The notes under the pieces: model-generated
Seen by the model: the letters and a program-made list of their open reading frames with translations, nothing else
Databases searched by the model: none
Told to the model about the DNA's origin: nothing
Shown here: positions 1 through 64,000 of the stretch, one piece after another
Numbering within the stretch: position 1 is the first letter of the stretch
How the letters are laid out: each line of letters opens with the position of its first letter
Assembly: GCA_000708835.1 (NCBI GenBank)
Contig: DF236958.1
Span: 62,001-126,000, forward strand
Origin: Klebsormidium nitens
Taxonomy: Eukaryota > Plantae > Klebsormidiophyceae
DNA length: 64,000 bases
Reading direction: 5' to 3'
Made by a program: the position numbers and the translations under genes

Positions 1-3000
1 CTGAGGAGCAAATTGGCAAGGAGGGGCCCAGAGGGGATGCGCCTCTCTCAGAGGAGCAGAGACTGAGGATTGAGGTGAACAAGGCGTCTGCTTTAGCGAA
101 GCTGGCGCAAAGGAAGGCGGAGGACGTTGTGGCTGCTGCACATGGTGAGGTCATCAAGTGGAATCAAAGGATCCTGGTGGAATGCATGCTACGTATAGTG
201 GAGGCGTACTACGCAAACTCCATCCAGAGGTGATAAGTTGGTGCATATGACACAGGGCGATGGTGATGCTTGGTTGCAACTTTGTCAAATGTGCGCAAAT
301 TGTGTAAAGTGAGATCTTTTGGATTGCAGAACAAAACCAGTGGCTTTGCCCCTACCGCAACCTGCTTGCCTCCATAAGCGAGCAGTTCTTTTCGAGCTTA
401 GCTTCCTAGGGAAAGCAGATCTGGAAGTTCGTAAAGCTGAGCACCTTGTTGCTTTAAACCCTCTCACACAAAGCATCTCAGACATGTTTGATTGGGAAAG
501 CCAAGTGTTCAAGCTTCGGCCTTTAGCAAGCTTTTTGTCTTATCTTTCTCAAGTACTCAAGCTTTGAACCGGTCGAGCGAATTGGATTGTGCAAAGCTAT
601 ATGACCTCAAGTAGAGTCTGCTATCAACATTGGCAACCGGATGAGTAGGCTGCTTACTTTCCGTCTCTCTCTTGTTTGTGCAGCAAGGGGCGAAGCGCTC
701 CCCCGACTCGCTGACCTATTCTTAGACTCATCCTGGTTGGCGGCCCTCCCTGGAGAATTAGAGAAGGCGTATTTTGCGAACTTGGAGAAGTTTGTGAGTC
801 AAGAAGTTTCAGGGAAGGTGCCAGTGTTTCCCCCCCAAGCCAGCATCTTCCGGGCATTTAACACCTGTCCATTTGATAGGGTGAAGGTGGTGATTCTGGG
901 ACAGGTAAGGATAGGCGATTGTACTTGCCTATGTTACGTTAGCCACCGTCATAAGCTGCCACTGTCTTCCCCTATGCGCCAGGAAAGTGTTCAACGGAAT
1001 GTGATGCAACGAGCGCAAAAAGCCATGACCTTTTTTCCATAGAAGGCTCCATTATTGTGTTCAAACAACTCAACAATCTTGGGGCAGCGCATTGGGCATG
1101 TCAAAGACTCGAAGAATGCAACCCTGCCGTTGCTATGCTCAGGTATGACGAAAGTCAGCTCCACGTTGACTACGTTGAAAGTCAGCTGCTGCTCCATGCG
1201 TATTCCAGTCGCAGGCGAGCTGACAAACAAAATTATGACGCTCGATTGTATCTCCCCTCTGAACAACATCTGTGGTTCTACCTTTTTTTCAGGACCCATA
1301 CCATGGCCCCGGCCAAGCAATGGGCCTCTCGTTCTCGGTCCCAGCGGGGGTCCGCATCCCGTCCAGCCTGCAGAACATCTTCAAGGAGCTGCAGGACGAT
1401 CTTGGGTGTACGATACCGCAGAGCGGCGATCTCCAAAAGTGGGCGTCACAGGTACGAGCCGGATGTTCGTAAAATGTACTAGCATTGCAAAAGGTCCTGT
1501 CATGGTGCACCGTCGAGCAAGCTTCGATACGGGGTTAAGTGCTCCATTTCGAGACGAGTTGGCGTTGTCTCACGAAATCAAGGAAACTCTGCACTTGAAC
1601 AACGTCCAATCTACAGAACGACCTTGATGTACTGCGGATTCTCGCTATCCTCCCGTCCAGAAATTTGAGAAGCTCAGGTCCAAGTTGGTTCCTTCCCAAA
1701 AAGGGCAAGTTGGTTTTCTTGTGATCTTGCATTCATACTTGATTACATCATGTTTCCTTCTTGTCGAATGGCTTTTGCGAAGCCCGCTTTCTTGTCTTCT
1801 ATGAGCAGACTCGATAGCAAGACTTTCTCGCTCCTGTTAAAAAATGACAAGCGGATGGCGTTTCCGAAACTGGTCGAAGTCGACGACTCACGGCCTGCAT
1901 TCCTCTTTTGCAAACACCAGGGCAGTTTTCTGCCAAAAAAGAATCACGATTTGAAGACACGCATCACCTCGGATGATCCCGGGACAATCCATCATGCAGA
2001 TAAACTGTTTTATATGACTCGTCCAACAGCGCAGCAACAGCAGGCCAGCTTGGATGCAAAAGGACGCCGCAGTAGAACACTTGCCCTTCCCTTGATGTTC
2101 CAAATCCAAACTCGGCCATCAGCAACTCTATCGTGAAACACTCTCCATCTGCAGGGCGTGCTGTTGCTGAATACAGTCTTGACGGTGCGGCAAGGGCAGG
2201 CCAACTCGCACGCCAAGCGCGGGTGGGAGCTGTTCACCGACGCTGCGATCAGGGCGCTCTCCAAGCAGCGAAAGGGCGTCGTGTTTCTGCTCTGGGGCCG
2301 ACCCGCACAGGAAAAGCTCAGGTACGGAAACTGTACGGTTTCGCTTGTAGGCCTTTGATTTCAAACCGTCAGCTCGAAGCCATTAGTATGTAGACGTTTT
2401 CCTCATCAGCGAAAGCGACGCTGCACACCGCGCGCCATAGTCGTGCATGACCGACGGACAAAATGCCGAACTATGAGAGCTTCCGCACAAGCTTCTACCA
2501 CAATCTTCATACTTTCTCGAGATGATGCTTTGCGACCGACCAAATGAATCCACGCCAGTAGCTTTTGTTCCGTACCCATCTTGGATCGAATTGTAGTTCG
2601 AAATGGAGTGTTCCCGAGAGCATAAGGAAGACTAACGAAGGGCTCAGAGTCCTTCAATCTACCTTCTCAGCTTCTGGTCAACGGTTTTTCGTGAAGTGGC
2701 GTGGTGGAAGTCGTGCTCTGGCGATCATCGAACGCCTTCACTACAATAACAAAACTTGCCATCGACCATCACAGTCGCGCTTTCTTGACGGATTTTCTCT
2801 ACTGACATTTGTCCCTGCGCCCGCCAGTTCTAGGTCGAGCTTCCGTCGACTCAAAGATCTGCTTTTTCCGTCTCCTGTGCTTTGAGATCAGGAGAGGTCT
2901 TATCTTTTCCCGTTAAGTCTTGAATCCTGATTTCGTCTTCTCCCTCCCTACAGACTGATCGACGCTACGTCGCACCACGTCCTGAAGTGCGCGCATCCAT

Positions 3001-3643
3001 CGGGACTGTCTGCACATCGGGGCTTCTTTGGCTGCAAGTGAGTTCCGATCGAGAACATCTTTTAGAAATGTTCCTGCTTTGCTTCCGTTGCAATCAACTT
3101 GCTCCAATATTAACAACACATCAATAAGATGTGCCTTAGACACCATGACTGTCTGGCCACTTCAGTCGCTAGACGCGTCAAGTTGACATCCGTTCCGGAG
3201 GTGGATGTCTTTTCATTTGTTGTTGGCGAATATTTCGACACCTCCTTTTGTGACCGAAACCTAGCCCGTTCGAATCCGAGACTCACAAATGCAGCCACAG
3301 GAATCTCGCGTCTGCACTCTAGCCCTCACTTGAGTTCATAGACCTTAGAACCCAAAAAGTGGCGAGATTTCAATGATGCACGCCGACACAGTTACTCGAA
3401 AAACAACTAGTGCATCAAACCTACAACGTTAGCCGAACGCCTCTTGCAGACCTTCTTCTCACGCTTTCTTTGTATTACTCGCTTGTGCTTCTTGAGAACT
3501 CGTAAGGTTCTCTATGTCGAGCTTACTATACCCGACTAATAAGAAAATAATAATAATTATAATCGGCTCCTTGCAGGCACTTTTCTCAAACGAACAAGAT
3601 TCTGCATGACGCGGGCCAGCTTCCCATCGATTGGCAACTCTGA
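1..3643 (+). CDS. UNG: Uracil-DNA glycosylase, family 1; 5' end outside window; 6 exons seen
   Basis: Exons <1-144, 684-904, 1293-1451, 2155-2321, 2954-3037 and 3577-3643 have GT-AG junctions and compatible phases. The spliced protein has the N-terminal [20 protein letters not shown] segment (like the RPA-binding region of eukaryotic UNG), catalytic VILGQ|[42 protein letters not shown] and the terminal PIDWQL*. Confidence 0.97.
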
Positions 3644-5350
3644 AGTAGGGATACACTATTCGAGGAAGGAATCTGTTGAGGTTGAATCGTTGTTGCACAA
3701 GCAGAGCTTGGGCATCCGCGAGTCTCTCACGCTCTGCACGACCGCTTGCTGTTTCGCTCAACAAATCCCAATGTTCCTTAAACGCACGCTTCTGTTCTAC
3801 CTAGATTGGCTAGAGGAGCGGTTTCTGACGATCAGCGGCTTGAACATAATGGCAAGCGTAGGATAATTTGCAATTGATCAAAACATCCCTGTGAGACTGA
3901 TCCTTGGCATCGCTTTGCGCTTTCCACTGCATCATACTCGTTGGCGGCTGAAGGCAAACCAGCTTCTTACGTGAACGGGACACTTGTGTGTGGTGAAGCA
4001 GAATTGCGCAAACATCTGGTGTGTGCGTGTCGAAAGGTGTATCGATCATGCGTTCTCCTTCCACCCTCGGGTTGAAATCACCCGGAAGATGGTCGAGCGG
4101 GCACATGTTTTATCTGCTCATCAATTTTGCATGGTTGGACCCTCATATAAATGACAACGTGGAGCATCAATGCACTGCGAACGTACATCAGTATTTATTA
4201 TTATTGACTGGTCAAAGATTGGATCTGCATGACCGTACCTGCATGAGCCTGAGTCTTGACATGTCGAAGAAATTCGCAACACCCTTTGTATGATGTTTAG
4301 CTCGCGTACGTGTGCCCATGTGATCAAATGTAGTGCATTGTCTGGCACAGCCTATAGTGCCCGGCCTGGCGGCTGGGTGACCACACAGTGGCCATAAAAT
4401 TTGAACACTAAACCTCGGCGCTATCACATGTGTGAGTTACGCACAAAGGCTCCGGCCTCCTGCATGTGTATACGACGGTACAACCCATTTACAAATGAAA
4501 AACGAGCATTCGGGCGCGTAACCACTGAATGCAAAGCGTACGAAAACAACGGTACGCAGTTATTCGTATACTACCTGACGCTGAGGTTCAATGATCGATC
4601 TGATCTCGATCTGAGTTTGTCATATATCTTCGACTCAATCTGCAGGATAAGTATGCGATAGGAAAGCATCCTACACTTAATTGCTTTGCATCAAGAGCGA
4701 GTTTAGTGTATAGAAATACAAATAGAGACAATCGTCGACTCTAGCCGACCACGGCTCCGAACCGACGTCAAATCAACTAAATCATATAGATATTCTTAGG
4801 TTAATTGAGAATGCTATCTTATCGTCGGCCGGATACCTGGAGCTAGCGCTGCCGCACCATGCGGGACCCTCTATAGACTTTCGCAAACTGCTCTAATTGA
4901 CACGAGTATGACTGCGCAAATGACAATTGTACTTGCCCTGCGAGATAGCATAAACATTGGTTTCTTGAAATATTGGAAGTTTGACGTTCACGCGAAAGCC
5001 ATGCGCTTTTTGAGTCGAACAAGCATACCACATCCTGGATCTGCGGAACTACGAATCAATCCTGTTTCAAATCAAAATGATTAGTAAAGGCAACACAAAC
5101 GTACATATCGGAGAGAGCCAGACGGGACGCAATGGCCAAACTGGTTATCCTCAACTGTGGTTCATCAAGTGGGCAATCCATCAACTTTATATCATACAAT
5201 GGCGCTCAATATCAACGAAGCGAAGCAGATATATTGCCTCTGAAATAGAGGTCTGAGAGGATAGCACGCTGACGGAAAGCGCTCCAGACACAAGGAAATA
5301 CACAGAGGAAGAAACTGCTTCTCGTGTTCAACCACAAGGTCGGGAAGCGC

Positions 5351-8300
5351 TCACCTTTCGTGCCCGGTCGAAGCGCCTGTCACCGGTTCGTTCCCCTGTG
5401 CTGAACCGTCGGCTTTTTCCGCGGTTCCCGGGGGCTCCGTTTCCGGGGGGCTTTTCCCCATTCCGCTTGCCGGAACGGGCGCTGGGGATTCATCGTACAG
5501 CAGCCCCTCGAGCGTCGCCGCCCAGGGGTTTGGAACCGGGTCGCGCGCGCGCGCTGACGCCAGCGATGACGCATTCATCGCCGGCATGTTAGCGGTGCGG
5601 AAGGGGATGCGCGCGTACGTGGGCGCGGACGTGTTGGCGTATCGGGTTTTGTTGGGAGCGTTTAGGTTAGGGAAGGAGGTTTGGGGTTTGGGCAGGGTTA
5701 GCGAGCCGTCGGCCATCGCGGAGCAGTTGAGGCGCGCGAAGCCGAATAGCTGATGCGCGCGGTCATAGGTTACGAGCAGGTTGTGGACGCTTATGCCTGC
5801 ATGGAGATCGAAGCCTCGAAGCTGATTTCTCGGTTGCCAGTAGAATCTCAGGGTTGCGAACGGAGTGCGAGTTGACCACGTACGTCTTTCCGAAAAAGAA
5901 GAGAGTCATTCTGACGTTCAGAAGAGGTTAAGAGGCCGCAATCAACCGACCGAAAGTGCTGCAGAGATACGAAGGTGACAGATAAAAGAACGGGAAGGGG
6001 TTCATCGTGCTGAAATTCTCCAATTGCGGATGCACCTGTCAGAGTGAAGGACGAAAGGTGTCACGTTTCTTACCCCCGATCGTTGCTCCGTGCTGCCCGC
6101 TGGAAAAGATGCCAAGACAATAGGCGCCGCCCAAGCTGGGGTGCTGCAAGAAACACAAAAAGAGAAAGAAGCTCGGAGTTCCAGCTTTGCTAGTCTTGAT
6201 TCGGGGGGGTAGTAGCGAACATCCTTAGGAACGTCACGATCCGGCACAGGAATCGTAACGAGGCACGCTGTCCGTGACTTCCAAGTGGAATCGCTCTTGA
6301 CAACGAGTCAGAAGACGCGAACCGCTGCAAAGTCCTTTACGAAACACGCGCAATCCAGCGTTCCGGTCTCTCCGATCCCTCGTGGCGGTGAGAAGCATCC
6401 CTTTCGTTTCGATTTTAAAAGTAAGTGGGCCTGTGTTATCTAGGCTGCGGATCCTTCTGATAAGTGGTGCGACGGATGAACGAAGCTCGACCGACAAGAC
6501 GGAACATCGAATAAAGTATAAAGAACACATCTCAATGAACGACACGATTTGGACCAGTATCGGAAGTTCTTGTTGCACCTTGAAGAGGTAGTTGTCCGGC
6601 GGAAGCTCCACCACAACTCCATTTGCGAAGACGAAGCCCATGGTGGGAAAGGGCGAGGAGGGGCCTATCAAACTCCTGCTCGGAAAAGCGAACGGATTAA
6701 AAACGATTGCATCGCTTTTTCTTGTTTATGTCTGTTCCTTCAAGCACTTGACTACTGCTAAGCGCTCTCTCTCCCGGGGATTGCAATGCACGAATTGTGT
6801 TCAAAATAGAGAAGTCGGACAGGGTTTTGCAGAATGTACGAAGAGACAAAGCAAACCCAAAGCCAAAGGATTCAAGCAACTGCGCATCTCATCAGAACAG
6901 ATTGCGGTATTCAATTGAGACCCGAACTGTCTAGACGCAGGCTGTGTAACGCGACTTACGTCACTTTTCCCCAGCACGCAGCTGACAGGCTCCGCTTCGG
7001 CACCGGCACGAGCGAAAGTGGAATGGCTTGAAGGAGCTGCGGAAAGCGGAATTTTTGATGTTCAGTTATTTAGACTGGTTCAGAAGAGTTCAGGACTCCA
7101 GGTCCGCTCCATCTGAGAACTTGAACGAAAGCAAAGCCAAAGCAGCTGGTAGGCAAAGGCGAGCAAATTCCTGGGAAAAGTCAGAGAAGACCATTTGGGA
7201 GCAGCGATCGGAGTTTTAAAGATTGGAATATAAGACTAGTAGCGGGTTTGAGTCTCAACCAGGGGTTTGATTGACTAACCCGGGCCACCAGGGGGCCATA
7301 CAACACGGAGGGGAGGTAAGTGTACGTGGTTCCGCTGTCGACCATCGCGGTGACCGGAACGGACCCGGAATCCAAGCTGACGGCGGAACCGCCCACCTGG
7401 AGTCCGTAGACGTCCGCAAAGTACATCGATTCCATACTGCAGAATCAACCATTCACGTCGTACGTCAGCGGTCTGCAATGACGTCATCCTATGCGGAAAA
7501 GGGAATTTGAAGGAGACAGAGCAGTGTCTGCAGTGGCAACGATCTGCTGGAATGTTCGGCTGAGAAAGTTCAAATGGCGACTGATCGCTCTTCCAGGCAC
7601 TCATCTCAAGAGTGAATCTTTACGTACGAGGAAGAAAGTTCGTGAAATAAATTAAGACGTCTTGTAAACAGAGACTCTCAGGAAGACAAACTCAGAGCGG
7701 ACTCTGAGGAGAGTCTGGGAAAGCACTTCGAGGCCTTGAGCTTTAGATAGTCTCGAAAAGCAGTTAAGTAATATAGGCACTATGGACATCCCCCCACGTC
7801 ACCCCACCCCTCAGACATTGACGAATACCGACCCCTTCACCATTGATTTCAAGGAAGATAATGGCAAGCCGAGACGATAATGAGGTAACCGCACTGGGAT
7901 GGGTAGGGTTACTTTGGTGGTTCGGGTGGGTTTGGGTGCGGAGCAGGTACCTATTTGGGTTAGGGTTTTTAGTGTTAGTCGGAGCTTATTACTATCTTGG
8001 CATATTAGTATCTTTCTTGAGAATGAACCGTTTACCGACCTTGTTTGCGGCAGCATCGGCACCCAAACGGTGCCCGGTAGGACGCCGACCGAGCCAAAAA
8101 CCATTGCGCCTCCGCCCTCGACGCCCCCGAAGCAGAGCGAAAACGCGTCCTCTACCGCGCGCTGCTGCGCCAACTGAGCGATTATAGAACCGGGTCCCCG
8201 CCCCAGACCGATGATACCGTCGGCCGCCTGAGTGTAGAGGAGACCCGTTTCTCGAGTCTCGCACCTGGAGGGAGGGGGAGAAGATTTGACTTCAAAACGA

Positions 8301-10681
8301 GAAAAATGAGTACCGGAACCTGACAAGTTTTGTATGTCTGAGTGCTCAATCAGGATGCTCACAAAACAGGATTCGCAGGAATCTAACATCTTTGGTACAC
8401 CTGAGGGCTCATTCTACCGCCAGAACTCAGCCAGTCCAGGTGTCAGTCACTGTCCGGCGATGTTTGACCTAGAATCTTCTATCGAAATCTCCTATTGCAG
8501 TCCGTCCTGTCTTTCAAGCTTTGAGCAGAATTCTTGACAGACTTGAACTTTTAAAGATATCAATACTGAAAGTACACTCTTACCCAAACATGATTTTCGA
8601 AGCGCCCGTAACGCCAGGCAACCAGAGAACGTCAATCGCGACCGTTCCCGATGTGCTGCTTCCCTCCGAGTAGTGCTGCTGATACAGGCAAGGGCTGTCG
8701 GGGGACGGACACGTGGCGGGCGTGGAACCCGCACACGTCGCGGCGGAGCAGAGCAAAAGTGAATACGTAGAAGATGCCCCGTGGTCATATGGAGGGCTCT
8801 GGAAAAGGAAAATGAAGGTTGAGTACCGTAGCTTATGATAGCGGAGAGAAATTGCAAACGCTGAAAAGCTTTCGTTTGCAGGGGCAGCTACTTATGAGCG
8901 GATACATTCGCAAGGCGCTTGGCACGACATTGTTGGTGACACGTGCTTTTGAGTGGTGAACATGCGTGTGGCGCGAGCGCGAGGTTTGTCGAACGTATGC
9001 AAAGTTTCAGGAGGGGCTTAGACCCGAATCGATAGCGTCGGAACACTTCGCGAGCGGCAAACATTATTGATTGGCGTGGGCTCCGTCAGATCTCCTGCCC
9101 GGTGCTCAGGCCTCCACGGATCGAAAGGGGGAGGAAAGGGAGTAAAGAGGAGCTTTGAATGTGAACAGGTGCAAGGACAAGGAGCAGGGAGCGAAATGGC
9201 CAGAGTCGCAGGCACTGGGAGCTTATGCGAGTCGGTGACCTTTCTCAAAGCTCGCTTTGTATATCCCAATGTGAACATCGAACTGAAGCTTTCAGCACGC
9301 GCACCTAAATGGACAGACTCCAGCCGCCGTCCGCACTTCTTTGCCTTCTTCTGTATCACCCACGGCAGCTTGGCGTCGAGGTATACAACAGAGTGTTTAT
9401 CAAATTGAACCAGAGTCGGGAGCACGATAAAGGAAAACGAATGGCGGAAAACCAATTTGTTCAGAAGGAAAGCGGAATTCAAAATTCAGTGTAGCCCACC
9501 TCGTGACCCCTCCCACAGCTGACGCACTCCTTCGCTGGTACGTACATGATCGCACTCCCAGTGTCTACAATCATTTGGAACCGCTGCGGGGGGGTGCCGA
9601 GTGCGATCTCCGCAAAGTAATAACCCAGAGGAATTGTCGACCCACCCAGGGCGATTTTGGACGAGCTGATCAAAGCGCGCCTTGCCGCGTCAGCTGCCAG
9701 AAGATGCTCATGGTCTAGGCTCGAGAAGGGGGATATCGTTCCAGGGGGGGAGGGACTGTGTACGGAAGTGGGGGGGGGTGGGCGCTCGGTTTTGGCCCGG
9801 TGTGTGAGGCGCACGATTGGAGAAGCTTCGGCTTCTTCTAGCGCCTTGTTATGCTCAAAGGGACTGACAGTTTGACTTGGATCACGATTTTCTTTTGATG
9901 CTGGCACCGCCGCTCTAGAAGAATCAGCACCACGGTTGTGAAAGTCTGAACCTTTCGTACTGAAGGCTCTCTCGATCGATCCGTCCTCTCCCTTCATGTT
10001 GCTCTCCTCATCTCCCAGAAGACCCTCATCGACCCTCTCCTCAACTGACGCTGTTTCAGAATCGGTGTCCAGCCGTTTCAGCTCCAGCTGACGGTCCAGC
10101 AACCTCCTTCTACTCCAGTCAAAGAACGAGAATGATGCGGATGCAATCCGCCCTGCATCGGTGTCGATTCTGACTGCAATTTGTCCGCCCCAGCGAAGAT
10201 CAATCAGTTCAGGAATCTCGTAGCTCAGGTCTGTGGGCTTATTCTGTAAATGTTTGACACCGCCATCCATGTAGATGTACCCATCGCTGGTATTCGCAAA
10301 GCAGTGTGTCAAATGAGCAGCAGATCCGGTGTCTTGTTGTTGAGAGGGGCTTGATGTCGAGGCGGCTGCAGCTTGCTGGTGGCTGGAATCTTGCAACACC
10401 TGACTGCTCTTGTTTGCTGACGTTTGCCTAAGAACAACCCCAGATGTGCGCAATGTCAGCCCAACGCTATAATCTCCCTGATCCATCGTTGACAACACTG
10501 AAGAACGACGAGCGATCTCGTTTGCAGCCTCTCTTGCTTCCCACTCAGCACCTACCGCTCCCCCACTTTCCCTGGCTTTTGCTTCGGAGTCTTCTCCCCC
10601 TTTTGAAAGCCCTGCCAATCCAAGCTTGACAGCTGGCGCCCCAACCACCGCCACTGGCAAGCAAACCACCAGGAGAAACAT
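5351..10681 (-). CDS. Secreted aspartic protease, pepsin family A1 (plant A1B/atypical type), about 822 aa, 8 exons
   Basis: Exons 10681-9500, 8798-8584, 8264-8040, 7436-7280, 7036-6960, 6675-6579, 6143-6074 and 5796-5351 join in frame. Features: signal-peptide-like MFLLVVCLPVAVVGA, YYFAEIALGTPPQRFQMIVDTGS (Asp 1), IMFGCETRETG..ADGIIGLG, AMVDSGTTYTYLP (Asp 2), LPPDNYLF, YCLGIF and VTYDRAHQLFGFARLNC. The stop overlaps a consensus donor (AG|GTGAG at 5354), so one more 3' exon is possible. Confidence 0.93.
7882..7987 (+). mobile_element. Short G-rich dispersed repeat (MITE-like family), copy in an aspartic protease intron
   Basis: Aligns without gaps to 28447-28552 at 82/106 identical positions (manual count). 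Confidence 0.65.
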
Positions 10682-11147
10682 CGCTTTGAACCGGGGATCT
10701 TGCCATGACGTCAGCCTTACGCCTCTGCACGTCTCCCTCTGTGAGCAGCCCGCAGAGGGACCCATTCTAGTTGTTTTGCCCCTGGCTGCGCATTGCCGAA
10801 AGCACCACTTGCTTCCCTTCTCAAAGATGTAGACAGTGTCGACCGTTCACTTAGAGGTCCGAGATGATAACACTTGGTGATTCTAGTCCTGTGAGCGCCC
10901 TGTTGTTGATCAGATCTATCACGCAGGCATCCAAAATGTCATCCACAGTGATTAGCCCTTGATTAGCGCATATTCTAATCCCGAAAGTCTCGTTCTTTTA
11001 GGATTGCACTGCAAAAGAGGTACAGTTCTGAGAAGAACGAATGCCCTGAACAACAATGCCGTTGATCATGAAGGGCCCAGCCCGACATGCTAATTCCTGG
11101 TGGTTAGCACGGCTTGTTCACACTTGCTGTAAGTCTTTAAATCTTCT

Positions 11148-11678
11148 TCAGAAGGAGGACAATTCCATTATCGCGTTTCTTTTGTCCTGCAAAAAGTTTG
11201 GCGGATCTGCGGGTCGGCAAGAGATCGACCCTGAAGTGAAGTACACGTCCAGGTGGCAGAACGAACACTCTGCACCATCCTGGCGATCACGATTCACATC
11301 ATGCATCATGGACCTGAATCTTGCCAAGGCGCTGGTGAGCGTCAAAACCCTAATTTTTCCGCGCTGATCTGAGCCGTCGTTCTGCTCAAGCAGTTGCATC
11401 GGACGGCCTAAATTTGTTAGAAATAGACCACGTGGTTCATTGCACCTGGTGATGACATGCGCTTGTGTGAAAGTGCATGATGATTGGAGGGAGCGCGCCC
11501 TGCTTCTTTGCTCTTTACTGAACACTTTCAAGAAAGCTTCTGCTGCTTCACAGTAAAGTCGCAGATCAGGCATTTCATGGAAGAAGGGCGCAATGCGCAT
11601 TACTCGGTTCAAAATCAGCTCAAAATCAGGAAGGTCTTCATATCTATCCATGTCGATTGCAGGGAAGCTTTCGAAATC
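11148..11678 (-). CDS. Hypothetical 177-aa ORF between two divergent genes; could be a gene, a uORF or a relic
   Basis: Open frame MDFESFPAIDMDRYEDLPDFELILNRVMRIAPFF...; composition looks globular, but no motif was recognised and no splice model was found. Confidence 0.3.
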   Translation of the reverse strand, partial: DFESFPAIDMDRYEDLPDFELILNRVMRIAPFFHEMPDLRLYCEAAEAFLKVFSKEQRSRARSLQSSCTFTQAHVITRCNEPRGLFLTNLGRPMQLLEQNDGSDQRGKIRVLTLTSALARFRSMMHDVNRDRQDGAECSFCHLDVYFTSGSISCRPADPPNFLQDKRNAIMELSSF

Positions 11679-11750
11679 CATGGAAGTGCTCTGATGAGCT
11701 AGAGAGCGAGTCCCATTGATCTTTCTTTCTTCAGTTCGCCGTGAGCAGCC

Positions 11751-14700
11751 ATGGCGCAAACTGATTTGGCACAGAACGACACGTCCAAAAGCAGCAGGAC
11801 ATCCATGATTCGCTCTTCCTCTCATTCAGATCTTGCAAGCGCCCCGGCTGCTGATGCCAAAACGCCTTTCCATGGGTCAAACGCAATGACTGTGCCAGGT
11901 GCTCTGAGCAGCGCTCCGGAGCTGAACTCCTTGGAAAGTCTCGCCATGTCTTGGCCACCTCCAGGGGGTTTGGTGGGGTTTCCTTCTGGACAGCAGGAGA
12001 AGGATGCAACTAGGGTGGGGTGCTTTATCCCTGATCCGGAGGGAGACGATTACGGCAGGCGGCTGAAGTCACGGATGGCAGTGCAGCGACTGGCGCCGAC
12101 AGGTGGGCTTACTTCACATGGATCTTGATTTTAGCATCTTTCATCTGGTTTCTTCTCTCTCCCGGACGAGATACTTGTCGTGTCCGCAAACATGCGCTGT
12201 AAAGCAGGAAAAACAACTTGCTGATGTTCAGTAGATATTGCTTGTCCCCTTGCATAATCAAGCCCCTCAGCAAAATTTTGGGTGGTCAAGTTGCATTGAT
12301 GATGGTCTGGTGCGCTGTGACCTGTCTTCAAACCTGCATCCTGAGTTGCATTTTTTGTTTAACAAGTAACGGGGTTACTTGAGATGTTGCATTGCAGCCG
12401 CTGAAACAGATGACTTTGACTGCCACTGCAATTGAAAAGTTCGAGGCAGCGGAGTTGGGCTCTCGAAGTCAGTCAATCAATCAGTATTCTTTGGTGCCCC
12501 TTCAACGAGGTGCAGGTGCAGGGGCTGCTTCTGATATATTGTGCTTGCTCTTTTATTTGGTTACATCAACTTTGCCTCACTTTCTAACACGCTTCAGTTT
12601 CAGTACAAGGAATCGGCAAGCAGAGCGGAGATCCTTTGAAAGCGGAATGCAAAATGCCCCTTCGGGAGCCGATTGGACCCTATCTACTCTCATATTTTCG
12701 TTTCAGCTAGATCTAATTTGGCCATTATAGTTTCCTTCAAGTTCCTCATCACAGTGCAGTCAAACGTATATCCAATGCACCTTCTAAAGAAGTGCCCCAT
12801 CTAACCACAAGTGGTGTTTTCCTCGTGCAGCTAGCCCCAAAGCTCGAGAATGCGCGTTGCTCCTGCGCAGCACCTCCACTCTTTCTGTCGTACCAAACAG
12901 CGCCCTCACTGTGGCTCCTGCTCCCCCTGGTGCCGAGTCTTCCTCCAGCGGACCAGCCGCGAAGTCTGAGCAAGAAAATGCACTTCCTCTTCACCCCGCC
13001 TCTCTTGCGATACGTGATGGCTCGAGTTCGGATCCTGAGCGGAGGATGAATGGTGCATCAGCAAGTACGAGCGGCAGTACTGGTGCAGTACTTGGGGCCA
13101 ACACTGTGAATGAGGCAAAGCCGGTCGCGGTTCTCAATGGGGGCCCCGGTTCGGCAGCAGCAGAAGTCCCCCCCTCCAGCGGAAGTGGCGTCGCAGAAGC
13201 ACAGCCGTTGGACCCTGTACATACACAAGGAGTTCCGACGTCTTTCTTTCCACCAACCAGTACGCCTCAAGGTCCCCCTCTTTATGCGTCATCACATACT
13301 GGTAGCAGCACAACCACTGAAATAAGACGCATCCCTCCTAAAGCGCCAGCAAGCCGCCCGCCGTCAAAGCCCACTGCTGATGTCAGCACTTCAGGATCTG
13401 ACCCCCCCCTCACAGCCTTCCGCGGCCCCCCTGGCTTTCCGGGCCGAGACCGCACCGCAGTTTCCGCCCCAGGCGCACTACCCCTCCCCCCAGACGAGTA
13501 TGGCGACCCCCCCCCCCAACCGAAACTTACAGAAACCCAAAGAAACTACCGACAGGATTTGATACGGGCCATTCTCACCAACACGGGTGACAGGAGCCGC
13601 CTGCACCTGAGCAGCAGTGCGAATGAGCTCCAGGAGGGGGCATCGTCGGAGGGAGATCTAGCGTCCCAGGGGGGTACGAGCGAGGGCGAATTTGGGGAGG
13701 GGGATGGGAACGACAGCGAAGGGGGGGCGGATGTGTTGCGGAGAAGCAATAGCTTGCCACAAGTGTACAGAGAGCGGTATCTGGTGCCAAATGACGAAGA
13801 ATTGGAGTATGAGCGGGAGGAAGCGGGGATTGGGAAGAACTCGCCACGTCCATCGACCGGTGGGTGCGCTCGATTTTTAGGGGATCTGGCTGCACTTTGT
13901 TAGCAAAGGCGGGTTTCTTTTCGTGGTTTTGGATGGTAGAACCTAAAGGGTTGCGATTTTTAGCACAGAAGGTCTTCAGATAGTCCCACTGACCACTTCC
14001 CAATATCCAGAAGATTCAGAAACGCTGCCGTTTCTGACAATTTTTGGATAGTCCCTCCAAACCGCATGTTCGAGTCATGCAGCTCCGCTGAGTCGTGCAT
14101 TTCCAGCCGCGAAAATTTTTAGCGGTAAAAGACGCATTTTTGTACATGGTCCCGCATAAGCAGTCACTCCCGTTTCCACCTGGACATCTCGACACCAATC
14201 CTAACAAACGATCTGCACGACCCCTGAATTCCTATCTTCTGGTTTTGCAGTATCCCGAACCCTGTCGAAGTCGAACGGCGTATCTTCAAAGGCGCTCCCC
14301 CACAAGCGGCCGCGCCTGATCCTCCACCTCGACATCAACAAAACGATCATGATCAAAGACACGGCGCAGGACGCGGGGAGCGACTCCATGGTCAACGTGC
14401 TGCTGTCGGAGTGCGCGTGGGGGCGCCTTTTGCCGGGGCCATGCTGGATCCCGGTGCGCCTAACCCCCTTTCTGACCCTTGGTTTCAGTGTCGGCATTTG
14501 CAGTGTCTAGCTTTCTCCTTGCGTAAGCGTTGGCGATGGGTTTCAAAATTAGCGGCTGGGTTGCTGATCGGGACACGTGTATTGGCAGCGCTTTTCAAAT
14601 GTTATCGAAGACGAAATCGCCTTTGAAAGAGGAGCCAGTAGTCAAAAACCAGTGAACATTATTTATCGAAGACGAAATCGCCTTTGAAAGAGGAGTCAGT

Positions 14701-17700
14701 AGTAAAAAACCAGTGAACATTATGAATCGTTTAAGCAATCGACCTAAGGCCTCAACGCGGAGATTGATTGTTCCAGCCCCATGAAGAGGAGGCAAGTCAT
14801 CCCGAGCTTGTACAGCTGTCACCTGCTTTGGTGCTGGGTCCCCTTGCTGCTTTCTGTTGGGCTTTGTACACGGACTTCAGAATGTTGCACGTTGTCTAAA
14901 ATACCGAATGAGGTCCACCATTTGGATCTAGGTACATTCACTTAGGTTGAGGACTGATCGTTGAAGCGCAAGTTGAAAGTGGCTATGCAAGCTCACAGGC
15001 AGACAACTTTGGGGCCCCTGCTGACAATGCGCTTATCTCCTAGATCAATTTCGACCGATGCCTGCCGGTTGCTTTTCAGCATCTCACTTGTTGAGCCTTA
15101 TGCACCTCTTGGGTTGTATAGCATCTTTGCTTCTTTCAGATTCGTTTCTTCGGCGTCCTCGCAACGCGGCCAAGCCACGTGGCTAAATTCTGGGTTGACG
15201 GAGCATTCTTCTGCCACGTGGCGATCTTGCCTGTTTGGGGGGAGTTAGCTTCTGATATCCGACTCCACCTTGGCTGACGTGGCGTCCTTTTCTGTGTGCG
15301 CAGGTGGGTCGTCTCGCAACAGACAAGCCGGCGAACGACCCGGAGCTGATGACGTATCGGTCGTACCTCGACACCTTCTACCTGCCGTTGCAGCGAGGGT
15401 GAGCGTTCAATCGACCTACCCTTTTGTTCCCAACTACGTAAGCCTGTAAGCCTGAGCTGATGATGCAATTAGCCGTACTTATTGCAACTGCAGTGGGTAT
15501 ATGTTTCTCACACCCTGACAGCTTCGAAGTGAGCATCCGAGACTTTGAAGCTTCGGTAGTCCCAAGGATTGATGAGTGTAAATGTTCCCACGGTTCGAAG
15601 CCCCGGTTCAGGAGGCAGCCGTCGCTTTCCAGCTTTCAGCTCCAGTCTCCACGGCACGAGAAGAGATTTGTGTTGAGTCGAAACTTTGGGAGCGTCAACT
15701 GAGATAGCATTACACTTTACGCTGGAGGCTTCGTCCACCTCATTGGAAATCCGGAAGTCCGAAACTCTCACGGCACTCTGGATTCAAGATGAGCACTACG
15801 CCGAAACCGTTTTTTGCGTCGTCTAGTTTCTTAGAGTTTGTCGTTCTCGTTCCACTTTGTCCCAGGCCGCCCAACTCTAAATTTCAAATCTCATTCTGTA
15901 GCAGCAAAGTGGCGCCGTTCACGCGGTCCGGACTTCGACCGCGAATATGAGGACATTGTGTCATCAAGACAAAAACTACGCTGAAAGAGTGTTGAACTCA
16001 TCGAAGATCCTAAGCCCTGGACCTTCCCACTTCTCGTCACACTACCCAACCACGAAGCCCTCGGACCGTGGTCTGAAGCGGTGAACTTGTTTCGCAGATT
16101 TGGTCCGGAAATCGACCGCGCAAACGAGGACATCAAGCATCGGCGGCAAGCGCTCAAGCGGTGCTTCACAGCGCCCGGGGAGCCAGGGGCTATGTTCCGG
16201 GGGGTGTACGATAAGCTTTTGGAGGAGCTGGTAAGCGGACGGGCTCTATGCTCGGTCTTTGGACATTTAGCGTAAGCAATTTTTGAAGAGAATGCGGAAG
16301 GATTGAGTGTATAAACGGAGCGACGTTGCTTTTTCGTCCCCTTATCGACCCGAAGCTTATGTGGAAGTTCTGGGCGTTTCAGCTTTTGGCGACGATGTGT
16401 CTTCGCTCAGTGTTGGGGCAATTGAAGGCGGCCCATGCGAAAGCCTTCCATCACGTTTTTCAGAAAACTTGGCCAGTTCTTCTAAAGCCATCCATCTAGG
16501 ACTGCTGTTCGGAACATGAATTCGAAGCAGCCCGGACGGTAGGTGCAAACGGTTCGAACGGGACCCCTCTCAGACCTTCCATTTGGAACTGGATTTGTGC
16601 GGCCTGTTGCGACAGGGTCTCAACAGTTCAGCCTCTCCGTATCTTGAGCCTCTGAGAAGGCTCTAGAAGCTCTTAGAGCTTGACAGCAGACCATCCGATG
16701 AGCACAAAACCTTGGCCTGGACGGATGAAAATACATAGAACCCAAGAGCAGGGGGGTGTTGCCCAGAACGGGCGACTTTCCAAAACTAAAGAGGGGAGCG
16801 TAATCCTCTTGGTTAAGCGGGGAGGTTTGCGTAACCTGCCCGTCAAACAGCTGCCTCGCAACGGGCGACTTTCCAGAACCCCTAGAGCTTCTCGCGTCCG
16901 CTTCAGCCGGGGGCTCCTCTCTCGGACCACTAGACGCGCCAGCTTTCTTGATGGGGAGTACTTAAAACGCTCCGGACCGGGGGGGTCCTTGCAGCCCCTG
17001 AGCCCTGCCCCCCAGCCTCGGCCCTTTTCCTGCCAATAACCCGGTTGTTTTTCCCGCCCGGGTCAGCAAGTGGCGGACCCCAAGCCCTGTTGCGACAGGG
17101 CCTCGAAAGTTTAGCGTCTTCTTATCTGGTCTCTGAGAAGGCTTTAGAAGCTGCAAGAGCTCAATAGCAGACCATCCGACGAGCACAAAACCTTGGCTTG
17201 AAACAAGTGAAAATCCCAAGATTTTTGACCGTTTTGGTTTTCCGTTCCGGTGCAGCAAGTGGCGGAACCGAAGCAGGCGGAGATGCGCGCGTGTGGGCTG
17301 GGCGACGGCAAGGAGCTGGTCCTGCTGCCGTCCTTCTTCGAGCTGCTGAAACATCTGAAGAACTTGGTGAGCATTCTGTGTCAACCATTAGCACCTGATC
17401 AATAAATGACGACTCATCTTCATCCAACAATCTATGAGTTTGACCTGCATCGTAGTTTTGATCGTTGGAGTATACGGACTTTCCTTTCAGACTGCTCGCT
17501 CATCTGGATTGCTTTTTGAGAGAATCCAGGATCGCTTGCATATCTTGTCACAACGAGACCTTCGGCACTTGAGACGTTGACACGGGTAGTGGATGGGTTT
17601 CGTCCTTTTGCTTGTCGGGATCATTCTTGAGCGTGTTGGCTTGCCTCTTTTTTAACGTAGTAAAAACGCAAGTTTTAGTTGTCCTGTATTTTCCGAACTG

Positions 17701-20700
17701 TACGACGTCGTGAGCGGCTATGTGAGTGACCAGTCTGGTGCGTTTGTTGCGATTTGCCTGCGGTTCGACGATAAAACGTACAGTGAGGACCCACCATTTG
17801 ACACACCATGGTGGCTTTTGCTTTTGGACTGCCCCGCAGAGCGGCGCAGATGGGCTGTACCGCATCGAAGTGGCCAGGTTAGATTCAGGGTCTTATACTG
17901 CTGCCACGCTGCTTGGTAACGTACCCTGAGAACAGTATGAACTATAGGCTATGGTCGCTGCCTTTCAATCAATCAATGAAATATACCCTTTAATTAGCCA
18001 TATCTCGAGAACATCGCCTTTGAGAATTTCTAGGAATTTCCGCCCACAACCCCCTTCAGAGGCAAGCCCCGGCGCCCCTTGGGGGCTGTCCAACATGTAT
18101 CTAGTGAACTCGCTGGAGCAGCACAGACCGAAGCCAGCATCCACAATACTCCGCACGTATACATTGAAGTGATCCCTTCTGTTATGTACCCTCTCGCCAA
18201 CGTTGGAAGTATGTTGTGGACGCCCGAGAAGGACGTCAGCGAAACGAGCGCCCTCTGCGGCAAGAATTGCGCATGTCCAATTCAAAGTTTCGGCCGTGAT
18301 AAAAGCGTTCTTCAAACGACGTCAGCGCCATTCTTTCGGACAGGGCTGCGACTGCGCAATCAAATTTTAACGTTCGGACGTAACGCCGCAAGCTGAGACT
18401 GTTTTTGCAGCAACATTTAATGTCGCTCTCCTTACACTTGCAATTGGAGCCTTTTGCCCATTCTGACTGACGTCAGCAATTATCATGCCAGGGCCGCGAC
18501 TTCGCAATCGTGTTCCGGACATTCGGGAGTGACGTCATGGACGTCAGCCGGGAGCTGAATCTGTTCTGCGAGGGGCGCCATCCGTTCCACCCGGACGTGC
18601 AAATGAACGGCCAGGATGGGCCCACGGACCTGCGGCTGAGATCGCTCGAGCAGTACGGATGCTTTTACCGGCAAGGGTTTGGCTCGGAAGGTGAGGGGAT
18701 TGTTTAAAACAGAATCATCTCTGTCAATGTTGCTGTGCCCTTCAACAGTGATCCTGTGGGCATATCGCAAGTTGAAAGTCTCCATTTTACCCCGAGTCAG
18801 GCCTATGTTGAGTTGCATGCATGGCCTGGGCTTACAGAAAGCGGGAATTGATTTTCAAAGCGAGACGACTCCGGTGAAAAGCTCAACTCACCGTTAATCG
18901 GAAACATCTAGAATAAACGTTGACCTTCTCCGCATCTGTACCCACCTTGAAGTTCCAAACACGCTCCACCAGTCGTTTCCCGGTAGTAACCTGATCTACT
19001 ATGACCGCAATTGATCTACTGTCGCTACGTATCGCTGCAGTGACCGCAGTTTATCATTGATTCGTTACGTTTTGCTGCAGGCACGATGCTGGCGTTTTCA
19101 CCTCCGGAGGAAGCGCTGCGGAAGCACATTGCGCGCCTGGACGAACTGGAGAAGTGCGGGGAGTGCCACTGGTCGTTCCGGGTAAGTGCCACTTGGCAAC
19201 GATGTGCGCCAGGTTGTCCTACTTTGCACAGAAATATGAAGGCGACTGGAACGGAGTCGATGACGAGAGACTTCGAGTCGGAGGAAGGGATACAAATCTC
19301 GTCAAGTAGAAGGGGAGACACAACCTCCGACGGTCATCTTAAACCCCGTCATCTGAACCCTTTCATTTTGAGTTTGTGACCTTGAGGTTTCGTATCAGGA
19401 GAGGGGACTAGTAGAAGGGCTTGAGGCGATAACGTCGTTGTTAACAGTTCTCTGCTTGATCAGTATAACTCGCAGAATGATTTGTGACCATGTCTGACTT
19501 ACAGGACATCTACAGGGCGATGATCGCACGGTGTTTAGAGGGAGGCAACATTGCGCTGGCGTTCAGGGACTACTATCCGGTGAGAAACCATCAGCTGACA
19601 CAATGTTGCCCACCAACTCTGCATCCGAAAAGGGCAGTGGGAAAATTGCCTGCGTGTTGCCTAGGGGGATGTTTTCATCTCACTCATTGAAATCGATCTG
19701 AGTCGACGATGGACGACAGTTCCGAGTCTATGGGACGATATCTCCGGTGCTTGTTTTGCCGGCTTCAGTCGAGTGTGCCTGAGACTCCGTTTCTGGCCGT
19801 GCATTTTTCTACCGGCTACAACGGTCTGTCAATGCAGTGGTAAAACTCGCGTGCAGATCAGCTCCTTGCAAACGCTAACCCTCAAATGATGGTTACTTAA
19901 AGACTGGTTAACCTGTGGTTGCAGTGGTGGAAGGCGCATCAAGAACGGGCACGGACGGGAAAGTTGCTTCTTGTCGACCGAGAAGATTTTCACACCCGCC
20001 AGGTGGGCGCTTTTTCCTAGTACTTCCAGTATCTGTACAAATGTACCGCCGTCGGTGTTTCTGCGCTGTGAGATCTTTCTCTTCATTCGCCTTCGTCGTG
20101 TTTTAGGCGCTAGCGCGGTGTTTCGCATCTGATGCAGAAGCAGTTTGTGGCGTTAGGCCGCTGAGCATGTTGAGCTTTCCCAAATACCGCCTCCGTGCAT
20201 TCGAGTTAGAAAAAGCTGCACAACTGCGGCAGCTGCAATGCATTCGCTGCCTGATTATTTGCCATGCTGACTCGTGCGGTCAGGTTCCTCAAGGGTGCTT
20301 CAAGCTTCGAGTCAGCAAGAATACTAAGCTTGTCGCCTTTGGCGCAAAATCCAGGGGCAAGTGGTCGACTGAGGCTAATCTTCGTGTCTCTCTTGGCCAA
20401 AAACACACGCTTCCATGTTTTCTATAGTCGGCGGCTGTGAGAGGTCAAAAGGTAGATAGTTGAGGGCGCCATACGCAAATGCTCCGAGCTCCTCTGTGGC
20501 ATCTAACGCGCCGTCTTTTCGAGCTCTTCAGGTGTTCTTCGATGACAACATCGGGACAGGGTCGCCACACATTGTGAGTCCTTCCTGCCATCCATTCTCG
20601 AAAGAGTGTGTCTTTCCTCAACTTGGCAACCACTTTAAAAAGCCAAAGGGAAAACATCTCGCATAGTCTCTGAATGATTCTACACATGCGGTCGAACTCA

Positions 20701-21472
20701 TAACAGATGATTGTCGTCAGTCGAGATGCGCCGCTCGCTTTCCCACCGATTGAAGGGTGTTTCAAAGCTGACGTCACGTGACGTTGTAGAAGTGCATGAC
20801 CTTATATAGTGTAACCCTCTGCCAGGTGGATGTTAGGGACGTCTCGACGGGGGAGCCCATTCCGTTCACGGAGTCAAACGGAAAGTATCTCGTGAAAGTG
20901 GAGCCATTGAATGCGGTGAGACCTTCCAGCGAGTCAGACATTGAGTCAATAATTTACAGACGCGTCCTTAGAATCAGCGTTATGTAGCCGAGACGACCCG
21001 GTTCCTCGTCTGCTTTCTGGCTATAAGCATGATGACCTTGCGTTCTCGCACGCTGTTACTGTTAGTGCGATGGGTCTTTGAATGGGTTGCGCTGAGACAG
21101 CGAGTTGAAGATGTCAACTTCTAGATGGAATTTTGGGCGGAAAGATGCTGTCGAAACAGAGGTTTGAACGGTGTGCTTTGAGGGTTTTCTTGTGATGGTG
21201 AGGCGCTGTTTTCTTTAAAAACTTGCTGTGCTCAAACGAGACTCTGTTCGCTGTTCTAAAAAAGCTTCCTATGCTCAAAGGAGAGTTTGTTTGTTCTGCA
21301 GATCCTGGATCGGCAGTACTTCATCCGGGCGGTTCACCGTTGCGAGGAGTCTATAGAAGGCGCACGGGACTGGCGGGGCTTCCGAAACTCCCCCCGGTTG
21401 AAGAACTCCAAATGGGACATCGCTCGGCGGAAGCTGCTGTCAATCATTCGGCTCGGGTCTGGGCAGATCTAG
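11751..21472 (+). CDS. HAD-superfamily-like protein of unknown function with a long disordered N-terminus, about 892 aa, 13 exons
   Basis: Exons 11751-12102, 12831-13859, 14251-14453, 15304-15398, 16098-16230, 17256-17366, 18492-18690, 19081-19181, 19505-19579, 19925-20002, 20532-20573, 20826-20915 and 21302-21472 all join in frame. Motifs: RLILHLDINKTIM (HAD motif I-like DxNxT), LLPSFFELL, FAIVFRTFGSD, RDYYPWW, GKLLLVD and VFFDDNI (motif IV-like DD). Confidence 0.88.
14602..14723. repeat. Intronic tandem duplication, 2 x 61 bp
   Basis: 14602-14662 and 14663-14723 differ at 2 of 61 positions. Confidence 0.95.
16603..17274. repeat. Diverged intronic direct duplication that includes a splice acceptor
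   Basis: A block of about 130 bp (cctgttgcgacaggg...gagcacaaaaccttgg...gaaaat) lies at 16603-16732 and 17086-17214. Each copy is followed by cagcaagtggcgga.cc.aagc (17064-17085 and 17253-17274). Confidence 0.9.
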
Positions 21473-22757
21473 CATGCGCCTGCGAAGGAAGCAACCTAGT
21501 GCAGACGCTCGACGACCTTATTAGTCGGCCCGTTACACTGAGGCCCTGATGCGCAATATGCAGATGGTCGGACATGAACGCGCGAAGGAAGGTTTGGCGT
21601 TGCCAACGGTCATGTTGTTCGTGATTGTACATTTCTCTCTTCTTAACTATGGCAGAACCGGTGGTTGAGGGCTGACCATGCATCACGACCTGCATAAGAG
21701 ACGCGTACAACCGACATATATTGTCGATCAGTCTCCATTCTGCAACCAGCGGCCTTATACAATATTCAAGTGGCATTTAACACACGGCGTCTAGTGATGA
21801 ACCGTGCATGATTGATTTATATAGACGGTGCTTTTGGCATACTATACAAAAAATACAATATCTGAACGATCGATTGTGATTGAACGTGGTTTAATGTCGA
21901 CATGCAATTGAGAGATAAATGTGTGTCGCGGATCTTGCAATCATTGTCCTGCCGGGCGTGATTCATTTTGGTTACTAGCTAAGTCTGCGCACGGGAGCTA
22001 GCAGCTGCGGCACTGATGCATTGCAATACTACTGCATAGGGTACATGTGAAAGGAAATGCTGCGAGATACACTGACAAGTTGGAGCAGATGCCAAACTCA
22101 CAGAAGAACTTGTCACACCCCGGAGCAGTGGATAGGGCGGTAAGAAGCACTTCATAAGTCGCCCCAGAAATTGGCTTGGCTCTCGGACGCAATTTGGATC
22201 AATGGTTTCGCAAAAATGCAACCGGCTGCATGGGATTCCTCCTCTATGGTGGTGAGCAAAAACTGCTTCCCAAAAGCTTAGCTGCTCGTTCTGCTGAACA
22301 GAGTAAGCTAATCGCTTGACCATGTGCGTAAAAGCTTCAATCTTTTGAACGTCACGCAATTGCGCGAGTGCTTCTTAGAGACGAGGCCACTGTCCCACAC
22401 ACTGCACGTTTTGGCCCCTTATTAACCGACCGTAGCCTCTTAGCTTCTGTAGCTCTGAACAACAAACATTCGAAATCATTTGTAATCCTAAGCTCCAGGC
22501 AGTTGTCCACTGAAAACGTGCGTCTCTACCCGTGTGCGAAACGCGGCAGTCCAAACGGGGAAACCACCGAGCCTTTACTGCAACAGATTTTTGCCGTCTT
22601 AAGCTTCCCGCACTGTGTCAGCAATTCAACCTATAAAAGCCTATTCACAAGTTGGATGCGCTGAACTCTGACGCGCAGTCAGAGTCGGCTTCTTGGTGCG
22701 CTGCGAGTTCACGCACAAGCCTAGGCACAGAATGGCGTCAAAAAAGCCCACGCGCGC

Positions 22758-25700
22758 TCAGAAGCTGAAGAACGACCGGGGCGGCTGGGACGACTCCGGC
22801 ACCGCCCCGGCGGGGCTCCGCGAAAACGTATAGCGTATGAAGCTCTGGTACCCCACGTCCCAGCGCGCCCGGAACGCGTGCACCGAGTGCTTGGCTTCCC
22901 CCGGCCACCGGTAGTCCGTTGCGTTCGGCCCTTCCCCGCCCTCCTCATCTGACACGTCGACATACCCGGGGCCGAACCCGTGCCCGGTGATGTGCATGCA
23001 ATCGGTCACCGCGAGGAGCGACTGCGAAACTTCGTGCCAGTATAGCGCGGCGGGCTCGTTGTTGCCGGTGCTGAGCTCGTATAGGCCGCGCATCATGCGG
23101 AGGTCCCACGCCTGGACGCACTCGTTGTCCCCCCCCGTGAAGCAGAGCGGGTAGCTGCCCCCCGGCGCGCACAGGGCCACGGCCGCGAGGGAGTCGTACG
23201 TGCGGCTCTGCAGACGCGTATACGAGATGGTTAGCGACTGACTTAAGTGCGACGCGTATCAGAAGTGGTCAGAGTTTGACTTGAGTGTGTCACGAGCTTT
23301 GTCACGAGTGACTTTTTTGACGGAGCAGACCAAGCAGGGAAAAACCGACATTTGTCGCCGACTGTAGTTCTCACGACGAATCTCAGAAGGCAGTTTTTAA
23401 GACCCGGGTCTTCCCAACTGCGATCTAGAAGGAATGTGCAGCTCTCGAGCCCGCAAAGTAGAAGGAAGTTGTCAACCTCAGACTTGAGAAAGGTCCGGGA
23501 TTTGGGACATTCGAAGCGAGCTCCGCATCACCCGGCCATTAGATCCTTAAAACTTTCCTACTCGGGTCCTCCTCAAACCTGTCAGAATTGAGAAATTCCA
23601 ATCCTGACGAGTCACACGAAAATCGAAAAGATCTGGTTCACATACCCATCTGGTCGGGCACTTCTTGTGGCTCTTTGATTGCAGAGAAACTGCTCAGAGA
23701 TTCTATCAGGTCCAGATCCCTGTAACAGTCTAACCCAGGTTACTTCTACGTTGTCACGTCCAGATCTCTCTGAAGTCTACATCTCTTTCAGTCGACTGGG
23801 GACACCTTATAAAGAAACCCAGGTAGTCCTTTAAAGACTTACATGTGCAAACCGCGCTCTCCGTACGCACAAAGTCAAGTGACACGTGTTCTGGTCGGCA
23901 CCCTCACAAGAATAAATTAGGATCGCATCAAGAAGCCTTTCCTTGTCTCCATTTGCATTGGGTTAGTTCAAAAGCTTCGGAAACCCCTCCAACTCACCTC
24001 AAGCGTGCAGACCGCGCTCTCCGTTCGCAGGTCCCAGATCTTCGCGGACGAGTCGTGGCTCGCGGACGCCAGCAGGTGCGGCAGCGCTTCGGACGCGTTC
24101 AGCTGCGCGACGATACCCGTGTGGCCGAAGAGGCGCGTACGAATCCTTGGCTGCGCAAAAGAGTGCACGATGGTGAGGGCTTCACTGATTGGCTTGAAGA
24201 AAAGAAAGGAGTGGAAAGGAGGGAGCTTAAAGCCGAGAAGGCGAGGTTGTATCTTGGCAAATGAGAACTGTATGGAAGAAGGGGAAGAAAGTAAGTATCC
24301 AGAAAGCAAGACTCAACCGGATCCTTTTGTTTCCTTGTCTGCCACATCCGAGGCCAAAGTCCTGCGAGGAACAAGGATACTTTGCTGGTTTGCACCAACA
24401 CAGTCTCTCGACCTTTCTTCAAAGACGTCCTTTCAGGTAGTTTGGAATTATTTAAAAAGGAGGAGAGAGCGTCATCCCGGTAAGATCCAAAAGAAGATGA
24501 ACTAGCTCGTTTAAGAAAGAAGACGAGAAACCGGCGACGCTTTTACTTTTTGCAAAGGTGTCTCAGAGGACCTCCCATCAGAAACACTCTCCTATTCATA
24601 AGACTGTTGAAGAAAAACGGGACTGTGTGTAGCTGAAGTTGAGCTTTGCTTCACTTCGTTCAGATGAAAGCGCACTGTACTCTCTCACCAGAAACTGCTG
24701 CTCGTAAGGTCGCCCGGGAACACGAAAGTACCGTTGCCGTAGTGAGCAGAAGTCCGCGTCATAAACCGGAACGGCAGCGGAACGCAAAATCCTAAAGAAC
24801 ATTGCCACCATGAAACACTTCCGGAAGCCATCCATCTTGCTGCAGAGAGCTTCAAAAGTAGACAGTATCCTTCAGGCTGGTGGGCGGGTAAATCACGGCT
24901 CCCTTAATTCGGAACGAAAAGGGAACAGGACTCGAACGGAAATGCATAAAAGGGAACGGAATAGAGCCTGAAGAGAAACCAGCGCACAGAATTGATAGAC
25001 TGTGTACCCTTGGTGGGCGTTGAAGCCCCCGCCCCTTCGACGCGGAAGAACGGAATTGCTTCTCAACAAAACGGAACAAAGCGAAACCGGAGTAAAGGCC
25101 GGCGCATCCGCAATGGGCAACTTCGCAGTGATAGGTGGTGTATCCTAGGTGGGCAGGGGAAGCCACCGCCCCCTCGACGCAAAACAAAAACGGAACAGCT
25201 CCTGAAGGGAAACGAAATAAAGGCCGGCGCACCTGCTGGGCACAGTCGCAGAGATTCTGTTGAATCTATGGTGCGCCGGTGAAGCCATCAAACCCTCAGA
25301 GCGGAACAAGAACGGAACAGCAGCCGAACGGAAACGGGACGGATTGGGACCGGAACAAACGCCGGCGCCCCTGCTGGGCAAAGTCGGAGAGGTAGACGGA
25401 GTATCCTAGGTGGGCAGGAGAAGCCACCGCCCCATCTGAGCGTAACAAGAACGGAACAGCACCCGAACTAAAACGGAACAATGCGGAACCGGGAGAAAAA
25501 CCTTTGCAAAACCATTCGGACAGGTATATGGTGAAGCCACCGCCCCCTCGAACATGAAGAGAAGCGGAACAGGACCAGAACGGAAATGGAATGGAGCGGA
25601 ACCGGAACACAAAGGCCGACGCACCTGCTGGGCAAAGTCGCAGAGGTAGACGGTGTATCCTTGGTTGGCGGGTGAAGCCACCGCCCCCTCGAAGCCGGCC

Positions 25701-28700
25701 ACGGAGGCGGGAAGCGCGAGGAGGGAGCCAAGTTTGGGGCCCAGGGAGAAGGACCCGTGGGCCGGCTGCCCCCGGGTGATGTCCACCGAGCACTCCTGGC
25801 CTTCCTCCTGAAGAGGGGAAAGCAGTCGGTGTCTCAGTCTTAGAATCAAGTGGAGTTTTTCCCAGTTAACCGGCTTCTGCACGTGTGAGAAATTCATCGA
25901 GCACTCCTGGCCCTTCTTCCTGAAAAGAGAAAAGCGGTCGGGGTCTCGACCTCAGAGTCCGTTCGAGTCATCCGGATTAACAGGCTTATGGACGTTTGAG
26001 GAATCCAACGAGCACTCATGGCCTTCTTCCTGAAGAGAGAAAAGGGGCGGGGTCTCCACCCCAGAACCGGCTGGAGGACTTTTGTATGAACCGGCTTCTG
26101 GACGAGTGAGACATCCACCGAGAGGGGAAAGCCGTCGGGGTCACAACCTTGATTCAATTGGAGTGCTTTTGGGTTAACCTGCTTCTGGACGCGCGAGAGG
26201 TTCACCCAGCACCTTTGCCTTCTTCCTGCAAAGGGGAAAGCCGTCGGGGTCTTGACCTCGGAACCGGTTGGATTTTTCTCAATTCTGGTTATTCTCGACT
26301 CAATGAATAGTAAGCCCAGTCAACACTAAGTGTTTCGGGGTTCACTAAACCCGCGATCCAAAAGATCACCCGCTCCGTTCCCATACCCAAGCGAAACCCC
26401 TGACTCACCCCACCCGTATCAGTCACCTTCACTGGGCTTACGTTTCACTGAATTGAACAAGATTTTATTCTGATTTGACCCGCTTCTGGACGAGTGAGAA
26501 AAGGCTTTCCAAGTCCATCCGGGATTGTTTGTTGAACCCAGCTTTGAACGGAGTAATTGTCTCAGAGCAAGCCCGCTCAGATTGTCCTGTTTCATGTTCT
26601 TGCTTCCGATGTTCCAAACTCACATGGCGAATTCAAAAACCACTAGAAAGACATCGGAACGAGGAAGGGTACCGTGATCATACAAGAGCGTAAACGGCAA
26701 GACGAGAAGCCAAACGTGGAACACGCAAGTGAGACGAAGCAGGTGCGGAAGCCGCCTGAAAGTAATCGGACTCTTTTCGTTAGCTTTTTACGAACCCTTG
26801 AGCAAATTATCACGAGATTCTGGTAGCTAAAACAGACCTGCTAGCTTGCCTCGGTCGATGGGGCCAGAACTAAGCCGGGGCAATCGCTTCGCCGTTTTAT
26901 CTGGTGGTGGAAGCCTGCGCCAAGCGTGAGTGTGCGCTGTGAGTGCCGAAGCGACCCGAAAATCGTGGTGCGAAAGAAGAGGGGCGAAAGTAACCGGGGG
27001 GTTCGAATGGGTGTTTCCACATGCATATGTGACCGAAAATTCCAAGAGAAGAAACTAAGCCAAAGCAAATGCACCCGTCACACGCCCAGGATCGGGCGAG
27101 TGAGAACACTGCCGTTGTTGTTGGCAATAGTCGAAAGGAAGGAAAACTTAAAGGCTCTGAGTATGTTTCGGAAGTCAAAGACTTCAGGATCGAGTAGGTA
27201 TCGACCCCCTTGAAATTTCAACTCTCGAGCTCAATCAACGCTTTTATACTGACCCAGATTGGCCAAACAGCTTCCTTCCCGCGCTGAACGCACGCCCCAA
27301 CAGGTGGCACCGTGCAATATAGTAGTCGCGCATTTTTGGCTAAAAAGCGGAGGGAGTAACATGCCAATCTTATCGTTGAAATTGTCAGAAAAGAGCAGGA
27401 TCCTTCAAACTGGCGTTTCTTGCCGTCTCCTGGCCTGCTCTTTTCCTGAACGATACTTTCACCAGGAGAGCGCTTACGAGGCACTTGTTGGAGGACCAAT
27501 CGACGTACTTTCGCTCGTTCGTTACAATCGTAAAACGACGCCTCAGAAATGTGAGCGCTTACGAGGCAATTGTTGTCGGACCAATCGACGTGCTTTCCCG
27601 AGTCCTTCACAATAGTCCTCTGTTCCGGGGTCAGCTCCGCCTCGTCCTCATCATCCATGTCCTGCAGACGTCACTACACACTGTTCTCCGGGCTTTGAGA
27701 TTCGTTGCTGAGGCCGGTTCAAAACTTGATCATTCAGCAGTTTAGAGTCTCTCGGTCCCACACTGACTGTGTGACCACTCTGGTTTAGAAGACGAGCTTT
27801 TTGAACTCAAAGTCGACCTATGAGGAGATCCGGAAGATGAGCTACAGTGGACGCGTCAGCACTTTTGGGATGTCTTTCAATTCGCTCTAGTTTCCGGTAT
27901 TCCTCAATCCTCCTTTCGGCAATTTCTTCCTTCTCCGGCTTGTTGAGAAGTTTCTAGCAGATTCAAGTACTGGCCAATGCTATGCGTTGAATGACCTTTA
28001 CACGACCCAACACTTGAGAAAAGCGTGCTCCACACCCGCACACACCCTAACCCCCCAACTAACCCGACCCGTCCCCCCGCTTGCTTCTTAACCCATGGCC
28101 GTTGAAACACTTAAAAATACCGAGTACGAGAACTCACGTCAAGCAGCCTGCCGCTGACGTCGCTCCCGTGCTCTTCCAGCCGATCGATCTCTTAGTACTT
28201 GATTGTCGCATCCTTGGACGCAAACACGCGGTCTCCCACCGCCGCGACGCCATTGGCTGTGCTCCCCATGTGCAGAGTGTATTTACACGGGAGGTCGTCG
28301 TGGTCGATCTTTGCCACGTGGAAGGCCTTGATTCGCTCGTCCCCGGCGCACCACAGGAGGTTGCGTGTCGAGTCAATGCTCGTGGCAAGGCCTGCAAGCC
28401 AAGAAAACATCGAAGTTAAACCGGATAAATAAGCAAAGGTAAAATGGAGGTAACCGGAATGAGACCGGTAGCATTAGTTGTGAGGTTAGGGTGGGTGGGG
28501 GCGCGGAGCAGGGACATTCTTGGTTTAGAGTATTTTGTGTCAGTCGGAGCTTCTTTCATCTGGCTCAATCTTGCCTTTCTTAAGTCCCATCAAGAAATGG
28601 CTTCAGTATGTTGACCCAAGTTGTATAAAGCCAGATTGGTGTTTTTGCCGTGTGATTGAAAATGAGAGAAAAGGGAGCCGCATTGTTTCTCTGGCTGAGG

Positions 28701-30433
28701 GGAAGCTTTGAGGTCAGAAATTCGGCAACTTGGACAGAAGAAAACGGGGTAAGAAGGAGATTGGACGAAACGAGCAATCTGATCCGATCGTGTGAACAAG
28801 TTATGGCTCATTTTGACATCAGACTCTGTCCGTAGCCTTTGCTTTGCTCGTCTCTGAGAGAGTTGGATTGACCCATCTCGCTTTTGACAATGAAATGCAG
28901 GTGTCTGACGGCAAATCCCTTTTAAATCAGAGTGGGTTTGCTTATGGGGAATATCGTCTGGCAGGGACCATATGCCCCAAGGTGACTGACTTGAAGCAAT
29001 ATATCAGTGCGGTACATCGGATTTGTTTTTAAAGGGAGTCGACCCTCTGGAAAGCGCAGGAAACATGTGGATCAAGTCAACGCAGCAACGCAAAGACTAT
29101 AGAATCATTGAGCACTATGACTGTGCACGGGCGGAAGCAATCCGGCTTGATTCTCGCAAATGACTGTCAGAAATTCCACACGAACTACCCCCCAAAAGCA
29201 TATGTTCTCCATCCCAGGATGAGACCCATAATTGACTCCCAAACAGCACGGTCAGCATTTACCACAATACTCGGTTCATCATCAGACAGAACCCAACCTG
29301 GTTGCCAGAACCCATTGTCTGCCCGGTAGACTTTTGGAAAGATGCCCTTCTCCCATGAGGGAATCTCCGGCGCGTCTTCTGCATAGTTATAGACCTCCAT
29401 GTAGGGGGAGCCATGCCGATGTCCCATACCCCCCTGCCAGACAAGGAATCGTGAAGTTTACATTTTTCTGGAGATTCTGCTCAAAGAAAGAAACTCACAA
29501 TGAGCTTATCCTGACTCATTTACAAGCAATCTATTCTGTCTGCCAAAAGTGAACTTCAGCAGAAATGTGATGTCATACGAAAGTATGCTCTGTTAATTCG
29601 GTGGGCCTCTTACCACAAAGCTTCTTTCATTACGAGATTACTATTGAGGGGAAGCAGATTGTGGATTCTTACCGGGCATCTAGATCCAACGAATAACAAA
29701 ATTTCAGGACTATTTTTCTCCGCAAAACGCCAGAATTCTGCTGCTTCAGCGTGCGCTCAAGATGAACATCCTTTCCAGGATGAGATCTGGAAAGGATCAA
29801 GAAACCTACATTAATAGCAATGATACCCCCGTCAAAGCTCGCCCCCGTCGAACACTGCGGGACACACCGATCCCAGTACACGTCACACCGGCCCTGGTAA
29901 ACATTCTCCGCTGCCTCACTCCCCACTGCCGCCCCCGCTGCATAATGTGGGTCAAACCGCGCCAGGGGGCTGCTTTCCTTGACTGGCGCAGGCTGCGGCT
30001 TGTCTTTTGGGAGATAGTAAGGAGCCCGGGGAACGCCCAACCCGCTGCGAATTGCAAACACGCAGTCCTCCTGGTCAACCATGAATTGTTTCACAGGATC
30101 CAAAAGACTTGCCACCCGCACGTCGAGCTCAGCAATGACGTCCTCCTTTGAGAGCCCCAGGGGGATCCCCGGGCCGATCGAGCTATCGAGGCGGAGCGTC
30201 CTGGCAAAGGCGAAGAGCCGCCCAAGGTGCTCATTGACGCCATCCTTCTTGGTTTCCTCTTCTGGTGAGTCGTCATTGGAGAATGGTGTTAGACTTGGGT
30301 GCTCCCTGTCTGACAAAATTACCTCAAAGAGCTGATCCAAAAGTGCTTTCGGGGAAGGGGCGGTGGGAAGAGGATTTGGAGCCGACTTCTTTCTTTTGGG
30401 CAGCCTTATGCTTACTTTCTTCTTGGGTGCCAT
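22758..30433 (-). CDS. WD40-repeat protein, 7-exon model of 614 codons, interrupted by one in-frame TAA (possible pseudogene or null allele)
   Basis: Exons 30433-29810, 29433-29298, 28391-28138, 27661-27563, 26936-26850 (GC donor, inferred), 24192-23998 and 23207-22758 total 1845 nt in frame. WD repeats: RLFGHTGIVAQL..LLASASHDSSAKIWDLR and CFTGGDNECVQAWDLR; then YELSTGNN. The TAA is at 28194-28192. The 3' end of exon 2 and the whole of exon 5 are less certain. Confidence 0.8.
24868..25695. repeat. Intronic tandem array, about 7 diverged units of 113-141 bp
   Basis: The anchor gaagcc(a/c)ccgcccc (degenerate in two units) lies at about 24886, 25022, 25159, 25281, 25420, 25533 and 25674. Units also carry gcacctgctgggca.agtcgcagag, gtatcctaggtgggc and aacggaac-rich segments. 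Confidence 0.92.
25783..26272. repeat. Second intronic tandem array, about 5 units, period about 111 bp
   Basis: The anchor gagcactc.tggcc.ttc.tcctgaa lies at 25788, 25899 and 26010, with truncated or diverged copies at about 26120 and 26208. Units share gaaagc.gtcggggtc and aacc.gcttctggac. Confidence 0.9.
26310..26441 (-). mobile_element. MITE-like element with 11-bp perfect terminal inverted repeats
   Basis: gtaagcccagt (26310-26320) and actgggcttac (26431-26441) are exact reverse complements, with imperfect extension outward. The reverse-complemented interior resembles the G-rich repeat at 7882 and 28447. No target-site duplication was identified. Confidence 0.55.
28447..28552 (+). mobile_element. 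Short G-rich dispersed repeat (MITE-like family), copy in a WD40 gene intron
   Basis: Ungapped 82/106 match to 7882-7987. Confidence 0.65.
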
Positions 30434-30589
30434 AGCTCCTAAACACTTGGTTCCGTGTTGGCATTGGGGAGGGGATCAGAATGCGCTATAAGACCGAAAG
30501 GTCCATTTTGTTTGATGGATACGAGGCAGCGACGAATGGTCTGGAGCAGTGAATGATCTTTCGAAAAGTTTGAAAGTTTGATTTAATAG

Positions 30590-32760
30590 CCCTCACTTCA
30601 AGAACTTTGAAGAAGCAGCTTGAAGTTGATCTGCAGACCTTGGCCCTGGCCCAAGGTCTGGGCCTGGGCCTGGGCCTGGGCCTGCAGTCGAGTCTGCGGA
30701 TTGTGGGATACAGGGTGATCCCCCATGTGATCTGAGCTCGTTGGATTTCCAGGCAGAATTTCCGTGAAATCCAAGAGCCCGGTCGATCATCCCGTGCACC
30801 CTCGTGTTCCCATTCTCATCCTGAAGGGGCACTCGGGCCGCGTATACCGGTTACTAATACCCTTAAATTTGGTAAATGTGTCAAGCCCAATGACATGATT
30901 CTTCATGAACGTCCTATCCTTTCCGGTGTGCTAGAAGCCTGCTAGAAGCTGGTGAAGCTGAGAAGAGGATCCAAACGCGTCTCATGCAAGAGGATCACCA
31001 TGCCAGACAGCATTCCGTTGGCCTACCTGGCAGCCGCTACCATGCATGGCTTTCCGTTATTTTAACGGCTAGTTGTCGCTTCCATCTCAGTTGGCAGGAG
31101 TTCTAGATCTTGCCGCATTGCACCTGCTTGTAACAAGTTGAGACAGCTGTAAGATCTCAAAGCCCCTTGAAAGGAACGAACAAGGTCTCAGATTACACAG
31201 CATTGCACATTCAAGTTCACAAGTCGGTGCTCTGGAGCTACCTACTTTCTCACCCCAGCGTTGCAGCAGGCCCTCAGCGGGCCCATCCAGTATACAGGAT
31301 TGCTCCACCGTTCTAAGCAACCAGCAAAGATGCAAGTGGTGAAACGCCTCGCTGCAGAAGGCCCTCCATAGAAGCATGTTCTTCGTTTGGCGCGCATTGG
31401 GAGGCCGCTCTTTCTGGGAAGCATTCCGCTCTCTCCTCAAAGCATTTCGTTGATGTGTTGAGCCAGCCGGCAAGCGGAGAAGGAAACTTTCTGGGCTGCT
31501 TGCCACGCCTCAAGGAGTCCTGGGCGCAAAGAGTCTTGATCATTGGAAGCCTCAGCGGAAAGCGGCAGCCCGAGAGACGCGGGTTGGCAGGTGGGTGATC
31601 GGAGCTTTCCTCTGAATAATGAACTTCCTTCTATTCCTTTTCTATTTCCTCCAAGAGTTTCCCCGGTTTGTAGCCAGGGTGCAAGGACACTTCTTCGAAA
31701 GGAGTTCAGGTTGCATAGAGGGTGGTACGCTTCTGTCATTGCCAAGGCTTTATCAAGGTTGTTGGCTCTCATGCCAACATTGCAGAGAGGATACAAACCC
31801 GTCAAGATTGGAGATCTTGAAGGCAGAAATGAGTCAGTAAGATGAGACTTGTGTTGGCTTCTGAGGGGTTTTCATTGTGGACAGTCTTCATCATACAAGC
31901 ATTCGTTCAGTATCAATAGAGCTGTCCATGTAAAAGGTTCTGTCCCAGAGCTTATCAGTTCTTGAAATAAAACCTGATCATCGAGAGAGGGGGTTCATGG
32001 TTGTCAAATCAACAATCTATCTAGAATTGAGCGGTGGAGAAAAAGGTCATTCTGTTGTTGAAAGTTTTGGCAGGTTTGTTGGGGTCTCGAAAGGTCCCGT
32101 GCAATTAATTTGCCGGAGTGTTCAAAGCCAGGCGGATGCGCATGAAGATAGTGTCAGATTGCATTCCAACTATCAAGGACAGGTGTCGTCGGCTTTGTGT
32201 AATCGTGCTTGACAGAATCTTTCGATTGACACCTGTCGATCTCTGGGGCTGGTGTAACCAATTCCCAGATGCAGGCATCTGAGTCCATTGATGAAAATGG
32301 ACACACAGCCACATACTGAGACGGTCGAGACATCATTTGTATGGAGAGAAGAAATAGCACTTTGAAAGCATAGTGTAGTGAGGAGAGACGTCGACTTCAC
32401 CATTATGGCTCCAAATTGATGTTGAACAACAAATCAAATAAATTCAATACATACAAAGAACTCGGAGAGAAACAATGATACAGACCTGGTTTTGATGCTT
32501 CGTTGCCATTATGCACTTGCCTGTGCCCGAGATCGAAATGGAACCTCTATTGCCAGAGGCGCTTCCCGATGATGCATATGACAGAGAACCTGAGTTGGAG
32601 ACCGCTTGCGATGTGTTCAATGTACTAATCAGACGGCACTATGAGCGGTATGGTCGATCTGTTGCATCAACCGAAACTAAGTTCCGGTGTATGTTCAAAG
32701 AATGTACGGGAGTGCCTCGTCAACGACATGCACAGCAAGGGAGCATATTAATATAATGCC
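30590..32760. pseudogene. Decayed coding-like fragments of unknown origin
   Basis: Short protein-like segments broken by stops and frameshifts, e.g. minus-strand INGLRCLHLGIGY and YPLCN/HPLCN, and plus-strand 32511-32756 DREPELETACDVFNVLIRRHYERYG. No coherent splice model and no family recognised. Confidence 0.25.
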
Positions 32761-33324
32761 TACAAAGACAATCGGGCTTCCAAAATCGAGAGGGCCTTCA
32801 GGGAATTACCCCCTCCCCTCTTTGTTTGTTATTCATCTATTTGTTTGTATAAGGAACTACCGTGCCCCTTTTGCAGAGCACATCATGTGATGACATACCA
32901 AGACCCTATGTGCACAGGAAGTCATCGTAGAGGGCTCAATGACGGCAGCTAATTCCTATTTGTATGGGTTGTTACCATGAGAAAGTTTTCAACTTAAGAG
33001 ACTGGATAACGATGAAATATGCTCAGTGCTTTGTATTTTCCTGAGAGGGACATACCAGATATACATATGAAATGCGTCTTCCCGTGTTACGTTGCTATAA
33101 CATACGTGCAATAGTCAAACGCAGCACATGCACAATCACAAAGCGTAGCTTTCAATTCTAGGGCTCAAGCTGACCACAAACACTAGCCGGCCAGGTTAAA
33201 CATAAACACTCCCTCTATTTAAATTTTATTTTCAAATCATCATCTTATTGTATCCCTTGGTCACTTGTACTACAATTCTTCAATGTTTTAGTACCACAAT
33301 ATTCTCGCTGAAAGCGAGCGCAGC

Positions 33325-34062
33325 TTAGACTACATAAAATGCTATTATTAGTGTCATCAGACCGGTGCTAAGCCTTTTCAAGTTATGCATCCCTTCCTCC
33401 AATTGTGCACCGGATGTCTTGACACCAAAATTGACTGTGCGAATGGCAGTGTCGTTCACCAATTTCCTACAGAAATCTATGATGCAATCTGGCTCCTTGA
33501 TGAACTTGATCCGTGTGTCAATGTCTACACAGGGTTGCTGTAATGTACCCAAGGCTGGTGTTGGCGTGCCATCTGCATTCAAGCACCTGTAGTTGTAGCA
33601 TTGGCACTCTGGTGCCGTGGACCTGGTGGTTCCGTTCTGAAATGGCTCTGGACATGTGCTGTAAAACCTATTGTACTCTGGGTTAACTTCTTTACCATAT
33701 AACCAAAGCACGTTACAGCAATCGAGCGCCCCCTTCCGAATACTACCTGCCTGCCACAGGTTGCTATCGTCATCTAGTAGATAATCAGTGGCATCGCTCC
33801 TCTTTCTTACATCCAATTTTTGAGTACGATCAGTGGTACAATACCCAAAAAGACTAGCTGTTGACCCACAGTTATGAAAGAACGTTTGCGTCTGCTCGTA
33901 CAACACTATGTTGGTGCAATATCCCAACTCTCTCGACTCTGGGAGCAGCGGATAATAACGACTGTGGCCCCCATGGACCCCCTTGCACGCCGACAAACCG
34001 TATGACGCCAGGAAGAGCACGGCAACAACGGATACCCGCCACTGCAGACTATGTCTCCCCAT
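33325..34062 (-). CDS. Intronless secreted Cys-rich protein, 245 aa, probably GPI-anchored; family not recognised
   Basis: One ATG-TAA ORF with a signal peptide (RVSVVAVLFLASYGLSA), 12 Cys in the mature part including a CC pair, N-glycosylation sequons NGT and NDT, small residues TSGA, and a terminal hydrophobic stretch GLMTLIIAFYVV with no cytosolic tail. Confidence 0.8.
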   Translation of the reverse strand: MGRHSLQWRVSVVAVLFLASYGLSACKGVHGGHSRYYPLLPESRELGYCTNIVLYEQTQTFFHNCGSTASLFGYCTTDRTQKLDVRKRSDATDYLLDDDSNLWQAGSIRKGALDCCNVLWLYGKEVNPEYNRFYSTCPEPFQNGTTRSTAPECQCYNYRCLNADGTPTPALGTLQQPCVDIDTRIKFIKEPDCIIDFCRKLVNDTAIRTVNFGVKTSGAQLEEGMHNLKRLSTGLMTLIIAFYVV

Positions 34063-37013
34063 GATTTGTCAAGGCGGCGCAGAAGGCGAGACAAGCAGTT
34101 CTTGACGTCAAATGGCTAATGATCTGGAGCAGCTCCAATATGGATGCTTGTATATGTCTGGTCACCCATTCACCCGAGAGAGGGTGAGTTCCCGGCATCC
34201 ACGAACAAAAAGCGGCACTTTTGCCAAGACTGGAAAACACGTTGAGACATGGGTTGGTTTTATTAGGCCCCACATCGGAGCGCCAGATGCATCAGCGGCT
34301 CTTAACGCATTTTATGGTCGTGGAACATTGCCAGACTGGCACACAATGCTCACCGCACGATGACAAAACATCGGCACGATCGTACGGTTTCAAATGCACA
34401 CCACCGTAATTAGGAAGGCTTACGGGGTGAAGTGCATTCCCCCATGACTCTACCGGTACCGTATCTTACAAAAGTTGGACTGAGCGTCCCAACGTTGACT
34501 TCGACGCCATTTATGTTGACAGAAGATTCGAATTCAGAGAAATGTGCGCTTTTAAAACAACCCCGATTAGGTTAGTCGATGACGTCATGTACAGTACAGG
34601 TACGCCACTCGATCGTGCAGAAATCTCATTGCGCTAAAAGTAGTATGAATTGCTTCTGGCTATGGACCGCGGCTTCAACGCCGTAGATTTTGTTTTCTTA
34701 GTTGCCACATGGCGGTCACAGCTGAGTCTCCGAGTTGTGATTCCATGAGCCCACGTCATGGTCATTATGATAGTCTGAAACGCGGCAACTAAATGTCTGA
34801 CAATTCGATGTCAGGTGACTCAGGTCCCCGCAAGAGACAAAAGGTCAACCGCATGGATGTTGACCTACCGTAGAGACATTCCCATTCGCACTGAAATAAT
34901 CCATTGCGAAATATCGAAATTAAGATGTGGGCATGGTGCGAAAACGCGAAGTGAAAGAAGATCCAAAACCAGCATCAAAAGGTGCAAAACAGGCCTAAAA
35001 CACAGTAAAATGGGCTCGGTGTGAAATAATAAAAACTACCCCATAAGCTGGTGCGAAATGCCAGAACTTTAGAAATTGATTATTCGCACCATGCTGGTGT
35101 GAATGACAATGTCTGTACGGTATTAAAAGCAATAAAGAAACGTTTTCTTTCTCGGGGTTTTGATTTTGATCAAAACCCCGTAGAGACCGCCCGCGTGAAA
35201 GGCCATGAAGCCGCGTAAATAGCCGAAGCTTCAAGCCATCCACTTGGGAATTACGGACGGTTCCCCACTTGCCCGTGACTTCGGGAACTCTTTCTCAAGT
35301 CGGCGGCAATGATCACCGGTATGGTACCATCTACGGGTACCGTACGGTATTCCGTTCCCCCAATCAGACGGTGGGGCTAGGTATTACGGTACCCCCACAC
35401 TTAAGTGGAAAGTGTCGACATCTGTTAAGACTGGCTGGGCGAAGGGGCGAGTGGCCCCGGTTCGGCTGGTTTTGGAACCTTACCTCATTTTTTGTCGACA
35501 TCAAAGTCACACCAAAAAAAGGGGGACCCGCAAGATGTGTCGACATCATTGCAAAAGAGGGTTTCGGAGGAATTAGGAGTGTTAGGAACAGTGCTTGAGC
35601 CCTTATATCCCCTCCAACCCCTCAGCCTAACCCCACCCTTCTTCGCCTGGGGAGCTTAGAGTTTTGCAGTCTACGAGCGTGGGAGCCCCTGGTAGGTATG
35701 CGGGTGGCGGTGCTGCGGTACGAACAGAAAGAGATCAAGGATTTTTGGCAACTGTTTTGGTGTATGGTACGGTAGGTATGTCTAACACCCCACTCCGGGT
35801 CGGAAGGCCGGCGGGTGTGCACTGAGCATTTCTGCGAGGTCCGAGTCGAATTTGGAACGTCAGTCTGCGTCTGTGCAATGTGCAAAGATGCCTTCTTGCG
35901 TCAGCAAAAGCACAAGGGGCCAAGGGGACCAAAGGCGCTGGTAAAGCGAGAGTCGAGCGCAATTGACATGCCAGTGGACTGGACAAATTCCTTTGAATTG
36001 GAGCTGATCTTCAAGGAGCTCTTCTCTTCGTTTGCTGTGGTGGCTTTCAACGACGTGAAACTCGATCATTAGGCTGGTCAAATAGTGCATTGGACTGCAA
36101 TCTGGCAGCATTGATCGTCTTCCCGCGAGGTGGCTACACTGAATTGAATCAGGTGAGCATTGATTTTCGAGCTCAGCGGGCATGCTCATAATCTATGTGG
36201 TTTGTCTGAAACCGGGCATCAGCCTTCATGGAGTTCTATTGCTCGCTGAGCCAACCTATTTTGAAAACCGGGTTTGCCAAAAGCTCGCTGAAACGCATGC
36301 CACTTGCACATATGGCATCGTTAATCAGGTTACATCTTGTCATATGAAAGGTCTTGTCAGTCAGCTGTAAGACTGCACTGCAGAAGCGACAGCAGGGCAT
36401 TGTCCAGTCTCTTTCTTAGGTGGTCATCTTGTCTTCCGCCTTCATTACGAACGGTCTGATTGTGCTGCAGGGAGGGCTATTCTGTCTTCATGCTGGCCTG
36501 ATGAAGTGATGTCTCAGAAACAAAGGCTTGCTTGACATTCTGCAACGGCAACAACCCGGGCGGCAACTCGCGTCAGGAAAAGTCTATGTTTTATTTCATA
36601 AACATCATTTAGCTCAATGAAACCGTCCAAATCAGGTCCGCCGATGGCAGGAGTGCTTCTATGTTGTCCCTTTTGACTGCAACGACTCCGTGTCTGCTAC
36701 TAGAATAGGGCAGGCAGGGACTTGTCAAACGAAGCCTGCTTGAGAGTACTTGCAGACTTAAGCCTTGGAAGCGCATCAGATAGAGACAACGTCGTTGATG
36801 AAATTCCCCTGTCTCAAGAGGTTGTTTCAAAACCTTGCTTCTTGGAGCCGTCTAACTTCACATTATACCGGATCAACAACATACGCCGCCACAACAAGCA
36901 GCTGTGGAGACACGCTCCTTCTTGATTGCAATTCAACTCCCAATGCTGACACATGTCCTGACACCCCCCTTGCAGGACGATTCCGCTTGGAGCAGATTCC
37001 AGTCCCAAAACCT

Positions 37014-39617
37014 ATGGCTTCCCTCTGGGTGTTCAAGTTCTTCCTGCTCCTCTTCCTTGTGAGCGATTCGCACTGCCTCACCATAGAGGAGATCGAGACC
37101 TTGATCAAGGGACCGCTTGCTCCTCAGCAAAGCCTCAAGCTGCCTGGCCGCGGACTGGGCGGTACAATCCCCCCCGCTCTGGGGTCGTTTACCAATCTCA
37201 CCGCAATCGACCTGTCGGACAACAATCTGACGGGCCCAATTCCCCCCGAATTGAGCAGGCTTCGTCGCCTGGTGACACTCAAGCTCGCCGGGAACCGCTT
37301 GACGGGAGGGATCCCCGCAGAGTTTGGCAACTTCTCCAATAATCTCGCAAACCTCTTCTTGTCGGGGAACCGTTTGTCCGGGCCTTTGCCTCCAAGCATC
37401 GGCATTATCCCCCGGCTCGTGACGCTGGATGTTTCCCGCAATCAGCTGTCAGGGTCTATCCCGCCAACGATTGGCAACCTGTCCTATCTCGGGACGCTCC
37501 AGCTTGCCGACAACCAACTTTCCGGCAGGATTCCAGGCGAGATTGGCGACCTGGGGGGTGCGGTCAGCCTGTTCCCGACTTCAGGACTGAATCTGTCCTA
37601 CAACAACCTCTCCGGTCCAATTCCAGCTAGTTTGGGTCGGCTCACCGGGCTTTATTATCTCGACCTGTCCTCCAACGGTCTGTCAGGAGCCTTCCCGTTC
37701 TCGTTTGCCAAGTTTCTCAAGCTCGAGTTTCTGGACCTCTCGTACAACTCGTTATCTGGGCCGTGTCCTACTTTTGGCAAGCTGCCGCTTCTTGGTGCAA
37801 TCCTGCTCAGGAATAACGGCTTTTCGGGGCCCATCTCCAGCAGCATTGGCCAGTGCCCCATTCTTTACGGCCTGGATCTCAGGAACAATAGCTTCTCAGG
37901 GCCGATCCCCCCTGCCCTGGGCTCGTTCCGGATCATGGACACTTTGCTCCTGAGTGACAACCAGCTCACGGGTACGGTCCCAGTGGAGCTTGCAGGGTTA
38001 ACCCGGTTAACGTTCCTGGGTATTGCTGGCAATAACCTGACTGGGCCCATGCCTGCGGAGCTCGCGGGGCTTTTGAAGCTGACGTTGCTTGACGTGTCAC
38101 GAAACCCGGCATCGCTGGGGAACCTCCCATCGAACTTTAGCCGGCTGCACAACCTGACGCAGCTCAGTCTGCCGGGCCCTGACATCCCCGCGTGGCTCCG
38201 GTCCTCCAGAAGTCTCCGTGCCATTAGCTTTGCCGGCGCGCAGGGGGGCTGTCCTGTAAGGGGCCGCGAGTTGGATCTGTCGCTCCTCCCCCAAACCTGC
38301 AAGTATGTCTCACTGCGGGACCACTGCCCACGGCTGCGCGCGCTCAGGCTGTGGGACGCCTGCGACAGCGGCTGCGCGATCAATTTGATCGGAACGCGCG
38401 CGCGCCTCGCTCGGAGGACCCGGGAGGAGGTGTGCTTGGGGAGGGCCTCCGCCTTCCTGCAGGGCGACTCGCCGGACTTTCAAACGGGACGTGACGGCGA
38501 AATCTTCTTACAAAATCGCCAGGTCAACCTGTCCCTGTTCGACCCCGACTTTGTGGATCGTGTGGACTTGGGCCCCGACGGAGAAGCGTATACCGGCGTG
38601 AGCTTCGTTAAAGTGCAGCGGGGCAACCTGTGTGGCAATTCCGAGGCGCTCACTGTCATATTCATCCTTTACTCGGTCTTTGGGGCGGGCGCACTGCTGG
38701 GGTCTGCAGGCGCGTGGTTGCTGGCGCGCCGCCTACGGAAACAGGTCCCCAAACCCGAGCCTCGGCCTTCCACATGGGTGACATTCCTGAAGCGGCTGCC
38801 TTATGCAGAAAAAGTCGTCACTGTTGTATCGACGAAGGCGATTCCCACGGGGGTTTATTTATGGGGGGTCCTCGGGCTCGGCTTGACATATTACGACCTC
38901 GGGACGGATATCTTGGTGCTACGAGAGCTCTATGGGGCGTGGCCATTTTGGGTAGGCCTGGCCAGTCTCCTGGCTTCTGTGGTGGCAGCGGCGATCACGG
39001 CGACGATCGTGCTCCTGCACAAGGGGCTCCCTTCGGGGCACGTCTCGTTCACCTTTGACGCGTTTCTCCCTCGCAGTCTGCCTCTGAAGGAGCGAGCCCC
39101 CCCACTCCCGCTCTCGGCAGGGCAGTCCCTAGCCATACTCGTACTTTGGCCTTTGGCCGTGCCTTTGGTGCTGCTTTTGGACCTTCTGGGAGTTTTGGAT
39201 CGGGTTGGGGTGCACATAAAGGCACAAGGTACGGTCTTCCTCATGGAGCCGTGGCTTGACGCGCGCGGCTTTCTCGATACTTTGCTGCGGAGCGTCCCTT
39301 CCGTGATTCTCCAGACGGTCGTTTATTGGCTGGGCAGTTCAAGGTCGACGAGGCTTTACTTCGATGAGGTCCTCTTCATCCAGTCTAGCACCGGTGCTCT
39401 GAGTACCATGCTTTACCAGATTATTGATGCTTCCTGGGAAGCCTTTTATTCTCCCAGGCCTGAGTATCCTTGGAACCCCGTGGCAAGGCGCTTGAGTAAC
39501 GTAAAAAGGTCTTGGAAGGTAGACAAAAATGAGGATGTTGGTGAGGAAGATTCTCTGAAGCTGGGGGTTTCCTCGAATGCGGGCTTCGTCGATAAGAGTG
39601 GCGACCTTTACCCTTGA
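37014..39617 (+). CDS. Intronless LRR receptor-like protein, 867 aa: signal peptide, about 13 canonical plus about 3 degenerate plant-type LRRs, Cys-rich spacer, TM anchor and XK-related-like multipass domain; no kinase
   Basis: The ORF 36765-39617 probably starts at ATG 37014 (MASLWVFKFFLLLFLVSDSHC). It has 24-aa repeats LxxLxxLDLSxNxLSGxIP, an NLCGN cap, and a TM followed by RRLRK. Next come TYYDLGTDILVL, several more hydrophobic helices and FLDTLLRSVPSVILQTVVY. Confidence 0.9.
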   Translation: MASLWVFKFFLLLFLVSDSHCLTIEEIETLIKGPLAPQQSLKLPGRGLGGTIPPALGSFTNLTAIDLSDNNLTGPIPPELSRLRRLVTLKLAGNRLTGGIPAEFGNFSNNLANLFLSGNRLSGPLPPSIGIIPRLVTLDVSRNQLSGSIPPTIGNLSYLGTLQLADNQLSGRIPGEIGDLGGAVSLFPTSGLNLSYNNLSGPIPASLGRLTGLYYLDLSSNGLSGAFPFSFAKFLKLEFLDLSYNSLSGPCPTFGKLPLLGAILLRNNGFSGPISSSIGQCPILYGLDLRNNSFSGPIPPALGSFRIMDTLLLSDNQLTGTVPVELAGLTRLTFLGIAGNNLTGPMPAELAGLLKLTLLDVSRNPASLGNLPSNFSRLHNLTQLSLPGPDIPAWLRSSRSLRAISFAGAQGGCPVRGRELDLSLLPQTCKYVSLRDHCPRLRALRLWDACDSGCAINLIGTRARLARRTREEVCLGRASAFLQGDSPDFQTGRDGEIFLQNRQVNLSLFDPDFVDRVDLGPDGEAYTGVSFVKVQRGNLCGNSEALTVIFILYSVFGAGALLGSAGAWLLARRLRKQVPKPEPRPSTWVTFLKRLPYAEKVVTVVSTKAIPTGVYLWGVLGLGLTYYDLGTDILVLRELYGAWPFWVGLASLLASVVAAAITATIVLLHKGLPSGHVSFTFDAFLPRSLPLKERAPPLPLSAGQSLAILVLWPLAVPLVLLLDLLGVLDRVGVHIKAQGTVFLMEPWLDARGFLDTLLRSVPSVILQTVVYWLGSSRSTRLYFDEVLFIQSSTGALSTMLYQIIDASWEAFYSPRPEYPWNPVARRLSNVKRSWKVDKNEDVGEEDSLKLGVSSNAGFVDKSGDLYP

Positions 39618-40826
39618 GATGTTCTCCTCGATGATCGATTCCCTCTTGTTGCGTGTAGAAGTTGGGAAATCAATCATCATTAAACGGTCCGGTAGATTGC
39701 ATTCGGTAGATCGTCATCTTGCACTTTACGCATTCGGTTTATGCATGTACGAAATGTGCCTAGGTCGAACTCCACATGATGAGTGCCGTAGTCTCGCCAA
39801 ACTCTGCAGGAAGATCATGATTTGAGAGCGACCGCAGGGCCTACCGTGTATCCGATAACACATAAAGGTTCTTAAAGAAAAACTTCTTATGGGGGAGGCG
39901 GGTTGAGGATCCCCAAGACCAAGCTAAAAACAAACAATATTGATATACAAAACAGTGTGTTGGCCAAGCCAACTCAATGTCAGAATTGAGTGCCCTCAAA
40001 TGTCAATGATACGACCAGAAGCAGCAGCCGTGACAAGATCTCCGCGGCCAATGAAACCTGACATCACTAGAGGCCTCGCTCCTATTGGGGCGCCGAGACC
40101 GTGCCCTGGGGCGCCCGTGCGGGGGCCGCATCGCGGCTATGGATAGCGACCGCGTCGCACAGACCTGCCGCCCGCGCTAGTCCCGTTAATAGCGGGCCCG
40201 CCGTACGTGGGCGGGTCGGGCGCGGCCGCGCCAATCCAGGGCCGCGGCGCCCGTGTCAATCTGCATTGTATGCAGAATTGCAGCGAGTCCGACTCTACAT
40301 TACCATGTGGATAACGGCACTGATAAGTGGAAATTCCTACTGCAATTGCTTGCAAGCTTACCATAGAAAACAAGACACGACACGACGAGCTGCATAGACG
40401 GCAGCTACTGGTACTCACTGAGCACTGGCGGATTGGCAATAACTTGCTCATGCATGCTCATGTCATGGACGTGTTACATAAGCTTCATCCAAAATCTGCA
40501 TCGACTTTGGAAATACATCCTATTGCAAGCAGCTAGCAAGTAACTTCACAATTATAAGTGCAGAGATTGCGCATACCAGTTCATATTGCAACCGATCAAG
40601 CGGCAGACTTGTCTTGGGGATCTGGTCATAGAGTACAACACCTGGCAACATTCTGCACGGGGTGCTCTTTGTCAAGCACAGTACGTTCCAGTCCTTTGGC
40701 ACCTGCCGTAGATATCGCGGCAAGGATACGTTTTGTCAAGACTGAGGGGCCGACACTGTCCCTCAGCGCGTCAATGCCACAGTGTTTTGCTCTTATTCAA
40801 TCATTGGGGTTTGACTGCAGGGGGTC

Positions 40827-43800
40827 ATGGCGAAAGGAAGAGACGTCACTGAGGACTATGACGTCCCTGAAGGCCACACAATTGTGGAGATTCTGAACTA
40901 CCAACCTGACGCAAGCTACCGGGGCAAGTTTGACATCAAGCACCTGGTGAGCGTTTTGTTCTTGCAACCTTTGGTTTTGCAGCATGCCAGGGGGCTAATT
41001 CTTTAGTCATGTGTGGGCGACCCTTGCCGAGATTAAAGACCTTCTTTCAACATTCTTTCTTCAATTCACAGATGGAGATTGTTCCTGTTTATACTTGCGT
41101 CTCCTGGATTCAGGGTACTAATGAAGATTGAACGTAATGTCGTTGATGTTTCGTAGATTTGCTTTTTGTCGAATCGTGAATTTTGATCTGCCACAGGTCT
41201 TAATCAGAATTACGGTTTTCGTACCTAAACGACTCTATCAGGCAGCTGCTGGGCTGGCAGGCTCTTGTCAAAACCAGGCCCTGTCCTAGAGTCAACCTTC
41301 ATTCATAACCCAGGTCAATCCAAGAATGACCCTCAAGTCTGCCAACCGTACTGAAGCATCCGACAGCTGTCAGAATCGCGCCTCCCTAGATCTATCCCAC
41401 AGACAACCCCGCTTAGAGAAAGAATTGTTCCAACTCCAACAGACTCCCAACAAGTACCTGCATGTTTCTTCCTTAGTGAGAACCCCGCAACTAATGCTGC
41501 ATTCTCACTTGCAGGTAATCTGGACGTTTGGAGACTATACGGTGCACATCACAAACGCAGGCATCCCGATCCACCATCTTCTCAGTCCCATCATTGGGCT
41601 CAGTGCTGAGGATGCGCGGAAGCGAGCCCCCCGGGTGAAGGCACATATGGAAGCCAACAAGCAGCGCGCCAACGACACCACCATCAAGTACCAGGAGACC
41701 GGGGGCCAGTGAGTGTAATATCCTTTGTTAAGTTTCCTTTATCTTTTTGCTACCTTCGTTTTCCTACTATAGCAAACGAAGTTCCTCAGGTGCTGCACTT
41801 CGGAGTCCCGCATGCGCCACTTTTAATCCGAGTCGTTCTCGAACTTCACCAAAATATGGACACTGTAGTGCCATGTGGAGCAAAGGGCTGCCACCTGCCT
41901 CCCGGCGCCAGCTGTCACTTGCCTGACCTTCAAATCTGTGGAGTCGCGAGAATCTGGAAGTTTTCCAAGCGGCGTGCAGCGCATGCAGTCTGAATGTCTC
42001 GTCAAAAGGTAAACCGTCCTTGTGCAGGGACACGCTTGCGGTGAATGCGATTGGTGTCGACTACATCCTGCACGACTACATTTGTCCACAGATCCCGAGG
42101 GAGCGGCGCGAGAAGTTTGCACGGCGTTACGCAGCCATGCTGCACAATATCCTGAAGCGGCTCGAGGTAAGTCTCTGCGACCGCCAAAGTCGAGAGCTCT
42201 TTCGTGATACCTGTCCCTGTCGTACGAAGCATGCTTTGGGAACAAGTCGTCAAGCGGCTTAGATTAGAACTTGGACTTGCAGGTATTCTTTGAGAGCACA
42301 ATCTTTTGATACAGACCTGGTACCAGTCGCTCTCACGAAACAGCGTGAATCAGAGAACAGGCCAAATTCGACTCGCGACAGCTGTCTAGTTAGTGGGCAC
42401 TTTCAGTTCAAGCGTTCTTTACAGGGTTGCATGTCTCACTCCCCGATGTTTGCCCCTGCAATAAAGGAATCGGCTGCTTAGAATTGAAGAAGACATCGGC
42501 ATTTCTTAGGCATTTATTGACCTGCTCAACCTTTGGATTCAAAGAAAATAGTGGGCTGCTCTTCGGAAGAGGTAGCCCCCTTTAAATCTGCTTGTTACAA
42601 CAGAGTCCGCTTTCCTCGATCAGGATTCAGGCGTGAGGATGTGTCACACATTATCCAATTTGTGATTCTGGGAGATCTATCCAAGCCCGCGACTATCCCG
42701 CCAGATTGCCTGTCAAATACTCGACACCAAACCTGGAAGTCCATACCAGAAGCCGACCCCCGGAACAAGAAGCCTAAAACTCCTTAATTCATCTCCCGTA
42801 ACACAAATTTCAAGAAGCGGAGTTCCAGACAATCAGACTTGAAACTTCTCGTCTGTTCCAGATGCTTGCCGGGAGGGTCATCAGGCGGCTAAAGGCGGGC
42901 AGCCGCAACTACAACGACCTTCTTCTGCCCGGTCCTTTAGCCCAACCCGCCAAACCCGCGGGCCCAGCGCTGGTCATCTTGTCGCGCGTGCGCCCATCGG
43001 ACATGCTGCGCCTCCCCCGGCCCTTCCCGCCGCTGCTGAACGCCTCCCCCCAAAATCCGCTGCTGAGAATGCCCCCCGCGCCGAACCTGTTGCCGCCGCT
43101 GCCCCCCTCGGAATCGCCACGCGCGCCAAGTCCTCGGCCAAGACCGTCCCTGCTCGTCGCAACGTCGAACCCGCTGATTCCGCTGACCCTGAGTCCGCTG
43201 CTCGGGCGCCGGAATCCGGCGCAGCCGACTCCGAAGGCGCTTCCACTGAGCCGGAATCCACCTCGCCAGCCTCCGACGCAAGCTCTCCCAGCCCCCCCGA
43301 GCCAAAGCGGAGACGGCTGGCGGGACTTGGAGAGGTTAACGGGGCGTTTAGCGGGGTGGTTCATGGCGCGGTTAGCGCAGCGGAGGCCGACTCCGAAGCG
43401 TCTGAAGCGGGGACGGAGAGGAAGTGGGAAACTAAGCCGGAGGGGGGGAAGAAGAAAGAGGGAGCCAAGCTGAATCACTGCGGGTGCTCAAAAGTAGACG
43501 AAGCCGACTTTCGGGCGTATGAACAAGAGGAGAGCCGGGTGATGGCCCTCAGCCTGCGTCTTATGCAGAGCATAATCGAGCAGCAGGTGAGTGACGGTAA
43601 AAGGACACCACAGGAACGGGATGCTAAGCCAGCTGCGGTGACAGTTCGTCACAAATCTGTTTTGTGTCGAGTTTTGCGTCGGAAGCTTTCTTTTTACACG
43701 GACTTGGTTTCGCTTGTCGCTTTGATCGGTCATCGGATCTTTCATACACGGTCACGAGCCTCGCAAGCTTTACTTAGGAGATTCATCTGAGAAGAGTCGT

Positions 43801-45209
43801 GTCCCCCTCCGGCTTCCTAGAAGGCGGCGTATCGTTATGCTTGTCCGGAGGTTCAGTGCTGCCGAATCGAATGTGTGTAAAAGTGTCCTGTCTTGACCAA
43901 CGCGTTGGCCCCCCTTTGCTTCCGTTTTTCCAGCCGTGTGTTCAAAAACTCTATTTTTCTCGACAAGCGCGAGTATGCCAACCTCCTTGATTGGCCCCGA
44001 TTTTCCTTGAGCAGAGTGCTTGCCAATCTCCGCGAGACTGCGTCCTGGATTTTCACTCCTGCTCCGACCCGTTCGAGATGAGAGTCCTTACAAACATCTT
44101 TGTGTTCTCTGTTCTTGTAGCCGGCGCATGAGAGGCTGTCGTTCCTACAGGAGCTGTGCACTAGAAACGGGTACGGATGCAATCTGGTGCGAGTGGCTCC
44201 ACCGTAAGTCCTATTCCGCAAAGCTTTCCGTTGTTCTTGCCCGATGTGGTTGCCTCTTTCTGATGAAAGAAAACTTGACAGGATGCCTCGACCATTATCG
44301 TTGCATCTCTCAGATCCTTGTCAGATTGGGAAAGGTGACCTATGTCTTTTGCCTTGTTGACTCGCTTGATTGTTAGTTCGGAGTCTTATTTGCGATGAAG
44401 CAGCATATAAAAAAGGAGTTTCCTGTTTATTGAAGACTTGAGTTAAATCAGAAGCCCCCATTTGTGACCGTTTACCACTCCGGCTTGGAAAGCCTTCGGT
44501 GTGATATCGGTTCGCAAGCATAAAGACCAGAGCGAGGACCCTAACAGTGCCACGGCGTCAAAGCAGGTACTTCGTGAAAGTTGCTCTCTTTGCCGTAACC
44601 AGTCCTTTCAACTCGACGAGCTTTACCTTTAATGCTGCAACCACCTTTTCCATTGTATGTACACATCATCGACCAGAAGCCCACACCACTCCTCCTTTTT
44701 TCATTTGCTTTTAATTTGCTTTTGATTAAGTGATAATTGTTAAAATCATAATAATAATTAAAGTCTAAAATGTTATCTCCGCCCCAGGCCCCAAACGCCC
44801 CTCGAGCTGCTGCACGGTCCCCTCGCCCCGGTCATCGCCACCCTTGACTACGTCATCGAACACGTGGCTTCCGTCATCAAGGAAGCGCCCATCAAGTCCG
44901 CCATCGAGGCCGTGATGCAAGATGATACGGACGTCCGGAAGCTGTACAACTGGAAGGCGAACCTGTCCGCAAGCGGCGAGTACTGCTTCACGCACGACCC
45001 GAAGCGTCCGGGAAAGCCGCCCGTAGAGGACACGCCGTATGGAGCAGCTCCGGCGCAACTTGTGAGTGACACGTGTCGATATCTTCAGTTTCATGTTTCG
45101 GTCGGTTTTGAGGCTTTGGTTTCCGGTTTCAAAGAAATACAGCCGGCACGCAATCAGGAGGGGCAAGGCTCGGCGGTGTACAGACTGCGCCCCCGAGTGA
45201 GCGACTTGT
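40827..45209 (+). CDS. Spliced hypothetical gene with a Bro-N/antirepressor-like N-terminal segment and an NLS-like PKRRR; middle and 3' structure unresolved, possibly disabled
   Basis: Phase-compatible exons 40827-40946, 41515-41708 and 42028-42166 give ...VIWTFGDYTVHITNAGIPIHHLLSPIIGLSAEDARK...YQETGGQDTLAVNAIGVDYILHDYICPQIPRERREKFARRYAAMLHNILKRLE. Further coding-like exons lie at about 42862/42885-43586, 44788-45061 and 45148-45209. A frameshift or an alternative acceptor is needed near 42.9 kb, and a linking exon near 44 kb was not found. Confidence 0.55.
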
Positions 45210-45380
45210 GAATGATTTGACGGGATTTGGAGCAGTTTTGGGAGTTGTTGGCGATTTTAGCATCAAGAAACGCACCTGATCACATGTCGGTAGAGGACGC
45301 ACCGCACAGGCCGTAAGACCAGCTGCGCTCAACATTCAAGTGGTGTGCCTGCATTCCATGCCTCCAGACAATCAATTTCT

Positions 45381-45513
45381 GGGTTTGGGTTTTGGGTTTT
45401 GGGTTTTGGGTTTTGGGTTTTGGGTTTTGGGTTTTGGGTTTTGGGTTTGGGTTTGGGTTTGGGTTTGGGTTTGGGTTTGAGTTTGGATTCTGGGGCTGGG
45501 TCTGGGTTTGGGG
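45381..45513 (+). repeat. Telomere-like (GGGTTTT)8/(GGGTTT)7 tract, potential G-quadruplex
   Basis: Fifteen consecutive GGG runs at 45381-45478, then degenerate copies. There is no A, unlike TTTAGGG or TTTTAGGG. Confidence 0.95.
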
Positions 45514-47025
45514 TTGAGGCCTTGATCGCTGGGAGTCCGGCGGGCGACACGCCATCTTCAGTATGGGAAGCCCACATACGATGTGCTTATAATGACAGGC
45601 CAACCTTTCGGGGTCTTTAGCAAAGTTGCTTTTGATAACGCTTGAGCCTTCTCTTGTGCAACCTCACACGCAGCGACGGTTCAAATAACGAGGTTCGAAC
45701 GGGAAGTTAATCTTCCTTTGAGATGGACCGACGTCTGCGGCCGGTACCAAGGGCCGGAAACGCGCCCGCGAGGGACAACTTCAGACAAGCGCACCGTTCA
45801 ATCCGCAAACTTTCCTTCTAAGATGACCATGTCCAAGAGAAGCAATGCTTGAAACACTTATCCAACACAAAACTCCAACCCCCAAGTCTTCCAACATCAT
45901 GCCAGGCCCAAAGGAAATCACCAAATAAGATAAGCGCACTGGCACGACTACCATAGCAGGCCCTAGTCGAAAGAGTCTTTCATCGGCCCTGCTAGGCCTC
46001 TCTGAGAAGAAGTTTAAGGTGGGCGTAGGACGTGCACGTCCGTCCAAGATCGCACGGTGCTCGGAGCATCACCAAACCGACGTCCAAAATTGCGGGCGTC
46101 AAAGTTCTGACGCCGTCAGCACTTACGGGTGACGGTCGAAAATCCCAGCGCTCACTATAAGACCATCGGCATCCGCTGACGCATGCCGTTGCGCTTTCTC
46201 GCAGGCGGCACCGGAAGCGGTGCGAGCAGCTTATTCCCAGCGGCGCGCGCTCCCCCATCAGCTGGGGCTGTCTCGGCGTCCGACAGTGGAGCCTGAAATT
46301 GGCCCAGTCCGCGTGCTCCCTTCACTGGTGGTTAATCCACGGCGAGGTTAACGGTAACCCAGCCGCCCCCCTCAGCCCCGCGGACGACGAATTGGCGGCT
46401 CAGGTACGGTAACCTCTTTTAACAAGCAAGGTTGCCGGTCAGTGAACCGTCCCAGCTTTGGTGGGCTCTGGTTGTGCTCAATTGATTTAACGGCCAATTG
46501 TATAGATGAGAACCCGGGGGACGGGGGGGGAGTAGGGAGCTTAGGACAGGTATGGGTGCGGAGCGTTGTAATGTTTTAGGTTGGTGTTTCATAGTTAAGG
46601 GCCCTTGCCTTTTGTATCTTAACTTGAAATCATTCTGCTGATGATCCTTTCTAGAGTTCCCAGAATCTTTGGTGGGCTCTATGATGCCGGAACCTGATCG
46701 CTTAATGCAGGGTCAGCGTTAGCACTTGCTACGAGGGCTCCTCACTGTATTCTTGCGGCGGAGTGCCACGTGGCGCAATGAAATCGTGGACCTGTTGATC
46801 AGCTAGAAAACCGGCGGAATTGAACTTGACAGAAAATAAATCTGTGCTTAGCAGATCTTTAGTAACCGAGCCTCGTTGGAATGGTACTGCGGATCCGATG
46901 TCTGCTTGCAACGGTCTCGTGCCCTGCTGTCAAACAACTTCACCCTAGTCCCGGGCGTTAACGTCATGCTACCCGGATATTGTCTGATCCGAAGTCTTTG
47001 GGGCATGCAGGTGCGCCGCCTCGAG

Positions 47026-47064
47026 GGGTACTGTAACCGGGTACTGTAACCGGGTACTGTAACC
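47026..47064. repeat. Perfect 13-bp tandem repeat x3 (gggtactgtaacc)
   Basis: Direct reading of the sequence. Confidence 0.95.
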
Positions 47065-50000
47065 GGCACCCTCTGGTCACTGCAGGAGGCGCTGAGGCAA
47101 CTAGAGCTGGGAACGATCATTGAGTGCCGAGAATGGCGCTGCTGAAGGTGAGGATCTTATGTTAGTTGGCATTCCGCTCCGGTCCATCCTGTTCCGTTCC
47201 AGCCGAGTCTCTTCCGTTCCGCTTTGTCTGGTTCCATGCCGTCACGTTTGGGCGGTCGGGAAGAGCTTAAGGTAGCCGTAAAACCGTTCTTTCTCCGGTG
47301 AGTTTGGCACCGCGAGCGAGGTGAGGAGTGAGTATATGGACGACAATCACTTCCTTCTGCTCCTTCAATCCGTTCCGTTTCGCCGTCGTTGCTTCCTCGA
47401 GCAAGCCCATTTTGACTTTAGCCGTATGGACGAGCCCTGAATATCTGGACTCTGTAGTCCTAGTTCGCTCGTGCCTGTTCCGTTTATTTCAGACTTCATT
47501 CCGTTCGTATTTTGGCGGAAAGGCCAGTGGTCCAAAGGTGAAGCGGAACTCCGCTGTTGCTGGTGCGCTACGAGTGGTTGAGTCCCTTGTTGGTACGCTG
47601 CCTCAACTTTGTGTTGTTTGTGGTGCTCTGATCTCCATTTGTGTTGTTGTAATCCATCTGTTCCCTTCCTCTTAATTCCAGTCAGTTCCGCCCTTCCAAC
47701 TCGTTATCCCTTCCCTTGGCGGAAACCCTTTGTAGCTTTCCGTCTCTGTTGAGGTGAAGGGCGCGATGCCGCGTCACGTATAAGCGGACAATACGGTGTG
47801 AATGCTCCGCGCTGATTGCTCCACTCCTTCTTTTGGTTCCCTTGATTTCCGGCTGGCCTTAAGACCTGCAGATTGGCTTCAAAGCGGTCAAAGCTTTCAT
47901 GCCTTTCGGTTATTACTATTGTGGTTCTTTAAAAACGGGGTTCTGCGTTGGCCCTGAAACTGACGACCTTCATTAGAGTTGGGTGGAAGAACGACACGGG
48001 AAAGTATAGTTGCGCATACTTCTTGGACTTTCCCAAGAACACGTTGCCAGTCCTTAAAGGGAGGCTTTGCTCAGATCATTCTTTGGCGATCTTGCGTCAG
48101 CACGAGGCGCACTCAACAAAAAACGCAAGTCGCCTTGTATGCAACGCTGTCAATCAGTCAATCTTTGTAATTCGCCACTGGCTGCACAAAATAAATATCG
48201 TTTCGCTTTCTGCGTATTTAACGTCGCCTTCTAGATGGCCTCAAATCTATCTTCAACCAGTGCAAAGGCTTTACATTGCATTGCAGGGAGGGCAGGAAGG
48301 CGGGGCTGGGCGAAGGGCGCAGATCAAAGGCAAGGGGAGGCTGCCGGAATCAGCAACAGAATGTCGAAAGAGGGACCGGTGTAGATTGACTGTATTTTCC
48401 AGATCATTGTAACAAGCAGAGCATAAGCTAAGGTGATGCGGACGAAACGTCGCTTGTTAAATAGATGGTGTGAGACGAGGGGAGAATAGCGATAAGCTTT
48501 CGTAATACATAGCAATTGCGGACGGAAGGCCAAAGGACAGGTTGCAGCCAGTTTGTTGACTCTGCTAAGGCCGCAATCACCGACAGAACTTGCTCAGGGC
48601 CATGTGCGCGCTAAGGCAGCCAGAGAGCGTTGCATTTGTGCTGGTAGGGTTCGATCAGGAAGACTAGGTGCAGTGTAAAGTAATATACCGGCGCATGCTT
48701 CGACGTAAGACCCATATCGTTGGGAGTTACAATTGATACGATCGGAGAGGAATGGAACGGCCGCTTCTTCTGCCGCAATTGCATCAGTGACCTTTAATTG
48801 AGTCGGAACTCGGGCCCTTGTTATCATACCATTATATATGTACGTTCGTTCCATGGGTTCATAGCATCGATCCGGCTGCGGTAAGAATAAACTAGCCAGG
48901 GTGGTTATCAATTGACCACATGTGTGTATATATGTCTTGTCAAATCAGTTGACCATGACGGTGTGGGTAAAGACAGCCTCGTAACATGCATGTACCGGGC
49001 GCCTTAGGAAACTGATTTGACTCAGTAGCCTGGGCGTTTTGCCGACTCAGCCGTCAGGGCCCGTCGGTACATGTATAGGGCGGCGGATTCCAATTTTCAT
49101 AGAACCCAAACACTTCACGGGTTTGCACCAATTTCCAAGCGTCCAAACCGGCCCAAAGAGTTGTTGACATCATGAGCGTTCAAGCGGCATGCAGTATGCG
49201 CAGTACGTTCGCCTTGCTCGATGTTTAAAGAGAGTGCCAAGAGAACGATAGTCTGGCCGTCCGACCGACACTGGCACGGCAGAATATCCCCAGACACTGC
49301 AAGCAGCAGACAATTCATCCTGCCACTGGTTTCAAGTATATAACTGTGATGGTTCAAAATCCAAGGGTTCGGTAGGATAAAGCAGACTGAGAGCTCTCGA
49401 CTAGATATAGAGATCCACTCTCATTCAAGCCATGCGCTCGTCGGATCGGAGGCCGGTCAAACGCCCCCGATGGACACAGGCTTGATCTGGGAACTGAATG
49501 CGGCCAGCTTTTAGTCCAAATATTACTTGTGTCAGGGGATGCGACCACACTTATTGAGCTCCATTGAGAGAACATTACAGGTCTCCGTGGTCTATCTGTA
49601 TACTACGCCTGTCCTAAACCTCTGTTGATCACGAGAGTCCCTTGAACCCAGTCCGGGGTGTCTCTTCCTCACGGCAGACTCGGTGATACGAATAAGCAGA
49701 CGTCCACACTTGGAAACAAGTCCACTAGCATGCTATCCTACCGTTCTAGAAAGCCCAATCAGCTGACTGGGCTTGCCTTGGCCTCCGCAACCTCAATCAA
49801 CACCTTCGCAGAACCTGCAAACATCGAGAGAATCGAATCATTGATGATTGAGCTGCTGCCACAGGGTGCTGATCACATTTGCTGAGCGCTTTTGCCACCG
49901 GTACTTTTCCCTCAGCAGGACCTTGCCGCAGTTATAAGTCATTGCCCGCCCTACAACACGTGTTGACCATCCACTTTGCCTCTTCACGGACTTTCTAAGC

Positions 50001-50231
50001 CGCGGAGCAAAGCGTACATTGAGCAAAGCGTAAAAATAACTCGTGAGCAACACGTCATCATAGTAGTCACTATCTCATCGTCTACCTTTCCATTAAAGCC
50101 AGCGTTTCCTCATCAGACAAAGAAAACGAACATGTACAGTCGTCATACTTGTTGGAAGTTGATACGGATTAGGACTCCAGTGAGATCAGGCCCAGATAAA
50201 CAAAATTGTCAGTACGGGAGACAGCTACGTG

Positions 50232-53200
50232 CTATAAACGATTGGGCACCAGCTGAGGAGGTCTCACTGTCGAATTCACTGGATGGCTAGCGCTTTCCGA
50301 CGTTGACGTGATCAGCCTCAGTGCTAGAAGGAACCACGTCGGGGTAAACATCAGCAAACCGTCAGCAGAGAGGCGATCCTCACCGTTGAACTTGACGAGG
50401 CGGGCCAGCGCTTTTCTCGGCCAGCCAAGGCGTCCTTCCCGTTTGCTTGTACCAAGCTGGCTGGCGCTTCCCGAAAAGGAACGAAGGTCGACGTGTTCAT
50501 ACGACGAAAGCAAAAACGTTGAGCCAAACTTCAGCCTGAGAGGTGATCCTCACCGTTGAACTTGACGAGGCAGGCCAGCGTTTTCTCGGCCATGCGCTGG
50601 ATGCCGTCGCGGTCGCACCGCTTCATCGCGACCACCGGGTCGACCGCCCCCGCTTGGAGCAGCCGCGCCGCGTTCGACTCTGCACCCAAATAGGCGGGTT
50701 CTTCCGTTGTCACTTCGACTAGTGGTGATGTTTGATTGTCGGGTCTGTATATTTGTCAGTTGTGCCTCAAGGTGGTTCCCGGTTCCTCTTGTCTATCAGT
50801 GTTTTCGGTCGTGGCTCAATAAACGACGGTCTCTGGGGCATCGGGGAGCGGGATGATGGCGTTCGATTTTAAACAAACGAGACGCGCGTTCGACTCTGCA
50901 TTCAAGGATGTTAGAAATTATGCATTGCGGCTCATGGGGATTAATCTCTGCTTTGATAGAAAGCGAAATCAAGGCGCCCAGCAGATCTACAGAAATGGGA
51001 CGGCGCCTTCGACTCTGCACTCGGAGGTTTTGCGAGTGTGTAACCTGAGTCTCATGAGCGACGTTTCTTGGGGACGTCAGGAAGATTTCTGAGTCCACCA
51101 AACCAGAAACGACAAAGAGCGAAGTCTTGTTTCCTCCTGACGTCGACCTGAAAAGGGGCGCGAACGGTCTGCTCGCGTGTCAAGGACTTTTCTGCCGCGC
51201 CGTTTCGCTCTGAGGGATCCGCTGCATCAGATTCTGCGACGTTGTTCGGCCGTAAGAAGATTCTGAGGTGACAGCCAGACGAACTTACTAATGGCGGCGT
51301 CGACATCAGTTGAAGGATGATTGTTTTGAGCCAAAGAAGATTGCTTGGAGCGAATGAGTTGTGCCGTTTAAGTAGGATTCGCAGGCCGGATCAAGTATCG
51401 AGCGGCTAGCGCTCCCTCGTACGGAAACGACAGTTCCTATCGCCTTGAACAGGTTCTGTCCGATCCCTTCAATAACGACTTTATTATCTTCCTCACGGTG
51501 TACTAGTAGATGTTGTGACGATGAATTGAAACAGGTCGAAGCGCAGTGTTATTTTTGGGCAATAAATTCGCGGCGTCTATCTGTGCGAGGCAGTGGAGCG
51601 CGCGGTCTGCGCGCGCTTTCCAAAAGGCCAATCCCAACACAAACGCGCGCGCAGCCCACCTCTTTGCGCGAGGCTGTAGAGCGCGAGCCCCGCGTGCTTC
51701 TTGACGGGAAGGCTGGGAGATCCCGCCATCTCGACCAGGCAGCGCAGGCCGCCCTCGTCGAGAAACTGGTCCGCCTTATCGTCTGGCAAGAGAAGCGGAT
51801 GAGCATGATTAAAGAATGCCGGATTTCGCCAGAGGAACATGGCAACAGCACAAGGTTGAGGGAGCCCAGGCTGCCTTTTACATACTCGAGATTCTTTACG
51901 GCCTCTTTTAAGCAGTCTGGAAGAACAGCGCCCGAAAGGTTCAGTACTACCCCTCACTTTGACCCACGTCGGACTGAGTAGACGGCAGTCAGAACGGTAC
52001 GAATGCAGCCCAGAAGCTTTTCTAGTCCATTCGTTTGGTCCGGGAATGCTTCCGCTGGTTTGACAAGATGCCAGAACTCCACGAGTTTTTATGCATTCTC
52101 ATGACTAGCAGGTCCCCAGTCTTGTGCCTCTGTTCGTAACATCATGAGGGACAAGAGGGAGAAAAGGAAGCGGTCCTCACATTTGACCACGAAGTTGGCG
52201 ATGCCCCGGGCCACCTGCGCCAGGACGTCCGGGTGCTTGCTCGCGGCCATGGAGACGAACGTCCGCATGCCGCCCGACTGCACCAGCTGCTCCTTCAGCG
52301 CCACTGCGGAGCGGAACGGAACGAGCGGAAGGGAATTAAGGCCGGCGGGAAAATGAAATACTTCAAGACATAATTTGATGTCCTCCAATTTACAGCGGCT
52401 ATGACAATAAAGGAATTGGCAGGGTAACTTCAAGAACATGCGACAAGGATCGCATAATCCTGACCGTTCCTGCAAGGCTAGAAACCAAACAGATTGCTCT
52501 TCGGTCTTTCTGTAAAGTCTTTCTGTCTTAACTCAATGATCCAAAGAATTATAGATCAGACACCGATATTCGAGATTTGAGAAACCCAGCTTCAAGGCTA
52601 AAAGAGCCGTTGATGCGAAGCCAACCAATGAAAAGGTAAGCTTACGGTTTCCGCAAAGGTTGGCGATCGCGCCGGCCACCATCCGCTGGGTTTGTGGGTC
52701 GACGGCGGTTTGACCCAGGTTAACCAGGACCGGCAAACCGCCCTCCTCGACTATCCGTAGTTGATTGGGCTCTGCAGTGGGTTAGCGAGGCTGGGCGTAA
52801 GCAGGCAGTCAATTTTGTTTTTGAGTGGTGCATTTGGTTTAGGCTATTTTCAGATTCGTTGACAGGCTGATACTTCTGTTCGTAACGGCCTAGCCTTATG
52901 CTATGGAGTCCAAATGCATTCTCCCCGAACCCACGCCAAGTTGGAATATCGCTGTTTTTAACCTTCCCGCAGTGTCCTCAAACGATGGCTATTGTTTGAG
53001 GTCATGCACTGAGAGGCATGCAAACGCTGCTGACCCTTCCCTTTCGGATCTCTTGCAAAGGCAGTTCAAGATGTGCATCCTCAACCAATTTGCGCTTCTG
53101 TCGAAAGCTCCAGAGAAGTGCCCATTCTCACCGCTCATGGCGAGGTTCGCGATCGCGCCGGCCGCCAGCCGGTGCGTCGTCTCGTCCGTAGTTCGAGTGA

Positions 53201-56200
53201 TAAGGTCGAAGAGCGCCCGGAGGCCGCCCAACCGGACGATCTCTTGTTGGTGACTCTCTGCACATAGGCCTCGGAAACAAGTCAGAACAATCGCGAGCGG
53301 GCACTATTACAACTACATACAAGTTTTCAATTAGGGGACTTTTCTACGATTCTTATCAGCCGGTATGAGCTCTCGAAAGAGTGGTCCTTTTGCCTGCGCG
53401 GCGCTCAATTCGGGCTCAACTCCTTCTGATGACAGCGTGGCGGACTCTCACGGTCAATGCGGCGGAATAGCGAGGCAATCCACGTACTTGCTCCTCATGA
53501 GACTATCATTTGAAGGACGCTGCTAATGCAAATGTTCTCAGAGGATCTGAAAATGGTCTCCAAGGTCTCCCGCAGACAGTACCTTGAGCCGCCAAGTTGG
53601 CGAGGGCCTTTGTAGAGGTCCTGCAGATGTCGACGTCGTCCGACTTGAGGAGCACCAGCAGGTTGCCCACGCCGACTGCACCAAAAGCAGGGCCTCCAAT
53701 CAGCTTTTCACCAGTTCACCAGTTTTTTTCACCAGTTCACCAGTTTCACCGCAAATCTAGTCATTAAAGACATGCGACAGCTCTTTGTAGATCTAAGGTA
53801 CCTAAGCTCAGGAACTGACCGCCTCTGTGTCCCTAGCCATCATGGTCAAAAAGGAGACGCTTGAGATCAGATGCCTTCACAAGTTGGGGTCAGATACGTC
53901 CCATTAGATTTTCAACTTTGGAATGGCTCAAGACTCTCTGTGTGCAACCCCATAGATCCAATGAACGGGATCTACGGTTGCCGGGATATACGAGCGCGGG
54001 TTTCAATAGCAACGACAGCCCTGGATAGTTGGAGCCTTAGAATCGCCTCAGAGAGCTGCCTCCGAGGTTTCCAGATTGCTGACGTTTGTAGACCTCCTCC
54101 TGAAAGTCCCTCGTTACTTTTGTGTCAGCTGATGCAGCGATCCTTCGCACGAACGTTGGGATTACATTAATCGCAGTCACCACAACTTAAAGGTATATTT
54201 TACGATCCTTCAAGAGAGATAGGAAAAGGAAATATTTCGTCACTCCGACGTCGGGTAATTCGCGCGTACCTTGCTCAAAGAGCTTGGTGGTCATGGCCAG
54301 CTGGAGCTTCAGCTGCTCGACCTCCTTGGACTGCGTCCCGAGGGACGCTTTTTGCTCGGTGACTAGGGCGTTCAGCTCCGCGATCCGGCCGGGTTCTTCT
54401 ACCGGCGGGGCAGCCGCGGCGTCCTTCTTTTCAGACTTGCCCCAGAAGCTCGACTTCTGCGAAGGAGGAGCATGAGAAGAAGCAGCCGTTAAGCTCAGAT
54501 CGGCTATTGCAGACAAGATTTAATTGCTCGACTTTTGGCTTCTACATATGAAATGCAAAGTGCATAGCTGGGAATCAATGATATCGTTACTTGCAACTGA
54601 AAAGGCAGTATCGCCCCGGATGAACCCAACTTAATGAGAAGCTCCGCTTAGACCTAGTGTCGTTTGGATTAGGGGGGGGTAGAGCACCAAAACACTCTGT
54701 TGGCTTTGCCCGAAATTTTAATTGGAAATTTTTCTGGCTGCGGTGACTAGAGAGCTCACGGCCTTTGGAAAAACAAGGATTTGGGTAGCCGTTGAATGTA
54801 GCGCAAACAAATGCTGGTTTGCAAGAACACCCTTGACAGTTCGTCAAAATGGTTTGCTGACGTAGAGCTGTCTGAAGCTCATCAGATTTCATCAAATTGT
54901 ACGCTCCTTCGCGTCCGTTCTTTTGACGCTTGAGAAGCTAGTTAAGCAACTTCATCAGGATTAGGCTTACCGTTTCAGCCAGAGACGCGTTCAACTTCTT
55001 GCACCGCTCCTCTGAGTCGGCCAGCTCGCGTCGCGTCTGTTCATGGGCGGTCTTCTCATCCTGCCACGTGGCATCCGACGCGCAAAGTTAGGCTTGGCCT
55101 TCGACGCTCGGGATTGAGAGTATGCACGTCTTCTGAGCCCTTCTTTTCTCTTGATTATTCACAATATTGACCGACAAAGAACTTGGAGTGGCCTACTTGC
55201 GAGCGGGTAAGTTGTTGCATAGCAACCGCACACGAATACTCAAAGAAATCGCTTGACGCCCAAGACGGCCTTCTGACTCTGAGAAGAAACTCGGGTTGTC
55301 ACAAGATCATGTTTTGAAGGGACGACTGAATCCTTTTCACCCCTCACGAGTACGCACTTCAAGTTGGAGCAAGGAGATTTTGGAGGCGGAAAGCCCGAAA
55401 AAGGTGCGAATCGTTGTTAGTACTTCAGACAACAGATGTTTCCAAGGTTTTCTGGATTTCGTTACGCACCTCGATCCGTCTTTCCAGCTCCTTCTCTTCT
55501 TTGAGCGCAAACGCAGCCTCCTCTCTCCGCTTCTGCGTTACAGCGCGTAGTTCGTCTGCCAACTCATCGGCCCGCGCGCTGATTGCCTCCATCCGCTGTT
55601 CCGCTGAGCGGGTGGCTTGCTCCAGGACGGCGGCAGCGGAACTCTTGGCCTCCGCCAGCGCCGCGGCCGCGGCCGCCTGCGTATCCGCGAAGCGCGCGGC
55701 GGCCTCCGACTGCGCGCGCGCCAGCTCGTCGGCCGCGCGCGTGCGCTCCCGCTTCAAATCCTGCAGGCGGCGAGTTTCACGTTCATTATGCTGCAAAACA
55801 TTCACCTTCTGCGTCGCGTAAAGCAAGCGACGAAATTTCGCACTCTTGTCAACCAACGAAAACGCTCTTGCACTGTTTGAAATCCTTCGAAACAGGAACA
55901 GACATCAACGCAAACTTTTCAAGGAGGTTTCGTCAATCGTGGAGGGATGTCAAATTTCAAAGGCAATAACATGCAGGGAAGCGAGACTCAAAGTAATGAC
56001 CCGCGATCTCCGTTCCTAAACTCCTTTTCTGCTTGAATCAGTACCGCCCCGCAAAACGCAGGCGCTCTTGAAAGCTTACCTCCTGCCCTTTCCGCACTGC
56101 CGTGTCCAGTTCCGCTTGAAGCTCTTCCGTTCGAGCAGCGGACTCCGCCAGCTTGTGCTTGTACTCCTTGTGCAGCCTGCTCGTCTCCGCTTCGAGCGTC

Positions 56201-59200
56201 TCGGCCGCCTCTTTCTCGAGCCGTGACACGGTCACCTCAAAATGCGCGCGCTCCTCGGCCTGGGTCTGAGTCAGCGTGGTGACCGTCTGCGGAAAGAAGG
56301 AAGAAAACAGAAAAGAAATTATTTCCCTTCCGCCTCCCGATATGAACGGGTATCCAAGGCAGCTCGTTCTCAGTTAAGCGACCGTGTCTTGCCGAAAAGA
56401 CACGGGGCTATGAAACCCTCTCTATTGCGAATATAAGCAGCTTCACTCCATTCTTTTGTGAACGTCCTCCCGGGAACTAACGTTTTCTCTGAGGAGTGCG
56501 TTATCCAACATTTCACAGACTATCTCCGTTCCTTTCGACCTTCAAGTACTGATCCACCCACCTCGTTAGACTGCGCCAGGCTGGTTTCCAGCTTGAGACT
56601 GTACCCCTCGAGCCGCTCGACCGCCGCCGTCAGCTTATCGAGCTCCGCCTGTTGCCGTTTCGAAAGGAGCCGGTAGTCAAGGTCCTCTTGAATCTTGAGA
56701 TTGTTTTGCACTTTCAGCGCGCGCTGTCCGAACTGTAGGGTGCTCAGGGTCTCCTGGAAGTGCTCCGGGTTGGGGCCGATCGTGATGATCAATGACGTGC
56801 GCGCGGAACCTGGAAGAAGTGGGTAGGGGGATTAAGTGATGGGGTTAAGGGCCTTTACAGCGAGGTTTGAAAGCGCTGACGGTTTGTCTGGAGGAGGCTC
56901 AGAGTCTCCGGGAAGTGCTCCGGGTTGGGGGCATTCGTAAGCATCAACGACAATGACGTGCGTGGGGAGCTTGGAGGTAGTGGGTAAATATGGGGTTAGG
57001 AGATTCGAGGGCATGGTTAGCGTAGCTTGAAAGTGGGGTTAATGTGCCTTAAGAGTGTGTCTAGGAGAATATCAGTGAGATGTGGGCTCAAGCATTAGCC
57101 AGGGCAGACTTTGCGAGATTCATACAAATCTCAATTGAAAAACAATGGTTTCTCTACTCAGGTAGAGAACTAACTGTTGGCCTGACCTGTTTTGCCTTTG
57201 CTTCCCACGTTTTCGAGGTGCATCCATTGATCGGGCCGCAAAAACGGATGGTTTCGCAATGTTTGTAATATTCAGTATTCGCCGTCAGTGTCTCAAAGTG
57301 AAGCAGACGGAATAAGCGCTCTTACCTCCAAACGAATCCTTGAGCAATCGGGTTAGCTTGGACTCTCGGTAGGGGATGTGCCCCGGGTTTGGTTCGGTTA
57401 GGCAGTTGATGCACTTGCCGAGCGTGGTCAGCGATAGGTTGATGCTCTTCGCTTCGTCGGCCATGTGGCCAGCGCTACCTGGAACGGGTTCGAGGTCCTT
57501 GAGTTTGAGGCTTCGGAAGATCGACTGCCAGGGCTTTTTTGTGCAAATAGGGCCACCATTGTTGATCGTCTCGAGAGGTAAATATGGCTGAAAGAACGAA
57601 TTAGGGGAGGACCGCTTGACAGCTTTGCAGCTCGCGTTGCTTTGTCGCCAGATGGAAATTTGTTTGCGACTCGTTTCTCGGCCAGACTCGTGAGTTTCTC
57701 GAGTCTGGCCGATGAGGCATAGCGGCTGATTTATCCAGAAAAGACGATCCTTTATAGAAGAAAAGCTTACAATCTCTCAGCGTTATGGCTATGAAATGGT
57801 CTCCACGAAAGATCCGATTGCGGGTGCAATCAAGCACCCGCGTCTCGAGCTAATCAAAGCGACGTGACGTTTATCAATGACCGGCGCATCGAAAGCTGGC
57901 CGCACCTGATTTGTTGATTCTTTCAGACCCAGCCAGATCCGCCAGGTAGAGCTTTCCGCGTCGGAGCAGCACAATGTTCTCCCCTTTGTCCGCGTCCTTC
58001 GGCTGCCGCAGCACCGTCAGGATCATGAGGGCGTGACTGCGACTAGAGCTGGCGTTCTGCAACCGGAATGACGGAAATAGAGTTGGAAACCGGAATATAG
58101 ATAGGAGGCTGCTGAAGCGAAGGACGTAAGGTAGCCAAGGAAAGGCGGGTCCTTTTGAAGCATGCGGCAAGGATTGGAGAAAAGATGGATTCTCTGGTTG
58201 AGAGCAAGATTCATTTGCAGACTTCTGGGATAAGGATAGAACAAAGTCGTGAAACCGCGTCTCAAGTGGTTGGAAAGAGCGATTCCATCGGGAAATCCTC
58301 AAAAGCTTTGCCATGACTACAATTTTATCAACACAGTTACTTTTCTGATCTGATATGCCTTCCAATGCTTGTGTCAATGGATTCGAAAACATGTTCACGT
58401 TTGCTTGTTCGAAACGAGATGAGGAAGAACGCAGCCGCTTAGAAAGTGATTCTTAGAAAGTAGCTTACCATCTTCTGATTAGCCACGACCCTGCTCTTGC
58501 TGGCAACCTCCATGATGCTGATGCAGTGGTCCAGGTTGTCCAGCATCACTTCCTCCACGCCGGGCATCGTCACCTGCGCAAACGCCACGTGGCTGTCTGT
58601 TATTCGCCGCAAGGTCTTTCGACGCAGCTCGTCTCGTGGCGCTTTCAAGAACGAACGTCCTCCTGTCCGGGTCAGTCGCTTCACGACTGACTCAATTCAA
58701 AGTCGTTCGTTTATCCTCTTCTAAGGGAAGTGCGTGCCTATCTTATACAAATGGGAAAGAATCTCTGTCTCCAGTCATTCCTTTGAGACTGTTCGAAAGA
58801 GACTCTAATTTCGGGTCAACTTATACACCATTGCCACGGAGTGTTTCTCAGTCAGCTCGTCTTCAATCGTTCTTCGTCCAGCTGAGCACTGCATTGGCCC
58901 TGGCAAGTTGGCCTACCTCTTTGGTGTCCGGGTCTTCGTAGAGGGTGATGTTCGCATTCTCGGGTCTTAGCAAGTCTTGCACCATCTCCATGTACATCTG
59001 CAGCTCACTCAAAAGTGTGGCATTAACCGATTTTAATCGTCATTCAGACTGCTTCGTCAAAGAAAGCATCCATCTTCAAGCAGGTCCTAGAGTCTGATCG
59101 GTCAGCGGCATGACTGCACGCCTGTTCCAATCTCGTTGGTCTCCAGATGTGAGTTTATGCGTCGAAAGCGAGTATAAGAGCAAACTTTTGACGTGTGTTT

Positions 59201-60952
59201 TCAGATTCAAACCAAGCAGTATCTGGGGGTATCAAGAAGAGCGCAGCTTGTACGGCCAGACTTTTGCGATTCGTAGGGATTCGCAGTCGTGCGCAGCCCC
59301 ACCTGTACATAGCTCAGCTTGATGCTCGTGTTATACTCGGTGTCAGCTACTGCCTTCTCGAAGAGGTCCTCCACTGCCCGCACCATCATGCCCCGCGCAC
59401 TCTTGTCCTCCAGGCCGATGTTCGCGAGCGTGTGCGTCTTTCCGGTTCCCGTCTGGCCGTACGCAAGCACTGTCCCGTTGTAGCCTTGCAGAACGCTCTG
59501 CAATATCGACGTGCCAGATTTTATGGAGTGAAGGGGCTTGAATTACGGTATTAAGCCCCTCTAAATGGAGGATTTTGTGATTTTTGGAGCAGTCCTGATA
59601 ACTCACGAAGAGTGAAACGGATCGTTGCCTTGAGCAGTTGAAGTAGCTGAATCAGATTCGAATGAAGATCTGCTAGGCAAAGTCGGCTCGCTCTTCAGGT
59701 AGAAGGCTCTCAGACATCATTCGAGCTGACCAAATAGGTAACAGAGCTTTTCGGTCGTGTAGCCTGCAAAACCGTTTCATAGACCGCGTGAATCAGTACA
59801 TCGACCACCCCAACAAAGACACGGCCCCATTCGTGGCAATCTGCAGGAACAAGCTTGAAATTAAGCGGCGCGCGGCGTCTAAGAAAGCCTTGTTGCAAGC
59901 CCACCTGCCCTTGTGAGCCTCAGCTCACCTCGACAACCGGCTGCGTGACGGTCTCATACACCTTCTTCTGGCTTGCATGGTCCGGTAGAACGGTGTCATA
60001 AAAGTACGAGTCGGTTTCCCAGTGGTTCTTCTTGAGTGTCACCCGCTTGATCTCTGGTTCCATGAATACGACGTCCGCGAAGTCTTTGTCGCCTTTTGTC
60101 TCGTCCGCCGTCCGAGGCCGCAGCCGGACCACGACGCGGACGCGTCCGGCGAGCTGCTCTGCAGGTCGATGAGGGCTCGGGTCAGCTCATAAGTGGTTGG
60201 CATTGGCACTCAGCACTTCATTGAACATAAATCTGTACAATTGGGAAGTACATATCAGCAGGATTGGGAACCTCGTAAAGTCCAATCATCAAGGGTCAAA
60301 AGAAGAGATGACGTAGGCGTTGTAACTATTCAATGTTTTCGAGCAACTTGAATCCTTGTTTGGGCAAGATGCTGGAAACACCCTAGCTGAAATATGCTCC
60401 GCAGGTTCCTCCAACTTTCTGCCACCCGTGATTGGTGCCGTCATACCTTAACCCCCCTTGCTCATTTCTCACAGAAAGTCTTCGTCGAAGAAGAGGATCA
60501 TTTGTAGGAATGTTCATGGCCCCTCCATGTCAGACCAGACTGACATGTGTGACATTTATGGACCCTTGAAAGTAGGTAGAGCTTCTTGCCAGGTGGTCTG
60601 ATTGACAATTCGCCAGACCCTGTTGAAGGACACATAGGGCCCGGGGCACCCGAGGCTCCACTTGGCCTATCGAAAGTTGAAATACTTCCACAATGCTGAA
60701 CCGCACATACTGCACAAAATCGATTGCCTAAAAGGTGATGGCATTCTGCTGACCTTCTTTCTTTGCTTTGGGAACTTCATCCCCCTTGGAACTCCTCCTT
60801 GCGGTTGCGGAGCCATCCTTTGGTGGACTCTGCACGCTGGCCCCATTCTGCCTCGCTGAATGGGGCCGCTTGCTAGTCGTTTCCTGGAAAATGCTGGGCC
60901 CCCTCGGTTTGCTGCCCGGCGAATCCTTGTTGAAGCTCTCTGTGCGCTTCAT
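50232..60952 (-). CDS. ARK: Armadillo-repeat kinesin (motor, coiled coil, ARM repeats), about 976 aa, 19 exons
   Basis: In-frame exons: 60952-60754, 60158-59929, 59497-59303, 58997-58917, 58573-58469, 58056-57906, 57478-57326, 56809-56562, 56286-56080, 55790-55470, 55060-54971, 54456-54270, 53675-53583, 53257-53132, 52771-52646, 52303-52181, 51782-51660, 50679-50554 and 50278-50232 (last exon tentative). Motor motifs: RVRVVVRLRP, P-loop GQTGTGKT, switch I SSRSH, switch II DLAGSER and HIPYRESKLTRLL. The ARM repeats THRLAAGAIANLAM, QTQRMVAGAIANLCGN and DVLAQVARGIANF match plant ARK kinesins. Confidence 0.96.
57678..57712. other. Perfect 13-bp inverted repeat with a 9-nt loop in an ARK intron
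   Basis: tcggccagactcg-tgagtttct-cgagtctggccga. Confidence 0.85.
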
Positions 60953-63322
60953 TGTGTCTGAAGGCTGTGGACGTTATGGCTGTTTGGTGCAAAGCTGCTA
61001 GCATCTGAGCTTAGGGACGAATTGTTGAGCAAGTCATGTCGAAGAAATGAGTTTTCTATATGCTGCTGGTCCTTTTCCATGTGCTACTCATGAGGAGCCA
61101 GATGCCAAACTTTCCTTATTTTTGTGCTGATCGGGCCAGGTTTGTAACCTTGTCCCGCCGATCACTTACAATCGGGTTACAATCCTTCGTCAAGCACCTT
61201 GGGCATGGAAACAAACACCGTCTCGAGTCTGGTTCTGCTTGCGTTGATCACATTATCTTGACAGGTGAGGAACTTTCGCATTTGCTATGCGACTTGGCAG
61301 CATTATGCAGGGACGCCCCACCCTTGAAACTTTCAGGCCGCCCAAGCCTGAAGGAAGCCTGCAACTTGAAGGCTGAAGCTGGTAGCGACGCTTCGCATCC
61401 AGGCGCTGACTCGATGAGAAGTAAGATCCAATCCTTCTAGTACTACCTTGCTCTCGGCTGAACAGATGTCAGATATTCTGGCGCGGAGACGGCTAAGGAA
61501 ATCGCGTCCGAGTCTAGGCTAGGTTTTCTAGTGCCTCTGTGTATCTCATATACCGGACTTGAGTAGCGCGCGAGCATCGCTCGGTTTCCAATTTTAGCCA
61601 AATGCGAGCCCGGTGGTTTTGTAGTGACCGGTTGACATTGACATGGCCTATGTAGCTAGGTCCCGACTTCCTCTACGAGGTGCGTGGTAGGTATGTCCCC
61701 GGGCTGCCAACACGGTCGCAATGTTATGGTGTTATTTACAATCCGACCGCTTTACCGGTACGGAGAGGGTCTGTGTCAATGGTTCACATCCTATGCTCCT
61801 ACAGACCCAAAAAGAGCATAGGACTACCGCAAGCAGCTAGAGGCGTATACGCCGATTCTATGACTAATCAGGCCACTTATACTACCGCACGTTCTTAAAA
61901 TTTCAGGTTCTTTATAGGCAACGCTACGGCAACTTCTACCACGATTCTACATTGAAGAATGTCTATATGACTACACTGGAGCCGCTAAAAACCCCTCCGA
62001 GGTCCCTTGGCTTTTAACTTGGGCCCGCCTTTTGTGGAGGGGAAAAGGTACTCCAGTGTGGTTCCCTGGGAAGTGACCGGTTGCTCAAAGTGAAGGCTGA
62101 ATGTCATGCGACCGTCGAGCATACTGGCGACGGTTACTTGGGTCCTTCGCGTTTTTGTACCCTAAAGCTACTCCCCACTGTCCCCAGCGTGGTACAAAGG
62201 TCATTCAGCGTGTGTTTGTATTTACAGTAGTGCCCCGGGTGCCAATCTACTGGGTTTCTGCTCAGGCCGAGCTTGCACTGCTTTGAGCTGACCGTCGCTT
62301 CGCCGGGGCCCTGCGTTCAACCACTGAGTTCTTAGCACGTCTGCGTGAATGCAGAGTTGGCCCCTAAACATACCTAATAGAATGAAGCTGGCTGGATGAT
62401 TGTAGAACCCTGAAGATACTACTACGGTAGTACAGGCTTCGTCTCCCAAGGTAGAATACAGAGTTACTACTCATGTACATGCACGTGAGAGCGCAATCGC
62501 TGACGTCACATGTCGTCTTCCGAGTCAACTCGTGGGTAACACATGATGCACTGTCTTCTTTTCTGCCACTGCCACATCACAAACTTGGCCCCCCGACGAA
62601 CTGGCGCCTTAAAGGCGCCAATTCGGTTTGCTCCAAATAGGCAACAAAGATTACAACACTTTGACACAACAAAGGCACCAAAAATGCTTCGAGGGACTAA
62701 GTGACGCCCAATTGACGCGTGCCTTTCGGACGTCAAATATGCTTCAGGTCCAATCTGGTGTTCTTTTGGTGTCACTTTGGAGACTGATGGGCGGAAAACA
62801 TTACAACAGTTTGGTATGGGCATTGGTGGTGCCTTTTAGGCGCCAATCTGTCGGGGGGGGGAGTTTGTGATGCAAGCCTCATCATGTCACATGTGACTGG
62901 AGGTTCAGGCATATGGCAAAAAGAAGCATGCTTGGCAAAAAACAATACCGACAATGGACTCACATAGTGAGGCAATTCTGCAGGCCAGCAAGTTGGTGCA
63001 ACATACTGCAATCACACACAGACTGCTGGCGTGCAGAGTGCAATCTCAGGAGTCTTACACTCTTCTCAAGTCACGGCATTGCCTCTTCCAATGCAGCATT
63101 GCCTGCCTCCTCAACACAGGGCAGACTGTCACAAAGATCGCTCTCAGGGCACCAAACGATTGGCGCAAGGAACATTCTTGCTCCTATAAGGGAGACGCAA
63201 TACTGTTCCAACCACGTTTGGATTCTGCTAACGTCTGCTCCTTCTCGTTTCTCTTGCCCATGGATTGGCACAGTTCCCTGCATTGACCCAATTTGCTAAG
63301 ACCAGTTTTTTTGGGGGCCACA

Positions 63323-64000
63323 ATGGAGTCTTACTACAGCACGTGGCAGCAACCCCAGAGCGGCGCACCCCCGAAAGTCGAGATCACCTCGCCGGCGGGC
63401 GCCTGGCCTCGCAATCCCGTTTGGCATAACGTTAATCCAGATGAAACCCCGCGACAAGTTTCCGGGGGGCGGTCCAGCGGAAACGCTTACGTATGGTCCC
63501 CCCCCACCAGCCCGGCCTGCATCTACCGGGAGAGTCCCCGGCTAGAAAGTTATGCGAGCCCGACGTCGCCTTCCTGGGGGGGTCACCCGCAGGTTTATGA
63601 TCAGGGGGGGGTTGCGGCGCAGCCATTTTATCCCCCGTCAAAGGCAATCCCGATCCGGTCGCCAAACCACCGGCCAGTGACGTCGCCCGTGACGTCACCC
63701 ATCTCTCCGATGTCCCCCGCCTCTCCTGAGGCGTTCTCGCCGATCTACGGCCGCGGGCCGCCGAAGCCCAGCTACAACTGGGGCGTGCATGCAGAGGGGG
63801 GGCAAATTCGCCCCTGTAACTGGGGGGAGGAGCAGATGTCGAGCCAGAATCGGAGCAGGAGAGAACAGCCCACGTCTCCGCAGATGTACTATTCTCCGAT
63901 GCTGTCTCCGCAAAGGGTTTCCGAGCGGAGTAATAGGGCAGCGTATTTTGGCTGGGATGGGGTTTTGGCGTCGGAAGGATCGGTGGTGAGCCCGAGGAGC
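63323..64000 (+). CDS. 5' part of a Ser/Pro-rich, probably disordered protein; open to the end of the window
   Basis: The ATG at 63323 opens 226 codons with no stop (MESYYSTWQQPQSGAPPKVEITSP...VTSPVTSPISPMSPASP...), with many SP/TP dipeptides. It is absent from the ORF track, probably because its stop lies outside the window. Confidence 0.7.
   Translation, partial: MESYYSTWQQPQSGAPPKVEITSPAGAWPRNPVWHNVNPDETPRQVSGGRSSGNAYVWSPPTSPACIYRESPRLESYASPTSPSWGGHPQVYDQGGVAAQPFYPPSKAIPIRSPNHRPVTSPVTSPISPMSPASPEAFSPIYGRGPPKPSYNWGVHAEGGQIRPCNWGEEQMSSQNRSRREQPTSPQMYYSPMLSPQRVSERSNRAAYFGWDGVLASEGSVVSPRS

Follow-up and report, generated by a model that had tools for sequence, protein, structure and literature searches.

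LRR receptors of the plant lineage are known to signal via kinases, which may be their own or belong to partner proteins, and animal Xkr scramblases are known to be activated from the cell interior by caspases, kinases or VPS13A. What, then, could an LRR receptor do whose membrane anchor is followed by neither a kinase nor a short tail, but by a further set of hydrophobic helices? The question is raised by a gene of the freshwater and soil alga Klebsormidium nitens located in a window of 64,000 nucleotides (contig DF236958.1, positions 62,001 to 126,000), the whole stretch of DNA analysed here. An earlier note, made from the sequence alone, had read it as a kinase-less LRR receptor fused to an XK/Xkr scramblase-like membrane domain. 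The features of the locus, in window coordinates, are as follows.

35679..36149 (start approximate), + strand: exon 1 of the 5' UTR (transcript contigs in four runs)
36150..36972, + strand: 5' UTR intron of 823 nt, GT..AG (joint 36149->36973 in transcript contigs)
36973..40008, + strand: exon 2, comprising the end of the 5' UTR, the entire coding sequence and the 3' UTR (unbroken transcript contigs)
37014..39617, + strand: coding sequence, 867 aa plus stop (open-reading-frame listing, translation, upstream in-frame stop, identity to P0001)
37014..37076, + strand: signal peptide, aa 1-21, MASLWVFKFFLLLFLVSDSHC (hydropathy)
37131..38228, + strand: plant-type LRR ectodomain, ~14 repeats (Pfam, regex count)
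38229..38645, + strand: membrane-proximal ectodomain region, aa 406-544, seven cysteines (no Pfam match; family alignment)
38646..38723, + strand: anchor transmembrane helix, aa 545-570 (hydropathy, family alignment)
38724..38837, + strand: basic cytosolic linker, aa 571-608 (family alignment)
38838..39503, + strand: XK-ND-like membrane domain, aa 609-830 (AF2 models, structural matches, motif counts)
39504..39614, + strand: acidic, disordered cytosolic tail, aa 831-867 (pLDDT below 50)

The ATG at 37014 opens a single uninterrupted reading frame of 867 codons that ends with the stop at 39615-39617. After splicing, the mRNA has an in-frame stop 51 nt 5' of this ATG, which we therefore take as the start codon. 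Each of the four runs, which come from four different studies, has contigs with the splice joint 36149->36973; the contigs X1 rec 4, X9 rec 10 and X13 rec 5 traverse exon 2 and contain no second joint. Contig starts in exon 1 vary between 35679 and 35902 in the four runs, the 3' end of exon 2 lies at ~39689-40008, and in the spliced mRNA exon 1 contributes short uORFs that open at six upstream ATGs. P0001 from Klebsormidium nitens carries the identical sequence as its residues 44-893. In the public gene model, a small intron without transcript support deletes the signal peptide and the 5' end is wrong. The coordinates from ATG 37014 are better than that model, and both the N-terminus and the name of the public record (FLS2-like kinase) are wrong.

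Imperfect annotation at the locus, of which this 5' end is an instance, could suggest that LRRs and membrane domain were joined by a gene-model or assembly artefact, or that the gene is a decaying pseudogene. We find this hardly credible, because the frame is unbroken, because single transcript contigs from independent studies span 36973-39949 and take in every part, showing 0 mismatches to the window sequence, and because paralogs and a K. subtile transcript share the architecture. The LRR and transmembrane parts thus belong to one gene, as the earlier note had supposed, and not to separate transcripts. The gene is intact and transcribed, with one coding exon, and its product is a type-I receptor-like protein; with 867 open codons, transcripts and ~44-45 homologous clusters, the reading frame and its domain layout are far beyond chance.

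The receptor half proved to be as described in that note. Pfam places LRR_1 (E 4e-37), LRR_8, LRR_4 and LRR_14 at aa 60-408, ten of the ~14 repeats match the strict pattern LxxLxLxxNxLxGxIP, and the ectodomain carries 11 N-glycosylation sequons. Besides the LRRs, the Pfam scan of the 867-aa protein yielded no further domain, and neither Pkinase nor PK_Tyr_Ser-Thr matched at E <= 10. The membrane-proximal region, for which neither Pfam nor the Atlas search gave matches, ends in an NLCGN(P/S)EA motif that is conserved in relatives. The anchor helix (pLDDT 96-97 in model 2), whose sequence is conserved family-wide, is followed by RRLRK at aa 572; the linker contains an insertion of ~20 aa relative to the paralogs. 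What follows the anchor is not a short tail: it comprises ~300 aa, including a confidently modelled five-helix membrane domain.

XK proteins consist of ND and CD repeats; acidic residues of TM1 and TM3 form a conserved cluster, and there is a PQL kink (PMC8298096). The hydrophilic path of human Xkr8 is formed by ND helices only and is lined by D26, D30, E137 and E141 beside the Pro-Gln kink of TM3; the lining residues are required for scrambling, which is strongly lowered by E141A. The essential Xkr8 residues are D26, D30, K/R134, E137, E141 and R183 (ND helices alpha1, alpha4 and alpha5; PMC8500837). In monomeric Xkr4, the ND vestibule thins the membrane, and the family has been treated as an animal one, from 'nematodes to humans' (PMC12334663).

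The AF2 model of aa 603-867 shows five long helices and one short helix (the two models that include the domain have pLDDT 82 and 79, pTM 0.76), in agreement with the roughly five hydrophobic helices bearing YYDLGTD noted earlier from the sequence. Helix 1 (aa 609-638) bears D628 and D632 and is followed by helix 2 (aa 643-670), a hydrophobic helix (aa 702-730) with the invariant D723, a helix (aa 745-773) with R751, D755 and R759-S-V-P762-S, and a helix at aa 785-812 followed by the short one at aa 820-829. By hydropathy, YYDLGTD at aa 626 and FLDTLLRSVPS at aa 753 both lie within hydrophobic helices. Small beta elements are predicted after helix 2 (model residues 75-79) and helix 3 (131-140). 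The protein stops 55 aa past the TM4-like helix; this tail is disordered in the model, and its residues 831-867 are not conserved in relatives.

An exhaustive phmmer search retrieved the clusters mentioned above (44), in all of which the domain is C-terminal; the family includes at least six K. nitens paralogs, one K. subtile Trinity transcript and environmental contigs, one of which, the 43.6-kb contig L001, has a GC content of 0.53, as in Klebsormidium. LRRs were found in eight of ten long members tested and are also on record for P0035, and each of the 17 members whose sequence is long enough has an anchor helix, followed by basic residues, ahead of the domain. The membrane domain characterizes this divergent family and is always C-terminal and behind the same anchor helix. 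Motif counts over 19 relatives gave D628 in 13, D632 in 14, D723 in all, R751 in 18 and Glu or Asp at 755 in 15. Position 759 is Arg in ten and Glu in seven, P762 is kept in 18, Q763 in 16, the P-Q pair likewise in 16, and E-[STA]-x-P-Q occurs in seven; five relatives have lost the DxxxD pair entirely. In a six-frame translation of the window, the family HMM found this gene alone; a candidate second copy at 43782-43886 on the - strand (tblastn E 0.09) was accordingly dismissed as a chance match. Pfam tests of the neighbouring long reading frames revealed only aspartyl-protease fragments, which supply no functional context.

At the sequence level, the kinship with XK proteins proposed earlier found profile support in a few relatives but not in the window protein, which has no PF09815 match at E <= 10. 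Three of the 48 family members scanned match the profile: P0035 (20.7 bits, E 2.3e-4, positions 3-174 of 337), P0028 (16.7 bits, E 3.7e-3, positions 4-190) and a third member; the best of these scores lies below the Pfam gathering score of 24.8 bits. Word-indexed homology searches with the window domain, the family profile and the P0035 domain returned the family only, with no bridge to canonical XK proteins, and PDB chain sequences compared with two family profiles, the window domain, P0035 and P0028 gave no XK protein, only chance matches at E > 0.3. In a search with ESM features, the XK-related cluster took rank 2-3 (0.88-0.90) and was the sole Pfam-bearing cluster among those listed.

The anticipated structural likeness to Xkr proteins was likewise upheld in part. 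Foldseek against the PDB gave nothing significant (rXKR9 at rank 23, E 0.52, with the best TM-score and probability among the matches listed), and the Atlas fold search found nothing; in the structural ranking of 48,161 chains, rXKR9, hXKR4 and hXKR8 took ranks 1-3 for each of two models and stood clearly apart from the chains that followed. The model displays the predicted ND-repeat fold (TM1, TM2, inserted helix, Pro-kinked TM3, TM4). D628 and D632 are model residues 26 and 30, the hXKR8 structural alignment begins at 7 = 7, and the TM1 acidic pair (hXkr8 D26, D30) is thus present, with an equivalence given by spacing and not by residue-level alignment. The TM3 motif E-x-x-P-Q (hXkr8 E141; hXkr4 E313, P316) is absent from the window copy, in which, as the earlier note had seen, ESAPQ is changed to RSVPS: R759-S-V-P762-S763 retains the Pro but has Arg where Glu, and Ser where Gln, would stand. 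Of the two repeats and eight TM helices of XK proteins, one repeat is present; the estimate that about half of the fold remains was accurate, since the matches cover the ND only and the protein ends after the TM4-like helix. Because there is only one repeat, the monomer would have no C1/C2 cavities at an ND-CD interface. The anchor makes helix 1 enter from the cytosol and does provide the XK-like N-in topology foreseen for it. It was rejected as a stand-in for a missing XK helix, because the XK match in model 2 begins past the anchor.

These resemblances could be convergent, reflecting generic packing of four to five membrane helices in a lineage-specific module of unrelated function, which might be a channel, part of a transporter or an anchor that senses the wall. 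We judge this unlikely in view of the three top ranks held by XK-family representatives, the confinement of the structural matches to the ND half, which is the half covered by both inspected PF09815 alignments, and the position of both motifs on corresponding helices with the spacing of the essential Xkr8 residues. Fold, profile, motifs and language-model features point to one family among ~25,000, and the domain is probably a single-repeat relative of the ND of animal XK/Xkr/CED-8 proteins.

An XK-ND-like domain need not be a scramblase. It might serve as a platform for docking or regulation at the membrane, to which, as in XK-VPS13A, a bridge-like lipid-transfer protein of the VPS13 type could bind, or as an oligomerization module that unites LRR ectodomains with other signalling partners. 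The small beta elements in the loops past helices 2 and 3 would suit such a platform, their match to the XK hairpin being putative; so would a window copy without the Glu corresponding to Xkr8 E141 and without the Gln of the PQ pair, and the loss of DxxxD in five of the 19 relatives fits a structural role more easily. The buried charged residues D723, R751 and E/D755 and the P762-Q pair are nevertheless retained although the family has diverged widely, a pattern that hints at more than passive anchoring, and we consider a role as platform or oligomerization module improbable. The explanation that we favour on balance, by a modest preference, is a receptor with an XK-ND-like domain to which the LRRs are proposed to signal.

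In such a receptor, the LRR ectodomain would bind a ligand or cluster, and a signal would pass via the anchor and LGSSR(A/S)TR, a conserved loop predicted to lie outside, to the ND-like bundle, which would thin the bilayer or scramble lipids. The bundle would probably act as a homo- or hetero-oligomer that substitutes for the missing second repeat, and the output would be an altered membrane lipid asymmetry and not phosphorylation. This mechanism as a whole, from binding or clustering to bilayer thinning or lipid scrambling, is possible, though we regard it as doubtful. The protein may even represent a new class of receptors, with extracellular LRRs as the sensor and, gated directly by it, a single-repeat, dimeric XK-type effector of scrambling or membrane thinning that preserves or recreates a pre-duplication form of XK; we think this rather unlikely. 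Because Arg occupies the Xkr8 E141 position and Ser that of Q145, the window copy may, in comparison with E-type paralogs such as GAQ81339 and GAQ93027, be locked, serve in regulation or be gated in another way.

An outside ligand-binding domain wired to an XK-like module would constitute a third route from signal to response and would also place the XK fold in the green lineage. If the proteins form the new class just described, XK-type scramblases would not be confined to animals, and streptophyte algae would have tried a kinase-free LRR receptor output that acts on membrane lipids. The single-repeat form bears on the question of which part of Xkr proteins carries the scrambling path, for which the work on Xkr8 and Xkr4 indicates the ND, and on whether the two-repeat fold originated in a dimer of half-proteins. 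At the key position of TM3, the family moreover supplies variants of both the E-type and the R-type from nature.

With LRR-RLKs and LRR-RLPs the algal protein shares a signal peptide, plant-specific LRRs of 24 residues (LxxLxLxxNxLSGxIP) and a single TM helix whose stop-transfer motif follows the positive-inside rule. Unlike LRR-RLKs, it has no kinase domain and is therefore neither an RLK nor an orthologue of FLS2; nor is it a classical RLP, because a multi-pass membrane domain of ~220 aa replaces the short tail. With XK-related proteins it shares a predicted fold, in that aa 609-830 superpose on the ND of rXKR9, hXKR4 and hXKR8, a first helix that starts in the cytosol, and the motifs D-x-x-x-D on helix 1 and [E/D]-x-x-x-[E/R]-S-x-P-Q on the TM3-like helix, spaced as Xkr8 D26/D30, E137 and E141 and the conserved Pro-Gln (PQL) kink of TM3. 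It differs from them in that it lacks the CD, the ND-CD cavities and the caspase-cleaved C-terminal plug helix, in a sequence similarity under the Pfam threshold, in having R-S-V-P-S in place of E-S-A-P-Q in the window copy, and in the fusion of the domain to an LRR ectodomain and an additional TM helix, both N-terminal to it.

By analogy, the protein may be likened to Xkr8-Basigin/Neuroplastin, in which an XK-type bundle is combined with a type-I single-pass protein carrying an extracellular binding domain, although these are two polypeptides there and one in the alga (PMC8500837). Basigin, however, has Ig domains and is a chaperone for surface delivery, not a known ligand sensor, and in model 2 the algal anchor takes no part in the XK match. 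The idea that the anchor packs like Basigin was discarded, since in Xkr8 the helix of Basigin packs on alpha9 and the algal protein lacks the CD to which alpha9 belongs (PMC8500837). An LRR receptor with an XK-like membrane module had no counterpart in the literature searched, in keeping with the earlier impression that such an architecture had not been described. We know of no sequence or fold relation between the algal protein and the LRRC8/SWELL1 channels. In both, LRRs are covalently linked to a multi-pass membrane effector, but those of LRRC8 lie in the cytosol and follow a pannexin-like pore at its C-terminal side, whereas the algal LRRs lie outside the cell and precede an XK-like bundle.

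In this Klebsormidium nitens DNA, the region at 37014-39617 (+) is a single unbroken frame of 867 codons and a stop, as judged from the ORF listing and translation. Its last 297 residues are 100% identical to those of NCBI protein P0001, the public record of this gene, an 893-aa entry titled 'LRR receptor-like serine/threonine-protein kinase FLS2'. Pfam matches in the window protein were confined to LRR families at aa 60-408 (LRR_1, E 4e-37; LRR_8; LRR_4; LRR_14); the scan of the 867-aa protein revealed no kinase domain and no match in the final 300 residues. The FLS2-like kinase name is wrong because the kinase domain is absent. Hydropathy and motif searches yielded the following layout.

Layout of the window protein
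aa 1-21, signal peptide
ectodomain, ~14 plant-type LRRs
aa 406-544, membrane-proximal region with 7 Cys
aa 545-570, anchor helix followed by RRLRK
after the anchor, further hydrophobic helices with YYDLGTD (aa 626) and FLDTLLRSVPS (aa 753)

The motif search also located 11 N-glycosylation sequons in the ectodomain. ORF, Pfam and hydropathy data thus confirm the earlier note, which had described an LRR ectodomain, an anchor with RRLRK and helices carrying YYDLGTD and RSVPS, and we regard this architecture as practically certain.

Contigs of four public runs from four studies were mapped onto 34400-40300. A GT..AG joint (36149 to 36973, 823 nt removed) was common to contigs of all four runs, which are therefore derived from spliced transcripts. 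Two contigs crossing this joint, one of 3,337 nt from transcript set X9 (~35790 to 39949) and one of 3,104 nt from set X13 (~35764 to 39689), contained no second joint and showed 0 differences from the window sequence. The coding region is thus intronless, and one mRNA carries LRRs, anchor and C-terminal membrane domain together; the two parts are spanned by single contigs and do not belong to separate genes, an eventuality the earlier note had raised. An artefactual fusion is ruled out by the same contigs. The spliced mRNA carries an in-frame stop 51 nt upstream of the ATG at 37014; the protein therefore begins with the signal peptide, as had been proposed. Public model P0001 instead takes its N-terminus from exons near 34542 and 36108 (window 34542-34601, 36108-36152 and 36973-37064) and deletes the signal peptide by a small intron at ~37001-37064. 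No contig of the four runs supported these exons or this intron, and transcript depth was 0 over 34400-35581. The 5′ UTR of the spliced mRNA (35679-36149, 36973-37013) contains six upstream ATGs whose uORFs are only 3-64 codons long, a hint that the receptor may be regulated at the level of translation.

When aa 571-867 were searched exhaustively with phmmer against 1.84 billion representatives, 44 clusters matched at E <= 1e-3 and 25 of these reached E <= 1e-10; in every match the domain formed the C-terminal end. N-terminal LRRs were present in 8 of the 10 long members tested and also in family member P0035. Named K. nitens paralogs are GAQ84842, GAQ78274, GAQ78110, GAQ93027 and GAQ81339; in a K. 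subtile Trinity transcript, a single ORF codes for both the LRRs and the domain, and the remaining members come from JGI, ENA or Logan contigs. In each of the 17 members whose upstream sequence was long enough, a hydrophobic helix with basic residues behind it lies 5-50 aa ahead of the domain. Both this anchor helix and the preceding motif NLCGNPEA are conserved in the family alignment A3, so that the linker and domain are inherited together with the juxtamembrane motif and the anchor helix. Divergence within the family is very high (median terminal branch ~1 change per site), and the window copy clusters with P0002, P0003 and P0005 with moderate support. At window 38616-38723 (aa 535-570), the anchor pattern V-V-x-x-x-[YW]-x-x-F-x-x-L-L is kept even in very divergent members of A3. 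The anchor helix was modelled at pLDDT 96-97 and may contribute to the function of the membrane module beyond simple anchoring.

The 290-aa environmental protein P0023 joins a family fragment (domain residues 64-173) to downstream Sel1 repeats (Pfam E 5e-18, residues 243-273), reflecting a further fusion partner or else two genes merged by the gene call. On contig L001 of SRR11456919, a 704-aa gene at 3474-5588 (+), with neither a Pfam nor a family HMM match, lies immediately upstream of the 768-aa member P0052. A family HMM search of the six-frame translation found no second copy in the 64-kb window, which has these other features:

7814-8389 (-) and 9482-10765 (-), ORF fragments with matches to aspartyl protease (eukaryotic) and TAXi_N at E 1e-9 to 7e-8, probably parts of a pepsin-like protease gene with several exons and no relation to the receptor
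42862-43478, both strands, proline-rich overlapping ORFs (42862-43470 (+), the stretch of the 42862-45620 region that was scanned, had no Pfam match)
45280-45620, both strands, low-complexity tandem repeats coding PKPKTQN / GFGFWVL-type units

The XK/Xkr resemblance claimed in the earlier note was not recovered by profile from the window protein itself, which gave no PF09815 match in the Pfam scan. Among its relatives, P0035 matched PF09815 at E 2.3e-4 (20.7 bits, profile positions 3-174 of 337) and P0028 at E 3.7e-3 (positions 4-190), both under the gathering score of 24.8 bits; a third member matched as well. The two alignments inspected, those of P0035 and P0028, begin at the start of the XK profile and span its first half only. 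PDB sequence searches with members or profiles found no XK chain. The AlphaFold2 model of aa 603-867, built from a 19-sequence alignment, had a mean pLDDT of 82.1 and a pTM of 0.76, with helices at model residues 7-36, 41-68, 100-128, 143-171, 183-210 and 218-227. The window gene is expressed, and its product is a type-I LRR protein that ends inside the cell in a conserved five-helix membrane module with a confident fold. Foldseek gave no significant match, rXKR9 standing at rank 23 yet with the top probability and TM-score of the list. In VIA-align, run exhaustively over 48,161 representative chains, XK proteins took ranks 1-3.

VIA-align matches to the domain model
rank 1, rXKR9 7p16_A, score 12.4 (155 residues aligned, rmsd 3.4, chain 2-201)
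rank 2, hXKR4 9boj_B, score 10.8
rank 3, hXKR8 8xej_X, score 9.8 (chain 7-183)
rank 4, unrelated chain, score 7.8

As a lead only, ESM-feature searches ranked an XK-related cluster 2-3 (scores 0.88-0.90), the sole listed cluster with a Pfam family. The nearest ESM Atlas neighbours of the domain include eukaryotic clusters of ~260-270 aa labelled Mucoromycota and Foraminifera; these may represent single-repeat XK-like proteins that stand alone in non-algal lineages.

XKR9 is built from a pair of related repeats, ND and CD, with four TM helices and a partly inserted helix in each; across the XK family, a buried acidic cluster on ND TM1 and TM3 is conserved, and a conserved PQL motif marks the kink of TM3 (PMC8298096). 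The Klebsormidium domain aligns to the ND only. After the TM4-like helix there is just a short helix and a disordered acidic tail, and the CD is absent, in agreement with the earlier estimate of about half an XK fold. In human Xkr8, residues D26 and D30 (alpha1), K/R134, E137 and E141 (alpha4) and R183 (alpha5) are essential for scrambling (PMC8500837). Equivalences to these residues are based on spacing and alignment ranges: D628 and D632 on helix 1 correspond to residues 26 and 30 of the model, whose alignment with hXKR8 begins at residue 7 in both proteins. The TM3-like helix reads R751...D755...R759-S-V-P762-S763, confirming the noted change from ESAPQ to RSVPS; D755 and R759 lie at -7 and -3 from the proline, the interval of Xkr8 E137/E141.

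Residue counts over 19 relatives
628, D 13/19
632, D 14/19
723, D 19/19
751, R 18/19
755, E or D 15/19
759, R 10/19, E 7/19, Q 2/19
762, P 18/19
763, Q 16/19
767, Q 18/19

These counts give a family consensus of [E/R]-S-x-P-Q; the window copy is of the Arg type and among the few without Gln at 763. The data support a single ND-type XK repeat, to which the extra anchor helix gives the N-in orientation of XK proteins.

Homology to the XK ND is, in our judgement, probable; the competing view is that the resemblance is convergent and the function unrelated. An XK-like domain could also have a docking or regulatory role: VPS13A is bound by XK and XKR2 via a β-hairpin in an ND cytosolic loop (PMC9436381), and the models predict small β elements in the loops that correspond. 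An output by lipid scrambling or membrane thinning is a tentative proposal that we hold to be somewhat less likely than not. The hydrophilic path of Xkr8 is formed by alpha1, alpha2, alpha4 and alpha5, all ND helices (PMC8500837), and in Xkr4, which is active as a monomer and whose TM3 breaks at P316, the membrane is thinned by an ND vestibule lined by D125, D129 and E313, the counterparts of D26, D30 and E141 (PMC12334663). Because path or vestibule sits within the ND (PMC8500837, PMC12334663), a stand-alone ND could perturb or scramble the bilayer, probably acting as an oligomer in place of the missing CD. The best-conserved family loop, LGSSR(A/S)TRIYID, connects the TM3-like helix to the TM4-like one and has a predicted outward orientation, like the TM3-4 loop of XKR9; it would thus adjoin the conserved juxtamembrane motif of the ectodomain and offers a plausible route coupling ligand binding to the bundle. 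An Arg where Xkr8 has E141 could form a pair with D628 or D632 and so hold helices 1 and 3 together. R-type copies, including the window copy, would on that reading be locked or gated in another way, and activity would be better sought among the E-type paralogs.

The lack of a kinase sets the window protein apart from LRR-RLKs, and the lack of a short tail from classical RLPs. The full-text literature searched, which covered few subscription-journal papers, described neither an LRR-XK architecture, as the earlier note had surmised, nor XK relatives in algae or plants; the XK family has been called conserved 'from nematodes to humans' (PMC12334663). We view this as a new domain architecture and, within that literature, the first green-lineage XK-like module. 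The protein falls outside PF09815 by its sub-threshold score, its one repeat instead of two and the changed TM3 motif of the window copy. By analogy, the domain would work most like the ND of Xkr proteins. The fusion is loosely reminiscent of the Xkr8-Basigin pair, with two partners joined as one chain, but the Basigin helix touches the CD, which is missing here. If the function holds, the fusion could amount to a new receptor class.
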